This document shows positions 1 to 64,000 of a stretch of 64,000 nucleotides of DNA, piece by piece. The stretch is from assembly GCA_964483105.1 (NCBI GenBank), contig CAYZZU010000012.1:10275-74274 (forward strand). Reading direction: 5' to 3'. The DNA comes from an uncultured Nitrospirota bacterium. Lineage in GTDB: Bacteria > CG2-30-53-67. The translations under genes were made by a program, and so were the position numbers. Positions within the stretch are counted from its first letter, which is position 1. The number at the start of each line of letters is the position of its first letter. The notes beneath the pieces are model-generated. The model saw only the letters and a list, made by a program, of their open reading frames with translations, was not told the DNA's origin and did not search any database.

Positions 1-1189
1 ACCGTTGCTGCTGAAAGGTGAAGAACTCGAAGCCGCCAGGGAGAAGGCGAAATCCCTGACTCAGGTCCGAATGTCCTCCAGGGAGACGGGGGATCTCATC
101 ATGTTGGGAATCGGTGGTTTTACCCCCCTGGACGGCTTCATGGGGCGGGACGACTGGAAAGGGGTCTGTGAAAATTACACCATGGCGGACGGTCTGTTCT
201 GGCCGATCCCGATCACCCTCTCCACCAACAAGGGGAAGGCCGATTCGATCCAGGTCGGAGAGGAAGTCGCCTTGGTCAGTGAGGAGACCGGTGAGTTGAT
301 GGGTTCCATGGTAGTGAACGAGAAGTACGAGATGACCCTGGCGGATAAGGAGTTTGAATGCCAGCACGTCTTCAAGACCACGGAGACGGCGCATCCCGGT
401 GTAGCCAAGGTGATGGAACAGGATGATGTCAATCTCGCAGGTCCCGTCAAGGTATTCAGTGAAGGGGAATTCCCGAAGAAGTATCCCGGAATCTACATGA
501 CACCGGCGGAAACGCGCAAGATTTTCGAAGAGAAAGGGTGGAGCACGGTAGCGGCCTTCCAGACCCGGAACCCGATGCACCGTTCCCACGAATACCTGAC
601 CAAGATCGCCATCGAGATCTGTGACGGAGTCCTGATCCACCAGCTTCTCGGAAAGCTCAAGCCCGGAGATATTCCCGCGGAAGTTCGGAGCGAGGCGATC
701 GGAACGCTGATCGAGAAATACTTCGTCAAGGATACCGTGATCCAGGCCGGGTATCCTCTGGATATGCGTTACGCGGGGCCCCGTGAGGCCTTGTTGCATG
801 CCCTGTTCCGGCAGAATTATGGGTGCAGTCACCTGATCGTCGGTAGGGATCATGCCGGTGTGGGGGACTATTACGGTCCCTTTGACGCCCACAAGATCTT
901 TGACGAGATTCCGGAGGATGCGCTTCAGACCAAACCGCTGAAGATCGACTGGACCTTCTATTGCACCAAATGTGACGGCATGGCCTCCATGAAGACCTGT
1001 TGCCACGGCAAGGAAGACCGGCTGCTCCTGTCCGGGACCAAGCTCCGGAAGATGCTGTCTGAAGGTGCTGATGTGCCGGACCACTTCAGTCGTCCCGAGG
1101 TGCTGACGATCCTGCGGAAATACTATGCCTCTTTGAAGGAAGACGAAAAAGTGGAGATTAAGCTCCATAAGGCGGCCACAGGAGAATAG
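1..1189 (+). CDS. sat: sulfate adenylyltransferase (ATP sulfurylase), 5'-truncated at window edge
   Basis: The ORF at 5..1189 carries the [11 protein letters not shown] motif and the [13 protein letters not shown]-terminal region typical of dissimilatory Sat. The N-terminus appears to start upstream of the window. Confidence 0.85.
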
Positions 1190-1264
1190 TGGCGATGAAG
1201 GGAGAAGGATTACGGGGGATACGGCATATCAAGCCGTATCCCCCGTGCCGAAAGGGGGAAAATC

Positions 1265-1615
1265 ATGTCAGGCCCAAAATATCAGCATAATCCCTTCATC
1301 GAAAATTTCTGCTATCAGCTTGTGGCGCAGAAAATGAATGTCGAGGAAATGGAGGTAGCCACGATCGACCAGATCGCGGAGGATCTTTATACGCGGTTTG
1401 AGTCACTCCTGGGGAGGCACATCGTGGAGTCCCTTCCGGAAGAAAAACGGAAGGAATTCCAGGCGCGGATGGGGGAGATCCATCTACAAAAGGATGCGGA
1501 CAACCTGGATATGGTGGCCTCTATCTTCGGTGATGTGGCTGTGGATGCCATGGAGTTCAACAAGATCCTGAGAAGTAGCCTGAAAGACCTCACGGACGAG
1601 TTCCTGAACAGTTGA
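1265..1615 (+). CDS. hypothetical protein (116 aa)
   Basis: ORF with a good SD (AAGGGGGAAAATC-ATG) lying 75 bp downstream of sat. No recognisable domain. Confidence 0.4.
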   Translation: MSGPKYQHNPFIENFCYQLVAQKMNVEEMEVATIDQIAEDLYTRFESLLGRHIVESLPEEKRKEFQARMGEIHLQKDADNLDMVASIFGDVAVDAMEFNKILRSSLKDLTDEFLNS

Positions 1616-1697
1616 GATGCCTTTCTGCCGGAGACCGTGAAAGCAGCCGGCTGGAATTTCCCATCCCGGTTCCTGTCAGTTCCTTCCGAAACGGGGA

Positions 1698-2855
1698 TTA
1701 ATGAACATACGTGTCCCAATTCTTGCACTGGGGACAACGCCAGAGCATCTGCTTGGATTCAAAACCGCAATGGCTGCAGTGGTAGAACAGATATCGCGCT
1801 GAGAAAATATCCATCAGAATTTGAAGTTGTTTCCGGACCTCATCCACCTGTCCGAGCGCCAGATAGGATTCTCCAAGCTTTTGATGTGCCTCGATACAGT
1901 TGGAACGAATCTGAATGACCTCCTGATATTCCCGAATGGCCGCGTCCAGATCTCCCTTCCGGAAATAGTGGTCGCCCAGGACCAGCCGGGTTTGCAGGTC
2001 ATTCGGATGCTTCCGGACATTTCGCTGATAGATTTTTTCCATTTCATCGTAACGGCCCATCTCGTAATAGGAGTTTTCCAGACGTTTGTAGGTCAGAAAA
2101 GCGAATTCCGGGGTGCGCCGCGTCACCCCTTCCCACATCTCGATCGCCTTTTCATATCTCTTCTGGCCATGAAACAGATCACCCAGATGGAGATAGGCGT
2201 CCGCGCATTTCGGGTCGATCTGGATGGCCTTGCGATAGGCCCGGATCGCCTCATCGATTTTTCCCTGTTCCTGAAGTGCCTTTGCAATCTCGGTTTGAAG
2301 ATGTGATAGAATCATTGTATCCTTGGACTTCGTCAGTTTCTGGATCTGTATCTGAGTCTGCAGTGCCTTGTCCCAGCTTTTTTCATCTTCGTAGATCTTC
2401 TCGAGGTGTTGGTGGGCCTGTAGGTGACGCGGATTCAATTGGATGACATGCTGAAAGGTTTCAATGGCGCTGTCGAAGAGACCGGCCTTCTGGTAGTCCA
2501 GGGCCAGATCAAAGTAGGCCTGAATCAGGATCTTTTTATCCAGGGATGGACGCACAATGATACTCTGGTGGATGCGGATTGCTCGCCCGACCTCCCCTTT
2601 GGAGCGGAAGAGGCTCCCGAGGCCGAGATAAACCTCGACGGTTTCTGAATCCACTTCAACCATCCGCGTGAATTCCTCGATCGCCTTGTCGTGTTCATTC
2701 GAAAGGATGTAGTTCAGGCTCTTGTAAAACCCCGGGTGGTTCCGGGAAGGAGAGGATTGTTTCCGTGTCCGGCGGGGGAGAAGGCGACCCGCCGCCGTAC
2801 CCGCAAGAAAACCGATCCCGATCATAAGGAGGGTACCGACAGGGGGGAGGATCAT
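1698..2855 (-). CDS. lapB: lipopolysaccharide assembly protein LapB/YciM (TPR repeats with C-terminal rubredoxin-like zinc ribbon)
   Basis: N-terminal TM helix, multiple TPR motifs and a C-terminal CSHCGF...CPQCKNWD metal-binding motif. The stop-start overlap with the upstream lapA-like gene supports the assignment. Confidence 0.7.
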   Translation of the reverse strand: MILPPVGTLLMIGIGFLAGTAAGRLLPRRTRKQSSPSRNHPGFYKSLNYILSNEHDKAIEEFTRMVEVDSETVEVYLGLGSLFRSKGEVGRAIRIHQSIIVRPSLDKKILIQAYFDLALDYQKAGLFDSAIETFQHVIQLNPRHLQAHQHLEKIYEDEKSWDKALQTQIQIQKLTKSKDTMILSHLQTEIAKALQEQGKIDEAIRAYRKAIQIDPKCADAYLHLGDLFHGQKRYEKAIEMWEGVTRRTPEFAFLTYKRLENSYYEMGRYDEMEKIYQRNVRKHPNDLQTRLVLGDHYFRKGDLDAAIREYQEVIQIRSNCIEAHQKLGESYLALGQVDEVRKQLQILMDIFSARYLFYHCSHCGFESKQMLWRCPQCKNWDTYVH

Positions 2856-3196
2856 GCGGAGCCTTTCTCGGAGTCAGGGTTGTGTTGAGACGGAATTCCG
2901 ATTTTTTCCGATTCAATGATCGGCATCTTGCGGAGTGAATTCAGCTCTCCTTCAATCCGTTTTTTCTCTTTTTTCAGGGCCCGCAATTTCCCTTTTAATT
3001 TCAGTTTTTCAAAGAAACCGATCAAGAGGGCCAGGATCATACCAACCAGCAGCGAGATCAGAAGGAGAAGAAAAAGCGGGATTTCGATAAAGGATTGTTG
3101 TGTATAGAAGAGGCGCACATTCTCCATGTTAATGTTGGAGAAGAAGAGCAGAACCAGAAAGACCAGCAACGCCAGGATCATTTTCAGTACCAGCAT
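2852..3196 (-). CDS. lapA: LapA/YciS-like small inner-membrane protein (DUF1049)
   Basis: 114 aa with two TM helices plus a Lys/Glu-rich coiled tail. It lies immediately upstream of lapB with a 4-nt overlap. Confidence 0.55.
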   Translation of the reverse strand: MLVLKMILALLVFLVLLFFSNINMENVRLFYTQQSFIEIPLFLLLLISLLVGMILALLIGFFEKLKLKGKLRALKKEKKRIEGELNSLRKMPIIESEKIGIPSQHNPDSEKGSA

Positions 3197-3458
3197 AATG
3201 ATTACTCCGGGAAAGGGTTCATTGAATTGTGGATCGCCAGGATGAATACTGACGGATCGGGCATTCCAGTTGAAGTCTGAATCGTCTTTCTCCTGCCACC
3301 CTTCAGCCTGTTCACCTGCTGCATCATAATTCCTTGAAAGTCTTTCCTTTTCAGTCCACCGGTCCGGTAGTTACGGAAAATAACACAGGTCGCCTCAAAG
3401 ATCAACCTTTCCTGTTTTTCCGGAGAAAATTTTCCGGGGGCGAACCAGGCCGTCGGTT

Positions 3459-4841
3459 TCAGGACTCTTTGCCTTTTCCCCTGGATCCGATTTCATATTT
3501 ACTGAGTTTATACCGGAAGGAACGAAAGCTCATATTCAGTATTCGTGCGGCCTCTTTCTTGACCCATCCGGATTTTTCGAGTGCCTTTAAGAGAAGAGAC
3601 TTTTCCATGTCCGTGATGATGCGGTCAAAATCCAAACCTTCCGAAGGCATATGCACAAAGTCCGGGAGATTCTCCTCGTGTCCGGAAACAATCCGCCTCG
3701 GAAGACTTTCCAAGGTAATCTGCCTTCCCTGGGTCATGACGACCGCGCGTTCGATGACGTTCTCCAGTTCCCGGACATTTCCTTTCCATTCCTGCCGGAT
3801 TAGGAGATCCATACATTCCTGGGTGATTCCCATTGTCTTGTCGGGGGAATACTTCTTGAGAAAATGTCCCACCAGAAGAGGAATATCCTCTCTTCTCTCC
3901 CGGAGTGGAGGGGCCTCGATCGGGATGACATTCAGGCGGTAGTAGAGGTCTTCCCGGAATCTCTTTTCGTGAACAATCTTCTCGAGATCCCGATTGGTGG
4001 CGGCGATAATCCGGACATCCACACGGATGTTGTCAATTCCGCCGATCCGGCGGAATTCCTGATCCTGGAGGACTCGCAGCAACTTTACCTGCATGGAGGG
4101 ATTCATCTCTCCGATTTCATCCAGGAGGAGGGTTCCTCCGTCGGCCGCTTCAAAGAGGCCTTTTTTGTTCTCCGCGGCGCCTGTGAAAGCCCCTTTCTGG
4201 TGCCCGAAGAGTTCGGATTCCAGGAGGTTTTCCGGGAGGGCGCCGCAATTGACAGTCACAAAGGGTTTCTCTTTGCGGCGGCTTAACCGGTGGATGGCCC
4301 GCGCAATCAGTTCCTTGCCTGTCCCGCTTTCTCCGGTGATCAGGATGTTGCTTCTGCTGGAGGCTGTTTTCCGGATGATTTCAAAAACTGACTTCATGGC
4401 GGGACTCTTCCCGATGATCTCTTCCAGGCCGTTTATGGCATACAATTCCTGCCGGAGAAGTGTATTCTCCTGCTCCAGTCGTTTCTTTTCAAGGGCGTTT
4501 TGAATAATGATCTTGATCTCGTCGACTTTAAAGGGCTTGACCACGTAATCAATGGCTCCCTTCTTCATGGCTTCGACGGCGCTGTCGGTGGAACCGAAAG
4601 CCGTAATGATCAGGACTTGCGTGTCCGGTGAGACGGCGTGGATTCTCTCTAAAAGCTGGATGCCGTTCATGCCGGGCATTTTGATATCAGAGATCACAAG
4701 GGAGAAAATCTCTTTTTCGATCCACTTCAGGCATTGGTCCGCGTTTTCCGCCGTCTTGACCCGATAACCTTCTTTTCCCAGCAGGATGGCAAGAAACTCC
4801 CTCATGCTCTTTTCATCATCGACAACAAGAATGGAATGCAT
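3459..4841 (-). CDS. pilR: sigma-54-dependent response regulator, PilR-like (REC-AAA+-Fis HTH)
   Basis: REC domain (VVDDE...D), GESGTGKE Walker A, GAFTGA sigma-54 contact motif and a C-terminal HTH. Its position after pilB-pilT-pilC-pilS matches the Geobacter pil cluster order. Confidence 0.6.
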   Translation of the reverse strand: MHSILVVDDEKSMREFLAILLGKEGYRVKTAENADQCLKWIEKEIFSLVISDIKMPGMNGIQLLERIHAVSPDTQVLIITAFGSTDSAVEAMKKGAIDYVVKPFKVDEIKIIIQNALEKKRLEQENTLLRQELYAINGLEEIIGKSPAMKSVFEIIRKTASSRSNILITGESGTGKELIARAIHRLSRRKEKPFVTVNCGALPENLLESELFGHQKGAFTGAAENKKGLFEAADGGTLLLDEIGEMNPSMQVKLLRVLQDQEFRRIGGIDNIRVDVRIIAATNRDLEKIVHEKRFREDLYYRLNVIPIEAPPLRERREDIPLLVGHFLKKYSPDKTMGITQECMDLLIRQEWKGNVRELENVIERAVVMTQGRQITLESLPRRIVSGHEENLPDFVHMPSEGLDFDRIITDMEKSLLLKALEKSGWVKKEAARILNMSFRSFRYKLSKYEIGSRGKGKES

Positions 4842-4844
4842 GGG

Positions 4845-6563
4845 TTACTCCTGGTGGATTGCGGAGGGAACCGCTTCGGGTAAATAAAGATGGAAAACCG
4901 TCCCCCGCCCGGAAGAACTGACCACGTCCACCCATCCGTGATGTTGTTGCGTGATCTGGTGGACAATGGCGAGCCCCAGTCCGGAACCGCTCCCTTTTGT
5001 CGTGTGAAAGGGGAAGAAGATTTTCTCCTTGATCTTGGGATCGATACCGGTTCCGGTATCCGATACGGAGACACGGATCATGGAGGAGTTCGGCCTCTCC
5101 CCCTGGAACGGAGGGGGAGAGGTTCCCTTCCGGGTCTGAATGCGTAAAATACCGCCTTCGGGCATGGCCTCGATCGCGTTGGTTACGAGATTCCAGAGAA
5201 CCTGCCGGATGGCCATGGAATCGACGTTCACCAGGAGGTGCTCATCCATCTCCGTTTGGATCCGTATGTTCTCATGGATGTGTTTCCCCCGCTTCAGAAG
5301 GGTGATCGCGTCTTCAATGAGATCCCGGATCGATTCCGGTTTGCAACGCAGCGGTCGGGGTCTGGCGTAGACGAGGAAGTTGCCGATCAGGTCGTTTAAA
5401 CGGTCTGTTTCCTTGAGGATGATGTCCATGAGTTTCCGGTTTTCGGGGCTTAAATCAAGCTCTGACCGAAGGACCTGAATCGATCCGCTCATGGAGGCAA
5501 GCGGGTTTCGAATTTCATGGGCGATTCCGGCGGAAAGTTCTCCGATCATGGCGAGTTGTTCCTTCCGCTTGATCTTCTCTTCGAGTGCCTTGAACCGGGT
5601 CAGGTCCTGAAAGGTGCAGATCAATCCCTTCGGAGTCCCGCTTTTATTCAGCAGCATGGAGAGAGTCATGCCCAGGATCATATCACTCCCGTTGCGTGCG
5701 CTGTAGCGGATTTCGAATCGGCTGAAGCCTTCTTTATTCTGCATTCGCGATAGACGCGAAAGACAGGTCCGGACTTCCTGGTAGGGGAACAGTTGGTTCA
5801 GTTCCATTCTCCGGATCTCTTCTCCGGGGATTTGGAGAATGGTTTCGGAAGAGTGGTTGACCGACGTGATCCGTCCGGAAAGATCGGTAGTGATCAGTCC
5901 GCTTGTGACGCTCTGGATAATGTTTTCATGAAGTGCCTGAAGGTCTTCAATGCTGTCTTCTTTCAGGCGGATTTCCTCCCGGGCTTTTTGGAGGCGGCGT
6001 GCGAGATGGTTGCTTAAAAACGCCACGAGGAAAAAGGAAAAGAGGTTGAGGAAGACCCGGTAATAGAGTTGTACCGATCCATAGGAAACCAGGAGGCCGG
6101 GATGGGACGGAGCCTGTTTCAGTACATTCACGTAGAAGAGGATTAGATAGGCGGCCGAACTGAGCAGGGCCGTGGCGAGGCTTCCCTCCTGGTAGCGCAG
6201 AATGCTCCCGCTCAGGATGGTCAACAAATACAGAAAAACAAAGGGACTTTCAATCCCTCCGGTGATGTCGAGAATCCCGGTAATGAAGATGATGTCCCCG
6301 ATCACCTGGAAGTAGCAGAACCACACCGGATTCTTCAGGTATTGGAACAGGACCGCCGAGACCACGGTCAACAGGTAGGAATAAACGATCAGGTAAAAGA
6401 GAAAGCGAAAGGAAGAGACCAGTTCCGTATGCGGGCCGCGGCGGCTGATCAGGATGGTCACTCCGAAGAGGAAGGTGACGAGAATCACCCGCAGGAACAT
6501 GAGCCACTTTAATTTCAGGAAGAGGTCGTTTACGGATGGTGAGCGCGTCTCAGTCATGATCAT
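4845..6563 (-). CDS. pilS: sensor histidine kinase, PilS-like (6-TM N-terminus, PAS, HisKA, HATPase)
   Basis: Hydrophobic N-terminal ~200 aa with multiple TM helices, then HEIRNPL H-box and an HATPase_c G-box. Cognate to the adjacent sigma-54 regulator. Confidence 0.55.
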   Translation of the reverse strand: MIMTETRSPSVNDLFLKLKWLMFLRVILVTFLFGVTILISRRGPHTELVSSFRFLFYLIVYSYLLTVVSAVLFQYLKNPVWFCYFQVIGDIIFITGILDITGGIESPFVFLYLLTILSGSILRYQEGSLATALLSSAAYLILFYVNVLKQAPSHPGLLVSYGSVQLYYRVFLNLFSFFLVAFLSNHLARRLQKAREEIRLKEDSIEDLQALHENIIQSVTSGLITTDLSGRITSVNHSSETILQIPGEEIRRMELNQLFPYQEVRTCLSRLSRMQNKEGFSRFEIRYSARNGSDMILGMTLSMLLNKSGTPKGLICTFQDLTRFKALEEKIKRKEQLAMIGELSAGIAHEIRNPLASMSGSIQVLRSELDLSPENRKLMDIILKETDRLNDLIGNFLVYARPRPLRCKPESIRDLIEDAITLLKRGKHIHENIRIQTEMDEHLLVNVDSMAIRQVLWNLVTNAIEAMPEGGILRIQTRKGTSPPPFQGERPNSSMIRVSVSDTGTGIDPKIKEKIFFPFHTTKGSGSGLGLAIVHQITQQHHGWVDVVSSSGRGTVFHLYLPEAVPSAIHQE

Positions 6564-6798
6564 CGGGTGGAATGAAAAACGACATTGCGATCGTGGACTG
6601 CCTCTTTACGTTCCGTTGGGGAGGCGCGTCCAAAAGCGAAACCGGGGCTGTTCAGGAAATACGCCGGTATTGCGACACCTTACCCTGTCTGTGTCCCGAA
6701 CCCTGTGTCATGCCACGAAGAGCGGATCCGGTGGCGAGCCGCAGGGAGTCGGATCGGCAACGATCTTTGAACCTGATCCTATTTACGGGCCGGGGCGC

Positions 6799-8010
6799 CT
6801 AATGGATCATATCCGCCATTCGGAATACCGGGAGGTACATGGAGACCACCAGAAACCCTACGGTCCCTCCCAGGAAGACCATCATCATGGGTTCCAACAT
6901 GGAGGTCAGCGCCCCCACGGCATTGTCCACTTCTTCATCGTAGAAATCGGCGATTTTGGATAACATCGCGTCCAGCGCCCCGGTTTGTTCTCCCACACCG
7001 ATCATCTGAACCACCATGGGAGGAAATACGTTGGTCTCGGCCAGGGGCTCGGAGATGGTCTTTCCTTCCTGGATGCTCTCCCGGGTTTTCAGGACAGCTT
7101 CTTCGATGATCTTGTTGTTGGCGGTGCGGGCGACGATCTCCAGTCCGTCCAGGATGGGAACTCCACTGCTGATGAGAGTTCCAAGAGTTCGCGTGAATTT
7201 CGCCACCGCAACTTTCCGGATGAGGGGACCGATCACGGGGAGCCGGAGCAGGGTGGCGTGAATGGCCCGTTTGAAACGTCCGCTCCGTTTGTAGGCGGCC
7301 CGGAAGGCCAGGACGAAGACCACAATCCCCAAAAGGATATAGAGTATATTCGCCTTTAAGAACTGGCTCATCGCAATGACCAATTGAGTCGGTGCCGGAA
7401 GGGTTCCCCCGAATCCTGCGAACATTTTCTGAAACACGGGGATGACGTAGATCATGATGATTGCGACAACGACCACGGCGACACTGATGACGGTGGCGGG
7501 GTAGACCATGGCGCCTTTGACCTTTTTTTTCAGCTTCATGGCCTTTTCGATATAGCCCGCCAGCCGGTTGAGGATTGTGTCCAGAATTCCGCCTACCTCT
7601 CCCGCTTCCACCATGTTCACGTAGAGGCCGCTGAAGACGTTCGGGTGTTTACGCAGAGCGTCGGCGTAAGTGGAACCGGCTTCCACATCCTGCTTGACAC
7701 TCCCGATGACCTTAGCGAAGACTTTGTTCTCGGTTTGAGAAGAGAGGATATCCAGACATTGAACCAGGGGCAGGCCGGCGTCGATCATCGTTGCAAACTG
7801 GCGGGTAAAGATGACAATCTCCCCCTCCTTAATGCCGCGGCCCAATCCGGGGATTTTGATCTCAATGTCCTTCTGTTTTCGCTTCAGTGAGGTGGCGCGG
7901 ACCCCTTGCTGCCTGAGGACTGCCGCCGCCTCATCTCTGGAGGCTGCCTCGATCACTCCCTTTTTGATCCCACCGCTACTGGTCTTGCCGGCGTACTCAA
8001 AGACTTTCAT
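6799..8010 (-). CDS. pilC: type IV pilus assembly platform protein PilC (GspF family)
   Basis: 403 aa. Duplicated T2SS-F domains with three TM segments, the typical PilC architecture. Confidence 0.85.
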   Translation of the reverse strand: MKVFEYAGKTSSGGIKKGVIEAASRDEAAAVLRQQGVRATSLKRKQKDIEIKIPGLGRGIKEGEIVIFTRQFATMIDAGLPLVQCLDILSSQTENKVFAKVIGSVKQDVEAGSTYADALRKHPNVFSGLYVNMVEAGEVGGILDTILNRLAGYIEKAMKLKKKVKGAMVYPATVISVAVVVVAIIMIYVIPVFQKMFAGFGGTLPAPTQLVIAMSQFLKANILYILLGIVVFVLAFRAAYKRSGRFKRAIHATLLRLPVIGPLIRKVAVAKFTRTLGTLISSGVPILDGLEIVARTANNKIIEEAVLKTRESIQEGKTISEPLAETNVFPPMVVQMIGVGEQTGALDAMLSKIADFYDEEVDNAVGALTSMLEPMMMVFLGGTVGFLVVSMYLPVFRMADMIH

Positions 8011-8046
8011 GACTTGATCTCCCGGGTGGTAATGCCTTTTCGAAGG

Positions 8047-9171
8047 CTAATACCTTATTTTGGAGGAACGAACCCTCCGGGTGTTCTCCGTTTCTCCTGC
8101 GAGGCCTCCCTTGTTCAACATGTTCAACATCTCATCAGGAACCGCGGATCTGCCGATGGCGTCTTCATAGCTGATCAGGCGTCGTTGGTACAGGTGATAC
8201 AGGGACTGGTTCATGGTCTGCATGCCGTACTGTTCCTGGCCGGTCTGCATGGCGGAATAAATCTGGTGAGCCTTGTCTTCCCGGATCAGGTTTCGGATGG
8301 CCGCGTTGGGCACCATGACCTCCAGGGCCAGGACACGTCCTTCTCCACTCGCCTTTGCGATCAACTGCTGGCACAGGACTCCTTCCAGAACAAAGGACAG
8401 CTGTGCCCGGACCTGGGCTTGCTGGTGAGAAGGGAATACGTCGATGATCCGATTGATGGTCTGTACGCTTGAGTTGGTGTGAAGCGTAGCGAAACAGAGA
8501 TGGCCGGTTTCCGAAACGGTCAGGGCGGCCTCGATGGTTTCCAGGTCCCTCATCTCCCCGATCAGGACAACGTCCGGATCCTGCCGGAGCACGTACTTCA
8601 ATGCAGCCTTGAACGATCGGGTGTCCGCATTCACCTCCCGCTGATTGACGACGCATTTCTTGTGATGGTGCAGGAACTCGATCGGGTCTTCCACCGTGAT
8701 GATGTGTTCGTGACGTTCGGAATTGATCTTGTCAATCATGGACGCAAGGGTTGTGGATTTTCCGCTTCCCGTTGGGCCCGTGACCAGAATCAGACCTCTC
8801 GGTTTTTCGCAGAGTTTTTCCACGATCGGTGGAAGTCCCAGCTCCTCGAAGGAGAGAATCTTGTAGGGGATGGTCCGGAAAGCGGCGGCCATGGCTCCGC
8901 GTTGCATGAAAAAGTTAGCCCGGAATCGGCTGAGTCCTTTTACGCCGAAAGAGACATCGAGCTCATTGTCTTCCTCGAACCGGTGCTTCTGTGCGTCCGT
9001 CAGGACGCTGTAGGACATTTGTTTCGTCTCAGAGGCGCTGAGCGCAGGCAGATTCAGCGGGGTCAGCTTCCCGTCGACCCGGATCTGCGGAGGGGACCCC
9101 GTCGTAATGTGGAGATCGGACGCCCCTCTTTCAATCATGGTTTTCAATAGTTGATGCAGGCTCAGGGCCAT
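8047..9171 (-). CDS. pilT: twitching motility / pilus retraction ATPase PilT
   Basis: GPTGSGKSTT Walker A, Asp box, His box, ~370 aa PilT/PilU family. Confidence 0.8.
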   Translation of the reverse strand: MALSLHQLLKTMIERGASDLHITTGSPPQIRVDGKLTPLNLPALSASETKQMSYSVLTDAQKHRFEEDNELDVSFGVKGLSRFRANFFMQRGAMAAAFRTIPYKILSFEELGLPPIVEKLCEKPRGLILVTGPTGSGKSTTLASMIDKINSERHEHIITVEDPIEFLHHHKKCVVNQREVNADTRSFKAALKYVLRQDPDVVLIGEMRDLETIEAALTVSETGHLCFATLHTNSSVQTINRIIDVFPSHQQAQVRAQLSFVLEGVLCQQLIAKASGEGRVLALEVMVPNAAIRNLIREDKAHQIYSAMQTGQEQYGMQTMNQSLYHLYQRRLISYEDAIGRSAVPDEMLNMLNKGGLAGETENTRRVRSSKIRY

Positions 9172-9224
9172 GGTCTGTACTCCTTCCTGGACGAGTTAAA
9201 ACGGTTCTTGCGGGATGTGCGGTT

Positions 9225-10937
9225 TCAGTCTCCAAAGGTCACGCGCAGCACTTCATCCAGCGTGGTTTCACCGGCGACCAGTTTGTTCAGCGCGGCCATT
9301 CTCAGGGATTGCATTCCGTTCCGGATCGCGCTCTGCTTAATTTCGGCAGTGGAGGCCCCCTCCAGGATCAGCTCCCGGATCTGTTCATCGATCGGCATGA
9401 CCTCGTAGAGCCCGACCCGTCCCTTGTAACCGGTGTCGCTGCAGTTGGAGCAGCCGGTTCCGTGGTAGCAGGTGGTCTCCTGTGCCTGTTTTGGGGTCAG
9501 CCCGATGTCAATCAAAGTCTTTTCCGGAACCTCCATCGCTTCCCTGCATTCCGGACAAATCCGGCGGGCGAGACGCTGGGCCATGATCAGGATGACGGAT
9601 GACGCGACCAGGAACGGCTCAATCCCCATATTCAGGAGGCGGTTGATGGTGCTGGGAGCATCGTTGGTGTGCAGTGTGCTGAGAACCAGATGTCCGGTGA
9701 GGGCCGCCTTGACGGCGATTTCGGCGGTTTCATAGTCACGGATTTCTCCGACCATGACGACATCCGGATCCTGACGCAGAAAGGAACGAAGGGCCGCGGC
9801 GAAATTCAGTCCGATCTCTTCTTTCATCTGGACTTGATTGATTCCGAACAGATTATATTCCACCGGGTCCTCGGCGGTCATGATGTTGATCTCCGGATTG
9901 TTGATCTGGCCCAGCGCGGAATAGAGCGTGGTTGATTTCCCGCTCCCCGTCGGCCCCGTGACCAGAACCATTCCATAGGGGGCGAAGATGGCATCCTGAA
10001 GTTTCTTCAGGGTTTCCGGTTCAAACCCGAGTTTGGTCATGTCGAGCATCAGATTGCTCTTGTCGAGAATCCGCATGACCACCTTTTCCCCGAACAGGGT
10101 GGGTAGCGTGGAAACGCGGAGATCGACCTCCTTGCCTTTCATCTTCAGTTTGATCCGGCCGTCCTGGGGAAGACGCCGTTCGGCGATATCCAGTTCGGCC
10201 ATGATTTTCAAGCGGGAAGTCAGGGCATCCTTGAGCCGCTTCGGAGGCGACATGACTTCGTACAGGACTCCATCGATACGGTACCGGACCCGTACGTCTT
10301 TTTCATAGGGTTCGATGTGGATGTCACTGGCACCCTTCTTGATCGCCTCCGAGAGGATCAGGTTGACCAGTTTGACCACGGGAGCGTCTTCGATGGCCTG
10401 TTTGATTTCCCCCAGGTTGAGATCCTCGTCGATCTCGTCTTCCACCACATCGATATCGATTTCCTCCCGGATATCCTGCATCACGGTTTGGAGCATGTCG
10501 GCCGAGTCATAGTATTTGTCAATCGCCGCCTTGATTGCGCCTTCCGAGGCCACCACCGGTTCAACATTGTATCCGGTCATGAATTTCACATCGTCGATTG
10601 CGAAGACATTGGAGGGGTCTACCATGGCGATGGTCAGGGTGGATCCGGACCGGTTGATTGGAATGATCATGTATTTCTGGGCCACCTCGGAGGGGATCAG
10701 CTTGATCAGCGCGGGGTCAATCTCAAAATGTTCGATATCGATGGATGGCAGCCCATACTGTTGACTGAGGAAGTCGATCAGACGGTCCTCCTGGATGAAG
10801 CCCATCTGCACGAGATTGCTTCCCAGCCGTCCCCCTTCTTTTTTCTGTTTTTGGAGGGCCTGCTGTAATTGCTGTTCACTGATCAGGTTCGCATTGATGA
10901 GCAGGGCGCCCAATCGACCGGCCATTCGGATCTCCAA
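9225..10937 (-). CDS. pilB: type IV pilus assembly ATPase PilB (GspE family)
   Basis: N-terminal T2SSE_N domain, GPTGSGKSTT Walker A and a C-terminal tetracysteine CPEC...CSNC motif. 570 aa. Confidence 0.85.
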   Translation of the reverse strand: MEIRMAGRLGALLINANLISEQQLQQALQKQKKEGGRLGSNLVQMGFIQEDRLIDFLSQQYGLPSIDIEHFEIDPALIKLIPSEVAQKYMIIPINRSGSTLTIAMVDPSNVFAIDDVKFMTGYNVEPVVASEGAIKAAIDKYYDSADMLQTVMQDIREEIDIDVVEDEIDEDLNLGEIKQAIEDAPVVKLVNLILSEAIKKGASDIHIEPYEKDVRVRYRIDGVLYEVMSPPKRLKDALTSRLKIMAELDIAERRLPQDGRIKLKMKGKEVDLRVSTLPTLFGEKVVMRILDKSNLMLDMTKLGFEPETLKKLQDAIFAPYGMVLVTGPTGSGKSTTLYSALGQINNPEINIMTAEDPVEYNLFGINQVQMKEEIGLNFAAALRSFLRQDPDVVMVGEIRDYETAEIAVKAALTGHLVLSTLHTNDAPSTINRLLNMGIEPFLVASSVILIMAQRLARRICPECREAMEVPEKTLIDIGLTPKQAQETTCYHGTGCSNCSDTGYKGRVGLYEVMPIDEQIRELILEGASTAEIKQSAIRNGMQSLRMAALNKLVAGETTLDEVLRVTFGD

Positions 10938-11202
10938 GCAGGAAAAGTCGTCCTCAGAAGTATGGAGGATTTTTCATGATTCCGCTTTGATTTCCCTCTC
11001 CGGGGAACACAACGCAAAACAACGGTGTTGCTTAATCTATAAGTATTACTTTTCCCCGCGGTGAAATTCGTTTATGAATGGGATGAACATCAACGACAAC
11101 GGAATCACGGTTTGTGGATCACTCAACCTCTTCTATTAAAATTCTAAGGGAGAGTGACCAAAATTGTCAAGGTGAATTCTCCTGAAGAAGGCCCCGATTT
11201 TT

Positions 11203-12519
11203 TCAGGATAAATCAAAGAGTTTGACATCCCGGAAAGGTTTGAGAAGGCCCTGCGGAGAGTTTCCCGGGAAGTGGATCGAACGATTCAGTCTGTTTTCCA
11301 CCTCGGCCGGATGCAGACCATCCAGAAAGAGCTTCTTTTCCGGGTGCAGCATATTGGGGGGAAGGAGAATCGGTTCCCGGTTTTTCTCTTCCGCAAAGGC
11401 GGCAATCAGGTCGCTGCCCGTGAGCAGTCCGGTTACTGTAACCGTCTCCCCGAAAAAACGGTTACGAATCGGAACTACCCTGATATGATGTCCGGTTTGA
11501 TGGGCAATCTTCCGGAACAGAGGTTCCACCACCGGATAGGCCAGAACACCGGTCGCGACCGTGATTTTTCGTGAGGGGCGCCCCCGCGGCAGTTCGCGGA
11601 CTGCTTTTCCCGTTCTCTCCTGGAGGAGAGAAACCATGCCCACCCCGTTCTCCAATTGTGGAAGGTCTCCGTAAAATTCCAGCGGCGGAAAGGCGGAACG
11701 GGCTGTCAGGTAGATTTCATCGGAGGGGAAGACCCAGGGCGTGGAGAATCGCGCACGACATTGCTGCTGTACCCGCTGAATGGCACGCAGGAGATCCACG
11801 GCGTATGCCCGGGTGATCTGCTGCCATGGGACAGCCCCCTCTCTGAAACGTGTCGTTCCGACCGGAACCACGGCGAGGGACTGCACCCCTGGAAAGAGTG
11901 CCTGAAGATCGGAAAGGGTTTTCCCGAGGATTTCCCCGTCATTCAGGCCGGGGCAGAGGACCAGCTGGGTGTGCAGGCGGATCCCCTGATCAATCAGCCG
12001 CCTGAGGGTCGGAAGGATCGGTGGGGCGTCCGGATTTCCGAGGAGTTTTCTCCGAACCGCATCGTCTGTGGCGTGGACCGACACGTAGAGTGGAGAAAGA
12101 CGTTGCGTGAGGATCCTCTCAAAGTCACTCTCCTCCAGGTTGGTCAGCGTGATGAAGTTTCCGTGCAGGAACGACAGACGGTAATCGTCATCCCGAACGT
12201 AGAGAGTCTTCCGCAATCCCTCCGGCATCTGCCGAATGAAACAGAAGAGACAATGATTCCGGCAGGTCCTGTACAGGGGGTCTTCCAGTTGAAGCCCCAG
12301 ATCTTCATCGATCTCCTTGGAAAGTGTAACTTGTCGGAATTCTTTCTTGTGCAGGAATTCAAGGTGGACCGACTCTTCACATTCGTGAAAACGATAATCA
12401 ATGCAATCATGAATCTTCTGTCCATTGATACGTAACAGCAAGTCTCCCTTTTGAATGCCATGCTGTTCGGCCGGGGATCCCGGGATGATCCCTGAAATGG
12501 TGAGTCCGGATCTACTCAT
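11203..12519 (-). CDS. PDZ domain-containing radical SAM protein (DUF512 family)
   Basis: N-terminal PDZ (GIQKGDLLLRING), then a CRNHCLFC (CX3CX2C) radical-SAM cluster motif. Confidence 0.55.
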   Translation of the reverse strand: MSRSGLTISGIIPGSPAEQHGIQKGDLLLRINGQKIHDCIDYRFHECEESVHLEFLHKKEFRQVTLSKEIDEDLGLQLEDPLYRTCRNHCLFCFIRQMPEGLRKTLYVRDDDYRLSFLHGNFITLTNLEESDFERILTQRLSPLYVSVHATDDAVRRKLLGNPDAPPILPTLRRLIDQGIRLHTQLVLCPGLNDGEILGKTLSDLQALFPGVQSLAVVPVGTTRFREGAVPWQQITRAYAVDLLRAIQRVQQQCRARFSTPWVFPSDEIYLTARSAFPPLEFYGDLPQLENGVGMVSLLQERTGKAVRELPRGRPSRKITVATGVLAYPVVEPLFRKIAHQTGHHIRVVPIRNRFFGETVTVTGLLTGSDLIAAFAEEKNREPILLPPNMLHPEKKLFLDGLHPAEVENRLNRSIHFPGNSPQGLLKPFRDVKLFDLS

Positions 12520-12535
12520 CGGCTCGATATCCTGT

Positions 12536-13090
12536 TCATCCCCGCCCTCTGAGCGAGCTCATCCTGATCCCCGCTTGTCGGAATCCCAGATAGACGTAAT
12601 GGACCCCGGAGAGGAGGGTGATGAAGAGATTGATGAGATAAAGGGGGAGGAGGAACCCGGAGACAGGCCAATGAGACTTTTTGAGAAGAACCAGAAGCAG
12701 GGTGACCAGTTGAATAAAAGTGGTGATTTTTCCTGTCCATGTCGGTGAAAAATCCACCGTGTGGTTTACGAGGTAAATACATACAATTCCTGACAAAATA
12801 ACCACATCTCTCCCCACGACTACATGGGTGAGCCACAAAGGGAGATCTCCCCTGCCGGACAGAAGCAGATAGGAGGTCAAAAGAAGGAGTTTATCGGCCA
12901 GGGGATCGAGGAAGGCCCCCAGTCGGCTTTTCAGCCCATAGGTCCTGGCGATATAGCCGTCCAGGCCGTCGGTTATACTGGCGGTCAGAAACACCAGCAG
13001 GGCGCAGTTCGTCCGCTCCTTTACGATCAGGAATGCGAAAACCGGTACCAGAAGAATTCGTATCACTGTAAGTGTATTCGGTAGATTCAT
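12536..13090 (-). CDS. pgsA: CDP-diacylglycerol--glycerol-3-phosphate 3-phosphatidyltransferase
   Basis: CDP-alcohol phosphotransferase motif DGxDGxxAR...G...D...D. N-terminus MNLPNTLTVIR resembles PgsA. The ORF extends upstream to 13123 but the start at 13090 is preferred. Confidence 0.75.
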   Translation of the reverse strand: MNLPNTLTVIRILLVPVFAFLIVKERTNCALLVFLTASITDGLDGYIARTYGLKSRLGAFLDPLADKLLLLTSYLLLSGRGDLPLWLTHVVVGRDVVILSGIVCIYLVNHTVDFSPTWTGKITTFIQLVTLLLVLLKKSHWPVSGFLLPLYLINLFITLLSGVHYVYLGFRQAGIRMSSLRGRG

Positions 13091-13377
13091 GATGACGCAA
13101 ACCCGTCCGGACGGGAAAACCATCCAAAGGGATTATTCAAAGGCTCCAGCATGATCCATTTGTTAACATAAGAGGATCCTTGAGTCAATCCTTAAACCCG
13201 GCCGGGTGGGCGTAGCTGTTTTATTTCAGCCGGGAAATCCCGTTTTGCATATAAGATGTTGTTGAAAAGCAGCTTTTACAGGAAGAGACGGGGAGACGGC
13301 TTCCGCCGCCTCCCGGTATCATAATAAACAGGATGGACGGTGGTGGTTTATCATCAGAGAGACTTTCCCCGGCATTG

Positions 13378-13788
13378 TCAATCTCCGCCGGTGATGATCC
13401 CACTCGCTGCCAGAAGAAGAATGATAACCTGGATGAAGATGATCAGACTGAAGGGGATATCCTTCTTCTTGAGAAAGGAGGGCAGGATGATGCAGAAGCA
13501 TATCAGGCTTCCCGCTGCGAGAAAGACCACGCCGATGAAGCTGACGACATCGCCATGATCCAGCAGAGAGATCCAGCTCCATCCGGTGGGAGCGCCGGTC
13601 TTCTCGATGAATTCATGTACCCTGAGATTCCAGTACTGAGGGATCTGGTTGACAGGAATGACCGTGGGCAGAAGACCGCTGAGATAGACCAGGAATCCGA
13701 CCAGTAGAATTCCCAGCCCGCTCAGAGAGACGGCCTGAAGCACAGAAGCGTATTTTAATTGTTCTTCCGACGGTTGCGTTTTTTTCAT
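13378..13788 (-). CDS. DUF1634-like small membrane protein
   Basis: About 135 aa, several TM helices, lies directly downstream of the TauE/SafE gene (a common pairing). Start taken at the internal MKKTQPSEE codon. The longer ORF to 13866 overlaps the TauE stop. Confidence 0.45.
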   Translation of the reverse strand: MKKTQPSEEQLKYASVLQAVSLSGLGILLVGFLVYLSGLLPTVIPVNQIPQYWNLRVHEFIEKTGAPTGWSWISLLDHGDVVSFIGVVFLAAGSLICFCIILPSFLKKKDIPFSLIIFIQVIILLLAASGIITGGD

Positions 13789-13793
13789 AGAGA

Positions 13794-14780
13794 TTACCCC
13801 CAAACTCCCAGACCCTTGAGCAAGGCTCTCAGGCCGGCTAAGAAAAGAATTGAGACCACAATCCATTTAACAGCCTTCGGCTTGGCCCTGGCCAGCAGTC
13901 GAACTCCGATCCGCGTCCCCAACATCATTCCCGCGATAGAAGGAACCGCGATCAGTGGAAGGACCGCTCCCTTGTTGACGTAGACCCATGCGGCGGCCGA
14001 ATCGGTAATGGAGAGGAGAAAAACGCTCGTTGCGACGGAAATCTTGAGGGGTGCGCCGAGAAGGAGGTTCAAGACCGGGACATTGGCCCATCCGGCACCC
14101 AGACCGAACATCCCCGCCATGAACCCGATGAGAATAAAAAGGAGCAGGCCGATCGGAGTCCGGTGGATTTGCCAATTAATTTCCTTGTTCGCCGACTCTT
14201 CATAATAAATCCCGGAAATCCGGAGGGCGGAAGAGAGGACGTCGGCCTTCTTGACCTCCGGAAAGTCCGACCGTTTCGCCGTGGCCATGATCAGGACGAT
14301 CATGATGATCGTTCCCCCCAGGGCACTCTGCACTATATGGGTCGGCAGGGCGAGCCCCACCATGGCCCCGAAGATGGAACAAGTGGATGCGATCAGTGCC
14401 ATGGGCAGCGCCAGCCGGAGATTTGCCAGTCCTCTTCTCAACAGCCCGGGTCCGGCGGAAAGCGCGCCGGAGAGTGCAACGAGCAGCCCCGCCCCCCTCA
14501 CGAAATCGAGGTTGAAGGGGAAAAAACTGCTGACAATCGGGACGAACAATACACCCCCTCCGACGCCGGCGATCACGGCCAGTATGCCGAGAAGGAAGGT
14601 GAAGAAGAAGAGAACAACCGGCCAGATCCACCATGGATGGGAAGTCCCCTGGACCGCGGCCTGTACGGCTGTTTCTTCACCGTTTGCAACACAGACCGTA
14701 GAGAGTATGAGAATGCCTGAAACAACAAAAAGGATCACCACCTTCAATCGCGACATGTCACACGCTCCTCCTTTCATCAA
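13794..14780 (-). CDS. sulfite exporter TauE/SafE family permease (DUF81) with signal peptide
   Basis: Duplicated 4-TM repeats with GxGGG motifs, 328 aa. Confidence 0.75.
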   Translation of the reverse strand: MMKGGACDMSRLKVVILFVVSGILILSTVCVANGEETAVQAAVQGTSHPWWIWPVVLFFFTFLLGILAVIAGVGGGVLFVPIVSSFFPFNLDFVRGAGLLVALSGALSAGPGLLRRGLANLRLALPMALIASTCSIFGAMVGLALPTHIVQSALGGTIIMIVLIMATAKRSDFPEVKKADVLSSALRISGIYYEESANKEINWQIHRTPIGLLLFILIGFMAGMFGLGAGWANVPVLNLLLGAPLKISVATSVFLLSITDSAAAWVYVNKGAVLPLIAVPSIAGMMLGTRIGVRLLARAKPKAVKWIVVSILFLAGLRALLKGLGVWG

Positions 14781-14898
14781 AAAAAGTGTTTCAAATACAA
14801 ACAGTCAGATATCCTAATACTCCTTGGAATCCGTTGTCAACTAAAATTTGGAAAATTTAGGAAAAGCCGAGATGGCGTCGGGGAATTTCCCGGCGGAA

Positions 14899-15669
14899 TT
14901 ACATTTCTTCGCAAACCATTCCAATCCGGTCCGTCCGGGTCCATCCTCTCTTTCCGGATGGGAGCCGAATCAACGCGAAGGGACCCCGGGTCTTTTCCAC
15001 GACAACCTCGGCGCCGTCATGGAGTATAAAGAGGAGGTCGCTTTTCGGGTCGGTGCCCGATCGGATCCCGGCCGTTGGAGACACAATGACCGCGGGTCTG
15101 TACAAGTGGAGGGTGATGATCCGGGTCGCGGCTGTTCCGGCGAAGGTAAGGCTGAAAAGAGCGGAAAGCGCCAGAAGCCAGTTTAGAAAGGGTGTTTTTC
15201 TGAAAAGTTTCAGGGTGAGAACCGTCCAGAAAAGAAGATTGCAGAAAAGAAATGCATAGGTTGTTTCACGTAAATTAAGCCGGTCGTACCAGAAAAAGAT
15301 TTCCCGGAAGACCCCGGCCGGTGACGGCTCGATTTTGTCCAGGGCCTCCTGCCTGGCGTATTTCAGGTTGGCTTCGAGGTCCTCGTTCCGTGGAGTGAAT
15401 GTGCGGGCGGACAGATAATTCTGGATGGCCCGGCCGATCTGGCCAAGCCGGAAGTACGTGTTTCCCAGGTTGTAATAGACCTCCCCGTTTCGGATTCCGA
15501 GTGCGAGGATTTTTTCATACAACGCTCGCGCTTTTTCGTAATCTCCTTGCTGATAGGCCTCGTTTCCCTTGAGAAAGCAGGCGGCCGCGTCCTCCCCCCG
15601 GGAGGGGAACGCAGGGGACGATACGGTCAGAATCAGTATCGGAAGGAAGACTAAGATCAGTTTTTTCAT
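14899..15669 (-). CDS. batE: BatE-like TPR repeat protein with C-terminal SH3-like domain
   Basis: Signal peptide, TPR motifs, TM helices and a C-terminal SH3b-like segment. It is the last gene of the bat-type operon. Confidence 0.6.
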   Translation of the reverse strand: MKKLILVFLPILILTVSSPAFPSRGEDAAACFLKGNEAYQQGDYEKARALYEKILALGIRNGEVYYNLGNTYFRLGQIGRAIQNYLSARTFTPRNEDLEANLKYARQEALDKIEPSPAGVFREIFFWYDRLNLRETTYAFLFCNLLFWTVLTLKLFRKTPFLNWLLALSALFSLTFAGTAATRIITLHLYRPAVIVSPTAGIRSGTDPKSDLLFILHDGAEVVVEKTRGPFALIRLPSGKRGWTRTDRIGMVCEEM

Positions 15670-17498
15670 AGGGTCTTCTCCAATCGTGAGATGACGGTAT
15701 CAACCTTCCGGATCAGGCGGCCGGCGTCTTCCGTCACGGGGTATTCAGGTGAAAACCGGATCTGTTCGAATTCCCTGAGCAGTGAGACTGTTTCATCCAG
15801 CAGGATCCGGTCATGCAGGGTACGGGCGAGTTCCCGACTCCACTCGGAGGCGGTTCGTGCCTTACCGGCAAGGTCCAGCTTGTCCCCCAGGTAATTTCTC
15901 AGTGTCCGGTCCAACCGGATGAGGGCGTCCTGGTTTCCGTCTTTCCCGGTTGACAGGGCGCGTACCTTGCGGATTTCTCTGTGTGCGGTCCTGAAGGCCG
16001 TTATCCGTCGTGCGTATCCGGGATCCCGCGCCAGCCTGTCCCGCCGTTTTTTCAGAAGGAAGACGATCGTATAACTCAGGAATGGAAGCACGAAGACGAT
16101 TCCGGCGGCCGGCGAGAAGGGAGAGAAAGAGCGGTCCAGGGACCCTTTCAGGTCGGTCGCGATCGGGAGGATGTCGCGACCGATCATCTTTACGGTTTTT
16201 TTGGAGGGATGCGCCGCTTCCGGTTCGACCGGATGGGTGGTTTCCGTCCTCGCGGACGGGAGGACCCGGATCTCAAAGGGATGGGTCATGACGTGCTGAT
16301 ATGCCCCCTCCTCAGGGTTGAAAAAGGAGAAAGAGATCGGGGGGATTTTCAAAAGCCCGCTTTTGAGCGGGACCAGGGCCGTTTTGAAGGTCTTCTCCGA
16401 GAGGATCCGTTCTCCCTCGGCTTTTCTTGCGATCTTCGGTTGGTCGTTGTAGAGCTTGAAATCTTTGATTCCGGAGATTGCGGGCCGCGTTACGCCGGAG
16501 AGATCCCCTTCACCCCGGATTGTAATGGTCAGTGTGGAGGATTCCCCTTCCCGGACTTCCTTCCTGCCCAGGTCGGCTTCCATGGTGAAGCGGCCGACGG
16601 CGCCGGAGAAGTCGTCCGGTTTCCCCTTTTCCGGCAAGGGGCGCACCGTGATCCGGATCGGTTCGGTCCTCAGCACGCGGGTTCGGGTCGGTCCGATCCC
16701 GAGGTTGAAAAAGCTGTCTCCGAAGAAAGGGTCCAGGCCGTTCTGTCTTCGCGCAGGCACTTCACACCGAAGGGTAACGCCCGGAATGGTGATCTCCCCG
16801 CTTCCGACCGGGGAGAGAATTTTCCGGACTTCCGTGACCTGGTAGCGGATCCCCTTCCGGATTGTGTCGTAGTTCATCTCCTTTCCAAGGTCTTCTACCC
16901 GGAATCCGTCGAATTTCAGTTCCGAAAGAGAAGTATTCACTACCTGGATATGACGGAAGAACCGAAGCCGGTAGAGGATCTGCTGTCCCACATAGGGGGT
17001 CTGTATGCTGACATCGGTCGTCAGAAAGAGGTTGCCCGGGGTTTTCTGCGTGGTAGAGGTCTTCTCTACGAAGATCCGGATCGGATCGGTTCGATAAGTA
17101 TGGCCTTTATAATCCAGGGTGGCAGCTCCGATGATCAGATTCCCGGCCTGCTTCGGGATCAGTTCATACTGGTAATCTGTCTGGGCGGTCATCTTTCCGT
17201 TGATGATCTCGACTCGGGAGGAACTGCCCCGGGAACTTACATCGAACTCCGGGAGCGCCGGAAGACTCGGTTCCGGGGCGCGGCCGGTGCCCGATACGGA
17301 GAGGGTGAGGAGGAGGGAATCGGAAAGCGCGATCCGGTTTCGGTCCACACTGGCCGTGAAGGAGAGTCCCTCCGCCGCGTGGGATACGGACAGAGCTGCG
17401 ATGAGGGTGAAAATCAGGATCAAGCCGCCACACAATCCGCGAACAAAGGACAGGGGTCGGCGTGGCGGAGAATCGTATTTTTTCATCCTTTTTTTCAT
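15666..17498 (-). CDS. batD: BatD family protein
   Basis: 610 aa with an N-terminal signal/TM segment and a large beta-rich domain. Its position after two vWA genes and a TPR gene matches bat operons. Confidence 0.65.
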   Translation of the reverse strand: MKKRMKKYDSPPRRPLSFVRGLCGGLILIFTLIAALSVSHAAEGLSFTASVDRNRIALSDSLLLTLSVSGTGRAPEPSLPALPEFDVSSRGSSSRVEIINGKMTAQTDYQYELIPKQAGNLIIGAATLDYKGHTYRTDPIRIFVEKTSTTQKTPGNLFLTTDVSIQTPYVGQQILYRLRFFRHIQVVNTSLSELKFDGFRVEDLGKEMNYDTIRKGIRYQVTEVRKILSPVGSGEITIPGVTLRCEVPARRQNGLDPFFGDSFFNLGIGPTRTRVLRTEPIRITVRPLPEKGKPDDFSGAVGRFTMEADLGRKEVREGESSTLTITIRGEGDLSGVTRPAISGIKDFKLYNDQPKIARKAEGERILSEKTFKTALVPLKSGLLKIPPISFSFFNPEEGAYQHVMTHPFEIRVLPSARTETTHPVEPEAAHPSKKTVKMIGRDILPIATDLKGSLDRSFSPFSPAAGIVFVLPFLSYTIVFLLKKRRDRLARDPGYARRITAFRTAHREIRKVRALSTGKDGNQDALIRLDRTLRNYLGDKLDLAGKARTASEWSRELARTLHDRILLDETVSLLREFEQIRFSPEYPVTEDAGRLIRKVDTVISRLEKTL

Positions 17499-17508
17499 CT
17501 CCTTCCAG

Positions 17509-18369
17509 CTACCAGTCCGGCCCTACGGAGGTTTCCGCCGGGCCTTTCCTTGCCGCCTGTTTCCGGAAAAACAGGCGCTGATCATTATCCAGCGAGTTCA
17601 ACAACCGTTCCGCTTCTTCCCGCGAGATCCGATTGCCGTACGACGGTTTTTGTACCGGAGATGCGGTGGTACTGCTGGTTCCCTGACGGGCTGTTTTATT
17701 TTTTCCCGAGGTCTCCCGGCTTGTTCCGGAAACGGGATTCCGCTCTTTGGACCCTCCGGGTCGGTACGAACCGTGCCGGTTTTGTCTCGCCGGAGGTTCC
17801 GGTTCCTTCCGGTTCTGTTTCGGTTTTTCCTGTCCCCCCCCGGAATTTTTGCCGGGGGAGGAAAGCTGTGATCCCCGGTCCCGCTGCCCCCGGTTTCTGG
17901 AGGATTCCTGGTTTTTCTGCGTCTTTTTTTTATGGATCTGCTTGAGCACGAAGTCAAGATTTTCCTTTGCCTCCAGGTCGTCCTGCGCAATCGCCAGCGC
18001 CTGCCTGTAAAACTCCGCCGCGGCCTTCAGGTTTCCCCTCCGGTAGGCGGTGTTCCCGAGGTTATAAAGAGCTTTTTCTTTGAGTGTTTTTTGCCCTGCG
18101 CGGGAGACTACCTTTTTGAAACCGTCCGCGGCCCTGCGGAAATCCCCGTTCTTGTATTGTGCGCTGGCGGTATTATAGACTACCTGCAGATCGTCCGGAT
18201 TTTCCACCTGCGCATCCCTGAAGAGAGAAAGGGCCTTCTGGAAGTTCTTTTGTTCATAGGCTCGGATCCCCTTTTTCAGAAGACTCCTGGAGGATGCGGA
18301 CGCGACGGTAGTGAAAGCCGTGAGGGTGAGGACTGAAAAGAGCACCATCGACACGAATTTTGCTTTCAT
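17509..18369 (-). CDS. batC: BatC-like TPR repeat protein
   Basis: Signal peptide MKAKFVSMVLFSVLTL, TPR repeats and a charged C-terminal tail. The ORF extends to 18462 but the start is taken at MKAKF, overlapping the batB stop. Confidence 0.55.
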   Translation of the reverse strand: MKAKFVSMVLFSVLTLTAFTTVASASSRSLLKKGIRAYEQKNFQKALSLFRDAQVENPDDLQVVYNTASAQYKNGDFRRAADGFKKVVSRAGQKTLKEKALYNLGNTAYRRGNLKAAAEFYRQALAIAQDDLEAKENLDFVLKQIHKKKTQKNQESSRNRGQRDRGSQLSSPGKNSGGGQEKPKQNRKEPEPPARQNRHGSYRPGGSKERNPVSGTSRETSGKNKTARQGTSSTTASPVQKPSYGNRISREEAERLLNSLDNDQRLFFRKQAARKGPAETSVGPDW

Positions 18370-19376
18370 CGGATCTTTTCTTCTCCCTTTTCCTGCACCA
18401 TGGCCTCCATGACCAGACTGAGCACGGCCGCAAAAAGAGGCCACTGGAAACGCTCCTTCCATTTTTTCCTTCGTTTTTCGCCGAGTTCGGTCAGTTTCAT
18501 CTCCTTGCGGATTCCCTTCTGGTAGATAGTTTTCAGATCCATGTCGCCGGTCACGGAACGGACATAGCTTCCACCGGTCGTCAACGCGATCTGTTCCAGG
18601 GTCTTCTCGTCAAGACGGGTCAGGACCAGATTCCCGTCGGAATCTTTCTTGAACCCGCCGCCCGTGCCGGACCGTGGGATGGGAGCGCCCTCCCGGCTTC
18701 CAACCCCGATCGTGAAAATTTTGACCCCTGCTTTCCGGGCCCTTTGCGCGGCCTTGAGCGGATGTCCCCTGAGGTTTTCTCCATCGGTGATCAGGATGAC
18801 GGCCCTGGATGTGTCCGCCTTCCGGTCGAAGGCGGAAAGGGCGGTTGTAATGGCGGACCCGATCGCGGTTCCGGGAACCGGAATCAGGTCCGGTCCGACC
18901 GCGTTCAGGAAGAGTCTGAATGCCTGGTAGTCGAGGGTCAGGGGACATTCGATGAAACTGCTTCCGGCGAAGGCCACGAGGGCGATCCGGTCTCCCTGAA
19001 GCATGCCGAGCAGGTCCGTAACTTCCCGGACGGCCCTCTCGAGACGGCTTGGATCCACGTCCCGGGCCGTCATGCTCCGGGAGACATCCAGGGCGATCAC
19101 GATATCCACGCCCTTGCGTGTCACTTTCACCCACTGGAATCCCCATTGCGGCCGGGCGAGGGCGAGGATTAAAAAGATAAACGCGCTGATGACCAGAAGG
19201 GCCTTGGTGATCCTGCGCTTTTTCAATCCCGCCGGCAGGAGCCTTTTCAAAGAGGCTTCTTCCCGGCAAAAAACCCTGAGCAGACTCTCCCTCTTCCGGA
19301 AAGAGTAGACGTACAGGAGTGCCAACAGGGGAATGCTCCACAGAAGCATAAGGACCTTGATCTCTTGAAAATGCAT
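18366..19376 (-). CDS. batB: vWA domain-containing protein BatB
   Basis: MIDAS motif DVSRSM, N-terminal TM helices. Confidence 0.75.
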   Translation of the reverse strand: MHFQEIKVLMLLWSIPLLALLYVYSFRKRESLLRVFCREEASLKRLLPAGLKKRRITKALLVISAFIFLILALARPQWGFQWVKVTRKGVDIVIALDVSRSMTARDVDPSRLERAVREVTDLLGMLQGDRIALVAFAGSSFIECPLTLDYQAFRLFLNAVGPDLIPVPGTAIGSAITTALSAFDRKADTSRAVILITDGENLRGHPLKAAQRARKAGVKIFTIGVGSREGAPIPRSGTGGGFKKDSDGNLVLTRLDEKTLEQIALTTGGSYVRSVTGDMDLKTIYQKGIRKEMKLTELGEKRRKKWKERFQWPLFAAVLSLVMEAMVQEKGEEKIR

Positions 19377-20368
19377 TACGGAATTTTCCTCAACAGGGTA
19401 TTCCCAAGCAGAATTTCCACTCCGAGAAGGAGCATCCCCGGAACCAGGAAAAGGGGAAATCGTTCTGTGTATTCCCGGTATTCCCGGACCGGGATCCGGG
19501 TTTTTTCCAGACGGTCGATCCGGCGGTAGATCTCCTCCAGTCCCTTCGTGTCGGTGGCCCGGAAGTAGGCTCCTTTCGTGATCTTTGCGATCTTCTTCAG
19601 GGTTGTCTCATCCAGGTCTACGTTCTGATAGACCAGCCGTTCGCCGAAGAAGGACCGGACCAGGAAGGGAGCCGGACCACGGGTTCCCGCACCGATCGTG
19701 TAGACCCTGATACCGAATCGTCCGGCGATCTTCGCGGCGGTCTCCGGATCGATCGTCCCCGTATTGTTTCTTCCGTCGGTCAGAAGGATGACGACCCTGG
19801 ATTTTGCCTTCGAATTCTTGAGCCGTTTTACCGAAACGGCCAGGGCGGATCCGATCGCGGTTCCGTCCCCGGCCATTCCGATCTCGACGCGGTCCAGCAA
19901 TTGTGTCAGGATTCCGTAATCCAGGGTAAGGGGACACTGGGTGTAGGCGTTTCCGGCGAAGACCACCATGCCGATCCGATCATGCTCCCTCCGCCGGATA
20001 AACCGGGAGACCACCTTCTTGACCACGGTGAGACGGTCCACCCTCTTGCCGTTCAGGGTGAAGTCCAGGGCCCGCATGCTGCCGGAAGTGTCCAGGCAGA
20101 GGATGATATCGATCCCGTGGGTCGCCACCGGATGCGTGCCTTCCACCGTCTGTGGTCTTGCCAGGGCGAGTATCAACAGGGTCAGCGCGGTTCCACGAAG
20201 CAGTCGCAGGATCATTCGATACGGAGCCCCTTGGTTGCCCGTGACTTCTTGTAATGGCGCGAGGTCGGAGAACAGAAGGGCGGCCCGCTCTCTCTTCCCG
20301 GTTTGAAGCAGGACGAAAGGGAGGATACAGAGAAGCAGCAGCATCCAGGGGTCCTCAAACCGCCACAT
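19376..20368 (-). CDS. batA: vWA domain-containing protein BatA
   Basis: MIDAS motif DTSGSM, N- and C-terminal TM helices. Confidence 0.75.
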   Translation of the reverse strand: MWRFEDPWMLLLLCILPFVLLQTGKRERAALLFSDLAPLQEVTGNQGAPYRMILRLLRGTALTLLILALARPQTVEGTHPVATHGIDIILCLDTSGSMRALDFTLNGKRVDRLTVVKKVVSRFIRRREHDRIGMVVFAGNAYTQCPLTLDYGILTQLLDRVEIGMAGDGTAIGSALAVSVKRLKNSKAKSRVVILLTDGRNNTGTIDPETAAKIAGRFGIRVYTIGAGTRGPAPFLVRSFFGERLVYQNVDLDETTLKKIAKITKGAYFRATDTKGLEEIYRRIDRLEKTRIPVREYREYTERFPLFLVPGMLLLGVEILLGNTLLRKIP

Positions 20369-20951
20369 GATCTCCCTCCGGATCGTCGAGGCCCCTGTGC
20401 CGGGAAACGGACCGGATCAGTTCGTGGACCTCTTCGGTCATCTGTGTGGTTTCTTGCCGGGAGGGGCGTTTCCCGGCGAACTTGACCAGATCCATCCGGA
20501 GGCAGAGGGACCGGATCTCCGATTGGATTGTCTGCGGGAGCCGGAGTGTGGAGAGATCATGGATCATCTCCTCCGTGGTCCGTTCCAGGGCGCGGACGCG
20601 CAGCCGCCGTTCCAGATAACGCCTCATGATTCCGGATAGGAGTTCATGGTACTGTTTGACCCGCCCCCTTTCGATGAGTCCCATTTTTCCCAGACGGGTC
20701 AATCCCTCGAAGGCCTCTGCCTCAGGCGAGAGAAGAGGAAGATCCGCCGGTTTTCGCCGTTTTCCCCGCTGATTCAGAAAAGAACGGAGTGCAAACACAA
20801 GCATGACCAACAGCAGCAGCCCGAAGACGATCAGGATCGGCAGCCAGAAATTCGCGGCAGGTTGTTCCAGCGGTTTCAGCCCATGGATATCCTTCATGAT
20901 TGGACTACATCCTTTTCTCCCGCAGCCGGAAAAATCGAAGAATGGATTCAA
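20355..20951 (-). CDS. DUF4381-like membrane protein
   Basis: 198 aa with a single TM, located between the DUF58 and batA genes as in bat operons. Its start overlaps the DUF58 gene end, so the true start may be downstream. Confidence 0.45.
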   Translation of the reverse strand: MNPFFDFSGCGRKGCSPIMKDIHGLKPLEQPAANFWLPILIVFGLLLLVMLVFALRSFLNQRGKRRKPADLPLLSPEAEAFEGLTRLGKMGLIERGRVKQYHELLSGIMRRYLERRLRVRALERTTEEMIHDLSTLRLPQTIQSEIRSLCLRMDLVKFAGKRPSRQETTQMTEEVHELIRSVSRHRGLDDPEGDHVAV

Positions 20952-21780
20952 TATACGGCCGGTCGGTGCGGATCTCGATCCGGTCGATCCCCAGGGAGTG
21001 GAAAAGAGTCCGGATTCGATCTTCCCGTTTCCGGATCCAGACCTGATATCCGTTCCGGATTTTCGGATTATTCGTATGGACCAGGAGTGATTCCCCGGTC
21101 TCGGCGTCCCGGAGTTCGAGAAGACCGACCGGAGGAAGCTCCGCTTCTCCCGGGTCCGAGACCGTAATGGCGATCATGTCGTGCCGCCTGCCCGCGATCC
21201 GGAGCGCTCTTTCAAACCCTGCAGCCTGAAAATCGGAGATCAGAAAACAGATCGCCCGCCTGTGCAGAACCCGGTTGATATATTCGAGAGGGGGTGACAG
21301 ATCGGTTCTCTTTCCTTCCGGCCGAAAATTCAGGACCTCTTCGATGACGCGCCAGACGTGGCCCCGTCCCTTCTTCGGAGGGATATATTTCTCCACCTGG
21401 TCGGTAAAGAGGCAGAGTCCCACCTTGTCCTGATTTCTGATCGCGGAAAAGGAGAGCGTGGCCGCGATTTCGGCTGTCACCTCCTTTTTGCTCCGGCAGG
21501 TTCCGAAGAGTCCGGAAGCGGAGACATCGACCAGAAGCATGACCGTCAGTTCCCGTTCTTCCCGGAATCTTTTGATGAAGGGCCTTCCCAGCCGGGCTGT
21601 TACATTCCAGTCGATGGTACGGATGTCATCCCCCGGTTGATATTCCCGCACCTCGGTGAATTCCATTCCATGCCCTTTAAAGGCGGAAAGGTACTGGCCG
21701 GCCAGTACGTTATCCACAAGATGACTGGTTGTAATGTGAATCATCCGGATCTTCCGGATGATTTCCGGATTCAGGGACAT
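20905..21780 (-). CDS. DUF58 domain-containing protein
   Basis: Conserved EF...REY.PGDD..IDW motif of DUF58. It follows moxR. Confidence 0.75.
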   Translation of the reverse strand: MSLNPEIIRKIRMIHITTSHLVDNVLAGQYLSAFKGHGMEFTEVREYQPGDDIRTIDWNVTARLGRPFIKRFREERELTVMLLVDVSASGLFGTCRSKKEVTAEIAATLSFSAIRNQDKVGLCLFTDQVEKYIPPKKGRGHVWRVIEEVLNFRPEGKRTDLSPPLEYINRVLHRRAICFLISDFQAAGFERALRIAGRRHDMIAITVSDPGEAELPPVGLLELRDAETGESLLVHTNNPKIRNGYQVWIRKREDRIRTLFHSLGIDRIEIRTDRPYIESILRFFRLREKRM

Positions 21781-21831
21781 TGCTACCTCTCAACATGGAC
21801 ACGTTGGGATTCCATCAGGGAGTGCCGGTGG

Positions 21832-22818
<987 letters not shown>

Positions 22819-22923
22819 TCTGGACTCCTTTCTGCGTGTGGGAAACCGGGGATGTGAGAAACCACAAGAACGAAACCTGATGGGGGAATTATAGGAAGGA
22901 AAATCCGTTTGTCAAGAGGGACC

Positions 22924-23027
22924 GCGCCCCCAAATCCAGCGATAGAAATGTACGGCCCGGTCCGTTGTGGAGTTTAGTGCCTTTTCTCCACGCCCCCGAA
23001 GGGGGCGCGGCCCCCCTGTTGTGAGCC
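22924..23027. repeat. GC-rich palindromic intergenic repeat (MITE/REP-like), copy A
   Basis: About 85% identical to the reverse complement of 46531..46638. It contains an internal hairpin cgcccccgaagggggcg. Confidence 0.6.
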
Positions 23028-23554
23028 GAGCATCAAAGACAAGGGAGGGGAAAAGAGCGGGATCGTGTGGTTCGACTGAGCTCACCATGCTCGGAAATCC
23101 AAAGAGATAGACCGTCCAGGGGCGACCCTGCGAAGCATGTTCCGTGGTCCTTTTCGTAAACGGAGCGCCGCACCGGGAGGGATGCAGGGCTGTCTCGTCG
23201 AGGTGTGCGAGTGAGGCATACCCCCCTGCGGTATGTTCAGGGCAGGCCCTTCGAGAAGCGCAGGGGAGTTAGGCTTTGCCGGACCGAGTGACCGGGGTGT
23301 CGGATCATGGGTTAGTTTTCTTTGTACGAGCAAATAAAATGAACAAAAACAATGAGTTACAAAACTCCAGAAAAGGAAAAACTCCCGGAACCAAGGAGAA
23401 CATTTTCAATGTGTTAGATCTGGAAAGCCGCCATTTCTGAGGGGGGATTTTTGGGGCCGCGGGAGAAATTTCACGGGTGTTTCCCCGGCGCCCCTTCTAA
23501 TCCAGGGGGGCGCCGTGTTTGAGGTCTACGCACACGGCGTAGGTTCCGTCACTC

Positions 23555-23719
23555 TCTCAGGGGGTCTCCCCGTATCGTTCCTCGATCGGCACCTGGCGTC
23601 CTTCCCGTTTGCAGGCGGGACAGAAACCGTCCCCGCCCAGAAAGGCCGCCTTCAGCGCCTCGGCGTCCTCGGCGGAGGTCTTCCAGAGAATCGGCTTGTA
23701 CTTGATGACGCATCTCATT
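23555..23719 (-). CDS. small hypothetical protein (54 aa, CPAC motif)
   Basis: Hand-translated MRCVIKYKPILWKTSAEDAEALKAAFLGGDGFCPACKREGRQVPIEERYGETP. It is preceded by GGAAGGAGAGAATAA-ATG and lies below the ORF-track length cutoff. Confidence 0.3.
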
Positions 23720-23795
23720 TATTCTCTCCTTCCATATTTCCAAAACCAAACCTTTTTTATCCTGAATCACATCCCTCTGTCAAGAGAAAAAGAAG

Positions 23796-25214
23796 TTGAT
23801 TTACGGGCATTCCTGGGGGTACCATGCGGCATCCAGTCAGATCAGCTCAAGTGAGGATCTTGATTTCAGAGGACACGGCCCGGAATTGATGGAAAGACAC
23901 GTTCAACCCCGTGGGGCTCTTTATTGGGATGAGTCCTTTCTCTGGGGACTGATGGCGTTCAGTGCGCTCAGCTCCTCCGGGATCTCCTTTGATCCGGTGA
24001 CTGCCGGAGAGATCCGGCAGGGGGGACTGTCCGGTTATGATTTTCTCTTCGTCCCGGGAGGCTGGGCCGGGGACAAGAGCCGCTCCCTGGGTGAGGAGGG
24101 GAAGCGCCTTGTCCGGGAGTTCGTAGAGCGTGGAGGGAGGTATATCGGTTTCTGCGGTGGGGCCGGGCTTGCCCTGGATGTTCCGGAAGGCCTTTCCCTG
24201 CTTCCCGTGAAGCGGGTTCCCACCCGGGATCGAATACCGAACTTCAGCGGGAGGATCCGGGTGGTCCCCTCAGATCGGTCCCATCCGATCTGGCGCGGGC
24301 TTTCCGATCCACTCTCGTTTCATGCCTGGTGGCCCGGGCAGTTTGCCCTGGAGGATGCGGGGGGATACAGTGTAACAGCGCGATACGGCGCGCCGGAGCG
24401 GGATTTTTACGTGGCGGATCTCTTTGCGGAGGATGTGGATCTCTGTGGTCCGGGGTGGCCGGAGTGGGAGGCGTTTTACGGAATCCACATGAATCCCGGT
24501 AGACTGGAAGGGGAGCCCGCCATGGTGGAAGGGGCCTTTGGCCGGGGCAACGTCTTCCTTTCTTATCTTCACCTGGACACTCCGGACGATCCGGCGGGCC
24601 TGAAGGCACTTGGAAATCTCTTGGACCTGCCCCCGCGGCAGGAGCCGGCGGCAGGGGGAAAGTGCGTTCGCCCGGGACCCGAAGGGGATGTCGTGCCGAT
24701 CGGTCCGGAGGTTCTGAAGATCCTCGGGATGTTGAAAAAGGAAGCGGAAGACCTGGTCCGCTTCGGGGAGCGGAACTACCTCTGGTATTGGCGGAATTCC
24801 TACCTGCTCCAATGGCGGCGTGGTGTCCGCGGGATGGAGCCCTGCATCATCCTGGTCATGACGCGGGAACTTCACCACCGGATTCTGGCCCTGAGGCGGG
24901 ACGGACGGGGGCTTACGGTTCCCCGCTCCCTCGCTGCGGAAGAGATTCCGGAAACAGTGGAACAGATTCACGATCTTGCGGGGAGGTTCTTCCGCGACGC
25001 GAAAAGGCTTCTCCTGCGGGAGCGCCTGGCCATGAACCGGGGGGTACTCCATGCCCTCAGGAGCGATGATCCGGAAATCCGGGGTTTAAGGGAGAGGCTT
25101 TTTTCCGGTTCCAAACGTTTCGGAGGGATTTTCAAGGATCTGATCGACCGGATCGACCGCCTCCTGTTGATGGTGATCCGGTCCTCGGGTCCATGTCGGG
25201 CACGTCCCGGTTGA
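23796..25214 (+). CDS. class I glutamine amidotransferase-like / BPL_N domain protein
   Basis: FVPGGWA...YIGFCGGAGLAL resembles the BPL_N/GATase-like fold. TTG start at 23796, with an alternative ATG at 23889. Confidence 0.35.
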   Translation: MIYGHSWGYHAASSQISSSEDLDFRGHGPELMERHVQPRGALYWDESFLWGLMAFSALSSSGISFDPVTAGEIRQGGLSGYDFLFVPGGWAGDKSRSLGEEGKRLVREFVERGGRYIGFCGGAGLALDVPEGLSLLPVKRVPTRDRIPNFSGRIRVVPSDRSHPIWRGLSDPLSFHAWWPGQFALEDAGGYSVTARYGAPERDFYVADLFAEDVDLCGPGWPEWEAFYGIHMNPGRLEGEPAMVEGAFGRGNVFLSYLHLDTPDDPAGLKALGNLLDLPPRQEPAAGGKCVRPGPEGDVVPIGPEVLKILGMLKKEAEDLVRFGERNYLWYWRNSYLLQWRRGVRGMEPCIILVMTRELHHRILALRRDGRGLTVPRSLAAEEIPETVEQIHDLAGRFFRDAKRLLLRERLAMNRGVLHALRSDDPEIRGLRERLFSGSKRFGGIFKDLIDRIDRLLLMVIRSSGPCRARPG

Positions 25215-25254
25215 ATCATCAGCTGCTTTGTTATGAGAGCAGGGATCTGAGACC

Positions 25255-26622
25255 ATGAAAGAACCAAGACCGCGCATCTTAATCTCCGCTCCACACCGGA
25301 GCTCGGGGAAATCCACGATCAGCCTCGGTCTTTGCGCCGCCTTCCGGAAGCGGGGGATTTCCATTCAGCCTTTCAAAAAGGGGCCGGATTTCATAGATCC
25401 GATGTGGCTTTCGGCCGCCTCGGGTCGGGAGTGCCGGAACCTGGACTTTTTCATGATGGGGAGGGAGTCGATCCGAAAGACTTTTGCCTCCGTGAGTGGA
25501 GGGGCCGATCTTTCCGTGATTGAGGGGAACATGGGTTTTTTTGACGGCCTTGATCCGGCGGGATCCGACAGTACCGCCGCCCTCTCCAGATTTCTGGAAA
25601 CCCCGTCGATTCTTGTTGTCAACGCCCGCCGCATGACGCGGGGTGTGGCGCCGCTGATCCAGGGCCACTTGGCGTTTGAACCTGAAACTCCGGTTCGGGG
25701 TGTGATCCTGAATCGTGTTCGGGGACTGCGTCATGAGAAAAAACTCCGGGAGGCACTGGGCCGCTATTGTGACATCGAGGTGGTGGGAGCGATTCCGGAC
25801 AGAAAAACCGCCTTCATCCAGGAGAGGCACCTGGGCTTGACACCGGTCAAGGAAGATTCCGCCTTTCCCCCCGTGATCGAAGAGATATCCGCCCTCCTGG
25901 AAGAGCATGTGGATCTCGACCGGGTGCTGGAAATCGCTCGTCGGGCGCCGTCCCTTGAGAGAGAACCGGGACGGGAGGAAACGTTCCCCACCCCCGATGT
26001 CCGGATCGGTATCGCCATGGATTCCGCCTTCACCTTCTATTATCCCGAGAACCTGGCCGCCCTCAGGAGGGCCGGCGCGGAGCTGATTCCTCTGGATACC
26101 CTCCGGGATCCTCATCTTCCGGAGGTCAATGCCCTGTATATCGGCGGGGGATTCCCCGAAGTTTTGATGGAGAAACTCGAGAAGAACGTCTCGCTTCGGG
26201 GGGAGATCCGGGCCCGGATAGAGGAGGGGATGCCGGTGTACGCCGAATGTGGAGGATTAATGTACCTGGGGCGTACGATTACCTACCAGGATGAAACCCG
26301 CTCCATGGTCGGGGCGCTCCCCCTGGACGTGACCATGCATCTCCGGCCCATGGGACACGGCTACGTGATTCTGGAGTCCGCCGGTGGGACCGTCTGGAAC
26401 GAAGGCGGGGCGGAAATCCGGGCACACGAATTCCACCATTCCCGGGTGGTGAACCTGGGCCAGGTTGATTTCGCCTACCGGATGCTCCGGGGGGAGGGAG
26501 TGGACGGTAAACACGACGGGATTTTGTACCGGAATGTCCTTGCCTCCTATGCCCATCTCCATTGCGAAGCAGCGCCCGGCTGGGCGGATCGTTTGACCGC
26601 GCTGGCGCGGAGATACGGATAG
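25255..26622 (+). CDS. cbiA: cobyrinate a,c-diamide synthase (CbiA/CobB family)
   Basis: N-terminal P-loop SGKST, CobQ/CobB/MinD-type ATPase plus C-terminal GATase domain, 455 aa. Confidence 0.75.
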   Translation: MKEPRPRILISAPHRSSGKSTISLGLCAAFRKRGISIQPFKKGPDFIDPMWLSAASGRECRNLDFFMMGRESIRKTFASVSGGADLSVIEGNMGFFDGLDPAGSDSTAALSRFLETPSILVVNARRMTRGVAPLIQGHLAFEPETPVRGVILNRVRGLRHEKKLREALGRYCDIEVVGAIPDRKTAFIQERHLGLTPVKEDSAFPPVIEEISALLEEHVDLDRVLEIARRAPSLEREPGREETFPTPDVRIGIAMDSAFTFYYPENLAALRRAGAELIPLDTLRDPHLPEVNALYIGGGFPEVLMEKLEKNVSLRGEIRARIEEGMPVYAECGGLMYLGRTITYQDETRSMVGALPLDVTMHLRPMGHGYVILESAGGTVWNEGGAEIRAHEFHHSRVVNLGQVDFAYRMLRGEGVDGKHDGILYRNVLASYAHLHCEAAPGWADRLTALARRYG

Positions 26623-26698
26623 CGGAAATGGATGCTTCCTGAAGGTCCACGGGTTCTGAATAAAGGTGTTGTAACCATCTTGAGAAAGGAGGAAGAGG

Positions 26699-26884
26699 AT
26701 GCCGTACGTCAATATCAAGTTGATCGGGAAATTGACCCACGACCAGAAGGCCGATATCGTCCGAGAGTTTTCCGAGACACTGGAGCGCGTGGCCGGTAAA
26801 CCGAGTGAACACACCTATGTCGTGATTGAAGAGGTGGATCGGGAGAACTGGGGCAAGGGCGGGAAACTCTTTTCCGACATGTAA
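26699..26884 (+). CDS. 4-oxalocrotonate tautomerase family protein
   Basis: 61 aa beginning MPYVNIKL (catalytic Pro1), with a strong SD AAGGAGGAAGAGG. Confidence 0.7.
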   Translation: MPYVNIKLIGKLTHDQKADIVREFSETLERVAGKPSEHTYVVIEEVDRENWGKGGKLFSDM

Positions 26885-26922
26885 CAGGGGCAGGCGGACT
26901 TTTACGAAGCCATCCGGTTTTC

Positions 26923-28053
26923 TCAGGGACTTCCGAAAGGATCCTGCCGGATCATCCGGATGATTTTCCGTCCTGTCGCCGGGAAAGGATAGCGTTCCAG
27001 GGCCGCCGGAAAGACCCAGCGGTACCGCTTTTCCATCCTTGCCTCCCGTTCCCGGCCGGAAGAGGGACACTCGAAGAGATGGATCGTGATCTGGAAGTGG
27101 GTGTAGGCGTGGCGGATTGCGGCGATTTCCTTCCCGGTTCGGATCTCCAGGCCGAAGTCGTATTTGACACCGAGACGCAGTGTTTCGGTCAATCCCTTCT
27201 TTGTGTTGTTTCTGTAGTTCGGGAAATCCCAGAGCCCTCCCAACAGGCCTTCTTCGGGACGTCGTTGAATCAGGATTCGCCCCCGTCTCCGGATGATCCC
27301 CATGGCCAGATCGTAATGTGGAAGGGGACCCCTGACCGTCGGGCGGGGGATTGTGTCCTGCAGGCGGAGCCGTTCGGCTTTGCAGTTTCCCGAGAGGGGA
27401 CAGGCCGGGCAGTCGGGTACCCGGGGGGTGCAGACCATGGCGCCCAGGTCCATGACGGCCTGTGTATAGGTGTGACTTTCCCTTTCCGGAGTGAGAAGGG
27501 CCGAAAGGTTCCAGAGCCTTTTTCGTGCGGCCGTTCTGGTCAGGTCTCCACGAACGGCGAAGAGGCGGGCGATAACCCGCTTCACGTTTCCGTCCAGGAT
27601 CGGGGCGGGAAGGTGGAAGGCCAGCGTCCGGATCGCCCCGGCCGTGGATCTCCCGATTCCGGGAAGACTCGTAAGCTCCTGTTCGGTATCGGGGATCCTC
27701 CCGTCCCATTGCTGCATGATGACCTTCGCGCAGCGGTGGAGGTTGCGTGCGCGGGTGTAGTAACCGAGTCCCTCCCAGACCTTGAGTACCTGTTCCAAAG
27801 GGGCGTCCGCCAGGTCCCTGACTGTTGGGAATCTGCTCAGAAATCGCTGATAATAAGGCAGAACGGTCTCCACGCGGGTTTGCTGGAGCATGATTTCCGA
27901 GACCCAGATCCGGTAGGGATCCCGTGTTTTCCTCCAGGGAAGATCCCTTCCGTTTCTTTTGTACCATGCCGTGAGATTTCTTTGAAGTTTCCGGATCCGG
28001 GCACGGTCCGGTTTGGAGGAGAGGTCGGGCATTGAATGATGGGTGTCGATCAC
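26923..28053 (-). CDS. mutY: A/G-specific adenine DNA glycosylase MutY
   Basis: HhH-GPD domain, 4Fe-4S Cys cluster CxxxxxxCxxCxxxxxC and a C-terminal NUDIX-like domain. Confidence 0.8.
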   Translation of the reverse strand: MIDTHHSMPDLSSKPDRARIRKLQRNLTAWYKRNGRDLPWRKTRDPYRIWVSEIMLQQTRVETVLPYYQRFLSRFPTVRDLADAPLEQVLKVWEGLGYYTRARNLHRCAKVIMQQWDGRIPDTEQELTSLPGIGRSTAGAIRTLAFHLPAPILDGNVKRVIARLFAVRGDLTRTAARKRLWNLSALLTPERESHTYTQAVMDLGAMVCTPRVPDCPACPLSGNCKAERLRLQDTIPRPTVRGPLPHYDLAMGIIRRRGRILIQRRPEEGLLGGLWDFPNYRNNTKKGLTETLRLGVKYDFGLEIRTGKEIAAIRHAYTHFQITIHLFECPSSGREREARMEKRYRWVFPAALERYPFPATGRKIIRMIRQDPFGSP

Positions 28054-28059
28054 GACTTT

Positions 28060-28641
28060 TTACAAGTTCCTCAAGGTGATGTCTTTCCGGGAAAGGATAT
28101 AGCCGATCAGCCGGTCGACACGTTCGGCCAGGCTCTGCGGGTCCGGTGTTTCTCCTTTGTTGACATAAAGGGCCGGGGCGCATTGGGCCAGTTGTTTTTT
28201 CAGCGCTGGGTCGCACTTCCTTGCGGAAAAGAAGATGATCGGAGTTTTTCCGGGAAGGGCCCTTTTCTGTTCCAGGGCACGCAGGGTCATTGCGGCTTTG
28301 AGGCCGTCCATGACAGGCATCTGCAGGTCCAGGATGACGAGACTGACGGCCTGGCCGGAGGAGATCCGTTTGTTGAATTCCGTCAGAAAAGTCATTCCGT
28401 TTTCGAAGGAGAGGACCTCCCGGGCGAGTTCTCTTTCCTGAAGAAACCGGGTGATCAGGTTTCGGATCAGGCTCGAATCGTCAGCGGTCAGGATGCACTC
28501 CGCCGTCTTCTTTTTCTTCTCCTCCTTGATTTCCAGGACGAAACCGCAGTACAGGCATGTAATCTCCGTGTTTCCCTCACGGTAGATCGTATTGGTCGGA
28601 ACATTCTCACCGCAACAGAGACAATATTGTGTCTCGTCCAT
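28060..28641 (-). CDS. response regulator receiver protein with N-terminal zinc ribbon
   Basis: CLCCG...CLYCG zinc ribbon followed by a REC domain (ILTADD...LDLQMP...K). Confidence 0.6.
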   Translation of the reverse strand: MDETQYCLCCGENVPTNTIYREGNTEITCLYCGFVLEIKEEKKKKTAECILTADDSSLIRNLITRFLQERELAREVLSFENGMTFLTEFNKRISSGQAVSLVILDLQMPVMDGLKAAMTLRALEQKRALPGKTPIIFFSARKCDPALKKQLAQCAPALYVNKGETPDPQSLAERVDRLIGYILSRKDITLRNL

Positions 28642-28661
28642 TTCCCGTTTCTACCGGTGGT

Positions 28662-28922
28662 TCAATGAGATTGCAGGATACGGTCCAGTTCTCCGCGGTG
28701 CTCCAGGTTGTATAGTTCGTCGCAACCACCCACCGGGGATCCGCCGATCAGGATCTGGGGCACCGTGATTTTTCCGGTCAGACGGAACATTTCATCGGCG
28801 AGTTCCTGGTTTCCGGAGACGTCAACCTCTTCGTAGGCCACTCCCTTACGGTCCAGGAGTTGTTTCGCCCGGACGCAGTAGGGACACGTTGCGGTTGTAT
28901 AGATCTTCACGCGCACAGTCAT
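28662..28922 (-). CDS. grxC: glutaredoxin (GrxC-like)
   Basis: CPYC active site, 86 aa. Confidence 0.8.
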   Translation of the reverse strand: MTVRVKIYTTATCPYCVRAKQLLDRKGVAYEEVDVSGNQELADEMFRLTGKITVPQILIGGSPVGGCDELYNLEHRGELDRILQSH

Positions 28923-28961
28923 ATTGCGAAATTATAATACCCGGAGGTTCCCGGAGTCAAT

Positions 28962-29735
28962 TCAAATGTCCACTTGCATCAGATCCCGCGCGATCCGTAT
29001 GGTCCCGGAATAGGTCCGCCTGCATTGCCGGATCAGATCGGCTCCGTCACATTCCGGATAAAGATGGGTCAGGATCAGTGTCTTCGCCCGTCCCTCTTCC
29101 GCCGCCTTTCCCGCTTCGGAGGGGGTCATGTGTCCCCGGCGTTTCTTTTCGTCCGGGAATGAGCATTCGATGAGCGCGAGATCCGCGTTTTTCACCAGCT
29201 CAACCAGGCCGGCACAGAACTCGGTGTCTCCCGAGTAGGCGAGAACCGATCCCGCGGTGCCGGTGATGCGGAAGCCGATACTTTCCGGGGTGTGCAGAAC
29301 CGGGATCGAAGCGATTCTGAAATTCCCGTCCACGATTTCGTTGTGTGCCATTTCATGGATCTCAATGGGGAAATGGGAAGGCAGGATCCAGTCCCCATGG
29401 ACCTGTTGCAGATTTTTCAGGAGGTTGTGTATTCCTTTGCATCCGTAGAGCCGAAGAGGGGTATTCCGGGACGGGGTAATGTACTTCAGGGCAAAAAGCA
29501 GGGAAACCAGTTCAGCGATATGGTCCGGGTGAAGGTGCGTGATCAGGATCGGACCGATCTCTTCAGGGGAGATCCCGAGGGAGTGAAGTTTGGCCAGGGT
29601 TCCCATCCCCAGGTCCATGATCAGGTTCTGTCCTTCCGTCTGGAGGAGATAACCGGGGCCTCCACGGATCGAAGAGGGGAATCCGGTGCCTGAGCCGAGG
29701 ATCGTCAGTTTCACGGCCTTGTTTTTCTCCATCAT
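28962..29735 (-). CDS. MBL-fold metallo-hydrolase
   Basis: HLHPDH metal-binding motif, 257 aa. Confidence 0.65.
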   Translation of the reverse strand: MMEKNKAVKLTILGSGTGFPSSIRGGPGYLLQTEGQNLIMDLGMGTLAKLHSLGISPEEIGPILITHLHPDHIAELVSLLFALKYITPSRNTPLRLYGCKGIHNLLKNLQQVHGDWILPSHFPIEIHEMAHNEIVDGNFRIASIPVLHTPESIGFRITGTAGSVLAYSGDTEFCAGLVELVKNADLALIECSFPDEKKRRGHMTPSEAGKAAEEGRAKTLILTHLYPECDGADLIRQCRRTYSGTIRIARDLMQVDI

Positions 29736-29790
29736 CGATTTGAAAGAGTCATCTTCACCATAGAAGATCTTTCCCTGGATGTCAACGGCA

Positions 29791-29885
29791 CACCCAAATC
29801 CAGCTATAGAAATGTTCAGATCGTTTGGTTGATGTTCGCCTGCGTGACAGGGGGGATGCTCCCCCTGCGGGGGATTCGGGTTTGG
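29791..29885. repeat. GC-rich palindromic intergenic repeat, rearranged/short copy B
   Basis: Shares aaatccagctatagaaatgttcagatcgtt and tgcgtgacagggggg/gggggattcggg termini with copies A and C. Confidence 0.5.
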
Positions 29886-30039
29886 CTATCCTGTCGATCC
29901 GGTTCATCCTGTCAAAAAGGTTTGGTTGTGGAGATCGCATCACTCTTCTTGGTTTTTGGTTTGAGGGGGCAAGGAAGAAGGAGAGCGCCGCAGAAGAATG
30001 AAAAAATATTACATGATAATAAAAAAAATAAAAAAACAT

Positions 30040-30068
30040 TTGACAAGCATGACCCGTCGTGGTACGTT
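30040..30068 (+). promoter_or_regulatory. putative sigma-70 promoter of the rpiR-BMC locus (TTGACA-17-TACGTT) preceded by an A/T tract
   Basis: -35 TTGACA at 30040-30045, 17-nt spacer, -10 TACGTT. A strikingly AT-rich tract at 29990-30040 sits upstream of the RpiR gene start. Confidence 0.4.
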
Positions 30069-30085
30069 GATGCAGAGGGGGAGCC

Positions 30086-30970
30086 ATGCGAAAGAAAGTG
30101 AGGAAGAAGCCGGTGCGAGGGGAAGAGGCTTCGGGGTGCCTGGTCCGGATGCGGGGGGTTCTGCCGTCCCTCCACAGGGCGGAGAAAAAAGTGGCGGACT
30201 ACATCCTGTCCCATGCGGGTGAGATCATGCATCTGACCGTCAGTGAGGTGGCCGTGGGCGCAGGCGCTTCGGAGGCCACGGTGGTCCGGTTCTGCAGGAC
30301 GCTGGGGTACCGGGGGTATCAAGATCTCAAACTCAGTCTGGTCCGGGAGTCTGCTCCCGCGGTGAAGAGCATCGATGCGGAGCTTTCGACCTCTGACGAT
30401 GTCTCCACGATCTGCCGGAAGGTCTTTCTGAACAATATCCGGACCCTGGAGGATACTCTGAAGATCCTGGATGTCGGAGAGGTGGAACGTGCCGCGGAAT
30501 GTCTTCTCAAGGCCCGCAAGGTGTTGCTGATCGGTGTGGGAACTTCCTCTCCCTACGTCTATGATGCCTACAACAAGCTCTTTCGGCTGGGGATCGAATG
30601 TGATTGGCAGACCGACAGTCATCTTCAGGTGATGGCGGCATCCCTTCTGAAACGGGGGGATGTGGTGCTGGCGATTTCTCATTCGGGGAGCACCAAAGAC
30701 CCGATTGAGACGGTCGGAATCGCGAAGAAGGCGGGAGCCGTGGCGATCTGCATTACCAACAACTCGCTGTCACCTCTGGCCCAGGCTGCGGATATCCGTC
30801 TGTATACGGCCTCCGGGGAGACCCACTACCGGGCTGAGGCGCTTTCTTCACGGATCGCCCAGGTGAGTATCATCGACGTCCTGCATATGATCCTGGCCCT
30901 CAGGAACACCCGGAGGACGCTTGCGAATATGAAGAAGATAGAGGAGGCAATCGTCATCAAACAATATTGA
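30086..30970 (+). CDS. MurR/RpiR family transcriptional regulator (HTH_6 + SIS)
   Basis: N-terminal HTH and a SIS sugar-phosphate-binding domain. First gene of the BMC locus. Confidence 0.8.
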   Translation: MRKKVRKKPVRGEEASGCLVRMRGVLPSLHRAEKKVADYILSHAGEIMHLTVSEVAVGAGASEATVVRFCRTLGYRGYQDLKLSLVRESAPAVKSIDAELSTSDDVSTICRKVFLNNIRTLEDTLKILDVGEVERAAECLLKARKVLLIGVGTSSPYVYDAYNKLFRLGIECDWQTDSHLQVMAASLLKRGDVVLAISHSGSTKDPIETVGIAKKAGAVAICITNNSLSPLAQAADIRLYTASGETHYRAEALSSRIAQVSIIDVLHMILALRNTRRTLANMKKIEEAIVIKQY

Positions 30971-30999
30971 CGGTTTCGTAAAAAGTCCATCCGCTGCCA

Positions 31000-31644
31000 A
31001 TGATCAGGGGGGCCGGTAGAATGATTGATCTTCGAACCTTTATTTTTATGGATAGCCTGCAGCCGCAGATTGCCTGCTTCATCGGTTCTTCGGCCAAGGG
31101 GTTTCTCCCGCTGTCCGGAGATGCCTCTCTCTTTGTGGAGATCGCGCCGGGGATTGCCATCAACAAGATTACCGATGTGGCCCTGAAGGCGACGCGCGTC
31201 CGTCCCGCTGTTCAGATCGTGGAGCGGGCCTTCGGGGTGCTGGAGGTGCATGCCGAATCTCAGGGGCAGGTGAGGAGGGCCGGGGAAGCCATTCTGAATG
31301 AGTTGGGGTTCCGCGAGGAGGACCGTTTCCGGCCGAAGATCGTTTCGACCCAGATTATCCGGAAGGTGGATGCTCATCAGGCGCAACTGATCAACCGGAA
31401 TCGGAGGGGATCGATGTTGATTCCGGATCAGACCCTTTTCGTGATGGAAACCTGGCCGGCCGGTTATGCCATCTATGCGGCCAACGAAGCGGAGAAGGCG
31501 GCCGAGATCACGATCGTGGAGGTCCGGCCCTTTGGTGCCTACGGACGGATCTATCTCGGTGGCGAAGAGGCCGATATCATGGTCGGAAGCGAGGCTGCGG
31601 TTCGAGCGGTGGAGGAAATATCGGGAACCGAAAAGGAACAATAA
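31000..31644 (+). CDS. BMC-T shell protein (tandem BMC domains, PduB/EutL-like)
   Basis: Two BMC-like segments ([30 protein letters not shown] and [42 protein letters not shown]). An alternative start at 31021 has a better SD. Confidence 0.55.
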
Positions 31645-31646
31645 TC

Positions 31647-31976
31647 ATGCCGCCGGACTCAGGGCGGCAAGCTGCGAAGGAGAGTGTGATGGCTGAGGCG
31701 TTGGGTATGATCGAAACAAAGGGGTTCGCCGCCATGGTGGAGGCCTCCGATGCGATGGTCAAGGCGGCCAAGGTGGAGTTGGTCAGCTACGAGAAGATCG
31801 GAGGCGGCTATGTGACGGCGATCGTACGCGGGGATGTGGCGGCGGTCAAGGCTGCCACCGAGGCGGGCGCGCGGGGCGCCGAAAGGGTCGGTGACCTGGT
31901 GGCGGTCCATGTGATTCCGAGACCGCATGAGAATATCGACCGCACCCTGCCTCTGGGGAGACAGTCTCAGGAGTAA
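31647..31976 (+). CDS. BMC-H shell protein (PduA/EutM-like, PF00936)
   Basis: [58 protein letters not shown] is the canonical BMC domain. Confidence 0.9.
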
Positions 31977-32091
31977 TCCCTGTCACGATGTCTGTAAGGG
32001 GGAGTGCGGGCCCCGCCGGGGCCGAAACGCGCCGTTCGGTCCGGAGCCGGAAACCGGTGAAATGGGAGGTCTTTTTGACCGGGGGGATGTG

Positions 32092-32385
32092 ATGTATTTC
32101 GGGAAGATCGTCGGAACGGTAGTCTCTACGCGGAAAGACAAGGGCCTTGTGGGATTGACCTTGTTCGTTGTGCGGCAGATGGATATGGAAGGGGGGTTTA
32201 CCGGGGCCTATGTTGTGGCCTCCGACTCCGTGGGTGCCGGTGTCGGCGAAGTGGTCCTCTATGCCACCGGGAGTTCGGCCCGGCAGACCGAGGACACCCG
32301 GGACCGGCCCAATGACGCCGTGATCATGGCCATTGTGGATACCTGGGAGGTCGGCGGTCGGACTATCTTCCAGAAGAACGAGTAA
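32092..32385 (+). CDS. BMC-P vertex protein (EutN/CcmL family), paralog 1
   Basis: [16 protein letters not shown]...[12 protein letters not shown] is the EutN/CcmL fold. Start taken at the ATG at 32092 within the longer ORF. Confidence 0.8.
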
Positions 32386-32397
32386 TTCGAGGGATTC

Positions 32398-33852
32398 ATG
32401 CAATGGACTGAAGACCGGATCGCCTCCCTGGTCGACCGGGTGATCATATCGCTGAAAGAAGAGGGGGTTCTTCCCGAGTCTGGGCGGCCGTCTCTCCCGT
32501 CCGGCGGGGAAATCGCCGATTCCGGGGTCGGAGTCTTCCCGGATATGGACACGGCCCTGAAGGCCGCGCAACAGGCCTTTGAGGAATTCAGCCGGATCCC
32601 GATCGAGGCCCGGAAGGGAATCATCCGGGCCATGCGGGAGGCGGCTCTCGGGGAGGCGGTCTCCCTCGCCGAACTGGCCCGGGAGGAGACCGGTCTGGGC
32701 AGGGCCTCCGACAAGGCGGAAAAGAACCGGCTGGTCGCCGAGAAGACCCCGGGGGTGGAGGAGTTGCTTCCGGAGGCTTGGTCCGGCGATCACGGTCTGA
32801 CCCTGACGGAGCGGGCCCCCTTCGGGGTGATCGGGGCCGTCACCCCGGTGACCAATCCCTCCTCCACCATCATCTGCAACAGCATCGGAATGGTGGCGGG
32901 AGGCAATGCCGTGGTGTTCAATCCACATCCCACGGCCCGCAGGACGTCGATCGCCACCCTCACACTCCTGAACCGGGCGATCGCCTCGGCGGGCGGGCCC
33001 GAAACGCTCCTCTGTACGGTGAGACAGCCTACGATCGAGACCGCGGTGGAGTTGATGCATCACCGGGGGATCCGCCTTCTTGTGGTGACCGGAGGTCCGG
33101 GTGTGGTCCGGGCGGCCTTGAACAGCGGGAAAAAAGTGATCGCCGCGGGCCCCGGAAATCCGCCGGTCGTGGTGGACGAAACCGCCGACCTGGCCCGGGC
33201 GGCGCGGGATATTGTTCAGGGGGGATCCTTCGACAACAACCTGGTCTGTATCCTGGAAAAGGTGATTATCGTGGTGGAAGAGGTTGCCGATGAACTGAAA
33301 CGGGAGCTTGGCCGTCATTATGCCGTGGAGGTCCGGGGATCTTCGGCGCGCCGGTTGATCAGGAGAATCATCGCCGAGACCCGGGGGCCGAGAAAACGCG
33401 GTATTCCCGACAAGGCGTTCGTGGGAAAGGATGCCGCCTGGATCCTGCAGGAAGTGCTGGACCGGGAGGTGGATCCGGAGACCCGGATGGTCGTGATCGA
33501 GGTCGACCGGGAGAACCCGCTCGTCTGGACGGAGCAATTGATGCCGGTTCTTCCCCTGGTCCGTGTTCCGAACGTGGAGGAGGCCATCGCCTTCGCGAAA
33601 GAGGTCGAAGAGGGGTGCGGACATACCGCGTCGATGCATTCGAGGAATATCGAAAACCTGAGCCGGATGGCCCGCATGATCAACACCTCGATCTTTGTGA
33701 AGAACGGCCCCACACTGGCCGGTTTGGGCTACGGGGGAGAGGGGTTCACCTCTTTTACCATTGCGAGTCCCACCGGTGAGGGGCTGACCTCGGCGATTCA
33801 TTTTACGCGGAAACGGCGTTGCGTGATCGTTGATTCCTTCCGGATCGTTTGA
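32398..33852 (+). CDS. CoA-acylating aldehyde dehydrogenase (PduP/EutE family) with N-terminal encapsulation-peptide-like helix
   Basis: ALDH fold with the FDNNLVC catalytic-Cys region. N-terminal amphipathic DRIASLVDRVIISLKEEG followed by a Pro/Gly-rich linker. Confidence 0.85.
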   Translation: MQWTEDRIASLVDRVIISLKEEGVLPESGRPSLPSGGEIADSGVGVFPDMDTALKAAQQAFEEFSRIPIEARKGIIRAMREAALGEAVSLAELAREETGLGRASDKAEKNRLVAEKTPGVEELLPEAWSGDHGLTLTERAPFGVIGAVTPVTNPSSTIICNSIGMVAGGNAVVFNPHPTARRTSIATLTLLNRAIASAGGPETLLCTVRQPTIETAVELMHHRGIRLLVVTGGPGVVRAALNSGKKVIAAGPGNPPVVVDETADLARAARDIVQGGSFDNNLVCILEKVIIVVEEVADELKRELGRHYAVEVRGSSARRLIRRIIAETRGPRKRGIPDKAFVGKDAAWILQEVLDREVDPETRMVVIEVDRENPLVWTEQLMPVLPLVRVPNVEEAIAFAKEVEEGCGHTASMHSRNIENLSRMARMINTSIFVKNGPTLAGLGYGGEGFTSFTIASPTGEGLTSAIHFTRKRRCVIVDSFRIV

Positions 33853-33879
33853 ACCGGGAGATCCGAAAGAGGCGTGTTG

Positions 33880-35196
33880 ATGAGTAGTCTGGTCGATCAG
33901 GTCCGGGATGCGGGAGTGGTCGGGGCCGGCGGCGCGGGATTTCCCACGCATGTCAAGATCTCCGGGAACGCGGGGGTTGTGATTGCCAATGGGGCCGAGT
34001 GCGAACCCCTGCTTCGGGTGGACCGGCAGATCATGGACCGGTACGCGGGAGATGTGGTCCGGGGACTTTTACGGGTGATGGAGGCCGTGGGGGCGGGGGA
34101 AGGGGTCATCGCCTTAAAAGAGAAGTACCGTCAGGCGACGGCGTCACTGGAGAAGGAGATCGCGGGGATTTCCGGGGTCCGGCTCCATCTCCTGGAAAAC
34201 TTCTATCCGGCGGGAGATGAACAGGTCCTGATACAACAGGTGACCGGGAAGGTGGTGCCGGAGGGGGGGATTCCTCTCGATGTCGGCGTCCTGGTCCAGA
34301 ATGTTGCGACACTGCGGAATATTGAATGGGCCGCGCGGGGCATCCCGGTCACGGAAAAGATCGTCACGGTGACCGGGGCGGTACCACGCCCCGCGACCGT
34401 CAGCGTTCCGATCGGGACCCCTGTTTCGGAATTGATCCGGGACCGCGGCGGGGCGGAACCGGAGAAGTTCGAGGTGATCCTGGGGGGACCGGTGATGGGG
34501 CGGCTTGCCGGCGTCGACGACACGATCGGCAAGACCACTGGAGCCGTGATTGTACTCCCCGCGGATCATCCGGTGGTGCTTTCCCGGAAAATCAATCTTT
34601 CGGTTCAGGTACGAAGGGCGCGGTCGGTCTGCGACCAGTGTCTCGCCTGCACGGAGAGGTGCCCCCGGTTCCTGCTTGGACACGAAATCGAGCCCCACCG
34701 GATGATGCGCGCCGTAATGCACGACCTGGAGACACCTACCGGGGCGATCACCCAGGCCTATCTCTGCTGCGGCTGTAGGCTCTGCGAGTATGCCTGTCCG
34801 GTTCTGCTTTCGCCGGTCAGTCTTTTCTCCGAGATCCGGAGGAGACTGGCGGAAAAAAAAGTGCTCAATCCACACCGCCGGAAGGACTGCGTTCCTCATG
34901 AATGGATGGAGATGCGCCGGGTTCCGGTGGACCGGCTGCTTCAATCCCTGCATCTTGAGGAATACGACCGGGAGGCACCGCTTTCGGAAGCGGGTTTTCA
35001 GCCCCGGCGGGTGTCGATTTCCCTTCAGCAGCACATCGGGGCTCCGGCCATCCCGGCGGTTGACGAGGGGGATCGCGTCCGGCGGGGGGACCGGATCGCC
35101 GAAATCCCGGAAGGGAGATTGGGGGCGACGCTTCATGCCTCCATCGATGGCACGGTGCGGCGGGTACGGGAACGGATTGTGATTGAGAAGGGGTAG
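33880..35196 (+). CDS. PduS/RnfC-like flavo-iron-sulfur protein (SLBB domain + two 4Fe-4S motifs)
   Basis: GAGGAGFPTHVK NADH/FMN-binding region, then CDQCLACTERCP and CCGCRLCEYACP ferredoxin motifs. GTG at 33874 is an alternative start. Confidence 0.7.
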   Translation: MSSLVDQVRDAGVVGAGGAGFPTHVKISGNAGVVIANGAECEPLLRVDRQIMDRYAGDVVRGLLRVMEAVGAGEGVIALKEKYRQATASLEKEIAGISGVRLHLLENFYPAGDEQVLIQQVTGKVVPEGGIPLDVGVLVQNVATLRNIEWAARGIPVTEKIVTVTGAVPRPATVSVPIGTPVSELIRDRGGAEPEKFEVILGGPVMGRLAGVDDTIGKTTGAVIVLPADHPVVLSRKINLSVQVRRARSVCDQCLACTERCPRFLLGHEIEPHRMMRAVMHDLETPTGAITQAYLCCGCRLCEYACPVLLSPVSLFSEIRRRLAEKKVLNPHRRKDCVPHEWMEMRRVPVDRLLQSLHLEEYDREAPLSEAGFQPRRVSISLQQHIGAPAIPAVDEGDRVRRGDRIAEIPEGRLGATLHASIDGTVRRVRERIVIEKG

Positions 35197-35234
35197 CCCT
35201 TCGGGAGCGGGAAGAGGGTCAAGGTGGAGGGAAG

Positions 35235-35798
35235 ATGAGTCCTGTTGGTTCGGAGCCTGCGCTCGGGCTCATTGAGTTTAACAGCATTGCCCAGGGGATT
35301 CATGCCTCGGACGAGATGATCAAGAAAGCTCCGATCCGGATGATTGAGAGCCGGACCGTCTGTCCGGGGAAGTATATCGCCCTGATTGTGGGTGATGAGG
35401 CCTCGGTAGAGGACTCCGTCCGGATCGGTCTGGAAGTGGGGGGACATTCGGTCGTGGATCAGCTCTTTCTTCCGAATCTCCATCCGCAGGTCACCCCGGC
35501 CATTACGGGGACCACGGAGATCTCCGGGATCATCGCCCTGGGGGTGATCGAGACCTTTTCCGTTGCCGGAGCCGTTCTCTCGGCCGACACAGCCGTCAAG
35601 GCGGCCGGGATCCGGCTGATCGAAATCCGTCTGGCCAACGGCCTCGGTGGTAAGTCCTTTTTCACATTGACCGGAGAGTTGCCTGACGTTCTCGCCGCCG
35701 TTGAGGCGGGAACCGGGATCATCCGGGAGGAGGGTCTCCTCGTGAACCAGGTGGTTTTGCCTAAACCGCATGGGGAGTTGACGAAGTTTCTGGTTTGA
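35235..35798 (+). CDS. BMC-T shell protein, PduT-like (tandem BMC domains, Cys at pore position)
   Basis: Two PF00936 repeats (ALGLIEFNSIAQG... and ALGVIETFSVAGAV...), 187 aa. Cys in RTVCPGKY is reminiscent of the PduT 4Fe-4S ligand. Confidence 0.75.
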   Translation: MSPVGSEPALGLIEFNSIAQGIHASDEMIKKAPIRMIESRTVCPGKYIALIVGDEASVEDSVRIGLEVGGHSVVDQLFLPNLHPQVTPAITGTTEISGIIALGVIETFSVAGAVLSADTAVKAAGIRLIEIRLANGLGGKSFFTLTGELPDVLAAVEAGTGIIREEGLLVNQVVLPKPHGELTKFLV

Positions 35799-35817
35799 GA
35801 ATCAGGAGTCGGGAGCC

Positions 35818-36126
35818 ATGTTCCTTGGCAGGGTGCTGGGCACCGTGGTGGCCACAATGAAGAGTGAGGGACTGGAGGGGGTGAAACTCCTGATCGTTCA
35901 GCCGCTGAATCACAATCTGGATCCGGTCCAAGAGCCGATCGTAGCGGCGGATTCAGTCCAGGCCGGTCCCGGGGAGCTGGTCTTTCTGGAAGACGGGCGG
36001 GAGGCCTCCCTCTGCCTTCCCGTACCTTTTGTCCCCGTGGATGCCTCGGTCATCGGTCATGTGGACCGCGTGAATCTTCCGGGAGGCGTGAGCCCGGCTC
36101 CGCGGGAGGGGGGGCAAAGATGCTGA
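35818..36126 (+). CDS. BMC-P vertex protein (EutN/CcmL family), paralog 2
   Basis: MFLGRVLGTVVATMKSEG...VAADSVQAG is the EutN/CcmL fold. Confidence 0.8.
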   Translation: MFLGRVLGTVVATMKSEGLEGVKLLIVQPLNHNLDPVQEPIVAADSVQAGPGELVFLEDGREASLCLPVPFVPVDASVIGHVDRVNLPGGVSPAPREGGQRC

Positions 36127-36416
36127 TCGGAAGGGTCATCGGGGATATTGTCTCCACGGTCTGCGACACCTCCTTTGAGGGGAAGAAGCTCCTTCTGATT
36201 CAACCTCTGGACCCGGAGGGCGGAGAGTACGGAGATTCCCTGGTTGCGGCCGATTCCGTGCAGGCCGGTCTGGGGGAGACGGTACTCCTCTTATGGGAGG
36301 GCTCCTCGGCCAGGCTCTGTTTCGGGATGGATTCGGCGCCGGTGCGTACCATGGTGGTCGGGGTCATCGATTCGGTGGATCTGGAACCGCTGGAATCCGC
36401 GCTTTCAGGGGAGTAG
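36120..36416 (+). CDS. BMC-P vertex protein (EutN/CcmL family), paralog 3
   Basis: MLIGRVIGDIVSTVCD...VAADSVQAG. Overlaps the previous gene by 7 nt. Confidence 0.8.
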   Translation: MLIGRVIGDIVSTVCDTSFEGKKLLLIQPLDPEGGEYGDSLVAADSVQAGLGETVLLLWEGSSARLCFGMDSAPVRTMVVGVIDSVDLEPLESALSGE

Positions 36417-36421
36417 GGGAT

Positions 36422-37246
36422 ATGGTTGAGCGGAGGAAAACGGAACGGGAATTAAGGCTGGAGATCGTGGAAATCTGCCGGCGGATGTACGAAAAGGATC
36501 TGGTGGCGGCCACGGATGGGAATGTGAGTGTGCGGCTCCGGAAGGACCGGATCCTGGCTACGCCGAGCGGGCTCCACAAGGGAATTCTGAAAGTGGAGGA
36601 CCTGATCGTTACCGACCTGCAGGGACGGAAATGTTCCGGTGAACACAGACCTTCGTCGGAGCTCAGGATGCATCTGAAGGTTTACAGGGAGCGTCCCGAT
36701 GTCTCGGCCGTGATCCACGCCCATCCGCCGGTCAGTACCGCCTTTACCATTGCCGGGGTCTCCCTGGCCCGGTGCATCCTGCCGGAGGTGGTCCTGACCA
36801 TGGGGGGGATTCCGACCACGCAGTATGCCATGCCGACCTCCGAGCAGGGGCCGGAGGTGATCGAGGAGTTTATCGGAAAATGTGACGCCATGCTGCTGGA
36901 CCGGCATGGAACCCTGACCGTGGGCGACTCGCTCCAGGCCGCCTTCCATAAGCTGGAGAAGGTGGAACATGCGGCGAAAATCACCTGGATGGCCCGCCAA
37001 CTGGGGCATGTCCGGACACTGGAACCGAAGGAGATCGGGGATCTGCTGGAAACCCGAGAACGACTTGGTTTAAAAGGCAGGATCTACCACTGTTCCGATT
37101 GCGGGGCCTGCGGAAAGAAGAGAAGGGATGGGAGCGACTGGTCACAGGAGGACCGGGAAAGGAAGAGAGTCGACGAAGAACGGCTGGTTTCCCTGATCCT
37201 GGACCGGGTGAAAAAGGTCCTTTCCCCGGCATCCGGTTCTTCATAA
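36422..37246 (+). CDS. class II aldolase/adducin family protein (fuculose/rhamnulose-1-phosphate aldolase-like) with C-terminal extension
   Basis: Aldolase_II core (HAHP metal-binding His) over ~215 aa. It has a ~60-aa tail with CSDCGACG and an amphipathic EERLVSLILDRVKKVL helix. SD GGGGAG precedes the ATG at 36422. Confidence 0.8.
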   Translation: MVERRKTERELRLEIVEICRRMYEKDLVAATDGNVSVRLRKDRILATPSGLHKGILKVEDLIVTDLQGRKCSGEHRPSSELRMHLKVYRERPDVSAVIHAHPPVSTAFTIAGVSLARCILPEVVLTMGGIPTTQYAMPTSEQGPEVIEEFIGKCDAMLLDRHGTLTVGDSLQAAFHKLEKVEHAAKITWMARQLGHVRTLEPKEIGDLLETRERLGLKGRIYHCSDCGACGKKRRDGSDWSQEDRERKRVDEERLVSLILDRVKKVLSPASGSS

Positions 37247-37594
37247 ACAATGGGTAAAGAAGAACTCCGCAGGAATCCTGATATTTTCGTAATAAACAAA
37301 ACGCATAAAGAGAAAGCCTTATTTTTTTTCTTGAACATCAAGCGGGATCCTGTTATTTTCTGCCGATAGAAGATTTCGGGCGAGCTTCGGGCGGGTTTAA
37401 TTCTTTTTTGTTTTTCCATTACCCTCTGTTTTTTCCGGATCGTGGTTCTTGATTTCTCAAGATTCGTCCCGGGATCGCGACAGGCAGTCCGGATCAGGGA
37501 TTCTGTTTCAAAGAGGAAGATTGCGGCAGGGACCGTCTGGATTCCTCATTCTGCTTCCGTGAAATCCGGATTCATGCCGGAGGAGGATGGAAAG

Positions 37595-38485
37595 ATGCCC
37601 CGGATGGAAGCCGTGGACGCCAAACCTTTCCTGACGGAGTCGGAATTCACCGGTCTCGTCCGAATGATCTCCAAGCGTACCTCTGTTGATTTCCTCAATT
37701 ACAAAAAAAATTTTTTGAAAAGGCGGCTTCATCACCAACTGATGAAGTACCGTCTCTCCTCCTGGGAAGAGTATTCCGAGCTGCTGGCGGAGGGAAGGAT
37801 CGGTTCTCCGGAATTGATCAACGATTTTACGATTCACGTGACCCGCTTCTTTCGCGACCCCGCTCTCTTTGAGTATCTGAACAAACGGGTTTTCCGGCGT
37901 CTCTGGAAGCGACACCTGGCCCGGGGTGACCGGGAATTCCGGATCTGGGTCATGGGGTGTTCGACCGGAGAAGAGGCTTACTCCGTAGCCATTTCGCTCC
38001 TGGAGGCCGTCCGTCCGGATCTCACGCGGGATCCCATCCGTATTTTCGCCACCGATCTGGATGAAAAGGCGATTGAATATGCCCGGCGCGGAGAATATGG
38101 GTCCCAGTGGATATCGGGAGTGAAACCGGAGTTGAGAAAGAGGTATTTCCTTCCCGGATCCAGGGGGAAGGTGGTTCCCCGACTGCGTCGCATGATCCTT
38201 TTCGGCCGGCATGATCTCCTGAGGAATCCCTCGATTCTTCACCTGGATATGGTTTTTTGCAGGAATGTCCTGATCTTTCTGGATCGTTCGATACAGCATT
38301 CGCTCTATATGAAGTTTTATGATTCATTGAAGCCCGGTGGGATCCTGGTGATGGGGAGGGCCGAGTCTCCGACCCCCCATTCCCGTCAGGGAAGGTTCGA
38401 GCCCCTCTCTCTGGCGAACCGTGTTTTCAGAAAACAGGAGGTCCGTACTGATCCGGAGGGGCGAAGAGAGGGGAAAAAACCGTGA
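37595..38485 (+). CDS. cheR: CheR-type protein-glutamate O-methyltransferase
   Basis: CheR N-terminal helical domain plus SAM-binding motif (WVMGCSTGEEAYS). Start chosen at the ATG with SD GGAGGAGG. Stop overlaps the start of the downstream kinase (ATGA). Confidence 0.75.
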   Translation: MPRMEAVDAKPFLTESEFTGLVRMISKRTSVDFLNYKKNFLKRRLHHQLMKYRLSSWEEYSELLAEGRIGSPELINDFTIHVTRFFRDPALFEYLNKRVFRRLWKRHLARGDREFRIWVMGCSTGEEAYSVAISLLEAVRPDLTRDPIRIFATDLDEKAIEYARRGEYGSQWISGVKPELRKRYFLPGSRGKVVPRLRRMILFGRHDLLRNPSILHLDMVFCRNVLIFLDRSIQHSLYMKFYDSLKPGGILVMGRAESPTPHSRQGRFEPLSLANRVFRKQEVRTDPEGRREGKKP

Positions 38486-41400
38486 AGATCCGGAACAAGG
38501 TGATGCTGGGGCTGCTTATTGTCGGGGCAATTCTTTTTGCGAGCTCCCTGGTAGGGATTCACTATTTCCAGGAGGAAAACCGTGCCGACCTGCGACACAG
38601 AGTATACGGGCTGAAACTGGAGAGGGCTCAGGCGCTACACCGTTCCATCGACCGGGCGCTCAGAGCGGTTCACCGTTATTTCATCCTGGGCGACCTCAAG
38701 GGAAAACAACAGTTTTTCAAGTCCTACCGGGAGTTTTCCTCCAGGCTTCGGGGGATTCAGGGGGAGTTGCCCGAGGTGGAGGGGCGGCCCCTTCTGAGAG
38801 AGACCGCGGAGCGGATCCGGAATACCGCGGAGCGGTTTTTCCGGATTGCGAATCCCGTGGAGAGTCCCGAGGCGAAACAGGCCGTGGAGCGGATCGACGC
38901 GCTTACCGGGCAGGTGGACCGGCTCCTGGACGGAATGGCCGCACGATGGCAGGAACAGAAAGAAAAGGCCGTCGAGGCGGAAGCGGTGATGCACCGGCGG
39001 CTTTTTGACTCGATCTGTCTTCTGATTCTTTTCCTGGTCTCCGGGGGGTTCTTCAGCGTTTTTTATTTTTCCAGGCTCATTTCAGGGCCTTTCCGTGACC
39101 TGATGCGCTCGGCTCAGGAAATCGGGAATGGGGATTTCTCCCGGCGTCTGGATGATCAACGGAAGGATGAGTTCGGAATCATGAACCGGACCTTCAATCT
39201 CATGCTGGATGCCGTGGAAGAGAGGGAAAGCGCCCTGCGCGAGAAAAACCGGGCACTGAACGCGGCGATCGAAGAGCTGGCGCGGACGAACGAAAGGATG
39301 CAGCTCAACAACGAAGAACTGGAGTCGACCAATGAGGAACTCCAGATCTCCAGCGAAGAGCTCGAGTCGGCGAACGAAGAGCTGAACCTCTCCAACCAGG
39401 AACTGGAGGTTAAAACGCGTGAACTGATCGAGACACGGGATTTGCTCCAAAAAAAGAATGAGGAGATCAAGAGGGGACATGACTTTCTCGAGACGGTCAT
39501 TAATTCCACCAATAGCGGGATCTGCGTGATCCGGCCTGATTTTACGATCGAGTCCGCAAACCGTGCGATTCAGAAGATGACCGGCTACACCGGGTCGGAG
39601 CTGATCGGTTCATTTTGCTATGAAATGTTCCAGGGAAGATCCGAACCCTGCAGCGATTGTCCGGCGCGAAAGGTCTTTACCGGCGGGGGTGTCCAGAGGG
39701 AACACCATTGCCACGTCACAAAGGACGGACGGGAGATCATCAGTGACATGACCGCCACGCCCCTGTTCGGAAAGGAAGGTCAGGTGGAGAGGGTCATCGA
39801 GACCCTGAACGATGTCACGGAGGTGGTTCACCTGACTCATGCCCTTTCGGAACAGAAGGAGCGGATGCGCTCGATCCTCATGAACATGGGGGAAGGGGTT
39901 TCCGTGATCAATCGTGCCCATGAGATTGAGTTTATCAACGATACCCTGCGGAAACGTTTCGGGGAGATTGAAGGTCAGAAGTGTTACAAGGCCTTTCGGG
40001 GATTGGCGCGCCCCTGTAACGGCAAGGAACCCTGTTCCCTGGTAGAGATCCTGGAGAAGGGACGAAAGCTCTTCGAGGTGACTAAACGGAACGAGGACGG
40101 CCGTTACTATCGTATGACGTCGGTTCCGCTTGCCAATCCGGACGGAACGACCTCCATGATACAGATCCGTCAGGATGTGACCGATGAGAAAAGGCTCGAG
40201 GAGGAGCGGCGGCGATATACGGAGCAACTGGAAGAGCTGAACCGGAGGATGGAAAAGGAGGTTGAAAAAAGGACGCAGGAACTCCTGGATGCCAACACGG
40301 AATTGAGGCTGGCCAATGAACGGCTCCGTGAGGTGAACCGGGAGAAATCCGAATTTATCGATATCGCCGTGCACGATCTCAGGACCCCCTTGACTTCCAT
40401 TGTGAGTTATGCCGATCTTCTGCGGAAATACAAGGATGAACCCGAGGAAACCCGCATGGAGTTCCTCGGGATTATTATCCAGGAGAGTTTCCGGATGACC
40501 CGTCTGATCAATGATTACCTGGACCTCTCCAAGCTTGAATCCGGTTACGTGGATTTCAAGGAAGAAAACGTGGATATGCATGCCCTGCTGGAACAGGTCT
40601 TTCAAACCTTCCAGGTCAGGGCGGACAAGAAACGGGTCCGCCTCGACCTCCGGGTTCCCTCTTCGTTGCCCCGGTTTGTGGGTGATGCCGAGAGACTCAA
40701 GCAGGTCTTTACCAACCTGATCGACAACGCGATCAAGTACACGCCCGCCGGTGGAGAAATCTCCGTGCAAGGGGAGGTAATGGAGAGGCCGGCACGCTTC
40801 CGGTTTACGGTCCGGGACAACGGGATCGGCATTGATGAACAGGGGCAGAAGGTACTCTTCAAGAAATTCGGACGGATCCGGGACCGGAAAATGAAAAAAC
40901 ACCAGGGAAGCGGGCTGGGACTCTCCATCGTCAAGACCATCGTGGAACATTATCGTGGAACGATTCATGTAGAGAGCGGGAAAGGGGAAGGCGCCGCCTT
41001 TTTGATCACGCTGCCCTTGAATCGCGAATCCTTTCAGGTGCGACACGCAAGTTCGGTTGACTCCTCCACGTCGGAGCTGGTCCGCCAGATCGTTCCGATC
41101 TCCCGGGAATATCTGGATCGGAATTTTCTCTGCGCATTCTTCGGCGCGTCACTGGACATCGATCAGATCAAGAAGGCGCTTGCCGGTGAGGGCGTCCCGG
41201 TTTATGATTTCATGGAGAAGGAGCAGTTGATTTTCAGTTCGGCGCGGATCCCTCTGTTTTCCAGGGGAAGATTTGACGGGAATCATCTTTTTGAACGCGT
41301 ACGGAATTTCTATGACCGGGTGGTCCAGTCGGAATGGGAGGGGCTCCTGGTAGTGCGGGATATGACACGACTGTTTTCCGAGAACAAGGTGAGTCGGGAC

Positions 41401-41592
41401 ATTCTGTATTTCGAAAAGAAGCTGGAAGCCTATCTGAGCCGTTTTTCAAAACCGGTGATTCAGATCTGCCATTACGATCCTGTTCCTTTTCCGGAGCCGG
41501 AAATGGAAGGTCTGGAGAAGATCCATCCTTTTCAGTTATTGCACGGGAAGATCGTGCCGCGGAATCATGGCGGGAACCGGCATGGATCATAG
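38482..41592 (+). CDS. multidomain sensor histidine kinase (TM sensor-HAMP-coiled coil-PAS x2/3-HisKA-HATPase-C-terminal MEDS-like domain)
   Basis: Two TM helices flank a ~170-aa periplasmic helical sensor. HAMP, an EELES(T/A)NEEL heptad-repeat coiled coil, PAS domains, H-box HDLRTPL and HATPase N/G boxes. The C-terminal ~280 aa resemble a MEDS domain. Confidence 0.7.
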   Translation: MKIRNKVMLGLLIVGAILFASSLVGIHYFQEENRADLRHRVYGLKLERAQALHRSIDRALRAVHRYFILGDLKGKQQFFKSYREFSSRLRGIQGELPEVEGRPLLRETAERIRNTAERFFRIANPVESPEAKQAVERIDALTGQVDRLLDGMAARWQEQKEKAVEAEAVMHRRLFDSICLLILFLVSGGFFSVFYFSRLISGPFRDLMRSAQEIGNGDFSRRLDDQRKDEFGIMNRTFNLMLDAVEERESALREKNRALNAAIEELARTNERMQLNNEELESTNEELQISSEELESANEELNLSNQELEVKTRELIETRDLLQKKNEEIKRGHDFLETVINSTNSGICVIRPDFTIESANRAIQKMTGYTGSELIGSFCYEMFQGRSEPCSDCPARKVFTGGGVQREHHCHVTKDGREIISDMTATPLFGKEGQVERVIETLNDVTEVVHLTHALSEQKERMRSILMNMGEGVSVINRAHEIEFINDTLRKRFGEIEGQKCYKAFRGLARPCNGKEPCSLVEILEKGRKLFEVTKRNEDGRYYRMTSVPLANPDGTTSMIQIRQDVTDEKRLEEERRRYTEQLEELNRRMEKEVEKRTQELLDANTELRLANERLREVNREKSEFIDIAVHDLRTPLTSIVSYADLLRKYKDEPEETRMEFLGIIIQESFRMTRLINDYLDLSKLESGYVDFKEENVDMHALLEQVFQTFQVRADKKRVRLDLRVPSSLPRFVGDAERLKQVFTNLIDNAIKYTPAGGEISVQGEVMERPARFRFTVRDNGIGIDEQGQKVLFKKFGRIRDRKMKKHQGSGLGLSIVKTIVEHYRGTIHVESGKGEGAAFLITLPLNRESFQVRHASSVDSSTSELVRQIVPISREYLDRNFLCAFFGASLDIDQIKKALAGEGVPVYDFMEKEQLIFSSARIPLFSRGRFDGNHLFERVRNFYDRVVQSEWEGLLVVRDMTRLFSENKVSRDILYFEKKLEAYLSRFSKPVIQICHYDPVPFPEPEMEGLEKIHPFQLLHGKIVPRNHGGNRHGS

Positions 41593-41652
41593 GATCCTCC
41601 AGTCCAGCCGGTTTGACTCGTTTCATGAATCGGGCGGGGTCCGGGGGGTCCT

Positions 41653-43041
41653 ATGAAACCGAAACTTCTGATCGTGGATGACGATGAAGAGATCCTCAAG
41701 CAGCTCAAGTGGGCCTTCAAGGAGGACTTCTCCATCTTCCTGGCCACCGACCGGGAGGCTGCGATTCAGTCCTTTCAACGGCACAGCCCGGATCTTGTCG
41801 CTCTGGATCTCGGACTCTCACCGCACATGGGGGGGGGGAGTGACGATGAAGGGATTGAAATCCTGCGCATGGTTCTGAAACAGGAACCCCTCACCAAGGT
41901 GATCATGATCACGGGGAACGAAATGCGGGAATACGCGATCCGGTCGATTCAGATGGGGGCCTTTGATTATTACTCCAAGCCGATCGATCTGGAAGAATTA
42001 CGCTTCATTCTGAAGCGGGCTCTCCATATCCAGGGACTTGAAAAAGAAAATCTCAGATTGCGAAAGGAGGTTCTCCAGAAGGAACAGTTTGCCGGGATGA
42101 TCGGATGGTCTCCCGCCATCCAGGAAGTCTATCAACAGATCGAAGGGGTGGCCGAAAGCAACGTGACGGTCCTGATCGAAGGGGAGAGTGGAACCGGCAA
42201 GGAACTGGCGGCCAGAGCGGTTCATGAGAGGAGCGGGCGCAGGAAAGCCCCCTTCGTGGTAATCAATTGTGGAGCGATCCCGGAAAACCTTCTGGAGTCC
42301 GAGCTCTTCGGTCATGAAAAGGGGGCCTTTACCGGCGCCGCCGCCACAAAGATCGGGAAATTCGAACAGGCGGACCGGGGGACCCTCTTTCTGGACGAGA
42401 TCGGGGAACTTCCCCTGCAGCTTCAGGTGAAGCTTCTCCGTTTTCTGCAGGACCATCAGATTGAACGGATCGGGGGGCGGCATCCGGTCAAGATCGATGT
42501 CCGGGTTATCGCCGCGACCAACCGCTCCCTGGAGGAAGAAGTGGAAGCGGGACGGTTTCGCAAGGATCTCTATTTCCGGTTGAATGTGGTCCGGATTCAT
42601 CTGCCTCGTCTCAAGGACCGGATCGGGGATCCGATCCTTCTGGCATATTATTTTCTGGACCTGTACCGTGGGGAACTGCAAAGCAAGGTCAATGGTTTCA
42701 CCGCCGAGGCGGAGCTTTCCATCAAGACCGCGGAGTGGGAGGGAAATATCCGGGAACTGGAGAACAGGGTTCGCAAGGCCTTGATCGTTGCGCGCGGACC
42801 CCTGATCACGGAAGTGGATCTGGATCTTGACTATAAAGAAAATGCCGTCCCGCTTTCTCTCAAGGAGGCCCGGGAGGAACTGGACAGGAAGTATATCCAC
42901 CTCGCCCTCCGGAACAACCACGGAAATATCAGCCAGGCCGCCAGGGAACTTGGAATCAGCCGGGTCAGCCTCCATGATCTGATCCGGAAGTATGGAATCA
43001 GGGTGAGGCATGGGGAGAGCAATCAGGAAAGGGGGGTGTAG
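41653..43041 (+). CDS. sigma-54-dependent Fis-family response regulator
   Basis: REC (with a Gly-rich insertion), AAA+ GESGTGKE, GAFTGA and a C-terminal HTH. Confidence 0.8.
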   Translation: MKPKLLIVDDDEEILKQLKWAFKEDFSIFLATDREAAIQSFQRHSPDLVALDLGLSPHMGGGSDDEGIEILRMVLKQEPLTKVIMITGNEMREYAIRSIQMGAFDYYSKPIDLEELRFILKRALHIQGLEKENLRLRKEVLQKEQFAGMIGWSPAIQEVYQQIEGVAESNVTVLIEGESGTGKELAARAVHERSGRRKAPFVVINCGAIPENLLESELFGHEKGAFTGAAATKIGKFEQADRGTLFLDEIGELPLQLQVKLLRFLQDHQIERIGGRHPVKIDVRVIAATNRSLEEEVEAGRFRKDLYFRLNVVRIHLPRLKDRIGDPILLAYYFLDLYRGELQSKVNGFTAEAELSIKTAEWEGNIRELENRVRKALIVARGPLITEVDLDLDYKENAVPLSLKEAREELDRKYIHLALRNNHGNISQAARELGISRVSLHDLIRKYGIRVRHGESNQERGV

Positions 43042-43320
43042 GTTTCCTTTACACACCTAACTGGTTGAATTATTACGAAAAATACTTAATTTGGCATATA
43101 ATCTTCGAAATTGTGTCGGATTTCTTTACATTTCATGATCCGACAGCTCTTGCCCTTTACGGTTTTTCTCTTTCCCTTCTGTGAAAAATAACGATAAATA
43201 TCATGAGGTTGGAAGTATGGTCGAATAAGATGGTATGAAAATTGCTGTTTCTCCACTTCGAGGACAAAACGTTCAGTGAAATGGAAGATTCTAATGTGTT
43301 ATCCTGAAAGAGGTGGCGAA

Positions 43321-43959
43321 ATGTTCAAAAAAGCAATCCTGTTCATGATGATCCTGGGATTTGGGTATCTCCTTCCCGCGTCGAATCTTTATGCCTCTCC
43401 GGTGTTGGGGTATGTGAATCCGGGGTACGGGGATGTCGATCCGGGTTATCAGGCCGCTCACCCGGGTTATCATTACGACCTCGGGAGTTCCACGACCGGC
43501 CTGGCTCTTTACACCTTCGAGAATGTCGCTCCCGGTGCGGGAGAGAACATGGTCGCCCTGTCCCTGGGGTTTGAATCGGATGTATTTGATCTCGCGCTTA
43601 CCGCTCCGGTTGCGGGAAGTGCGAATCCCGGCTGGTCCCTGGACTGGGTCGGGTTCGGACCGGACAAGGCGATCCTTTCCTGGAATTCACCGGGCCTGCC
43701 GGAGGGGGAGCAGCTTTCTTTTCTGGTGGACTATACGCTCCAGGATGACGCCATCAGCCTGGATGACGCGGGAGCCTGGGATGAAGCATCCTCGACGCCT
43801 GGATACTGGCAACAGGGCTTCGGGGTCCGTTATGGGAATGGAATGATCGGAGGAGGTTCCACCGCGCCCGTACCCGAACCCGGGACCTTGCTCCTGCTCG
43901 GCGTCAGCATGGTCAGTTTCGCAGCCTATGGAAGAAAGCGGTTGAACCGATCGAAGTGA
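43321..43959 (+). CDS. PEP-CTERM sorting domain-containing secreted protein
   Basis: Signal peptide, PGY-rich repeats and a C-terminal VPEPGTLLLLG...RKR PEP-CTERM anchor. SD GAGGTGG before the ATG at 43321. Confidence 0.7.
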   Translation: MFKKAILFMMILGFGYLLPASNLYASPVLGYVNPGYGDVDPGYQAAHPGYHYDLGSSTTGLALYTFENVAPGAGENMVALSLGFESDVFDLALTAPVAGSANPGWSLDWVGFGPDKAILSWNSPGLPEGEQLSFLVDYTLQDDAISLDDAGAWDEASSTPGYWQQGFGVRYGNGMIGGGSTAPVPEPGTLLLLGVSMVSFAAYGRKRLNRSK

Positions 43960-44006
43960 GAGAGATGAAAGTTCCCGTTCAGGCGGGGACTTGGTTTTCC
44001 AAAAAA

Positions 44007-44036
44007 GGCGCCCGTTTTTATCGGGGCGCCTTTTTT
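44007..44036. terminator. bidirectional rho-independent terminator
   Basis: AAAAAA-GGCGCCCG-tttttat-CGGGGCGCC-TTTTTT, between the convergent PEP-CTERM and TPR-lipoprotein genes. Confidence 0.65.
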
Positions 44037-46231
44037 GGTGCGTGGCTGAGTCTGGAGAGAAGCAGCCTGCATCTTTCAATTCCGGGGAAGTCCTTCCCCG
44101 GCTTCAGGGCTTTTTGAAAATATCTCTTTGCCTCTTTGAGACGGCCCGATTCCAGAGTGACCTCCCCTAAATGATAATGCAGGATCGGCATGCCGGGCTT
44201 CAGGGTGATGGCTTTCTTCAGGGTGTTTTCAGCCTTTTCCGGTTCTTTGGACTTGAATTGGATCCAGCCCAGGGTATCCAGAAAAGGAGCGGCACCGGGG
44301 TGGAGTTTCGCCGCCTTTTCGGCGAGTTGTTTCGCCCGGGTCAGGTCGTTCCCCTCGTTTGCGTAGAGCCATGCCAGGTTGTTCAGGGCGAATCCGTTTT
44401 CGGGATGCAGGTCCAGGATTTTCTGATACTGCTTCATGGCGGGAAGGATCGCCCCGGTTCGCTCATAGAGAACGGCCAGTTCGAAGCGGACCCGTTCCAC
44501 GTCCGGCAGCCGTTCCGGATGGCGAGCTTTCAGCAGCGCCGTCTCGTAATCCCTGACGGCAAGGGGAAGCGCCCCCCGCGTGGCGTAGAACCGCCCCCGG
44601 TAGAGGTAGGGCTCCGTCCTGTCCGGCATCGCGTGAATCGCCCGGTTGTAACATGCTTCGGCAAGTTTTTCCTTCCTCGATCGAATTAAAATCTCCGCCT
44701 TGTTGAGATAAGGGGCCAGAAACGCGGGGTTTGCCGTGATCGACCGGTTAAAAAAATCGATGGCCTGGTTCCCTTTCCCTTCTCCGGCCAGGGCCTCTCC
44801 GGTCAGGTTCAGAAGAAGGGCATTATCCGGCCACAACTTCAGGGCAACGCGGGCCTCGGCCAGGGCGTGCTGGAATTTTTTTTGAATCAGATAACTCAGG
44901 ATCAGTCGGATCCTGGTCCCGATTCGGTCCGGATCGATCCGGATCGAGATGCGATACTCCTGGATCGCCTTTTCAATTTCTCCCAGCGATCCGTAATAGC
45001 CGGCGATGTTTTCGTGGGTCAGACGGGAATTCGGATCGATCCGGAGGGCCGCCCGGTATTTTTCAAGCGCATCGTCCGGATGTCCTGTCTTCAGATAGAT
45101 CATGCCGAGCAGATTCAGGGCAAGGGGGTCCTCCGGCCGGCTCTTCGCGGCTCTTTCCAGATAACGGGTGGCTTCTTTGTCGTAATTCAGGATCAGGGCC
45201 GAGACGCCGGCGATCAGGTTGGCTCCCGCATGATTTGGTGATTTTTCAACGACTCTCCGGGCCATGGAGAAGGCCTGCTGCGTTTGATGCTGGCGAAAGT
45301 AGGCCTGCGCTAAAAGCAGGTAGGGCAGAGCCGTATCCGGTTTTCCTCTTATGGCGAGAAGCAGTTCACTGACGGCGGCCTGGCCGTTCTTTAATCCGAG
45401 GTAGGCTGCGCCTGTGATCAGGTGGGCCCGGGCCGACCCGGGGGAGAGGGACAGGGCTTTTTCTCCTTCGGAAAGGGCCTGTTTGAACCTCCCCAGGCGA
45501 ACCAGAAGTTCTCCTAAAAGAAGGTGCCCTTCGGTCAGGCCGGGATTTCTCTCCAGGGTGGACTGCATCAGGTTCGCAGCCGCTTCGAGCTTTCCCTGCC
45601 GGCTTTGGATCCGGGCGATGTAGAGGGGGATCGAGCTGTCACCGGGGGATAGCTTCCGGGCCTTCCGGAAGGCTGCGAGGGCCTTTCCCATCTGTTTCCG
45701 CGTAAGGTAGAGCTTCCCCATGGAGACAACAGCGGGATGGAAGTTAGGGTCCAGGTCCAGCGCTTTCTGGAACCGGGCGAGGGCTCCCTGGAAATCCTTT
45801 CTGGCCGCGCGGAGGTTGCCCAGAAGGAGATAGAGTCTGGGATCATCCTTGCGTCGGCTGAGGCAGACCGCTCCCTCACGGTCCGCATATTTCAGGTCAT
45901 TGAGGAAATAGGCGGTTTCGGCTGCCGACAGGTGAAGATCGTAACTGTCCATTCCGTATTTCAATGCCGTTTCATATTCGCTCTGAGCGGTGTTGTATGT
46001 TGTTCCCAAACTGTAGGCTTTTCCCAGAAGGTAATGGGCCTCACCGCTTCCGGGGATCAGGCGTACCAGATTTTTGAATTCCACGACAGCTCCCTGAGAA
46101 TTTCCCTGTTCCAGATAGGCGAGTCCCTGTGTGCGATGGCGGTTGATCTTCTGCTCTCTGGTTTCGCACGCGGAGAGAATGAGCAGCAGGGAAAGGATGC
46201 AGGAAAGGTAGAAAAGCCGTTTGCCGGGCAT
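44018..46231 (-). CDS. TPR-repeat lipoprotein (737 aa)
   Basis: Lipobox LILSAC, more than 15 TPR motifs. Possibly PrsT-like given the PEP-CTERM neighbour. Confidence 0.7.
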   Translation of the reverse strand: MPGKRLFYLSCILSLLLILSACETREQKINRHRTQGLAYLEQGNSQGAVVEFKNLVRLIPGSGEAHYLLGKAYSLGTTYNTAQSEYETALKYGMDSYDLHLSAAETAYFLNDLKYADREGAVCLSRRKDDPRLYLLLGNLRAARKDFQGALARFQKALDLDPNFHPAVVSMGKLYLTRKQMGKALAAFRKARKLSPGDSSIPLYIARIQSRQGKLEAAANLMQSTLERNPGLTEGHLLLGELLVRLGRFKQALSEGEKALSLSPGSARAHLITGAAYLGLKNGQAAVSELLLAIRGKPDTALPYLLLAQAYFRQHQTQQAFSMARRVVEKSPNHAGANLIAGVSALILNYDKEATRYLERAAKSRPEDPLALNLLGMIYLKTGHPDDALEKYRAALRIDPNSRLTHENIAGYYGSLGEIEKAIQEYRISIRIDPDRIGTRIRLILSYLIQKKFQHALAEARVALKLWPDNALLLNLTGEALAGEGKGNQAIDFFNRSITANPAFLAPYLNKAEILIRSRKEKLAEACYNRAIHAMPDRTEPYLYRGRFYATRGALPLAVRDYETALLKARHPERLPDVERVRFELAVLYERTGAILPAMKQYQKILDLHPENGFALNNLAWLYANEGNDLTRAKQLAEKAAKLHPGAAPFLDTLGWIQFKSKEPEKAENTLKKAITLKPGMPILHYHLGEVTLESGRLKEAKRYFQKALKPGKDFPGIERCRLLLSRLSHAPKKAPR

Positions 46232-46530
46232 AAGCGGGTCTCCTGATTCTCTTTATACTATAATGAGAGCGAGAGAGATCCGTCAACCCCTGTATTTCCC
46301 TTGCTCTTCAGGGGGCCGGAGTGCCAGGCAAAATTTTTTCTTCCCTGGCTTCCGGCCGGCAAACCTTTTGAGCGGATCTTCCACGGAAAGCCGGCCTCCG
46401 CGCAACTCCTCCTGCTGGATCATCTCTTCCGGAATCCCACGCCGATCCGCCCCCGACCGGATCCATACACAAACCGACGGTCGAGCGTCAGGGGCGATTC
46501 AGAAGGTGAGTGCAGTTCCGAATTGGATCT

Positions 46531-46638
46531 GGCTGCGTGACAGGGGGGACGCGCCCCCTTCGGAGGCGTGGAGAAAAGGCCCTGAACTCCTCAACAAAAC
46601 GATCTGAACATTTCTATCGCTGGATTCGGGGGCGCCGG
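46531..46638. repeat. GC-rich palindromic intergenic repeat, copy C (inverted relative to copy A)
   Basis: Reverse complement aligns with 22924..23027 at ~85% identity over ~105 bp. Confidence 0.6.
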
Positions 46639-46719
46639 CTTTGTTGACAAGGGGATCGGGCGGAGGTAGGATAGAGTCGTTCTGTTCATTTTCGTGGAAG
46701 AGGGACCGGTGAGGGAAAG

Positions 46720-47565
46720 ATGAAAACCATCGAGATGATTTCAGAAATGAAGACTGCCGCCAGGTTGTTGCGCGCCGAGGGAAAGTCTATCGGTTTGGTC
46801 CCGACCATGGGGGCCTTTCATGAAGGGCATCTTTCGTTGATGCGGGCGGCCCGCTCACAGAATGACGTGGTGGTAGTGAGCCTTTTTGTCAACCCGATCC
46901 AGTTCGGGCCCGACGAAGACCTGGATCGTTATCCCAGGAACCTGAACCGTGACATCGAACTGGCCCAGGGCGAGTCTGTGGACATCCTCTTTATTCCACA
47001 ATCCGGAGAGATCTACCCCGAAGGAGACTGTACCCGGATCACGGTGCAGGGGTTGTCCGACCGCCTCTGCGGGGAAAGCCGTCCCGGCCATTTCCAGGGG
47101 GTGGCCACGGTGGTTGCGAAGTTGTTTAACATGATCCTTCCGCACAGGGCCTACTTCGGCCTGAAGGATTTTCAGCAGACGGTGGTGATCCGAAGGATCG
47201 TTCAGGATCTGCATTTTGATGTTCAACTGGTGACCCTTCCCACGGTCCGGGAACCGGACGGGTTGGCCATGAGCTCCAGGAACAGCTACCTCTCACCGGC
47301 AGAGCGCGCCTCCGCACTCTGCCTGAAGCAGGCCCTGGACCAGGCGGTGCACCAGATTCAGGAAGGGGAGAGGAGCGCCGATCGGATTCGGGGGAGCATC
47401 CGGGACCGGATCCTGCGGGAGAAGTCTGCGCGGATCGATTATGTCTCGGTTTCGGATCCCCGGACTTTGAAGGAGGTCTCGGTGATCCGGGGGGAGGTGG
47501 TCATCGCCCTGGCCGTGTTTATCGGGGAGACCCGGTTGATCGATAATGTGGTGGTCTCCCCTTGA
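46720..47565 (+). CDS. panC: pantoate--beta-alanine ligase
   Basis: MGAFHEGH HIGH-type motif, 281 aa. Confidence 0.85.
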   Translation: MKTIEMISEMKTAARLLRAEGKSIGLVPTMGAFHEGHLSLMRAARSQNDVVVVSLFVNPIQFGPDEDLDRYPRNLNRDIELAQGESVDILFIPQSGEIYPEGDCTRITVQGLSDRLCGESRPGHFQGVATVVAKLFNMILPHRAYFGLKDFQQTVVIRRIVQDLHFDVQLVTLPTVREPDGLAMSSRNSYLSPAERASALCLKQALDQAVHQIQEGERSADRIRGSIRDRILREKSARIDYVSVSDPRTLKEVSVIRGEVVIALAVFIGETRLIDNVVVSP

Positions 47566-47598
47566 AGCCGGCTATGGTTCGGTGGATGGACGGCTGAA

Positions 47599-48174
47599 TC
47601 AGACGACTTCGATTCCCATGCTTCGCAACATGCCTGCGAGACGGGCGAGGGGGAGCCCCACGACGTTGGTATAGCACCCCTCGATCCTTTGGACCAGGAG
47701 GGCGCCTCGCCCCTGAATTCCATAGGCACCCGCCTTGTCCAACGGTTCACCCGAAGCGACATAGCGCGAGATTTCCCGCTCAGAAAGAGTTCGGAAAAAA
47801 ACCCGGGTGACCTCTTCTTCCTGAAGACGGGATCCATCTTCAGCATTCACCAGGGCCACTGCCGTGATCACATCGTGAGTCTTTCCGGAAAGGGCCTGCA
47901 GAAGCTGAAAGGCGGCTTGAGGATCCTGCGGTTTTCCGATCGGGGTCCCATCGAGAACCACCAGGGTGTCCGCGCCGATGACGATTCCGGAGTCGAGTCC
48001 TGTTGCAACCTGCTCGGCCTTTTTCAGGGCCATCTTTTTTGCGGTCTCTCTCGGTGGGAGGCCTTCTTCCCATTCTTCCGGGATCCGGCTCGGGATCACT
48101 TCAAACGAAAGACCGATCCGTCGGAGCAGATCCCTGCGGCGTGGGGAGGCCGAGGCCAGAATCAATGTTTTCAT
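47599..48174 (-). CDS. maf: Maf-like nucleoside triphosphate pyrophosphatase
   Basis: LILASASPRRRDLL N-terminus, 191 aa. Confidence 0.8.
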   Translation of the reverse strand: MKTLILASASPRRRDLLRRIGLSFEVIPSRIPEEWEEGLPPRETAKKMALKKAEQVATGLDSGIVIGADTLVVLDGTPIGKPQDPQAAFQLLQALSGKTHDVITAVALVNAEDGSRLQEEEVTRVFFRTLSEREISRYVASGEPLDKAGAYGIQGRGALLVQRIEGCYTNVVGLPLARLAGMLRSMGIEVV

Positions 48175-48450
48175 CTAAAAGGGGTCTCCACGCAGAGGGA
48201 CAGTGTAAGGTCCCAAACTTCATCGTTTCTTCCGAAAAAAACAAGATATGCAATATTCTTCTGAAAATCAATCGTTTTTCAACGTGGACTTTTAATCCGG
48301 GCTACTATATACTTTGAATCCCGCCGTAGCCGTCCAGTCCAGGTTCCTGTTCCGAAAATTTCATTATGGAATGCGGCAAGGATTCTGACGGGAGGCGCGC
48401 GGCGCTCCGGGCGGCGTGTAAGCGGAAGGCATCATACGGCGGACGGATTT

Positions 48451-50715
48451 TTGATGAAGCCGTCAGGGTCTGGAATCCTGAGGGATCCCATGGGAAAACC
48501 GGATGACAACAACATGAAAAAAACCTCCAATCACCACCGATTTCGACGGGGCCTGTTGATTTTCCTGGGCGGAACGGTTCTGATGGGGATTTTCTCTCTT
48601 CTCTGGCGGGTTCTGAGCGATACGGGAGAGATCCGCTTTCCTGTCTCCGATTATCTTCTTCTGTTCGCGTTGGGGGTTCTGATTACGGCCCTGTCTCTCA
48701 CCCTGATCCTCATGGTTTTCCGGATTCTGATCAAATACTATTTCGAGGGGAGGAAGACCCCGCCCCGGGCCCGGATCAAAACCAAACTGATCGTTGCTTT
48801 CATCGGTTTTTCCGTGATTCCTTCGATCCTTCTTTTTACCACGGCCAGCCTCCTGATTATTACAAGTATTGATAACTGGTTTAACGAGAAGGTTGAAAAC
48901 TCCTTGAAGGAGTCGATGGATGTGGCCCGGGTCTACAACAGGAATTCGGAGTTGAACGCCCTCTATTACGGTCGGCAGATCAGCGCACGGATCACGGAAG
49001 AAAAGCTTTTGAACGAGAGCAATCTGATCCGTCTTTCCGAGTTGATCCAGCAGAAACAGAAGGAGTACAATCTTGGGGTGGTTGAGATCTTCTCGGCTAC
49101 CCGGGAAGAACTTGTGACCGCCATGAATCCTGAGGTTCCATCCAAGACCTTTGTGGGCCCCCGGGCGGAAATCATCGAGAAGGGGCTCAACGGCAGGGAG
49201 GTGACCGAGAGCGAACCCGCGGGGGAGGGGGAGATCATCCGGGGCGTGGTTCCGGTCCTCTCTTCCTGGAACCACAAGGATGTGGTCGGGGTGATTGTGG
49301 TCAACTATTATGTGCAGAAAAGCCTGACCACCAAGATGGTGAATATCACCCGGGCTTTCAACGAATACCGGGACCAGGCGATGTTGAAGAATCCGATCAA
49401 GGGGATCTACATCATGTTTCTTCTTCTGGTGACCCTGGTGATCGTATTTTCCGCGACCTGGGTAGGTCTCTATCAGGCGAGAAAAATCACGATTCCGATT
49501 CAGAACCTGACATCCGCGACCCACAGGATTGCCGAGGGGGATCTCGATTTTGTCATCGATGTGGAGGCCAAGGATGAAGTGGGACTTCTCGTGGACTCCT
49601 TCAACCAGATGATGAGCGATCTGAAAGCGAGCAAGGAAAATCTGGAGAGGACCAATATTGAACTGAAGGCCTCCAACCGGGAACTCGACCGGAGGCGGAG
49701 CTACATTGAGACCATTCTGCAGAACATCGATACGGGAGTGATTTCCATCGACTGGGAGGGACGGATCACCACCATCAATCAGGCTGCGGAACGGATGCTT
49801 GGGGTCCGGATGTATGAGGCGAGGGGGAAGGGGTATCAGCAGGTTCTGAAATTTCCCAAATTGCTGGAGTGCATCGGGGTTGTGACTTTGGAGCATCGCA
49901 AGAGCTTCGGACGGGAATTTCAGTTGGCCGCCGAAGGGAGAACTCTTTTTGTCAAGATTCAAGTGACTGCCCTGGAGGATGATCGGGAGAATTATCTGGG
50001 TGCCGTTGTGGTTCTGGATGATTTTACCGATCTGGCCAAGGTCCAGAAAGTGGCGGCCTGGCGGGAAGTGGCCCGCAGAATCGCTCATGAGATCAAGAAT
50101 CCCCTGACACCGATCCAGCTTTCGGCTCAGCGTCTTCGCCGGAAACAGGAAAAAAACGCCCCGGATCTTCACGCCGTCCTGTTGGAATGTACGTCCACCA
50201 TCATCCATGAGGTGGAGGGGCTGAAGAGATTGGTCAACGAGTTTTCCCAGTTCGCGAAGATGCCGGATGCGCAACCCTCGCCCAACGATCTTCATGAGAT
50301 TGTCTCCGAGGTTTGCACTCTCTACGAAGGGCACAAGGGAATTTCGATCCTGCGGGATCTGGACGAACGTCTGCCGGTACTGAATATCGATCGGGAGCAG
50401 ATCCGGAGGGTGTTGCTCAATCTTCTGGAAAACGCCGTCGCGGCCATGGAGGGCCGGGGAACCATCCAGGTCCTGACACACTTCAATGAAGAACTGAAGA
50501 TCGCGACCCTGGAAATCCGTGATGAGGGGGCGGGGATCCGCGCGGAGGACCGGGAGAAGCTTTTCCTGCCTTATTTTTCAAGGAAGAAAGCCGGAACGGG
50601 CCTCGGCTTGGCGATCGTGGACCGGATTATCAAGGACCATGGCGGATATATCCGCGTGAAGGACAACCATCCAAAAGGTACCATCTTCGTGATAGAACTC
50701 CCGACCGTGGCGTGA
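48451..50715 (+). CDS. sensor histidine kinase, NtrY-like architecture (3 TM-periplasmic domain-TM-HAMP-PAS-HisKA-HATPase)
   Basis: TM topology plus HAMP, PAS, HEIKNPL H-box and HATPase. The start may be the internal MKKTSNHH codon. Confidence 0.65.
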   Translation: MMKPSGSGILRDPMGKPDDNNMKKTSNHHRFRRGLLIFLGGTVLMGIFSLLWRVLSDTGEIRFPVSDYLLLFALGVLITALSLTLILMVFRILIKYYFEGRKTPPRARIKTKLIVAFIGFSVIPSILLFTTASLLIITSIDNWFNEKVENSLKESMDVARVYNRNSELNALYYGRQISARITEEKLLNESNLIRLSELIQQKQKEYNLGVVEIFSATREELVTAMNPEVPSKTFVGPRAEIIEKGLNGREVTESEPAGEGEIIRGVVPVLSSWNHKDVVGVIVVNYYVQKSLTTKMVNITRAFNEYRDQAMLKNPIKGIYIMFLLLVTLVIVFSATWVGLYQARKITIPIQNLTSATHRIAEGDLDFVIDVEAKDEVGLLVDSFNQMMSDLKASKENLERTNIELKASNRELDRRRSYIETILQNIDTGVISIDWEGRITTINQAAERMLGVRMYEARGKGYQQVLKFPKLLECIGVVTLEHRKSFGREFQLAAEGRTLFVKIQVTALEDDRENYLGAVVVLDDFTDLAKVQKVAAWREVARRIAHEIKNPLTPIQLSAQRLRRKQEKNAPDLHAVLLECTSTIIHEVEGLKRLVNEFSQFAKMPDAQPSPNDLHEIVSEVCTLYEGHKGISILRDLDERLPVLNIDREQIRRVLLNLLENAVAAMEGRGTIQVLTHFNEELKIATLEIRDEGAGIRAEDREKLFLPYFSRKKAGTGLGLAIVDRIIKDHGGYIRVKDNHPKGTIFVIELPTVA

Positions 50716-50728
50716 AAGGATATTCGAG

Positions 50729-52093
50729 ATGGCTGCAAGGATCCTGGTGGTCGATGATGAAGCAAGAATCGTAAAAACCCTGACCGATGTTTTGCAGGAT
50801 GAGGGGTTTGAAGTCTTTTCCGTGGAGTCCGGGGAGGAGGCACTCCGGATATTCCACCAGGTTTCTCCGGAGGTCACGCTTCTGGATGTCTGGCTCGAGG
50901 GGATCGACGGGATCGAGGTTCTCCGGGAAATCCGACGGGAAGCTCCGGACGCCCTGGTGATCATGATGTCCGGGCACGGCACCATTGAAACGGCCGTGCG
51001 AGCCACCAAGTTTGGTGCCTATGATTTTATTGAAAAACCTCTTTCCGTCGATAAACTGGTGATTGTGATCCGGAACGCCCTCGAGAAGAGGCGGCTGAAA
51101 GAAGAGAATCGCAATCTTCGGAAGAAGCTGGATCAGGGATACGAAATCATCGGCAAATCCTCCGTCATCCGGGAGCTTAAGAGACAGATTGAAATTGCCG
51201 GTCCCAGTAATGGGCGGGTCCTTATTTCCGGTGAAAACGGGACCGGAAAGGAACTGATCGCCCGTCAAATTCATTTTCAAAGCGCCCGCTCGGAACGACC
51301 CTTCGTCGAGGTCAACTGCGCGGCGATTCCACAGGATCTGATCGAATCGGAACTGTTCGGTCACGAGAGGGGTTCTTTTTCCGGCGCCATCCGGTTACGG
51401 AAAGGGAAATTTGAACTGGCGGATCAGGGAACCCTGTTCCTCGACGAGATCGGGGACATGAGTTTGGCGACCCAGGCGAAGGTGCTTCGCGTCCTGCAGG
51501 AGCAGACCGTGCAGAGGGTGGGCGGCACGGGGCCCATCGCGGTGGATGTTCGGGTTATCGCTGCTTCGAACAAGAAACTCGAGGATGAAATCCGGGAAGG
51601 GCGCTTTCGGGAGGATCTCTTCTACCGTCTGAACGTGATTCCCTTTTATGTTTCTCCTCTCCGTGAAAGGCGGGAAGATATTCCGGTTCTGGTGGAACAT
51701 TTCATCGAGGAATATGCCGGGAGGAACGGGACCAAACCGAAGCGGATCCTGCCGGAAGGAATGGCCCTGCTCATGGAGTACGACTGGCCCGGGAATGTCC
51801 GGGAACTCAAGAACATTGTCGAACGGATCATGATCATGGTCCAGAAAGAGGTCATCGGACCGGACGAGATTCCCCTTGTGGCGCCCGTCGGTGTTCGGGA
51901 AAGGACCGGAGTATGGCCTTACAGCGGAAGTCTCCGTGAAGCGAGGCGTCAGTTTGAGGGGGACTATATCCGCCGGAAACTGAAGGAAAACGGCTGGAAC
52001 ATTTCCAGAACCGCGAAGGTGCTTCAGATCGAACGGAGCAATCTCCATCGCAAGATCAGGAGCCTCGGTTTGGAAGAAGACCGGAAGTCGTGA
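50729..52093 (+). CDS. sigma-54-dependent response regulator, NtrX-like
   Basis: REC + AAA+ (GENGTGKE, GAFSGA variant) + HTH, 454 aa. Confidence 0.7.
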   Translation: MAARILVVDDEARIVKTLTDVLQDEGFEVFSVESGEEALRIFHQVSPEVTLLDVWLEGIDGIEVLREIRREAPDALVIMMSGHGTIETAVRATKFGAYDFIEKPLSVDKLVIVIRNALEKRRLKEENRNLRKKLDQGYEIIGKSSVIRELKRQIEIAGPSNGRVLISGENGTGKELIARQIHFQSARSERPFVEVNCAAIPQDLIESELFGHERGSFSGAIRLRKGKFELADQGTLFLDEIGDMSLATQAKVLRVLQEQTVQRVGGTGPIAVDVRVIAASNKKLEDEIREGRFREDLFYRLNVIPFYVSPLRERREDIPVLVEHFIEEYAGRNGTKPKRILPEGMALLMEYDWPGNVRELKNIVERIMIMVQKEVIGPDEIPLVAPVGVRERTGVWPYSGSLREARRQFEGDYIRRKLKENGWNISRTAKVLQIERSNLHRKIRSLGLEEDRKS

Positions 52094-52161
52094 TGATATC
52101 CGGGAGGTTGTTTCTTCCCCGGACATGGCTTCCTTGGCGCCGGTTTCAGGACCCCTGTTTT

Positions 52162-53274
52162 TTACCGGCAGGGCACTTCTTCGGGGAGAGGAACTTCACG
52201 GGTCAGTTCGCTGATCAGGTCCCGGACGTGGACGAGTTTTTTGATTTTCCATCCGTTGCTTCCGGAGAAGAAGAGACCGGTATTGATTTTCCCCCGCACG
52301 GCGTCGCTCAACCGGTCCGAGATACAATAACCGACCTGGCGGGATTTTTCTCCATGATTGCAGGGGACGATACAGCCTGAGATGCAACGGATCTCCGGGG
52401 CTTTCCCTTCCTGCATCGCATGGTGGAGAGGTGAGAAGACGCCTCGGGCGGGATATCCCACCGGAGATTTCATCAGGAAGATATCTTCCTTGCGCGCGTT
52501 TAGAAGCACTTGCTTGAACTCGGGGGATGCGTCGCACTCGAAGGTGCCGATAAACCGGGTGGCCATCTGGACCCCTGCGGCACCCATCCTGATAAATCGT
52601 TCAATGTCCGTCCGATCCCAGATCCCCCCAGCCGTAATGATGGGAAATCCTCCCCATCTTTCGGCTTCCTGCAGAACCTGCGGGAAAAGGTGCTCCAGCT
52701 TGTATTCGGCTGCGCCGCATTGTGCCAGGGTGAACCCCTGATGTCCCCCCGATTCCGGCCCTTCCAGTACCACCGCGTCGGGGAGACGATTGTAACGGTG
52801 CAACCAGCTCTTGCAGATAATCTTTAAGACTCGTGCCGATGAAACGATCGGGACCAGGGCTACATCGGAGTCGCCCACATATTCGGGGAGCTTCAGAGGA
52901 ATGCCCGCCCCGGTGATGATCAGGTCGGCTCCGGCATCCACTGCGTCCCGGACTACTCTGGGGTATTCATGGATGCAGTGCAGGATGTTGACCCCGATCG
53001 CTCCATTCCCCTCCGCGATCTCCTTGGCATGTTTCACGATACGGATCAGGGATTCACGGTGGTGCAGGTTTTTGGCGCTGACCGGGCGGCCCTGAAAGGT
53101 TTTGACGAATTCGGGGTAACGATAGCCGGTACAGACCCCGGAAATGATACCGATACATCCGTTTTTGGCGACATTCCCCGCAAGACGATCCCAGGAAATC
53201 CCGACCCCCATTCCTCCCTGAATGATCGGGTGAGGCACAGAGATATTCTTGATCTTCAATGACGGCAGCTTCAA
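52162..53274 (-). CDS. nitronate monooxygenase / 2-nitropropane dioxygenase family FMN TIM-barrel protein
   Basis: IIQGGMGVGIS N-terminal NMO motif, 370 aa. Confidence 0.7.
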   Translation of the reverse strand: MKLPSLKIKNISVPHPIIQGGMGVGISWDRLAGNVAKNGCIGIISGVCTGYRYPEFVKTFQGRPVSAKNLHHRESLIRIVKHAKEIAEGNGAIGVNILHCIHEYPRVVRDAVDAGADLIITGAGIPLKLPEYVGDSDVALVPIVSSARVLKIICKSWLHRYNRLPDAVVLEGPESGGHQGFTLAQCGAAEYKLEHLFPQVLQEAERWGGFPIITAGGIWDRTDIERFIRMGAAGVQMATRFIGTFECDASPEFKQVLLNARKEDIFLMKSPVGYPARGVFSPLHHAMQEGKAPEIRCISGCIVPCNHGEKSRQVGYCISDRLSDAVRGKINTGLFFSGSNGWKIKKLVHVRDLISELTREVPLPEEVPCR

Positions 53275-53544
53275 CGATACTCCTGTCTGATGATTGGAGA
53301 CCCGCAGGTCTGTGGCGCGAAGTCGCTGGATAGGATCCGGTACGGGGGTTCGTCGATTATGATGCGATTCAGAAACCTGATTTCGATTATTCTCCGATCA
53401 CGATTCCATGATTGGGGGGTAGGTGGATGCTCTTTACCCCCCACAACATTTTCTTATACAATAGCACAAATGATTCATCGGATCAACTGGAATTCAATCG
53501 ACCAGTCGGAGTTCCGGTTTTCAGGCGAATTCGGTCTGTGTGAC

Positions 53545-53573
53545 TTGGCGCATTGCTTCCGATACGTTATACT
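53545..53573 (+). promoter_or_regulatory. putative sigma-70 promoter for the NUDIX gene (TTGGCG-17-TATACT)
   Basis: Good -10 TATACT, a 4/6 -35 match and correct spacing. Located ~30 nt upstream of the SD GGAGGCGG and the ATG at 53606. Confidence 0.3.
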
Positions 53574-53605
53574 GCTCTTGCAAAAAAAAGATTGGAGGCG
53601 GAAAT

Positions 53606-54013
53606 ATGAAAAAAAGGCCGAGAAATCCTTGCCCTACCGTAGACCTGATTATTCAGGTGAATCAACAGGGGATCGTGTTGATTCAACGTAAAAATCCTCC
53701 CCACGGCTGGGCTCTGCCCGGTGGTTTTGTCGATTACGGTGAATCACTGGAAGAGGCGGCGGTCCGTGAGGCCAGGGAAGAGACCTCCCTGGAGGTGACT
53801 CTGATCCGGCAGTTCCATACCTATTCCGATCCGGCCCGGGATGCCCGGCAGCACAATATCTCCACCGTCTTTATCTCAAAGGCCGAAGGGGTGCCCAAGG
53901 CCGGCGACGATGCCGCCGATGTGGGGATCTTTACGGAAGAGACCCTGCCGGAGAATCTGGCCTTCGATCATGGGCGGATTCTGGAGGATTATTTTCGGGG
54001 GCGTTACACGTAG
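53606..54013 (+). CDS. NUDIX hydrolase
   Basis: Nudix box [26 protein letters not shown]. Start at the ATG with SD, internal to the longer ORF from 53540. Confidence 0.7.
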
Positions 54014-54035
54014 AAACGGCAGCGACTTGAAAAGC

Positions 54036-55367
54036 ATGGGAAATACCTCGAAACTCCGCAGGGATGCCGAAGAGATCTTTGCGGCATCCCTGGCAGCCGT
54101 CGATTCGGAACGGCTGGTCCGGAATCGGTTGAAGGTGGAAGGATCGTATCTGTCCGTGGATTCACACTGCTTCGATCTGGACGGGTTCGACCGGATCTTT
54201 GTGATCGGAGCCGGCAAGGGATCGGGTGCCATGGCGTTGGGGGTGGAGAGTGTACTCGGCGGGAGAATCGAAGAGGGGATCGTGGTGGTCAAATATGGTC
54301 ATGCCGTTCCGCTGAAAAAAATCCGGACGATCGAGGCAGGCCATCCCGTTCCGGATCGGAAGAGCATTGAGGGTGGCAGGAAGATCCTGAATCTCCTTTC
54401 CGGGACAGGGGAAAGGGATCTTGTGATCTGCCTCCTCTCCGGCGGTGGATCCGCGCTGATGGATGATTTCCCCGGGGAAATCCGGCTTGCGGATGTACAA
54501 GATGCGACCCGGATTTTGCTGGCCGCCGGGGCCGATATCTCGGAGATGAATACCGTCCGGAAGCATCTCTCCCGGATCAAGGGGGGGCAACTGGTGAAAC
54601 AGGCCTTCCCTTCCACACTGTTAACCCTGGTTCTGTCCGACGTGATCGGTGACGATCTCGACAAGATCGCTTCCGGACCAACGGCTCCGGATCCAACCAC
54701 CTTTTCGCAATCCCTGGAGGTTCTGAATCGATACGGGTTGATCCACAGGTTTCCTCAGAGGATCCTGGATCATCTGAGGGCAGGACTTTCGGGGCGGTTG
54801 CCGGAAACCCCGAAGCCGGGGAGTGATGTTTTCAAAGCGGTTGTGAATGTCATTGTGGGAAACAATCGGATGGCCCTGGCTGCGGCGGAGGTCCGGGCCG
54901 AAGAACTCGAATACCACCCCCTGATTCTTACGTCGTCCCTCCAGGGGGAAGCCGGTCAGGTCGCCAAATGCCTGTCGGCTGTAGCCCGGGAGGTCTCCGG
55001 GTATGGCCGTCCCGTGCCAAAGCCGGCTTGTCTCCTTGCCGGCGGGGAAACCACGGTGACACTCACGGGGAAGGGGCGTGGCGGACGGAATCAGGAGATG
55101 GCCCTGATCATGGCCCTTGAATTGGAGGGCCTGGATGGAATCGTCTTTTTAAGCGGAGGTACGGACGGCACCGACGGACCGACGGACGCTGCCGGCGGAA
55201 TTGTGGATGGGAGAACCTGCGCTGAAGCCCTGAAACAATCCGTCGATATCCGAGCCATGCTGCGGGAAAATGATTCTTACCGCTTTTTTGAAAAAATGGG
55301 GGGACATCTCATGACCGGTCCCACCCTGACGAATGTCATGGACATCATGCTTTTTCTGATTGTTTGA
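54036..55367 (+). CDS. glycerate 2-kinase / hydroxypyruvate reductase-associated kinase (MOFRL/DUF4147 family)
   Basis: GAGKGSGAMA and SGGGSAL motifs of the TtuD/GckA family. Start taken after the NUDIX stop, because the longer ORF from 53841 overlaps NUDIX out of frame. Confidence 0.7.
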   Translation: MGNTSKLRRDAEEIFAASLAAVDSERLVRNRLKVEGSYLSVDSHCFDLDGFDRIFVIGAGKGSGAMALGVESVLGGRIEEGIVVVKYGHAVPLKKIRTIEAGHPVPDRKSIEGGRKILNLLSGTGERDLVICLLSGGGSALMDDFPGEIRLADVQDATRILLAAGADISEMNTVRKHLSRIKGGQLVKQAFPSTLLTLVLSDVIGDDLDKIASGPTAPDPTTFSQSLEVLNRYGLIHRFPQRILDHLRAGLSGRLPETPKPGSDVFKAVVNVIVGNNRMALAAAEVRAEELEYHPLILTSSLQGEAGQVAKCLSAVAREVSGYGRPVPKPACLLAGGETTVTLTGKGRGGRNQEMALIMALELEGLDGIVFLSGGTDGTDGPTDAAGGIVDGRTCAEALKQSVDIRAMLRENDSYRFFEKMGGHLMTGPTLTNVMDIMLFLIV

Positions 55368-55407
55368 CCTTAGAATATCTGTTTTCTACATTTTTTTTTC
55401 AAACTTC

Positions 55408-55436
55408 TTGACACCCAATTTCAAATATGCTAATTT
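55408..55436 (+). promoter_or_regulatory. putative sigma-70 promoter of the atp operon (TTGACA-17-TAATTT)
   Basis: Consensus -35 with 17-nt spacing upstream of atpF'. Preceded by a T-tract. Confidence 0.4.
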
Positions 55437-55524
55437 CCCCATGCTTTTGATTCGGTACCCTTTGCGATTCTCCCCGAATTGCAGGAGGAACCGGCTTTAT
55501 ATCAGTCATTTGAGGATACCGTCC

Positions 55525-55956
55525 GTGATTGAACTTTCCCCGAATCTGATCATACCAGCGGTACTGTTTGTTCTGATCCTGATGTGGATCTTAAACCGGG
55601 TGCTTTATCGCCCCCTGCTTTCTATCCTGGACGATCGGAAGACCATTGTTGAAGGGGCGGCGCGGGACGCCCAAAAGGCCGAGCAGGGGATTGATTCCCT
55701 TCAGAGAGATTATGACCAGGCCATGCAGGAGGCCAGAAGGGATGCCAAGCGGATCTACAACCAGGCCTACGAAGCGGCCCTCGCGTCGGAAAAGGAGATC
55801 CTCTCTAACGCTCAGAAACGAAGCGGGGATGCCATGGAGAAGGCCATGGCCGACCTGGAAAAGAGTATCGATTCCGCGAAGGAGGAACTGGCCTCACGTG
55901 CGGAAACTCTTTCTTACGACATCTGTTCAAAAATATTGGGAAGGTCAGTTCAATGA
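55525..55956 (+). CDS. atpF2: F0F1 ATP synthase subunit b'
   Basis: Single N-terminal TM followed by a long coiled coil, lying just before the second b subunit. GTG start with SD GAGGA. The ORF track extends to 55360. Confidence 0.6.
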   Translation: MIELSPNLIIPAVLFVLILMWILNRVLYRPLLSILDDRKTIVEGAARDAQKAEQGIDSLQRDYDQAMQEARRDAKRIYNQAYEAALASEKEILSNAQKRSGDAMEKAMADLEKSIDSAKEELASRAETLSYDICSKILGRSVQ

Positions 55957-56561
55957 TCCGTCGGATTCGTGTTCTCCGGGTTGTCAGCGGTTTGTGTCGT
56001 ATTCTGCCGTTTTTTTATCTTCTTCTCGGAACGGTGAGCAGTGTACTGGCAGCCGCCGGGGAAGGGGCGCGCGAGGAAGTGACACCCATCTTTTCATCGG
56101 ATATGCTCTTCCGGGGGATCAATTTTATCATCCTGGTTGTGGTTCTCTATAAATTTCTTTCGAATCCGTTCCGGACCTTTTTCGCGAACCGTCGGGAACA
56201 GATACTGAATTCTCTGGATGAAGCACGGAAAAGTAAGGAAGAGGCGGAAACGAGATACAGCGAGCTTTCCCGGAAGCTTGCAAACCGGGATCAGGAGTTT
56301 GAAGAGATTCGAAGGGTAGCGTCCGAGAATGCGGAAAAGATTCAGGAAAGGATTTTGACCGAGGCGCGGGAAAAGGCGAGAAGACTGGAAGAGAAGGTCC
56401 AGGAATCGATTCGGCAGGAAGTGGAGAATGCCAGGGAACTTTTGAAACGGGAAGCGGTGGATCTGGCCCTTCGGCTTTCGGAGGAACGGCTCAAGAAAGA
56501 GATTACCTCAAAGGACCACCGGCAATTTCTGGACCAGTATCTCGCGGGGTTGAAGGAGTAA
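55953..56561 (+). CDS. atpF: F0F1 ATP synthase subunit b
   Basis: N-terminal TM and a charged coiled-coil region, 202 aa. Overlaps the previous stop. Confidence 0.75.
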   Translation: MIRRIRVLRVVSGLCRILPFFYLLLGTVSSVLAAAGEGAREEVTPIFSSDMLFRGINFIILVVVLYKFLSNPFRTFFANRREQILNSLDEARKSKEEAETRYSELSRKLANRDQEFEEIRRVASENAEKIQERILTEAREKARRLEEKVQESIRQEVENARELLKREAVDLALRLSEERLKKEITSKDHRQFLDQYLAGLKE

Positions 56562-56573
56562 AGGAGTCCGGTT

Positions 56574-57116
56574 GTGAGCGGCAGTGTGGTGAGTAGACGA
56601 TATGCGAAGGCCCTGATCGATCTGGCGGTGGAACAGGAGATTGTGGATCCTGTCCGGGAAAGTTTTCGGAAGACGGTCGGGGCCGTTACGGAGAACCGGA
56701 AGATCAGACACTTCTTTTTTAACCCCGTGAACAAAATTGAAGACAAACGTAAACTTCTGGAACGGGTTATGGAAGAGATGGAAATCAGCGGTCTTTTGAA
56801 GAACTTTCTGCTTCTCCTCTTGAAGAAGGACCGGTTTCCGATGATGGGAGAAATTTACAGGGAGTATGTGCATCTTGCGGATTTGTTGAATCATCGCGCG
56901 AAGGCCGAGGTCACAACGGCCGTTTCTCTGGACCGGGGAGATCTTAAAAGGTTGAAAGCCAGACTGGAAACCCTGACCGGGAAGAATGTTTACCTGAAGG
57001 TTCGGCAGGATCCTTCCCTGATTGCCGGAATCATCACAAAGATTGGAAGTGTCGTCTACGATGGGAGTGTCAAGTCCCGGATCGCGAAACTGAAGGATCA
57101 AATCGTAAAGGGGTAG
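56574..57116 (+). CDS. atpH: F0F1 ATP synthase subunit delta (OSCP)
   Basis: OSCP family, 180 aa, positioned between b and alpha. Confidence 0.85.
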   Translation: MSGSVVSRRYAKALIDLAVEQEIVDPVRESFRKTVGAVTENRKIRHFFFNPVNKIEDKRKLLERVMEEMEISGLLKNFLLLLLKKDRFPMMGEIYREYVHLADLLNHRAKAEVTTAVSLDRGDLKRLKARLETLTGKNVYLKVRQDPSLIAGIITKIGSVVYDGSVKSRIAKLKDQIVKG

Positions 57117-58628
<1,512 letters not shown>

Positions 58629-58645
58629 TTTCGGGATAAAACAAG

Positions 58646-59509
58646 ATGGCGAGTCTACGAGATATCCGGAGGCGGATTGCCTCGGTCGGGAATACGCAGC
58701 AGATCACCAAGGCCATGAAAATGGTGGCTGCCGCCAAGCTGAGAAAGTCCCAGGAAGCCATTCTGTCGGCGCGGCCCTACGCACAGAAGATGTACAGGGT
58801 GCTCTCCAGCCTGGCCGCCCGGGTGGAAAAAGAAGCGCATCCTCTTCTCCGTGTCCGGGAGGAGGATCGAACGGGAGTTCTTGTCATCACCTCGGACCGG
58901 GGCCTCTGCGGGGGATTCAATGCCAACATCTCCCGTCAGGCTCTCCACTTCATTCAGGAGCAGGAGGAGAACCGGAGCGAGGTCCATCTCTACACTGTAG
59001 GGAAAAAAGGGCGGGGGTTTTTCAAAAGCCGTCACATCGCCATGGAAAAGTCCTACACCGAGTTTTCCGGGAAGATCGATTATGGAAAAGCCTCGATCAT
59101 CGCGGCGGACCTGATCAACCCCTTCGAGCGGGAAGATCTGGACGTGATCTACCTGATTTACAATGAATTCAAATCAGCGATCTCCCAGAAGGTTGTGGTG
59201 GAGCGTCTTCTGCCGGTCAAACCCCTTGAAATCACCGGGATGATGAATCCCGTTGATTATCTGTATGAACCCTCCGAGGAAGAGGTGCTGAGAAAGATTG
59301 TTCCGCAGTACGTGGAGACCCAGATATACCGGGCGTTGCTTGAATCGGAGGCGAGTGAACAGGGGGCCAGGATGACGGCCATGGATGCGGCCACCAACAA
59401 TGCCGCCGACCTGATCCACAGGCTGACCCTCACCATGAACAAGGCAAGACAGGCCCAGATCACCAAGGAGATTTCGGAGATCGTGGGAGGCGCCGAGGCG
59501 CTGAAATAA
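58646..59509 (+). CDS. atpG: F0F1 ATP synthase subunit gamma
   Basis: 287 aa with conserved gamma N- and C-terminal helices. Confidence 0.9.
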   Translation: MASLRDIRRRIASVGNTQQITKAMKMVAAAKLRKSQEAILSARPYAQKMYRVLSSLAARVEKEAHPLLRVREEDRTGVLVITSDRGLCGGFNANISRQALHFIQEQEENRSEVHLYTVGKKGRGFFKSRHIAMEKSYTEFSGKIDYGKASIIAADLINPFEREDLDVIYLIYNEFKSAISQKVVVERLLPVKPLEITGMMNPVDYLYEPSEEEVLRKIVPQYVETQIYRALLESEASEQGARMTAMDAATNNAADLIHRLTLTMNKARQAQITKEISEIVGGAEALK

Positions 59510-59559
59510 ACCGGCCTGCCTGTGCGTGCCCGCAGACAGGTGAACCATACAGGGGATGA

Positions 59560-60966
<1,407 letters not shown>

Positions 60967-61033
60967 CCCGGCAGGAAAAGCGACGTAATGGGATTTTCCC
61001 CGTTATCCGGATGACCGAAAACAGGATGATCGA

Positions 61034-61444
61034 ATGGCGGAAAAGTTACTCTTTGAAATTGTAACCCCGGAGCGATTGATTTTTTCCGAAGAAGTGGATG
61101 AGGTCACTGTTCCGGGTGCTGAAGGTGAGTTTGGTGTCCTGCCGGGACATGTTCCCTTTTTGAGCGCCCTTCAGATCGGGAAGTTGGCGCTGAAACAGGG
61201 GGGGCGGGAGCATGTTTTTGCCGTGAGTGGTGGTTTTGTCGAAGTCCATGAGGATCACGTGATTCTTCTGGCCGAGTCGGCGGAGCGGTCCGACGAAATC
61301 GATATGGAACGCACCCTGAATGCGAAAAGCCGGGCAGAGCAGGTTTTAAAGGAGATCAGCGATCCCACTGATCCGGGATATGTTGAAGCGGATCAACGTT
61401 TGAGGCGCGCCCTGAATCGGGAATCGGTGGCCAAGGGTTCCTGA
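61034..61444 (+). CDS. atpC: F0F1 ATP synthase subunit epsilon
   Basis: 136 aa with an N-terminal beta-sandwich and a C-terminal helical hairpin. Confidence 0.85.
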   Translation: MAEKLLFEIVTPERLIFSEEVDEVTVPGAEGEFGVLPGHVPFLSALQIGKLALKQGGREHVFAVSGGFVEVHEDHVILLAESAERSDEIDMERTLNAKSRAEQVLKEISDPTDPGYVEADQRLRRALNRESVAKGS

Positions 61445-61507
61445 TTGTGCAGGGGTAGTAAGGTTTCTGAAGTTCCTGCGTGCTCAGAGCAGGAGAAATA
61501 ATCCCCG

Positions 61508-62803
61508 TTACGATCTTTCTTTCTTGCCGGATCTTTTCATCTTTTCCTTCGGATATGGTTTTTCAGAGCGTCGTCTGGGTTTGGATCGTCTGCGGGAAGG
61601 GTGGGGCTTCGACCGTTTGCGGGGCGGGGCGGGTTGAATATCCCGGACGTAAAGGGATTCATCTGCCCATTGAGTCGGGATCGGATTTCCGATGAGCCGT
61701 TCAATCTCTTCCAGGGAGTAGACGTACTCCTCACAAGCCAGGCTGATCGCCTTCCCGGATGCGCCGGCGCGGGCCGTCCGACCGATCCGATGCACGTAGT
61801 CTTCCGCGTCCTGGGGTAGATCGTAGTTGATAACATGGGTCACCCCTTCGATATGAAGTCCCCGGGAGGCCACGTCGGTGGCCACGAGGATCGGCAGCGT
61901 TCCTTCCTTGAAGGCTTTCAGAATCTTTAACCGTTTCGGTTGAGGGATATCCCCTGTGATGTTCCGGGTCTTGTAGCCGTTCGCATTCAGCTTCCGGGTA
62001 ATCCGGTCGGCCACGACCTTGGTGTTGACGAAGATCAAGACCCGTTCTCCACCTTCCCGTTTCAGAAGCCCGAACAGGAGGGAGAGCTTTTCATCCTTTC
62101 CTACATGATAAAGTATCTGCTCTATATGCTCCGCGGTAATCTTTTCCCGTGATACGGAGAGCTTGACCGGGAGGTTCATGTGTTCGTATCCAAGCTCCAT
62201 AACGCGGTAAGAGAGGGTAGCGGAGAAGAGCATGGACTGTCTCTTGGAATAGTGGGGGAGTCTGCGAAAGAGGAAACGGATGTCCTTGATGAAGCCCATG
62301 TCGAACATTCGGTCGGCCTCATCAACCACCATGATCTGAACCGCCCGGAGGTTGAAGATCCGTTGCTTGAAGTAATCGATCAATCTTCCCGGAGTTCCGA
62401 TCAGGATATCCACACCCGCCTTCAGGCGATCCCGCTGCTTTTGATAGTCCACTCCTCCGTATACTGCGTGGACGGAAAAATCGGTAAACTGGCCGAGCAG
62501 TTTGGCCTCCTCGAAGATCTGGACGACCAGTTCGCGGGTCGGGGCGACAATCAGGACCCTCGGAGAAGACAACGTCCCTTTCTTCCGATCTTCCTCCAGA
62601 AGGCGGGTGAATATGGTGATCAGGAAGGCGGCCGTCTTTCCCGTACCGGTCTGGGCCTGGGCCGCGATGTCCTTCCCTTTGAGAGAGTGGGGAAAAACCT
62701 TCGCCTGAATGGGTGTGCATTGCGTAAATCCGGCTGCCTGGATCCCCTTTTGGACAGGTTCCGGGAGATCCAGCGAAGAAAAAAACACGGGATTGTTTTT
62801 CAT
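61508..62803 (-). CDS. rhlE: DEAD-box ATP-dependent RNA helicase (RhlE-like) with basic C-terminal tail
   Basis: Q-motif, AQTGTGKT, DEAD, SAT and HRIGRTAR motifs. Lys/Arg-rich C-terminus. Confidence 0.85.
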   Translation of the reverse strand: MKNNPVFFSSLDLPEPVQKGIQAAGFTQCTPIQAKVFPHSLKGKDIAAQAQTGTGKTAAFLITIFTRLLEEDRKKGTLSSPRVLIVAPTRELVVQIFEEAKLLGQFTDFSVHAVYGGVDYQKQRDRLKAGVDILIGTPGRLIDYFKQRIFNLRAVQIMVVDEADRMFDMGFIKDIRFLFRRLPHYSKRQSMLFSATLSYRVMELGYEHMNLPVKLSVSREKITAEHIEQILYHVGKDEKLSLLFGLLKREGGERVLIFVNTKVVADRITRKLNANGYKTRNITGDIPQPKRLKILKAFKEGTLPILVATDVASRGLHIEGVTHVINYDLPQDAEDYVHRIGRTARAGASGKAISLACEEYVYSLEEIERLIGNPIPTQWADESLYVRDIQPAPPRKRSKPHPSRRRSKPRRRSEKPYPKEKMKRSGKKERS

Positions 62804-62903
62804 TGGTTCCTATCCAATACAGTTGCTATCCGGGCCAAAACGTTTTATATTACGATCGGATGCAGTTGTCAAGGTGATAAGAAGGTTTTTCGGGTCGAAT
62901 CAA

Positions 62904-63326
62904 ATGGAATTACGTTCGGATGGTCATTGTTTTGTCTGCGGGGAAGAAAATCCGCAGGGTCTGCACGTGAATTTCAGTATCGATCAGCGGGAGAAGAGGA
63001 TCCACGCGACCTGTCGTATTCCACGAATCTACCAGGGATATGCGGGTATCGTGCATGGAGGGATCCTGGCCTTGCTCCTGGACGAGGCCGTGGCGAAACT
63101 GAGCTGGGAGCTGGGACTTCCCGCCGTGACCGGTGAGATCACCGTGCGCTACCCTTCTCCCCTGCACACCGATGAAGAAGTCCGGGTGCAAGGGCGACTT
63201 TTCCGAGTGGACAGGCGGATCATCCTGGCGGAGGCGCGGGCCGAAAAAGAGGATGGAACAGTTGTGGCCGAGGCGAAGGCCCGGCTTTTCCGGCAGAAAT
63301 TGTCCGATAACCGGTTTCCAGGTTGA
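62904..63326 (+). CDS. PaaI-family hotdog-fold thioesterase
   Basis: HGG motif (IVHGGILALLLDEA) of the PaaI/YbgC hotdog superfamily. Start taken at the ATG at 62904 within the longer ORF from 62709. Confidence 0.6.
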   Translation: MELRSDGHCFVCGEENPQGLHVNFSIDQREKRIHATCRIPRIYQGYAGIVHGGILALLLDEAVAKLSWELGLPAVTGEITVRYPSPLHTDEEVRVQGRLFRVDRRIILAEARAEKEDGTVVAEAKARLFRQKLSDNRFPG

Positions 63327-63477
63327 AGGGGCAGGTTTTTGCCTTTCCTCTGGAACAGGAAGGCGCCGGACGATATCCATCCCCGCATTGGTGTGGGAGC
63401 GGTATTCACGCATTGAGCATGAAGCACAATATATAGGGTTCCCAACACCTGAAGCACAATATGTGGATAAAATGCCG

Positions 63478-63586
63478 GATTCTCCAACCCCTTCAAAACA
63501 ATCGTCTTTTGGGAGCGATTTTCTTCAATATATGGTACTTGTTCACATCTTATATACAATATGTGGATAAGTTTTGACGACTTGAG
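63478..63586. promoter_or_regulatory. AT-rich region with two perfect DnaA-box 9-mers (TGTGGATAA = TTATCCACA rc) about 100 bp apart
   Basis: tgtggataa at 63478-63486 and 63578-63586, each embedded in an acaatatgtggataa repeat. A third partial copy gaagcacaatatat lies at 63446. The local sequence is AT-rich. Confidence 0.35.
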
Positions 63587-64000
63587 TGGATTCCCCTCCT
63601 TTTTCGGAGAGGAATTCCGTCGGGATTCTGCCTGTTCTTTTTTTTATTTCCGTCCGGGCTGAAGCATCTTTCCCCCTGTTATTTTGCCGCCTTCCTGCAC
63701 GGACTGCCCGCACTGTCCCATATCGAGACGGCCCGAAATCTCGATCCGGAGATTCAGGATATCTACTTTGCGACGGGGTTGTACAAGTACTTCCGGAGAA
63801 GGCGCCTCCTCTTCAGACTTTGGATGCCTTCCGGATTGGTCCGACCCGGACCGGCCAGATGCCTGCCGTGGGTCATTGGGATCATGGGGTCATTGGTGTC
63901 ACCCATTAAAGGTTTCGTCAAGTAAAAAAGCAGCTCTCCCGTAAAAAAGATTTTTGGTTCTTTTTGTTCTTATGGACATTTTGCATACGTACGAGACCGT

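Follow-up and report, generated by a model that had tools for sequence, protein, structure and literature searches.

A ten-gene microcompartment operon with an RpiR-type regulator and a class II aldolase, probably of the HO/SPU5 lineage

Closest described microcompartments

In the catalogue of bacterial microcompartment (BMC) loci of Sutter 2021 (Nat Commun, Supplementary Data 2), type SPU5 comprises eight loci, which always encode an aldehyde dehydrogenase (AldDH) with an N-terminal encapsulation peptide (EP) and no pfam02502, together with a BMC-P triplet, one standard BMC-H, and a BMC-Ts that is associated with PduS and bears a Cys motif in its pore. Five of the eight loci encode a pfam00596 aldolase bearing a C-terminal EP, and half have a BMC-Tdp of the CsoS1D clade; hosts are mostly Proteobacteria, Deltaproteobacteria included. 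The HO BMC, whose shell structure was solved for Haliangium ochraceum (PDB 5V74), is found mostly in Deltaproteobacteria, and its type II carries two BMC-P and an aldolase in the main locus (Sutter 2021). PVM and PVM-like compartments (Erbilgin 2014; Axen 2014) generate their aldehyde by means of a class II aldolase and have several BMC-P genes, a DeoR regulator, acetate kinase, and a gene of the lactate/malate dehydrogenase family, and are without BMC-T (Axen 2014). An electron-export module consisting of the metabolosome NADH dehydrogenase MNdh and the shell trimer BMC-T^SE was described by Sutter et al. (2024, PNAS), and the four-domain order of MNdh and the CP(G/S)K motif of its partner are given in PMC11626177.

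The locus analysed here lies in a 64-kb stretch of DNA (the window). Its ten genes form a genuine operon predicted to encode a bacterial organelle with a protein shell, and it probably represents a catabolic BMC (metabolosome) of the HO/SPU5 lineage working by the mechanism proposed below.

Operon structure and shell genes

The ten genes share one orientation (30086-37246, + strand), are tightly spaced with intergenic gaps of -7 to 115 bp, and are each preceded by a G-rich ribosome-binding stretch. Ten consecutive co-oriented genes had been claimed in the earlier note, and in the HMM check suggested there all ten proteins, those of the shell included, exceeded the Pfam thresholds. The open reading frames used for that note started too early in four genes, the likeliest starts being 31021 (BMC-Tdp), 31689 (BMC-H), 32092 (BMC-P1), and 36422 (aldolase, 274 aa); these trimmed starts equal those called independently for the contig of origin, except for one call placing BMC-P1 30 bases earlier (window position 32062). 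The features are, in order:

29995..30085, +, AT-rich stretch ahead of rpiR holding a possible sigma-70-type promoter of that gene (TTGACA at 30040-30045, TACGTT 17 nt downstream; read by eye from the sequence)
30086..30970, +, RpiR/MurR-family transcription regulator, 294 aa, with HTH_6 (Pfam 8e-21) and a SIS phosphosugar-binding domain (1e-18)
31021..31644, +, BMC-Tdp, double-stacking tandem-domain shell trimer, CsoS1D/CcmP-like, 207 aa (Pfam BMC 1.8e-6; alternative start 31000)
31689..31976, +, BMC-H, sole hexamer shell protein, 95 aa (Pfam BMC 1e-29)
32092..32385, +, BMC-P1, pentamer vertex protein, 97 aa (Pfam EutN_CcmL 1e-27, the profile beginning at this Met)
32398..33852, +, CoA-acylating aldehyde dehydrogenase, EutE/PduP type, 484 aa (Pfam Aldedh 7e-38; NCBIfam PRK15398)
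33880..35196, +, PduS homologue (MNdh), 438 aa (Pfam Complex1_51K 2e-45, SLBB, Fer4_17, RnfC_N; alternative GTG start 33874)
35235..35798, +, BMC-T^SE, PduT-like single-layer tandem shell trimer, 187 aa (Pfam BMC 4.5e-40, two domains; CPGK Fe-S pore motif at residue 43)
35818..36126, +, BMC-P2, second pentamer paralogue, 102 aa (Pfam EutN_CcmL 3.6e-25)
36120..36416, +, BMC-P3, third pentamer paralogue, 98 aa (Pfam EutN_CcmL 8.5e-25; 7-nt overlap with BMC-P2)
36422..37246, +, class II aldolase, FucA superfamily, 274 aa (Pfam Aldolase_II 7e-49)

The promoter upstream of rpiR is a candidate only, and was not among the matches of a consensus promoter scan. As the earlier note had stated, sat (the ATP-sulfurylase gene, 5-1189) and a pil cluster (pilB/pilT/pilC and pilS/pilR at about 3.4-10.9 kb) lie beside the locus. 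No gene was on record for PF06130, PF00465, PF01791, or PF02502 across window positions 1.2-62 kb, and no phosphotransacylase (PTAC), alcohol dehydrogenase, DERA, or RpiB was found within the 64 kb; statements on the absence of DERA, PTAC, and further shell genes cover this part of the genome, and such genes could lie elsewhere in it.

By sequence, the shell set is complete: besides one BMC-H and three BMC-P that diverge from each other, it has a gated BMC-Tdp of the double-layer kind and one BMC-T of the Fe-S type. Best PDB matches of three of these proteins are to the HO shell: BMC-H, which shows the interface motifs DAMVKAA and IPRPH, matched HO-5815 best among natural proteins (4e-43 versus about 1e-34 for EutM/PduA), BMC-P1 matched the BMC-P of 5v74 (5e-30; runner-up 7e-19), and BMC-Tdp matched HO-5816 (HO-T2; 2.7e-79), with CcmP behind at 6e-77. 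The BMC-P of 5v74 is presumably Hoch_5814. For BMC-Tdp, a CsoS1D_N match is also on record, and its match to the NCBIfam CcmP-like model (9e-91) is under the cutoff of that model. By contrast to these three, the PduT-like BMC-T matched 3nwg (5e-54) and PduT best and HO-T1 at only about 1e-27 to 1e-28. BMC-P2 is 35% identical to BMC-P1, 45% to BMC-P3, and up to 65% to its positional equivalents in other loci; BMC-P3 likewise has counterparts at its own position in related loci.

Enzymes and proposed reaction path

The AldDH scored 644 bits against NCBIfam PRK15398 (EutE/PduP-type subfamily; cutoff 403) and carries the motif FDNNLVC at residue 278. Its catalytic domain is preceded by an N-terminal amphipathic helix, DRIASLVDRVIISL (hydrophobic moment 0.64), and a Pro/Gly-rich linker, a pattern which recurs in most full-length top homologues. 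Shell proteins together with an acylating AldDH bear out the signature of a catabolic metabolosome that had been proposed for the locus.

In the aldolase, a core (residues 1-215) is followed by a Cys motif (CSDCGAC, 224-230) and then by a disordered linker leading to an amphipathic helix at the C-terminus, ERLVSLILDRVKKVL, which is a putative encapsulation peptide; in the AlphaFold2 model (pLDDT 85.9), residues 216-241 are disordered and 242-267 helical. The positions aligned with E73, H92, H94, and H155 of E. coli FucA, whose roles we take over from the FucA literature, are invariant, as are the GN and PSSE motifs, and the position of FucA Tyr113 is occupied by Leu. No NCBIfam equivalog cutoff was reached. 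In Foldseek searches, FucA, YgbL, and the Bacillus thuringiensis aldolase 6btd/6btg (which we take to be DrdA) were equally near at 28-31% identity; owing to this equal distance, decarboxylase-like YgbL included, and to the exchange of Tyr113 for Leu, even the name aldolase should be read as putative. The protein is the sole candidate for a signature enzyme in the locus, as previously proposed.

In the PduS homologue, FMN/NADH and SLBB domains are accompanied by two CxxCxxCxxxC motifs (251 and 296), with a permuted RnfC_N domain at the C-terminus (residues 375-437). This four-domain order and the CPGK motif of the directly adjoining tandem BMC-T match the pair described in PMC11626177, and AldDH is present while an alcohol dehydrogenase is absent. 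No sequence-level difference from the MNdh/BMC-T^SE module (Sutter et al. 2024, PNAS) was detected. Across related loci, the CPGK motif was present in the BMC-T of 18 of 20 loci with PduS and absent from 30 of 40 without it.

Judged from these sequences, the organelle probably serves to cleave a phosphorylated sugar and to render the aldehyde formed from it harmless. The operon would be switched on by the RpiR-type regulator, which probably senses a phosphosugar; its HTH_6 and SIS domains confirm the phosphosugar-type RpiR regulator seen earlier at this locus, and its best NCBIfam matches (MurR/RpiR, AlsR) are all under the equivalog cutoffs. The two terminal helices would act as encapsulation peptides and load aldolase and AldDH into the shell, which a phosphorylated ketose may enter via the BMC-Tdp pore. 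Inside, the aldolase would split the ketose phosphate into DHAP and a short aldehyde, and AldDH would capture the latter as acyl-CoA with reduction of NAD+ to NADH. Lactaldehyde and glycolaldehyde, put forward in the earlier note, may be candidates for this aldehyde. MNdh would re-oxidise the NADH and pass the electrons to the [4Fe-4S] site of the BMC-T^SE trimer and on to a cytoplasmic acceptor, and with electrons exported in this way an alcohol dehydrogenase would not be needed. Since phosphotransacylase is not encoded nearby, acyl-CoA would leave the shell, or CoA would be recycled by the product of a gene elsewhere.

Placement among BMC types and recurrence

The SPU5/HO placement was based on gene content against the catalogue descriptions and on PDB matches, and within it the locus may belong to SPU5, to HO type II, or to an unnamed sister group. 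SPU5 agrees with the locus in AldDH with N-terminal EP, lack of RpiB, pfam00596 aldolase with C-terminal EP, BMC-P triplet, single standard BMC-H, PduS homologue adjoining Cys-pore BMC-Ts, optional CsoS1D-clade BMC-Tdp, and no need of a satellite; in contrast to the window, its description does not mention RpiR, and the window sequences are divergent, with 63% identity to the nearest AldDH among relatives found by search, which included no typed SPU5 or HO AldDH. The HO BMC shares the three best PDB matches, the EP-bearing AldDH, and the block of two BMC-P and aldolase in the main locus (type II), but its HO-T1 is without the pore Cys, whereas the BMC-Ts of the window is of the PduT/Fe-S type and stands beside PduS, and its second BMC-Tdp (CcmP clade) was not found in the window.

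A sugar-phosphate utilisation (SPU) compartment in the strict sense, as defined by DERA in the 2024 SPU paper, is unlikely. In 63 of the 80 reference-genome loci of the nearest AldDH relatives, DeoC and/or RpiB are encoded immediately 5' of the shared shell/AldDH backbone, four loci (L023, L032, L033, and L045) combine DERA with a class II aldolase at the end of the locus, some HO genomes carry EP-bearing DERA genes at distant sites (Sutter 2021), and an accessory role has been put forward in PMC11585597. However, neither DeoC nor RpiB was found in the 64-kb window or, within up to 10 kb either side of RpiR, in any of nine RpiR-anchored loci reaching the aldolase; DERA is missing entirely from half of the SPU5 loci (Sutter 2021), and the RpiR-aldolase pair is conserved even without BMC genes.

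The earlier note had suggested an undescribed or poorly described subtype. A truly new BMC type beyond the published catalogue is highly improbable, even though RpiR was found in none of the 80 AldDH-anchored reference loci, the AldDH stands alone on a long branch of its tree (at most 63% identity to any relative found), and the nearest relatives of every protein except BMC-H (up to 90%) and BMC-Tdp (up to 74%) are at most about 60-65% identical. The components are those that the catalogue describes for SPU5 and HO type II, the former matching in every feature and the latter very closely, and RpiR-bearing loci of this architecture are common in metagenomes. To our knowledge, regulators play no part in defining BMC types. 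The locus is thus a new member of a catalogued type recurring in many metagenomes and not a new kind; a match to an already typed class had been named in the note itself as refuting novelty, and that claim fails. "Poorly described" stands, as the substrate has been established by experiment for none of the SPU5 or HO loci, and the layout does differ from Pdu, Eut, and GRM.

The resemblance to the fucose/rhamnose compartments of PVM type proposed in that note was not sustained. A compartment of this kind, which would convert L-fuculose-1-P or L-rhamnulose-1-P via lactaldehyde to lactyl-CoA, has very little probability, for beyond the FucA-superfamily aldolase and three BMC-P genes the locus has two BMC-T genes (BMC-Tdp and BMC-T^SE) and RpiR, none of the DeoR, acetate kinase, and lactate/malate dehydrogenase-family genes of the PVM descriptions (Axen 2014), no fucose/rhamnose isomerase, kinase, or transporter within the 64-kb window, shell proteins and AldDH grouping with HO/SPU relatives among the sequences compared, and an aldolase only ~28-30% identical to FucA with the Tyr113 position changed. 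This evidence bears on family membership only, and a deoxy-ketose phosphate may still be the substrate.

The nearest AldDH relatives (52-63% identity) belong to small H-P-AldDH loci and to SPU loci, the latter sharing the backbone Tdp-H-P-AldDH-[PduS]-Ts-P-P-[aldolase]. No fewer than four metagenome contigs besides the window keep the complete ten-gene order including RpiR, as L093 does, and four further contigs have the same order without PduS. Nine RpiR-anchored contigs reach the aldolase gene, one of them ending inside it; all nine show AldDH-(PduS)-Ts and P-P-aldolase, with PduS in five, and BMC-P3 had no separate match in L112, L113, and L135.

RpiR homologues of at least 49% identity lie directly 5' of the same BMC gene set or of a free class II aldolase. 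These free pairs (metagenome loci L106-L134) have the orientation and order of the window (RpiR 49-55%, aldolase 45-54% identical), but are without shell or AldDH genes and are surrounded by housekeeping genes (CCA-adding enzyme, RadA, glycosyltransferases). Most of their aldolases are ~215 aa long and, unlike the BMC-linked homologues, lack the Cys motif and terminal helix, a similar tail being kept in L107. As RpiR and aldolase stay paired even without BMC genes, the aldolase is arguably the primary regulated enzyme; that the pair exists free of shell genes with a tailless aldolase is a modest new point.

Gene content of the locus

Ten co-oriented genes were located at 30086-37246 on the forward strand, with intergenic gaps of -7 to 115 bp and a G-rich ribosome-binding stretch before each gene. 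All ten assignments made earlier from the sequence alone were borne out by Pfam and NCBIfam profiles.

Genes of the locus in order along the forward strand (30086-37246, +), with the supporting profiles in brackets
RpiR regulator with HTH_6 and SIS domains (Pfam)
BMC-Tdp, double-layer tandem BMC-T protein, CsoS1D/CcmP-like (Pfam/NCBIfam)
BMC-H, one gene (Pfam)
BMC-P1, first of three EutN/CcmL pentamer proteins (Pfam)
AldDH, acylating aldehyde dehydrogenase of the EutE/PduP type (PF00171, 7e-38; PRK15398, 644 bits against a cutoff of 403)
PduS/RnfC-like flavo-FeS protein, one gene (Pfam)
BMC-Ts, PduT-like tandem BMC-T protein, one gene (Pfam)
BMC-P2, second pentamer protein (Pfam)
BMC-P3, third pentamer protein (Pfam)
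Class II aldolase (PF00596, 7e-49, Pfam)

The shell-protein models PF00936 and PF03319, which the earlier note had proposed as a check, were passed by three proteins each, all above the Pfam gathering scores and clustered. The enzyme that marks a metabolosome, a CoA-acylating AldDH, is encoded within the locus (PF00171, PRK15398, and an FDNNLVC motif). The reading frames drawn in the earlier note stood as genes, and four of them had been started too far upstream, the probable positions being 31021, 31689, 32092, and 36422, in agreement with independent gene calls made on the source contig except for one call that places the BMC-P1 start at 32062. Long antisense open reading frames over the locus are what coding DNA with 61% GC usually produces. 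The sat gene and the pilus cluster reported nearby were recovered as an ATP-sulfurylase at 5-1189 and as type IV pilus genes upstream of the locus (pilB/pilT/pilC and pilS/pilR) at ~3400-10900.

At its N-terminus, AldDH carries an amphipathic helix, DRIASLVDRVIISL (residues 6-19, hydrophobic moment 0.64), joined by a Pro/Gly linker to the domain, whose start lies near residue 45. This arrangement of helix and Pro/Gly linker recurs in most full-length AldDH homologues inspected, and the helix is regarded as a putative encapsulation peptide (EP).

Placement among catalogued compartment types

In PDB sequence searches, the best matches of BMC-H, BMC-P1, and BMC-Tdp were the three Haliangium shell proteins of 5V74. 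BMC-H, which contains KAA and PRPH motifs, matched HO-5815 at 4e-43 versus ~1e-34 for EutM/PduA; BMC-P1 matched the HO BMC-P at 5e-30 with the runner-up at 7e-19; and the top match of BMC-Tdp was HO-5816 (2.7e-79), labelled S1D-like in the catalogue text available (Sutter et al. 2021). BMC-Ts, by comparison, was PduT-like (3nwg at 5e-54 versus ~1e-27 to 1e-28 for HO-T1) and carries CPGK at residue 43, the PduS gene lying 38 bp upstream. Mutual identity of BMC-P1, BMC-P2, and BMC-P3 was 35-45%, and each reached at most 52-66% identity with its positional counterpart in other loci; a closer match between loci than within the triplet is as expected if the triplet is old.

The PduS homologue (metabolosome NADH dehydrogenase, MNdh) has four MNdh domains, i.e., PF01512, PF10531, a 4Fe-4S dicluster domain, and a permuted C-terminal RnfC_N (PF13375), and contains two CxxCxxCxxxC motifs. 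An electron-export module of MNdh and BMC-T^SE has been described with the same four domains and a CP(G/S)K-bearing partner (PMC11626177), and the locus shares with it the domain set, the adjacency of the two genes, and the motif. Among the related loci, CP[GS]K was present in the BMC-Ts of 18/20 loci with PduS and absent from 30/40 without it.

Of the types in the catalogue (Sutter et al. 2021), SPU5 gave the closest fit. The SPU5 text available lists an AldDh that always has an N-terminal EP, pfam02502 (RpiB) in no locus, pfam01791 (DERA, DeoC) in half of the loci, and a pfam00596 aldolase with C-terminal EP in 5/8; for the shell, it names three BMC-P (a triplet), a single BMC-H of the standard kind, and, associated with PduS, a BMC-Ts with cysteine in its pore motif, to which half of the loci add a CsoS1D-clade BMC-Tdp. 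The locus likewise encodes an AldDH with a putative N-terminal EP, a pfam00596 aldolase with a C-terminal helix (242-267) after a disordered linker, a BMC-P triplet, a single BMC-H, a Cys-pore BMC-Ts adjoining PduS, and the optional BMC-Tdp; RpiB gave no tblastn or Pfam match in the window, DERA being optional in the type. Hosts of SPU5 are given as Proteobacteria and one member of the Chloroflexi, and its AldDh as nearest to that of HO.

[quoted passage not shown] 2021). This block is contiguous in the locus as P2-P3-aldolase at 35818-37246, and BMC-H, BMC-P1, and the one BMC-Tdp are HO-like, whereas BMC-Ts is of the PduT type and not HO-T1, which has no pore Cys, and a second BMC-Tdp is not in the window. 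Judged by its sequence features, the locus agrees with the SPU5 text in all the features listed there and with HO type II in most of them. On the basis of these catalogue descriptions, it can be placed in the HO/SPU5 metabolosome lineage, whose mode of action it shares. The earlier note had suggested an undescribed or poorly described subtype and had named a match to an already-typed class as evidence against it; with the fit to SPU5, "undescribed" has to be dropped, and "poorly described" is accurate, the function of HO being termed enigmatic in the catalogue.

SPU as defined in 2024 requires AldDh and DERA (pfam01791) as the signature enzyme (Dwyer et al. 2024). DeoC was found neither in the 64-kb window nor in the nine RpiR-anchored loci reaching the aldolase, and the locus was therefore filed as "SPU5/HO type II-like" and not as "SPU". 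The "PVM-like" reading of the earlier note was rejected, as PVM and PVM-like loci lack BMC-T and combine the aldolase with a DeoR regulator, acetate kinase, and a lactate/malate dehydrogenase-family gene (Axen 2014), whereas the locus has two BMC-T genes and RpiR in place of DeoR, the accompanying enzymes being missing from the window.

The nearest AldDHs were only 52-63% identical; some belong to small loci of the H-P-AldDH kind, others to SPU loci from Chloroflexota, Planctomycetota, Spirochaetota, and Bacteroidota. The backbone of these SPU loci is Tdp-H-P-AldDH-[PduS]-Ts-P-P-[aldolase], preceded by DeoC and/or RpiB in 63/80; one Planctomycetota MAG (L057) has H-P-AldDH-PduS-PduT-P-P-aldolase and no DERA. 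The AldDH-anchored genome scan retrieved mostly SPU loci, no Deltaproteobacteria, and no RpiR-linked locus, and serves as a basis for comparing backbones, not for taxonomy. In a neighbour-joining tree, the AldDH of the locus stood alone on a long branch beside the SPU/H-P-AldDH group, where its neighbours are untyped.

The RpiR-aldolase unit with and without a shell

Anchoring on the regulator retrieved the same architecture. Downstream of the best RpiR homologue (61% identity), BMC-Tdp comes next, and one metagenome locus (L093), on a contig presumably from Loki's Castle sediment, has the identical ten-gene order; SDBU01 is listed in papers on deep-sea sediments. Among ~43 metagenome loci with RpiR of at least 49% identity, RpiR was followed by Tdp-H-P-AldDH in 21. 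Nine RpiR-anchored contigs extend to the aldolase gene, one ending inside it, and all nine have the backbone with P-P-aldolase, PduS being present in 5/9 and P3 giving no separate match in three. The window belongs to an 83-kb contig of metagenome IMG 3300009408, sampled from microbial mats of iron oxidisers at Lo'ihi Seamount (PMC5520029); the same locus also occurs in IMG 3300023503 and in SRA run SRR5189948. Since this architecture, RpiR included, is shared across metagenome contigs, it represents a recurrent, conserved locus type and not a one-off combination.

In another 18 of these loci, a class II aldolase gene directly follows RpiR without shell genes; neither arrangement was seen in 37 loci with a more distant RpiR.

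Free RpiR-aldolase pairs (RpiR 49-55% identical; no shell or AldDH genes within the flanks)
L106, L107, L110, L115, L117, L119, L121-L130, L132, L134

The neighbours of these pairs are housekeeping-type genes encoding a CCA-adding enzyme, RadA, glycosyltransferases, and ankyrin proteins; genes for a sugar kinase, an isomerase, or a transporter were not seen beside them, and the neighbours hence point to no pathway. The free pair looks like an ancestral or sister form of the BMC locus without encapsulation.

In the aldolase of the locus, the positions that align with Glu73 and with the three metal-binding His of E. coli FucA are conserved, as are the phosphate-binding motifs. The position of FucA Tyr113 is a Leu, followed by an invariant Pro-Glu. 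An assignment as FucA equivalog was rejected on this exchange and on the scores of the best FucA models (82-114 bits versus NCBIfam cutoffs of 250-400); the protein lies below every NCBIfam equivalog cutoff. By PDB sequence search and Foldseek, it was 28-31% identical alike to FucA, to YgbL, an aldolase/epimerase/decarboxylase-like protein as near to it as FucA, and to the B. thuringiensis aldolase of 6btd/6btg, which we take to be the 5-deoxyribulose-1-P aldolase DrdA.

Beyond residue 215, the AlphaFold2 model (overall pLDDT 85.9) continues with the motif CSDCGAC, a disordered linker, and the terminal helix at 242-267. This CxxCGxC-type motif (window 37091-37111, aldolase residues 224-230) thus lies between catalytic core and helix; it is common to BMC-linked aldolases (P0122-P0176), with one Cys invariant in 40 sequences, and absent from the free 215-aa homologues. 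Motif and helix are present in both RpiR- and PduS-linked BMC aldolases, and in some DERA-type SPU loci (L032, L033) the aldolase tail is only short. Most free aldolases are ~215 aa long and end just after the core. Motif and targeting helix appear to have been gained by the encapsulated aldolase alone, with the qualification that the free form of L107 retains a similar tail. The Cys motif, of which the catalogue text available on SPU5 and HO makes no mention (Sutter et al. 2021), may be a metal site, an Fe-S site, or a docking element.

RpiR and aldolase are hence a unit that occurs both with and without a compartment, which is modestly new evidence. Together with the tail of the encapsulated form, this suggests that the role of signature enzyme in this sub-lineage falls to the class II aldolase and not to DERA.

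Among aldolases with a tail, the nearest ones (57-58% identity; L008, L009, L010) lie in a conserved ExbB/MotA-ExbD-aldolase order without adjacent shell genes, a context that offers no hint at the substrate, and one of these loci shares its metagenome with an H-P-AldDH mini-locus (L005), which suggests fragmented BMC gene sets.

Proposed function and surroundings of the locus

The genes amount to a complete shell set, an MNdh/BMC-T^SE pair, and two enzymes that each bear a terminal helix and linker. In the proposed scheme, RpiR would sense a phosphosugar via its SIS domain, and the terminal helices would load aldolase and AldDH into the shell, where a gated BMC-Tdp would let in the bulky phosphorylated substrate or cofactors. 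From a ketose phosphate, the aldolase would release DHAP and a short aldehyde, and AldDH would convert the latter to acyl-CoA with formation of NADH; MNdh would re-oxidise the NADH, whose electrons would reach the cytoplasm through the Fe-S site of the PduT-like trimer. Neither tblastn nor Pfam revealed an alcohol dehydrogenase, a PduL-type phosphotransacylase, DERA, or RpiB in the window at 1.2-62 kb; as no phosphotransacylase is present in the window, the acyl-CoA would have to exit the shell, or CoA would be recycled by a gene encoded elsewhere.

A wider reading is that the RpiR-aldolase BMC loci form a functionally separate metabolosome that has been lumped under SPU5/HO. Its parts are that the signature enzyme may be the class II aldolase and not DERA; that the substrate may be a phosphosugar other than fuculose/rhamnulose-1-P and deoxyribose-5-P, for example 5-deoxy- or 5-methylthio-ribulose-1-P derived from SAM by-products, or D-ribulose-1-P; that the shell/AldDH/MNdh cassette may have been inserted between a pre-existing regulator and aldolase; that the CxxCGxC motif may be a new metal, Fe-S, or shell-docking element; and that, in an anaerobic respirer, electrons from MNdh/BMC-T^SE may enter respiration. 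We consider it rather unlikely that all of these hold together.

The HO shell is a widely used engineering chassis, and HO and SPU5 compartments are widespread in sediments. The current picture of BMC diversity is unchanged by the locus. With a regulator, a full shell set, and three enzymes, no satellites in 64 kb, and a shell-free RpiR-aldolase form for comparison, it is a convenient minimal system, which could serve for substrate identification by SIS-domain ligand screening and aldolase assays as well as for tests of encapsulation peptides and of the proposed electron export through the shell.

The GC content of the locus was 61.2% versus 55.9% for the whole window, with bins at 32-36 kb reaching 62-63%, and may reflect horizontal acquisition. 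Scans for promoters, terminators, and inverted repeats gave no signal above background. The genes downstream are not conserved beside related BMC loci.

Genes downstream of the locus (37442-43959)
CheR methyltransferase
1036-aa HAMP/PAS/HisKA kinase with C-terminal MEDS
Sigma-54 response regulator
PEP-CTERM-domain protein

As flanking genes not conserved at related loci, the MBL-fold gene upstream of rpiR, glutaredoxin, CheR, the MEDS kinase, and the sigma-54 regulator were placed outside the system. Two Chloroflexota SPU loci carry an inorganic pyrophosphatase and an MBL-fold hydrolase between BMC-H and BMC-P (L006, 8392-9623; L007, 8251-9488); at E<=1e-8, tblastn matched neither of these inserted genes to the MBL-fold gene that lies on the minus strand before rpiR (28962-29735). 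Further upstream, a MoxR-DUF58-VWA-BatA/BatD cluster was observed at ~13800-22800.

Follow-up and report, generated by a model that had tools for sequence, protein, structure and literature searches.

An SPU5/HO-related microcompartment locus with a candidate module for electron export through its shell

How could an encapsulated aldehyde dehydrogenase regain its NAD+ in a bacterial microcompartment (BMC) whose gene cluster encodes no alcohol dehydrogenase? This question is raised by a BMC locus at 30086-37246 of the window, i.e. the whole 64-kb stretch of DNA analyzed here. A PduS-type protein and a PduT-type shell protein encoded side by side in this locus suggest an answer, which has to be weighed against the possibility that the missing enzymes are encoded elsewhere, or that no internal recycling takes place.

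The gene cluster and its enzymes

The BMC gene cluster is real and consists of ten intact, closely spaced ORFs on the + strand, in the order RpiR/SIS regulator, BMC-Tdp, BMC-H, BMC-P, aldehyde dehydrogenase (AldDH), PduS-type protein, PduT-type BMC-T, BMC-P, BMC-P and class II aldolase (Table 1). Pfam scans and sequence checks recovered all genes named in the original prediction at their positions. The limits proposed there, 32398-36424, cover the core of the locus, but truncate the class II aldolase, a member of the cluster, and omit the four genes from the regulator to the first BMC-P. The regulator lies on the same strand as the shell genes, 50 bp upstream of them. A full shell set is encoded (H, three P, Tdp and Ts). 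The best solved match of BMC-Tdp is HO-5816 of Haliangium (E 2.8e-79); shell proteins of this type assemble into stacked trimers whose large pore is gated. BMC-H carries the motifs DAMVKAAK and IPRPH, and the first BMC-P is 35-38% identical to the other two.

Table 1. Genes and sequence motifs of the BMC locus, with positions in the window.
Feature	Position	Strand	Basis
RpiR/MurR-family regulator, HTH_6 and SIS phosphosugar-binding domain	30086..30970	+	Pfam; NCBIfam matches below equivalog cutoffs
BMC-Tdp, permuted tandem-domain shell protein, 207 aa	31021..31644	+	CsoS1D_N and BMC in JGI calls
BMC-H, hexamer shell protein, 95 aa	31689..31976 (alternative start 31647)	+	Pfam, sequence
BMC-P, pentamer protein 1 of triplet	32092..32385 (alternative start 32062)	+	Pfam, gene calls
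AldDH, CoA-acylating, EutE/PduP type	32398..33852	+	PF00171, NCBIfam, homology
MNdh, PduS-type metabolosome NADH dehydrogenase, 438 aa from ATG	33880..35196 (alternative start 33874)	+	Pfam, NCBIfam, homology
Gly-rich FMN/NADH loop GAGGAGFP of MNdh, aa 15-22	33922..33945	+	sequence; aligns to RnfC GlvGmGGAtFP
Two predicted 4Fe-4S ligand motifs of MNdh, CDQCLACTERCP (aa 251-262) and CCGCRLCEYACP (aa 296-307)	34630..34800	+	sequence
BMC-T^SE, PduT-type single-layer tandem shell protein, 187 aa	35235..35798	+	two BMC domains (Pfam), structure-sequence matches
Pore motif CPGK of BMC-T^SE, Cys43 (within VCPGKY)	35361..35372	+	alignment to PduT
BMC-P, pentamer protein 2	35818..36126	+	Pfam
BMC-P, pentamer protein 3	36120..36416	+	Pfam
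Class II aldolase, FucA/RhaD family, 274 aa, C-terminal extension	36422..37246	+	Pfam (PF00596), NCBIfam, AF2 model
Conserved CxxCxxC motif CSDCGAC, between aldolase core and EP	37091..37111	+	sequence comparison
C-terminal EP of aldolase, EERLVSLILDRVKKVL	37175..37222	+	sequence; predicted helix 242-267 (AF2)

The AldDH scores 644 bits against the PRK15398/EutE-type NCBIfam model (cutoff 403) and is 53% identical to E. coli EutE. Its catalytic Cys is kept, in FDNNLVC, and it carries an N-terminal encapsulation peptide (EP) at aa 4-21, EDRIASLVDRVIISLKEE, followed by a Pro/Gly/Ser linker. The class II aldolase, whose EP is similar to that of the AldDH, retains its metal and catalytic residues (PSSE, HAH and RHG) and is the sole candidate for the aldehyde-generating signature enzyme of the locus. 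It falls below every NCBIfam equivalog cutoff, and its substrate and aldehyde product are therefore guesses. The motif CSDCGAC lies in a low-confidence loop of the AF2 model; no description of a CxxCxxC motif between aldolase core and EP was found in the literature searched.

The PduS-type protein and its partner in the shell

The PduS-type protein directly following the AldDH, a metabolosome NADH dehydrogenase (MNdh), is composed of PF01512 (Complex1_51K), SLBB, Fer4_17 (2x[4Fe-4S]) and a C-terminal RnfC_N domain. It shares homologous FMN/NADH, SLBB and 2x[4Fe-4S] domains with RnfC of the Rnf ferredoxin:NAD+ oxidoreductase, and the match to RnfC (7ZC6 chain C, E 5.5e-51) breaks into two aligned stretches which reveal a circular permutation: the barrel-sandwich domain is C-terminal in MNdh and N-terminal in RnfC. 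No further rnf genes accompany it, and its partner is a shell protein where RnfC has a membrane complex. The predicted GAGGAGFP loop and both 4Fe-4S motifs were confirmed by Pfam and sequence. The loop is found in 119 of the 120 nearest MNdh homologs, while in the second Fe-S motif, CCGCRLCEYACP, the last spacing is three residues instead of the four found in 91 of these 120. No MNdh in the database is more than 54% identical to this protein, which has no EP.

The PduT-type protein, BMC-T^SE, is encoded 38 bp downstream of MNdh. It matches 3NWG at E 5e-54 and PduT (3PAC) at E 4.5e-43, and HO-T1 (5DIH) only at E 5e-27. A Cys at the position where PduT binds its 4Fe-4S cluster had been predicted, and Cys43 indeed aligns without gaps to the ligand Cys38 of Citrobacter PduT (3PAC); the Salmonella PduT chain in 3N79 has a Ser at this position. 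The CPGK motif is kept in all seven of the aligned MNdh-associated BMC-Ts.

Such a pair is already known. A model of electron export by MNdh and BMC-T^SE was put forward with in-vitro evidence from NADH oxidation assays, EPR, voltammetry and X-ray footprinting, the module being characterised from a GRM1 locus of Clostridium botulinum (Sutter et al., PNAS 2024, PMC11626177). It was demonstrated there that a complex forms, that NADH is oxidised, and how the cofactors are ordered and what potentials they have (-0.147, -0.217 and -0.349 V for Fe-S, -0.284 and -0.459 V for FMN), with O2 as the only acceptor shown, in vitro; the two genes are adjacent in 97% of loci and the CP(G/S)K motif is universal (PMC11626177). 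The present locus shares with this module a four-domain permuted RnfC-like flavo-FeS protein adjoining a tandem-domain CP(G/S)K shell protein, the setting of an AldDH-containing BMC locus without alcohol dehydrogenase and the proposed route from NADH through FMN, 2x[4Fe-4S] and the pore [4Fe-4S] to the outside. It differs in its context, which is SPU5/HO-like rather than GRM or PDU. We infer that the present pair acts as its C. botulinum homolog does; the aldehyde, the electron acceptor and the CoA route proposed below are inferred as well. The suggestion that NADH is reoxidised by the PduS-like protein, with electrons leaving through the PduT-type pore, is supported since the required sequence features are all present: the NADH/FMN loop, two 4Fe-4S motifs, an adjacent shell protein with a pore Cys, an encapsulated AldDH and no alcohol dehydrogenase. 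The novelty implied in the original prediction is not sustained, because the locus type was catalogued in 2021 and the idea published with experiments in 2024.

Relation to catalogued microcompartments

The architecture agrees feature by feature with SPU5, a catalogued type that is a close relative of the "HO" microcompartment of Haliangium. SPU5 comprises eight loci from Proteobacteria and Chloroflexi (Sutter et al. 2021 catalog, PMC8217296 Supplementary Data 2). Shared with it are the AldDH with N-terminal EP, the PF00596 aldolase with C-terminal EP, the BMC-P triplet, one standard BMC-H, BMC-Tdp and PduS-associated BMC-Ts with a pore Cys, together with the lack of RpiB and of any listed phosphotransacylase (PTAC) or alcohol dehydrogenase (ADH). 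Unlike half of the SPU5 loci, the present one has no DeoC/DERA, and consequently falls outside the stricter 2024 SPU definition (AldDh plus DERA or RPI).

In Haliangium ochraceum and its relatives, the HO BMC (type II loci) likewise has one H, three P, Tdp and Ts, an AldDH with N-terminal EP, a class II aldolase adjoining two BMC-P, and no PTAC or ADH; its HO-5816 is the protein most similar to our BMC-Tdp. The shell-type order of the Haliangium main locus, which we take to be Tdp-H-P-AldDH-Ts, is the same as here. However, HO-T1, the BMC-Ts of HO, has no pore Cys and the HO main locus has no MNdh, while in the present locus MNdh stands between AldDH and a BMC-Ts of true PduT type (186 bits to 3NWG vs 98-103 to HO-T1). 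PVM and GRM5, which degrade fucose and rhamnose, resemble the locus in that a FucA-family class II aldolase makes an aldehyde from a ketose-1-phosphate for an acylating AldDH. PVM differs by its PduL, acetate kinase and lactate/malate-type dehydrogenase, and GRM5 by its glycyl-radical diol dehydratase, none of which is present here.

Recycling of NAD+ and CoA

We consider it probable that the cluster encodes an aldehyde-oxidising metabolosome, related to SPU5 and HO, in which NAD+ is regenerated electrochemically and not by an alcohol dehydrogenase. The absence of PTAC and ADH near the BMC core, on which the original prediction was built, extends to the whole window and to the remainder of the 83-kb source contig. 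In the window, none of the sizeable ORFs gave a Pfam match to PF06130, PF01515, PF00465 or another dehydrogenase family, six-frame tblastn seeded with two PduL sequences and with E. coli EutD and EutG gave nothing better than E = 0.09, and neither Pfam of called ORFs nor six-frame tblastn found DeoC, RpiB or TIM. In the remaining ~19 kb, JGI gene calls and Pfam yielded no PduL, Pta/EutD, Fe-ADH, DeoC, RpiB or TIM.

An EP-tagged PTAC and/or alcohol dehydrogenase, perhaps with DERA/RPI, could still be encoded at a satellite locus elsewhere, in which case MNdh/BMC-T^SE would do no more than assist NAD+ recycling under certain conditions, as in Salmonella Pdu. The module is counted in 2,172 loci; most MNdh loci (1,725) have an alcohol dehydrogenase (AlcDH) as well, and 361 loci with the module lack one (PMC11626177). 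HO-type BMCs often have satellite loci, and some HO genomes carry an EP-bearing DeoC at distant sites (Sutter 2021, PMC8217296). In SPU1/4-like relatives (L052 and L030) the same AldDH-MNdh-Ts block is accompanied by PduL, TIM, RpiB and DeoC, and in another locus (L095) an EP-bearing aldolase stands alone. On the other hand, the catalog gives SPU5 genomes neither satellite loci nor PTAC or ADH (PMC8217296). The block Tdp-H-P-AldDH-MNdh-Ts-(P-P)-aldolase recurs in four other metagenomic lineages (L088, L089, L091 and L094), with no PTAC or ADH within 9-10 kb, although in L089 RpiB and DeoC lie directly upstream of it, where the present locus has its RpiR/SIS regulator. Together with the 83 kb of contig this makes a satellite rather unlikely.

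We give considerably less credence to a shell without internal cofactor recycling, in which NAD(H) and CoA/acyl-CoA would be exchanged through the BMC-Tdp pore and PduS/PduT would serve oxygen scavenging, import of electrons into the lumen or corrin reduction, the role originally suggested for PduS. A BMC-Tdp most similar to HO-5816 is available for such exchange, and the authors of the MNdh model allow low-throughput cofactor exchange via larger pores, with O2 able to accept electrons (PMC11626177). A cobyrinate a,c-diamide synthase-like gene (25255-26622) lies about 3.5 kb upstream, but four genes on the opposite strand stand between it and the locus, and Pfam scans of the window, locus included, found neither a radical enzyme nor a B12-dependent one (EutBC, PduCDE). 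Moreover, MNdh is found only with AldDH and its fold leaves scant room for a corrin (PMC11626177). That the locus is a decaying SPU remnant which lost DERA, RPI and PTAC and no longer makes a working organelle is hardly credible: the signature enzymes of the curated 2024 SPU definition are missing and related loci have unrelated genes inserted between MNdh and BMC-T, but the ten tightly spaced, co-oriented ORFs are intact, no catalytic residue, EP or Cys ligand has been lost, the shell set is complete, and the same reduced architecture occurs in distant lineages.

Electron export does not solve the recycling of CoA, nor does it explain the missing PTAC, a known and still unexplained trait of SPU5, HO and MIC-type loci. 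In the proposed electrochemical metabolosome, acyl-CoA and CoA would presumably cross the shell, most plausibly via the large gated BMC-Tdp pore. A phosphosugar sensed by the RpiR/SIS regulator would enter the shell, where the EP-tagged aldolase would split a ketose-1-phosphate to give DHAP together with lactaldehyde, glycolaldehyde or acetaldehyde; this short aldehyde the EP-tagged EutE-type AldDH would oxidise to an acyl-CoA, with formation of NADH. MNdh would dock to the BMC-T^SE trimer from the lumen, oxidise NADH at its FMN and pass electrons via its two 4Fe-4S clusters to a pore 4Fe-4S cluster held by three Cys43, and no alcohol by-product would be formed. The remark that such coupling would suit a respiratory anaerobe fits the contig, where Pfam and gene calls identified sat, qmoCBA-like genes, an FdnGHI-like molybdoenzyme and an aprA-like gene (which runs off the locus end and has a single Pfam match). 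The host organism is probably sulfate-respiring, and the exported electrons may reach a cytosolic carrier, likely ferredoxin or flavodoxin, feeding anaerobic respiration.

Gene organization and locus type

Ten closely spaced genes in a single orientation, recognized both as ORFs and in independent JGI gene calls, occupy positions 30086-37246 of the + strand and run from an RpiR/SIS regulator to a class II aldolase. The original prediction covered only the middle five of these genes; the end it set, 36424, lies three bases inside the aldolase gene.

Genes of the BMC cluster, in window positions
Gene product	Position	Strand
RpiR/SIS regulator	30086-30970	+
BMC-Tdp, 207 aa	31021-31644	+
BMC-H	31689-31976	+
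BMC-P	32092-32385	+
Aldehyde dehydrogenase (AldDH)	32398-33852	+
PduS-like protein (metabolosome NADH dehydrogenase, MNdh)	33880-35196	+
Tandem BMC-T	35235-35798	+
BMC-P	35818-36126	+
BMC-P	36120-36416	+
Class II aldolase	36422-37246	+

AldDH is a CoA-acylating enzyme of the EutE/PduP type (NCBIfam PRK15398, 644 bits against a cutoff of 403) and shares 53% identity with E. coli EutE; its top structure match is 5JFL (E 7.7e-135) and the catalytic Cys is retained in FDNNLVC. Residues 1-21 of AldDH, EDRIASLVDRVIISLKEE, make up a typical N-terminal encapsulation peptide (EP), after which comes a Pro/Gly/Ser linker; both EP helix and linker are common to relatives. The nearest AldDHs (61-63% identity) are encoded in H-P-AldDH mini-loci and in one RpiB-DeoC-Tdp-H-P-AldDH locus. 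None of the database relatives is close, the best identities being 62% for AldDH, 54% for MNdh and about 60% for the aldolase, and a scan of genome contigs of species representatives with MNdh returned only relatives of at most 47% identity. In 90% clusters nearly all of AldDH, MNdh, BMC-T and seven housekeeping proteins, AtpD included, are singletons.

The locus agrees in every point with the SPU5 type as the 2021 BMC catalog describes it (Supplementary Data 2, PMC8217296). In SPU5 loci AldDh is always present and nearest to that of the HO type, PF02502 is absent, PF01791 occurs in only half of the loci, the aldolase belongs to PF00596, EPs are found N-terminally on AldDh and C-terminally on the aldolase, and neither phosphotransacylase (PTAC) nor alcohol dehydrogenase (ADH) is listed; the shell has a BMC-P triplet, one standard BMC-H, a PduS-associated BMC-Ts with pore cysteine and sometimes a CsoS1D-clade BMC-Tdp (PMC8217296). 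Here, the aldolase is likewise assigned to PF00596 by Pfam and has a C-terminal EP, an extension with a predicted helix at 242-267, while AldDH, with its N-terminal EP, stands next to HO and SPU AldDHs as judged from identity and gene neighborhood. The shell is composed of the P triplet, one H, a Ts with pore Cys and the optional Tdp, and PF02502 is absent. DeoC and RpiB were found neither in six frames of the window nor on the remainder of the contig, and for this reason the locus falls outside the stricter SPU curation of 2024, which calls for AldDh together with at least one of DERA (PF01791) and RPI (PF02502) in the locus.

There is also a clear likeness to the HO type. The best solved match of the BMC-Tdp is HO-5816, and the locus has one H, three P, Tdp, Ts, an AldDH with N-terminal EP and a class II aldolase beside two BMC-P, without PTAC or ADH, as HO loci do. 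The order of shell types is also that of the Haliangium main locus. However, HO loci carry a BMC-Ts of the HO-T1 clade without pore Cys, as is HO-T1 of Haliangium itself, and no MNdh in the main locus, whereas here the BMC-Ts is of PduT type with pore Cys, much less similar to HO-T1 (98-103 bits) than to PduT (150 bits, and 186 bits to 3NWG), and MNdh lies inside the main locus. Filing under HO type II was therefore rejected, and the locus belongs to a known kind, an SPU5/HO-related metabolosome with a module of MNdh and a PduT-type tandem shell protein with pore Cys (BMC-T^SE).

Pattern scans for sigma-70 promoters, terminators and sigma-54 sites around the operon all gave results at chance level. 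Two long ORFs on the - strand, 31846-33951 (701 aa) and 26279-28216 (645 aa), overlie AldDH and upstream genes; neither appears among the JGI gene calls, which suggests high-GC artefacts and not genes, and a Pfam scan of the 645-aa ORF gave no match. About 3.5 kb upstream of the locus lies a CbiA + GATase_3 gene (cobyrinate a,c-diamide synthase-like, 25255-26622), separated from it by four opposite-strand genes (MutY, response regulator, glutaredoxin and MBL hydrolase); a B12-related role was rejected, there being no B12-dependent enzyme nearby. Directly 3' of the operon (37442-43041) are genes for CheR, a 1036-aa HAMP-PAS-kinase with C-terminal MEDS and a sigma-54 response regulator. Just upstream of a PEP-CTERM protein gene at 43276 is a sigma-54-like box, TGGTATGAAAATTGCT (43231-43246), and none was found upstream of the BMC genes, so that control of the BMC by these regulators is unlikely; over the whole window, such boxes are about as frequent as expected by chance. 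A type IV pilus set, pilB-pilT-pilC-pilS-pilR (T2SSE, T2SSE, T2SSF, PilS-like kinase, sigma-54 response regulator), is present on the - strand at 3459-10937.

The MNdh/BMC-T^SE module

According to Pfam, MNdh consists of Complex1_51K (PF01512), SLBB (PF10531), a 4Fe-4S dicluster and a C-terminal RnfC_N domain (PF13375). In the alignment with RnfC, its residues 5-311 correspond to 122-417 and its residues 360-432 to 14-84 of RnfC, the circular permutation by which PduS-type proteins differ from RnfC. The Gly-rich loop and two Cys motifs ascribed to the PduS-like protein in the original prediction are all in place: the FMN/NADH loop GAGGAGFP at aa 15-22 and eight Cys ligands for two 4Fe-4S clusters in CDQCLACTERCP (aa 251-262) and CCGCRLCEYACP (aa 296-307; window 34765-34800). 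The latter motif has the canonical 3-residue last spacing; a version one residue longer, CCxCxxCxxxxCP, is found in 91 of the 120 nearest homologs. MNdh itself is without an EP, and its gene directly follows that of AldDH and directly precedes that of BMC-T.

The BMC-T is a single-layer tandem protein of ~185 aa with two BMC stretches (Pfam PF00936). Its residues 7-184 align without gaps to PduT structures, namely the Desulfitobacterium PduT homolog 3NWG (E 5e-54) and PduT of Citrobacter and Salmonella. Cys43, in VCPGKY, falls on Cys38 of 3PAC (residue 58 of the chain, less the 20 residues of a tag), in agreement with the earlier claim that a Cys of this protein occupies the position of the PduT 4Fe-4S ligand; the Salmonella PduT chain of 3N79 has Ser at this position. 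The CPGK motif is kept in all seven BMC-Ts aligned. Identity of 45-57% to crystallized homologs suggests that three Cys43 residues would meet at the axis of the trimer and ligate a 4Fe-4S cluster there.

The mechanism originally proposed for this locus, reoxidation of AldDH-derived NADH by electron export from PduS to a PduT-type conduit, is that of the MNdh/BMC-T^SE model of Sutter et al. (PNAS, November 2024; PMC11626177), in which PduS homologs were renamed "metabolosome NADH dehydrogenase"; the idea of a PduS-PduT conduit was proposed earlier still (Axen 2014). Of more than 7,000 BMC loci, 2,172 have MNdh, which was found only in AldDH-containing BMC types; the gene of a BMC-Ts whose CP(G/S)K is universally conserved directly adjoins the MNdh gene in 97% of cases, and 361 loci have the MNdh/BMC-T^SE pair without alcohol dehydrogenase (PMC11626177). 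The route from NADH through FMN and two [4Fe-4S] to the shell [4Fe-4S] is backed by activity assays, EPR, X-ray footprinting and voltammetry, with Fe-S potentials of -0.147, -0.217 and -0.349 V and FMN potentials of -0.284 and -0.459 V, while FMN/Fe-S binding, NADH oxidation and the complex on the BMC-T^SE lumenal face were shown for the C. botulinum homolog only (PMC11626177). As all sequence-level defining features of MNdh and BMC-T^SE are present, the electron-export interpretation is supported for this locus; it is already published and not new with it.

PTAC and ADH on the contig and in related loci

Pfam scans of all sizeable ORFs in the window detected no PF06130, PF01515 or PF00465, nor any other dehydrogenase family. 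As a frame-independent control, two PduL proteins from related loci and E. coli EutD and EutG were compared with the window in six frames; the best E value was 0.09, while the EutE control recovered AldDH at 3e-142. Gene calls and Pfam on the rest of the 83-kb JGI metagenome contig that contains the window show no PTAC or ADH, and Fe-ADH, Zn-ADH and lactate/malate-type dehydrogenases were found nowhere across the contig. Thus neither the encapsulated PTAC nor the encapsulated ADH of canonical complete cores (PDU/EUT) is present over these 83 kb, and the absence first noticed near the BMC core holds for a wider range, six frames of the window and the remainder of the contig. A satellite PTAC, ADH or DERA may have its gene at another site in the genome.

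Four retrieved loci share the gene block, and in none of them was a PTAC or ADH found within 9-10 kb.

Loci related to the BMC cluster (H, P, Tdp and Ts are shell protein classes)
Locus	Source	Gene order	Extra enzymes nearby
L088	JGI ML7	Tdp-H-P-AldDH-MNdh-(GAF protein)-Ts-P-P	none
L089	GCA_964478075.1	RpiB-DeoC-Tdp-H-P-AldDH-MNdh-(IVP)-Ts-P-P-aldolase	RpiB, DeoC
L091	JGI metagenome contig	block in the same order, several genes inserted	none
L094	ENA metagenome contig	Tdp-H-P-AldDH-MNdh-Ts-aldolase	none

This recurrence indicates that the architecture lacking PTAC and ADH is a stable, recurrent state and not an accident of one contig. Together with the intact ORFs, motifs and EPs, it also makes gene decay of the locus unlikely. 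In SPU1/4-like loci of Myxococcales (L052) and Endomicrobia (L030), PduL, TIM, RpiB and DeoC surround the same AldDH-MNdh-Ts core. Unrelated genes, for a GAF-repeat protein of 1052 aa, a member of the 23S-rRNA-IVP family and toxin-antitoxin-like products, are inserted between MNdh and BMC-T in the SPU5-like L088 (4601-7759), L089 (10408-10872) and L091 (10382-13082), which departs from the immediate adjacency published for 97% of cases.

The class II aldolase and a possible oxidative metabolosome

The aldolase retains the FucA-type Glu and three His, and its best structures in PDB are FucA-family aldolases (E ~1e-24). No specific function emerged from searches of NCBIfam and PDB, every equivalog score being far under its cutoff. 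Its EP closely resembles that of AldDH (EERLVSLILDRVKKVL and EDRIASLVDRVIISL, respectively). Between the core and this EP lies a CxxCxxC motif (HCSDCGAC; aa 224-230, window 37091-37111), found in 89 of the 120 nearest homologs, with CxxC in 10 more; an alignment of 60 sequences shows C224 and C230 to be conserved at 90% or more. The motif also occurs in the BMC-linked aldolases of L089 (12220-13053), L091 (14345-15088), L094 (9001-9768) and a further retrieved locus, L006 (13516-14370), as well as in a stand-alone satellite aldolase (L095, 9001-9780), and no mention of it was found in the literature searched. The site may bind metal or be sensitive to redox state. An AF2 monomer model is confident for the core and the EP helix and of low confidence for the loop at the Cys motif, hence it speaks neither for nor against metal binding.

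The aldolase is probably the only candidate aldehyde generator of the locus. By analogy with PVM/GRM5 organelles, it would cleave a ketose-1-phosphate to DHAP and a C2 or C3 aldehyde, and a phosphosugar inducer would fit the SIS-domain regulator. AldDH would then make acyl-CoA and NADH, and MNdh, as experiments with a homolog suggest, would be kept in the lumen by binding to BMC-T^SE and pass electrons out. Since there is no PTAC, acyl-CoA and CoA would have to cross the shell, for which the gated BMC-Tdp pore is the obvious candidate. It is possible that cofactors exchange freely through BMC-Tdp and that PduS and PduT serve another role, but this is disfavored because the window contains no B12-dependent or radical enzyme. 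Under electron export, the electrons could be used by the host. The contig carries sat followed by qmoCBA-like and aprA-like genes on one side and a TAT-exported FdnGHI-like molybdoenzyme on the other (window 5-1189, and the parts of the source contig outside the window, L093 13653-21383 and L092 2178-6693; the aprA-like gene has a single Pfam match and continues past the end of the retrieved locus), and the host is therefore probably a sulfate-respiring anaerobe.

A further-reaching reading would be a fully oxidative metabolosome wired to anaerobic respiration, making neither alcohol nor acyl-phosphate, in which the aldolase alone gives the aldehyde, acyl-CoA exits via BMC-Tdp, all reducing power exits as electrons via MNdh and BMC-T^SE to the sulfate-reduction chain, and CxxCxxC is a functional metal or redox site (Fe-S, Zn, or a thiol switch tying the packaging or the activity of the aldolase to redox conditions that MNdh sets). 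That all of this holds together is, in our estimation, rather improbable.

Current understanding is unchanged by this locus. It is a well-preserved single-operon example of a rare SPU5/HO-related microcompartment, apparently from a sulfate-respiring bacterium. Because its MNdh/BMC-T^SE module stands where the model Haliangium shell has a Cys-less BMC-T, it offers a convenient natural setting in which to study questions that the 2024 work raised, i.e. which cytosolic carrier accepts the electrons, how CoA is recycled without phosphotransacylase and what the substrate of the HO/SPU5 class II aldolase is.

Follow-up and report, generated by a model that had tools for sequence, protein, structure and literature searches.

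A CheR-family methyltransferase gene overlapping a membrane sensor kinase gene upstream of prsR in an uncultured Nitrospirota bacterium

Described systems and their likeness to the locus

In the PEP-CTERM/exosortase (XrtA) system described by Haft et al. 2006 (PMC1569441), prsK lies immediately upstream of prsR in 12 of 13 genomes; the PrsK/PrsR/PrsT module is associated with floc formation in Aquincola (PMC9850573). The stretch of DNA analysed here (64 kb from an uncultured Nitrospirota bacterium, hereafter the window) encodes a PrsR and a PrsT that score above the NCBIfam equivalog cut-offs (TIGR02915, 558.8 bits against 502.6; TIGR02917, 341.9 against 312.2). As in the described module, the PEP-CTERM gene forms a unit by itself after a long intergenic region, preceded by two copies of the PEP-CTERM box motif 1 defined in PMC1569441 and by a sigma-54 site ending 74 nt before its ATG (published mean 71 nt). 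However, the place 5' of prsR is taken by a kinase other than PrsK, one that does not have the multi-TM/GAF architecture but is a CheR-coupled HAMP-coiled-coil-PAS-histidine kinase-MEDS protein. Motif 1 and the promoter are about 100 nt apart here, against a published spacing of 63 ± 11 nt, the window contains no exosortase gene, and the prsR genes of close relatives have no adjacent kinase at all.

The CheB/CheR-fusion PAS histidine kinases are annotated as [quoted passage not shown]; the literature searched contained no characterised member. They share with the window kinase an NEEL-type heptad coiled coil with PAS domains and then a HisKA/HATPase core after it, a resemblance pointed out in a preliminary description of this DNA and borne out by sequence matches, and their CheR domains are the most similar to the window CheR. 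In contrast to the fusions, CheR is here encoded by a separate, translationally coupled gene, and the kinase has neither a CheB domain nor a PAS_10 match, is membrane-bound (periplasmic domain, HAMP) and has MEDS at its C-terminal end, where the fusions have REC. The MCPs served by CheR (Tar/Tsr of E. coli) show the same topology of TM, helical periplasmic domain, TM and HAMP, and the same kind of heptad helix after HAMP, rich in Glu-Glu pairs beside small residues; the CheR enzyme here also has intact SAM and catalytic motifs. Unlike the MCP system, this one has no MCPsignal domain and no CheA or CheW, its output is an intrinsic histidine kinase, its helix forms one uninterrupted stretch (presumably dimerising in parallel) instead of an antiparallel hairpin bundle, and the strict chemoreceptor methylation consensus has no match in the kinase.

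The MEDS domain belongs to the same Pfam family as those of DcmR and of archaeal MEDS kinases such as M. acetivorans MA2082 (PMC5847659, PMC11784639), and its RecA/KaiC-like fold, without the P-loop lysine, fits the "iKaiC" label of PMC5847659. It is C-terminal in the window kinase, whereas 88 of 91 representative proteins have MEDS at the N-terminus; besides this kinase, only two GAF kinases (P0246 and P0297) carry it C-terminal to the ATPase domain. In Salmonella, CheR methylates an EE/ED pair of the two-component protein PhoP (PMC8546571). The likeness, as we propose it, is a CheR that modifies adjacent acidic residues in a non-chemotaxis two-component protein; the difference is that there a chemotaxis CheR moonlights on a response regulator, while here the CheR is tied by gene order to a kinase, its putative substrate.

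The cheR-kinase pair and its neighbourhood in relatives

All four genes named in the preliminary description (cheR, kinase, sigma-54 activator and PEP-CTERM gene) are present where it had placed them, and the peptide strings that it quoted are found in the sequence (Table 1).

Table 1. Features of the locus, in window positions
Feature	Position	Strand	Basis or remark
Companion operon of the cheR-kinase pair	28060..29735	-	tblastn to relatives, Pfam
Zn-ribbon+REC response regulator	28060-28641	-	tblastn identity to relatives 72%; rival kinase partner
Glutaredoxin	28662-28922	-	tblastn identity to relatives 63%
MBL-fold hydrolase	28962-29735	-	tblastn identity to relatives 58%
BMC (microcompartment) locus, rpiR to class II aldolase	30086..37246	+	Pfam
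cheR	37595..38485	+	CheR-family SAM-dependent protein-glutamate methyltransferase, 296 aa
Sensor histidine kinase, 1036 aa	38482..41592	+	GTG start overlapping cheR stop; 8 full-length orthologues aligned
HAMP, aa 196-246	39067..39219	+	Pfam HAMP 51.7 bits
NEEL heptad coiled coil, aa 263-332, ten heptads xEELxxx	39268..39477	+	proposed methyl-accepting segment
Two PAS domains, aa 341-449 and ~465-570	39502..40191	+	Pfam PAS_4 and PAS_9, two stretches each
Kinase core, HisKA aa 622-688 (H631) and HATPase_c aa 734-847	40345..41022	+	Pfam 62.5 and 104.3 bits
MEDS, aa 855-1016, inactivated RecA/KaiC-like fold	41044..41529	+	PF14417
prsR, PEP-CTERM-box response regulator (REC, sigma-54 AAA+, Fis HTH)	41653..43041	+	TIGR02915, Pfam
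PEP-CTERM box motif 1, copy 1, TGTAGGTTTCCTTTACA	43037..43053	+	presumed PrsR binding site; conserved in L011
PEP-CTERM box motif 1, copy 2, TGTCGGATTTCTTTACA	43114..43130	+	match to published motif
Sigma-54 promoter (-24/-12), TGGTATGAAAATTGCT	43231..43246	+	TGGYAYN5TTGCW match
PEP-CTERM surface-protein gene, 212 aa	43321..43959	+	signal peptide, C-terminal VPEPGT-TM-RKR; PF07589, TIGR02595
prsT, XrtA/PEP-CTERM system TPR protein	44018..46231	-	TIGR02917

A GGAGG Shine-Dalgarno sequence lies 11 nt 5' of cheR, the product of which matches Pfam CheR (SAM domain, 161.9 bits) and CheR_N (34.3 bits), with the SAM and active-site motifs FFRD, CSTGEE and CRNV aligning to those of B. subtilis CheR (5FTW). 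Its match to the NCBIfam CheR equivalog model is below the cut-off. By sequence score it is closer to the CheR domains of the fusion kinases (median 152 bits, up to 173 bits) than to the solved chemotaxis CheRs (98-107 bits). The overlap of cheR stop and kinase start was correctly recognized, although its letters are GTGA (context ccGTGAag) and not ATGA; orthologues with an MKIRTK start at the same position back the GTG start. The stated lack of MCP, CheA, CheW and CheB holds for every ORF of at least 150 aa in the 64 kb searched for these domains, and no chemoreceptor or further Che protein was found within the window or at any relative's locus.

By Pfam, hydrophobicity and an AF2 model, the kinase has a helical periplasmic domain, HAMP and a HisKA/HATPase core. 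Hydrophobic windows place TM1 at aa ~5-29 and TM2 at aa ~174-197, directly followed by HAMP, and aa 20-190 are modelled as four helices (pLDDT 73-85). The orthologues are 52% identical overall, with a divergent periplasmic domain and a DHp that is nearly identical in all of them and in P0246. Pfam identifies two PAS domains, not "several"; three cysteines are invariant in each (C379/C390/C393 and C501/C512/C518), as is H409. The proposed C-terminal MEDS domain is real (61.9 bits, cut-off 29.8), but it is about 185 aa long, and the part of the protein beyond HATPase_c about 189 aa, rather than ~280 aa, and its designation as a "sensory domain" is doubtful, because this is an inactivated RecA/KaiC-like domain in an atypical C-terminal position.

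The cheR-kinase pair is kept in nine of nine relative loci (L002-L005, L009, L012, L013, L093, L094), mostly with an overlap of 4 nt (seen in L004, L005 and L009), which supports a CheR dedicated to this kinase. What is conserved is a CheR-family methyltransferase dedicated to, and translated together with, a membrane sensor kinase. A companion operon lies directly divergent from cheR in L004, L005/L013, L009/L093/L094 and L012; its Zn-ribbon-REC protein is a conserved neighbour of the kinase overlooked in the preliminary description. In the window the BMC locus separates operon and cheR. This locus is missing at the equivalent position in all relatives and has a GC content of 0.62-0.63 against 0.55-0.56 in the flanks; it is an insertion outside the system, not a functional neighbour of cheR.

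The NEEL coiled coil is almost invariant among the orthologues, its EE pairs being much more conserved than their surroundings. The same motif occurs 3' of CheR in the fusion kinases: all 64 CheR-bearing kinase matches have it about 210 aa past CheR. A separate genome scan found CheR 490-680 nt upstream in 60 of 71 coiled-coil loci; the other 11 comprise eight broken by contig ends, two weak coiled-coil matches and one clean exception (L015). The linkage, 60 of about 61 evaluable loci, is near-exclusive in both the fused and the split architecture. The pattern EExx[AS][AST] has three matches in the kinase against 0.21 expected.

PrsR and the PEP-CTERM gene

The sigma-54 activator predicted after the kinase is specifically PrsR, and the surface protein downstream is confirmed by PF07589 (24.6 bits, cut-off 20.7). 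The most likely start of the PEP-CTERM gene is ATG 43321 (signal peptide MFKKAILF..., start as called in L001); GTG 43276 was set aside. Orthologues of this gene (42-44% identical) adjoin prsR in L011, and L099 has a PEP-CTERM-tailed gene at the equivalent position. Both copies of motif 1 are 17-nt motifs ending in TTTACA, and TGTCGGnnTTnTTTACA is also found 5' of PEP-CTERM genes in L099, L097 and L098. The pattern TGGYAYN5TTGCW has a single match on both strands of the 64 kb (0.09 expected), namely the promoter 5' of the PEP-CTERM gene; equivalent sites are present in L011, L099 and L098. PrsR would bind both TTTACA motifs and turn on the sigma-54 promoter of this adjacent exosortase-cargo gene.

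The adjacency of kinase and prsR is seen in this genome only. In three independent relatives (L010, L011, L099-101) no kinase gene precedes prsR, the cheR-kinase pair of the relatives sits away from prsR, and one MAG encodes kinase and PrsR unlinked (NOY52600.1, NOY53521.1). The proposed line from kinase through activator to PEP-CTERM protein is therefore not conserved. With the prsR adjacency unique and the BMC locus inserted, the preliminary interpretation stands only in part: the dedicated CheR, MEDS, the sigma-54 promoter and PrsR are retained.

Substrate of CheR and partner of the kinase

Its almost constant linkage to CheR makes the NEEL coiled coil, judging from sequence, the likeliest candidate for the methyl acceptor. 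Most likely, CheR would methylate the exposed Glu pairs of this helix, through which the HAMP signal would reach the PAS/DHp modules, and methylation would set the level of kinase output, by analogy with the methylation helices of chemoreceptors. The mark would be slow to reverse, since no CheB is encoded nearby. That CheR acts elsewhere (on a response regulator, the MEDS domain or distant chemoreceptors), NEEL being only a dimeric signalling linker or docking helix that CheB/CheR fusion kinases passed on with their PAS-kinase module, is unlikely. In favour of this reading, the PhoP precedent concerns a non-receptor, the strict consensus is unmatched, P0246 and P0297 have the same DHp-CA-MEDS module with GAF sensors and no NEEL motif, and NEEL-type coiled coils without a nearby CheR (P0015, P0019, L015) indicate that the motif can be a plain linker. 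However, in L015, the closest CheR-less relative with HAMP, the repeat is short and degenerate, and the near-exclusive linkage, the conservation of the EE pairs and the lack of chemoreceptor genes in the loci searched all speak for the coiled coil. It is highly improbable that the cluster has no common function, cheR belonging to a complete chemotaxis system elsewhere and every adjacency being due to chance: although the genome is represented by one contig and the sub-threshold equivalog match leaves a special role of CheR unproven, the overlapping pair recurs in every relative at about 50% identity, a synteny that largely refutes this explanation, and the window CheR groups with the fusion-kinase domains.

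The phosphotransfer partner of the kinase is probably PrsR, because the pair occupies the prsK slot, ending 60 nt before prsR in the same orientation and with no terminator detected between them. In the canonical loci L097 and L098 prsK is immediately 5' of prsR, and homology to the DNA upstream of the relatives' prsR begins only at the prsR start codon; a rearrangement has put the pair in this slot, with loss of the native upstream DNA. Against PrsR, the kinase DHp is identical in genomes without the adjacency, and the core of the kinase is unlike that of PrsK (61 bits to PrsK of L097/L098; the PrsK model TIGR02916 is not among its top hits). A prsK elsewhere in this genome is possible. Somewhat unlikely, in our estimate, is that the true partner is the small Zn-ribbon-REC regulator in a thiol/redox stress circuit sensed by the Cys-bearing PAS domains, the prsR junction being a by-product of rearrangement and another kinase, encoded elsewhere, feeding PrsR. 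This would suit the DHp invariance, the Cys triads, the rubrerythrin and glutaredoxin neighbours, and a REC protein 70-72% identical across relatives with an intact acidic pocket (DD...D...K), whose operon is divergent from the pair in the relatives named above and still less than 9 kb away in the window, with the BMC insertion alone between. Yet L002/L003 have cheR-kinase, MBL and glutaredoxin genes but no REC gene, the L092 operon has no cheR-kinase within 9 kb, the REC gene lies on the other strand and in no case shares an operon with the kinase, and a kinase 60 nt 5' of an orphan prsR that lost its native 5' region is left unexplained. The two partners are not mutually exclusive.

The best explanation of the whole, to which we give slightly less than even weight, is that CheR methylates the coiled coil and thereby tunes a kinase acting through PrsR on the PEP-CTERM gene. 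The locus suggests a two-component switch tuned by protein methylation, in which the pair sits in the slot of the kinase controlling PEP-CTERM genes.

The methyltransferase and the coupled kinase

The cheR gene product exhibits clear matches to both CheR families in Pfam (161.9 bits against PF01739 and 34.3 bits against PF03705, each with a cut-off of 27). Its FFRD, CSTGEEAYS, ATDLD and CRNVLIF motifs, which we take to be the conserved SAM and active-site motifs of CheR, align with the B. subtilis CheR 5FTW. These domains and motifs characterize a putative CheR-type protein-glutamate O-methyltransferase, of which the kinase is a candidate substrate. The score against the chemotaxis CheR equivalog NF007902 (115.7 bits) is below the cut-off of 435, and the protein is closer to the CheR domains of CheB/CheR-fusion PAS histidine kinases (median 152 bits) than to solved chemotaxis CheRs (98-107 bits). 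As the preliminary description had stated, no MCP, CheA, CheW or CheB gene was found in the 64-kb window, nor at the loci of the relatives. The four plus-strand genes that it named are all present at this locus. The overlap of the cheR stop and the kinase start reads GTGA and not ATGA as described there; the GTG start is supported by orthologues starting with MKIRTK at the same position.

The periplasmic part of the kinase, between the hydrophobic segments, is predicted to form four helices (pLDDT 73-85); the AF2 model of the full-length protein has a pLDDT of 58.8, too low for judging domain packing. The HAMP domain is followed by the run of xEELxxx heptads (NEEL repeat), two PAS domains (previously counted as "several"), HisKA, HATPase_c and a C-terminal MEDS domain. 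Each PAS domain holds three invariant cysteines (C379/C390/C393, with H409, and C501/C512/C518). Taken with a neighbouring glutaredoxin gene and the rubrerythrin of the relatives, these residues hint that the input is a metal or a thiol-redox signal. When the PAS pair was searched against PDB sequences, the matches were only weak generic PAS/LOV ones, with no metal-binding precedent. The 90%-identity cluster of the kinase (P0001) also includes WP_002198457.1, a hypothetical protein of 45 aa from Bacillus cereus, probably as a clustering artefact.

The proposed MEDS domain is real: PF14417 matches amino acids 855-1016 over profile positions 2-161 of 161 (61.9 bits, cut-off 29.8), with an alpha/beta fold of the RecA/KaiC type that has no active P-loop. 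The extension C-terminal to HATPase_c is about 189 aa long, shorter than the 280 aa first estimated. A word-index homologue search with this domain alone gave zero matches, so that 1.84 billion representatives were searched exhaustively instead. MEDS occupies the N-terminal sensor position in 88 of the 91 matching proteins, in contrast to its C-terminal location in the other three: the window kinase family and two GAF-HisKA-HATPase-MEDS kinases (P0246 and P0297). The DHp helix of P0246 is almost identical to that of the window kinase. As such GAF kinases carry the same HisKA/HATPase core (DHp-CA) followed by MEDS, the DHp-CA-MEDS block constitutes a distinct module that does not depend on CheR. 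The C-terminal position suggests a role in output or partner binding, and not the sensory role initially attributed to the domain. A docking site for the separate CheR is a less likely function, because P0246 and P0297 share DHp-CA-MEDS yet contain GAF sensors and lack the NEEL motif.

Features of the locus and its surroundings
Feature	Position	Strand	Basis or remark
Companion operon orthologues	28060-29735	-	identity 58% (MBL), 63% (glutaredoxin), 72% (Zn-ribbon-REC)
BMC locus	30086-37246	+	GC 0.62-0.63, above flanks
cheR	37595-38485	+	CheR_N and CheR SAM-binding domain
Sensor histidine kinase, 1036 aa	38482-41592	+	Pfam domains, hydrophobicity, predicted model
Kinase hydrophobic segments	aa ~5-29, ~174-197	+	two TM stretches
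Kinase NEEL run, ten heptads xEELxxx	aa 263-332	+	repeat in sequence, 3' of HAMP
PAS cysteine stretches	39616-39660 (aa 379-393), 39982-40035 (aa 501-518)	+	invariant residues
PEP-CTERM box motif, copy 1, TGTAGGTTTCCTTTACA	43037-43053	+	17-nt motif match
PEP-CTERM box motif, copy 2, TGTCGGATTTCTTTACA	43114-43130	+	17-nt motif match
Predicted sigma-54 -24/-12 site, TGGTATGAAAATTGCT	43231-43246	+	ends 74 nt 5' of ATG
prsT, 737-aa TPR protein	44018-46231	-	TIGR02917, 341.9 bits (cut-off 312.2)
panC, maf(-), NtrY-like kinase, NtrX-like sigma-54 regulator, NMO(-)	46720-53274	mixed	collinear with L099-101

Association of the NEEL coiled coil with CheR

The NEEL repeat is nearly invariant across orthologues, whereas the periplasmic domains have strongly diverged. 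Among the 120 best kinase matches, all 64 CheR-bearing proteins carry the repeat about 210 aa C-terminal to CheR, which bears out the suggested occurrence of this linker in CheB/CheR-PAS-HK fusions. Another 13 proteins exhibit the motif without a CheR domain: eight members of the window kinase family, two fragments and three others (P0015, P0019 and P0028). The neighbourhood check covered P0015 and P0019, and no cheR was found near either. The gene for P0019 (L008, 1-5099), a PAS kinase of 1351 aa whose coiled coil is NEEL-like, directly follows two KaiB genes; this is an unrelated use of a NEEL-type linker beside clock-type proteins. In 60 of 71 coiled-coil loci from a genome scan seeded on the NEEL motif, not on CheR, CheR is encoded on the same strand, 490-680 nt upstream. 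Eight of the other 11 are cut by contig ends and two are weak coiled-coil matches; the single clean exception (L015) has a shorter, degenerate repeat and a REC-HD partner. Given this association and the CheR scores, the split cheR-kinase pair and the fusions have a common CheR plus NEEL-PAS-kinase unit.

The window kinase thus resembles the fusion kinases in having PAS and HisKA/HATPase domains after a NEEL-type coiled coil, but its CheR is a separate gene and there is no CheB match. It differs from methyl-accepting chemotaxis proteins in having no MCPsignal (PF00015) match at E <= 0.1. The pattern EExx[AS][AST] occurs three times in the NEEL repeat against 0.21 expected, and a ten-residue chemoreceptor pattern has no match there; we assume both patterns to represent the methylation-site consensus. 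With moderate confidence, we predict that the segment most likely to be methylated by CheR is the NEEL coiled coil. Methylation of some other substrate by CheR is, in our estimation, unlikely. A precedent outside receptors is PhoP, a non-receptor two-component protein in which acidic pairs are methylated by CheR (PMC8546571). A literature search on CheB-CheR fusion kinases yielded no characterising paper.

Genomic neighbourhood and the prsK slot

A search of 5.8 billion clusters revealed seven other full-length kinase clusters, of about 52% identity and all with MEDS; two loci were found among 185,579 species representatives. At every recovered locus (L002/3, L004, L005/L013, L009/L093/L094 and L012) cheR is directly upstream of the kinase, with the 4-nt overlap at most of them. 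All of these loci lack prsR, prsT, any PEP-CTERM gene and a BMC locus in the vicinity of the pair. Of the neighbourhood put forward in the preliminary description, the cheR-kinase pair is therefore conserved, and the adjacency to prsR and the PEP-CTERM gene is not. Directly upstream of cheR, the relatives possess a divergent operon whose window counterpart the preliminary description had left out. The products of this companion operon are an MBL-fold hydrolase, a glutaredoxin and a Zn-ribbon-REC response regulator (REC being absent in L002/3). In the window the last of these is a 193-aa protein with an N-terminal four-Cys zinc ribbon. Downstream of its gene lies an ORF of 645 aa (26279-28216, minus strand) with no Pfam match and an uncertain start; its counterpart in L002 (3993-5117) is 35% identical.

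Since the companion operon and cheR adjoin in all relatives, and all three orthologues are in the window, the BMC locus has been inserted between them. It comprises genes for an RpiR regulator, BMC-T, BMC-H, three EutN/CcmL proteins, an acylating aldehyde dehydrogenase, an RnfC/Nuo51-like flavoprotein and a class II aldolase. Its placement between two units adjacent in all relatives points to a probable mobile or acquired island. It does adjoin cheR as previously described, but we reject it as a functional neighbour of the pair, being absent from all relatives and splitting otherwise adjacent conserved units.

The sigma-54 activator downstream of the kinase is PrsR, the PEP-CTERM-box response regulator, as judged from its score of 558.8 bits against TIGR02915 (cut-off 502.6). 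For the PEP-CTERM gene that follows, the most likely start is ATG 43321, which is supported by a signal peptide and a ribosome-binding site. In the published PEP-CTERM box (PMC1569441), a single or repeated 17-nt motif with TTTACA at its end precedes a sigma-54 site, which lies some 71 nt from the start codon. Two motif copies and a predicted sigma-54 site precede the window gene. The sigma-54 promoter whose presence was to be checked is the sole TGGYAY-N5-TTGCW match on both strands of the 64 kb (0.09 expected); only this stricter pattern is specific, a relaxed scan with 2 mismatches being uninformative (35 matches, 39 expected). Equivalent elements lie upstream of the PEP-CTERM genes beside prsR in four relatives (L011, L099, L097 and L098). 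An exosortase adjoins prsR in L011 and L098; in the window, tblastn with L011 queries gave no exosortase/EpsI match over 64 kb, and Pfam scans of large ORFs revealed no exosortase family.

PrsR and PrsT scoring above their equivalog cut-offs, together with the box and sigma-54 site, liken the locus to the known PrsK/PrsR/PrsT system. In contrast, no PrsK-type kinase (TIGR02916, multi-TM with GAF) adjoins the window prsR. In the canonical loci L097 and L098 a 7TM-GAF kinase (PrsK) is directly upstream of prsR, in the position termed here the prsK slot. The window kinase is not a divergent PrsK: its architecture is 2 TM/HAMP/PAS as opposed to multi-TM/GAF, and its core scores 61 bits against these PrsKs, a lower score than against the PilS-like and NtrY-like kinases encoded in the window. 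TIGR02916 is missing from its best 25 NCBIfam matches.

The closest PrsR orthologues (72-74% identity) occur in three arrangements: RACo / prsR-panC-maf (L010); exosortase/EpsI/epimerase(-) / prsR - PEP-CTERM - prsT(-) - panC - maf(-) (L011); and the order of L011 followed by NtrY-NtrX-NMO (L099-101), collinear with the window from 41653 to about 53274. No kinase is upstream of prsR in any of them, and on the 5' side of prsR the DNA homology to the window starts no earlier than the start codon. It follows that the kinase-prsR junction is derived: a rearrangement has brought a seemingly orphan kinase into the prsK slot beside a prsR that also seems to be an orphan, with loss of the native prsR upstream region. 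One MAG possesses both the kinase (NOY52600.1) and PrsR (NOY53521.1), on separate contigs. An TTTGTGCAATAATC-like element just upstream of prsR in L010 (9950-10000) and L011 (10010-10045), missing in the window, may be the native prsR promoter or operator. No terminator-like site was found in the 60-nt gap between the kinase and prsR. By gene-neighbourhood logic the junction suggests a functional link, short of proof. Residues of the REC alpha1 helix of PrsR differ between PrsK-containing and PrsK-less lineages, in a manner inseparable from plain divergence.

PrsR is one of three sigma-54-dependent response regulators in the window, with the PilR-like (3459-4841, minus strand) and the NtrX-like (50729-52093) proteins. 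The former is paired with a PilS and accompanied by type IV pilus genes (PilC-, PilT- and PilB-like; 3459-10937, minus strand). A Bat/MoxR "aerotolerance" operon (MoxR AAA, DUF58, BatA/B VWA, TPR and BatD) occupies 14899-22818 on the minus strand, and an ATP sulfurylase gene at 5-1189 suggests that the host is a sulfate reducer.

A proposed pathway and its significance

We tentatively propose, at somewhat less than an even chance, that an input perceived through the periplasmic and/or PAS domains, possibly thiol or redox in nature, would pass through HAMP to the coiled coil, the state of which CheR methylation would bias; the kinase core would then phosphorylate PrsR, and PrsR~P would turn on sigma-54 transcription of the PEP-CTERM gene. 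It is somewhat unlikely that the kinase instead serves the conserved Zn-ribbon-REC protein, with the prsR junction incidental; the two partners are not mutually exclusive. A purely fortuitous cluster is very unlikely, as the overlapping cheR-kinase pair is conserved. The initial interpretation of the locus is thus partly supported, its underlying observation being confirmed with four small corrections. A broader scheme appears unlikely: NEEL as a portable methyl-accepting module, the widespread fusions and the split pair forming "methyl-accepting histidine kinases", two-component sensors whose covalent adaptation or memory would be of the chemotaxis kind. In this lineage, which has no CheB in the module, the neighbouring MBL hydrolase might then reset the modification, the module would have taken over from PrsK in controlling exosortase cargo, and the inactivated KaiC-like MEDS would act in output or partner binding.

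The components of the locus belong to known kinds (a NEEL-PAS kinase associated with CheR, a MEDS domain, and PrsR/PrsT with a PEP-CTERM box); their arrangement is rare, with CheR split from the kinase, no CheB, MEDS at the C-terminus and the pair in the prsK slot. It bears on a question left by the original PEP-CTERM paper (PMC1569441), namely the signal feeding PrsR, since the prsR of this lineage has no adjacent prsK and a different kinase fills the slot here. Its main value is for testing the methylation control of a two-component kinase: a separate CheR, a single kinase, no CheB and a PrsR-dependent sigma-54 promoter as read-out make it a simple test system. If CheR does methylate the coiled coil, the large class of CheB/CheR-kinase fusions would gain a testable mechanism, and receptor-style methylation would reach beyond chemoreceptors to tune two-component systems controlling transcription.
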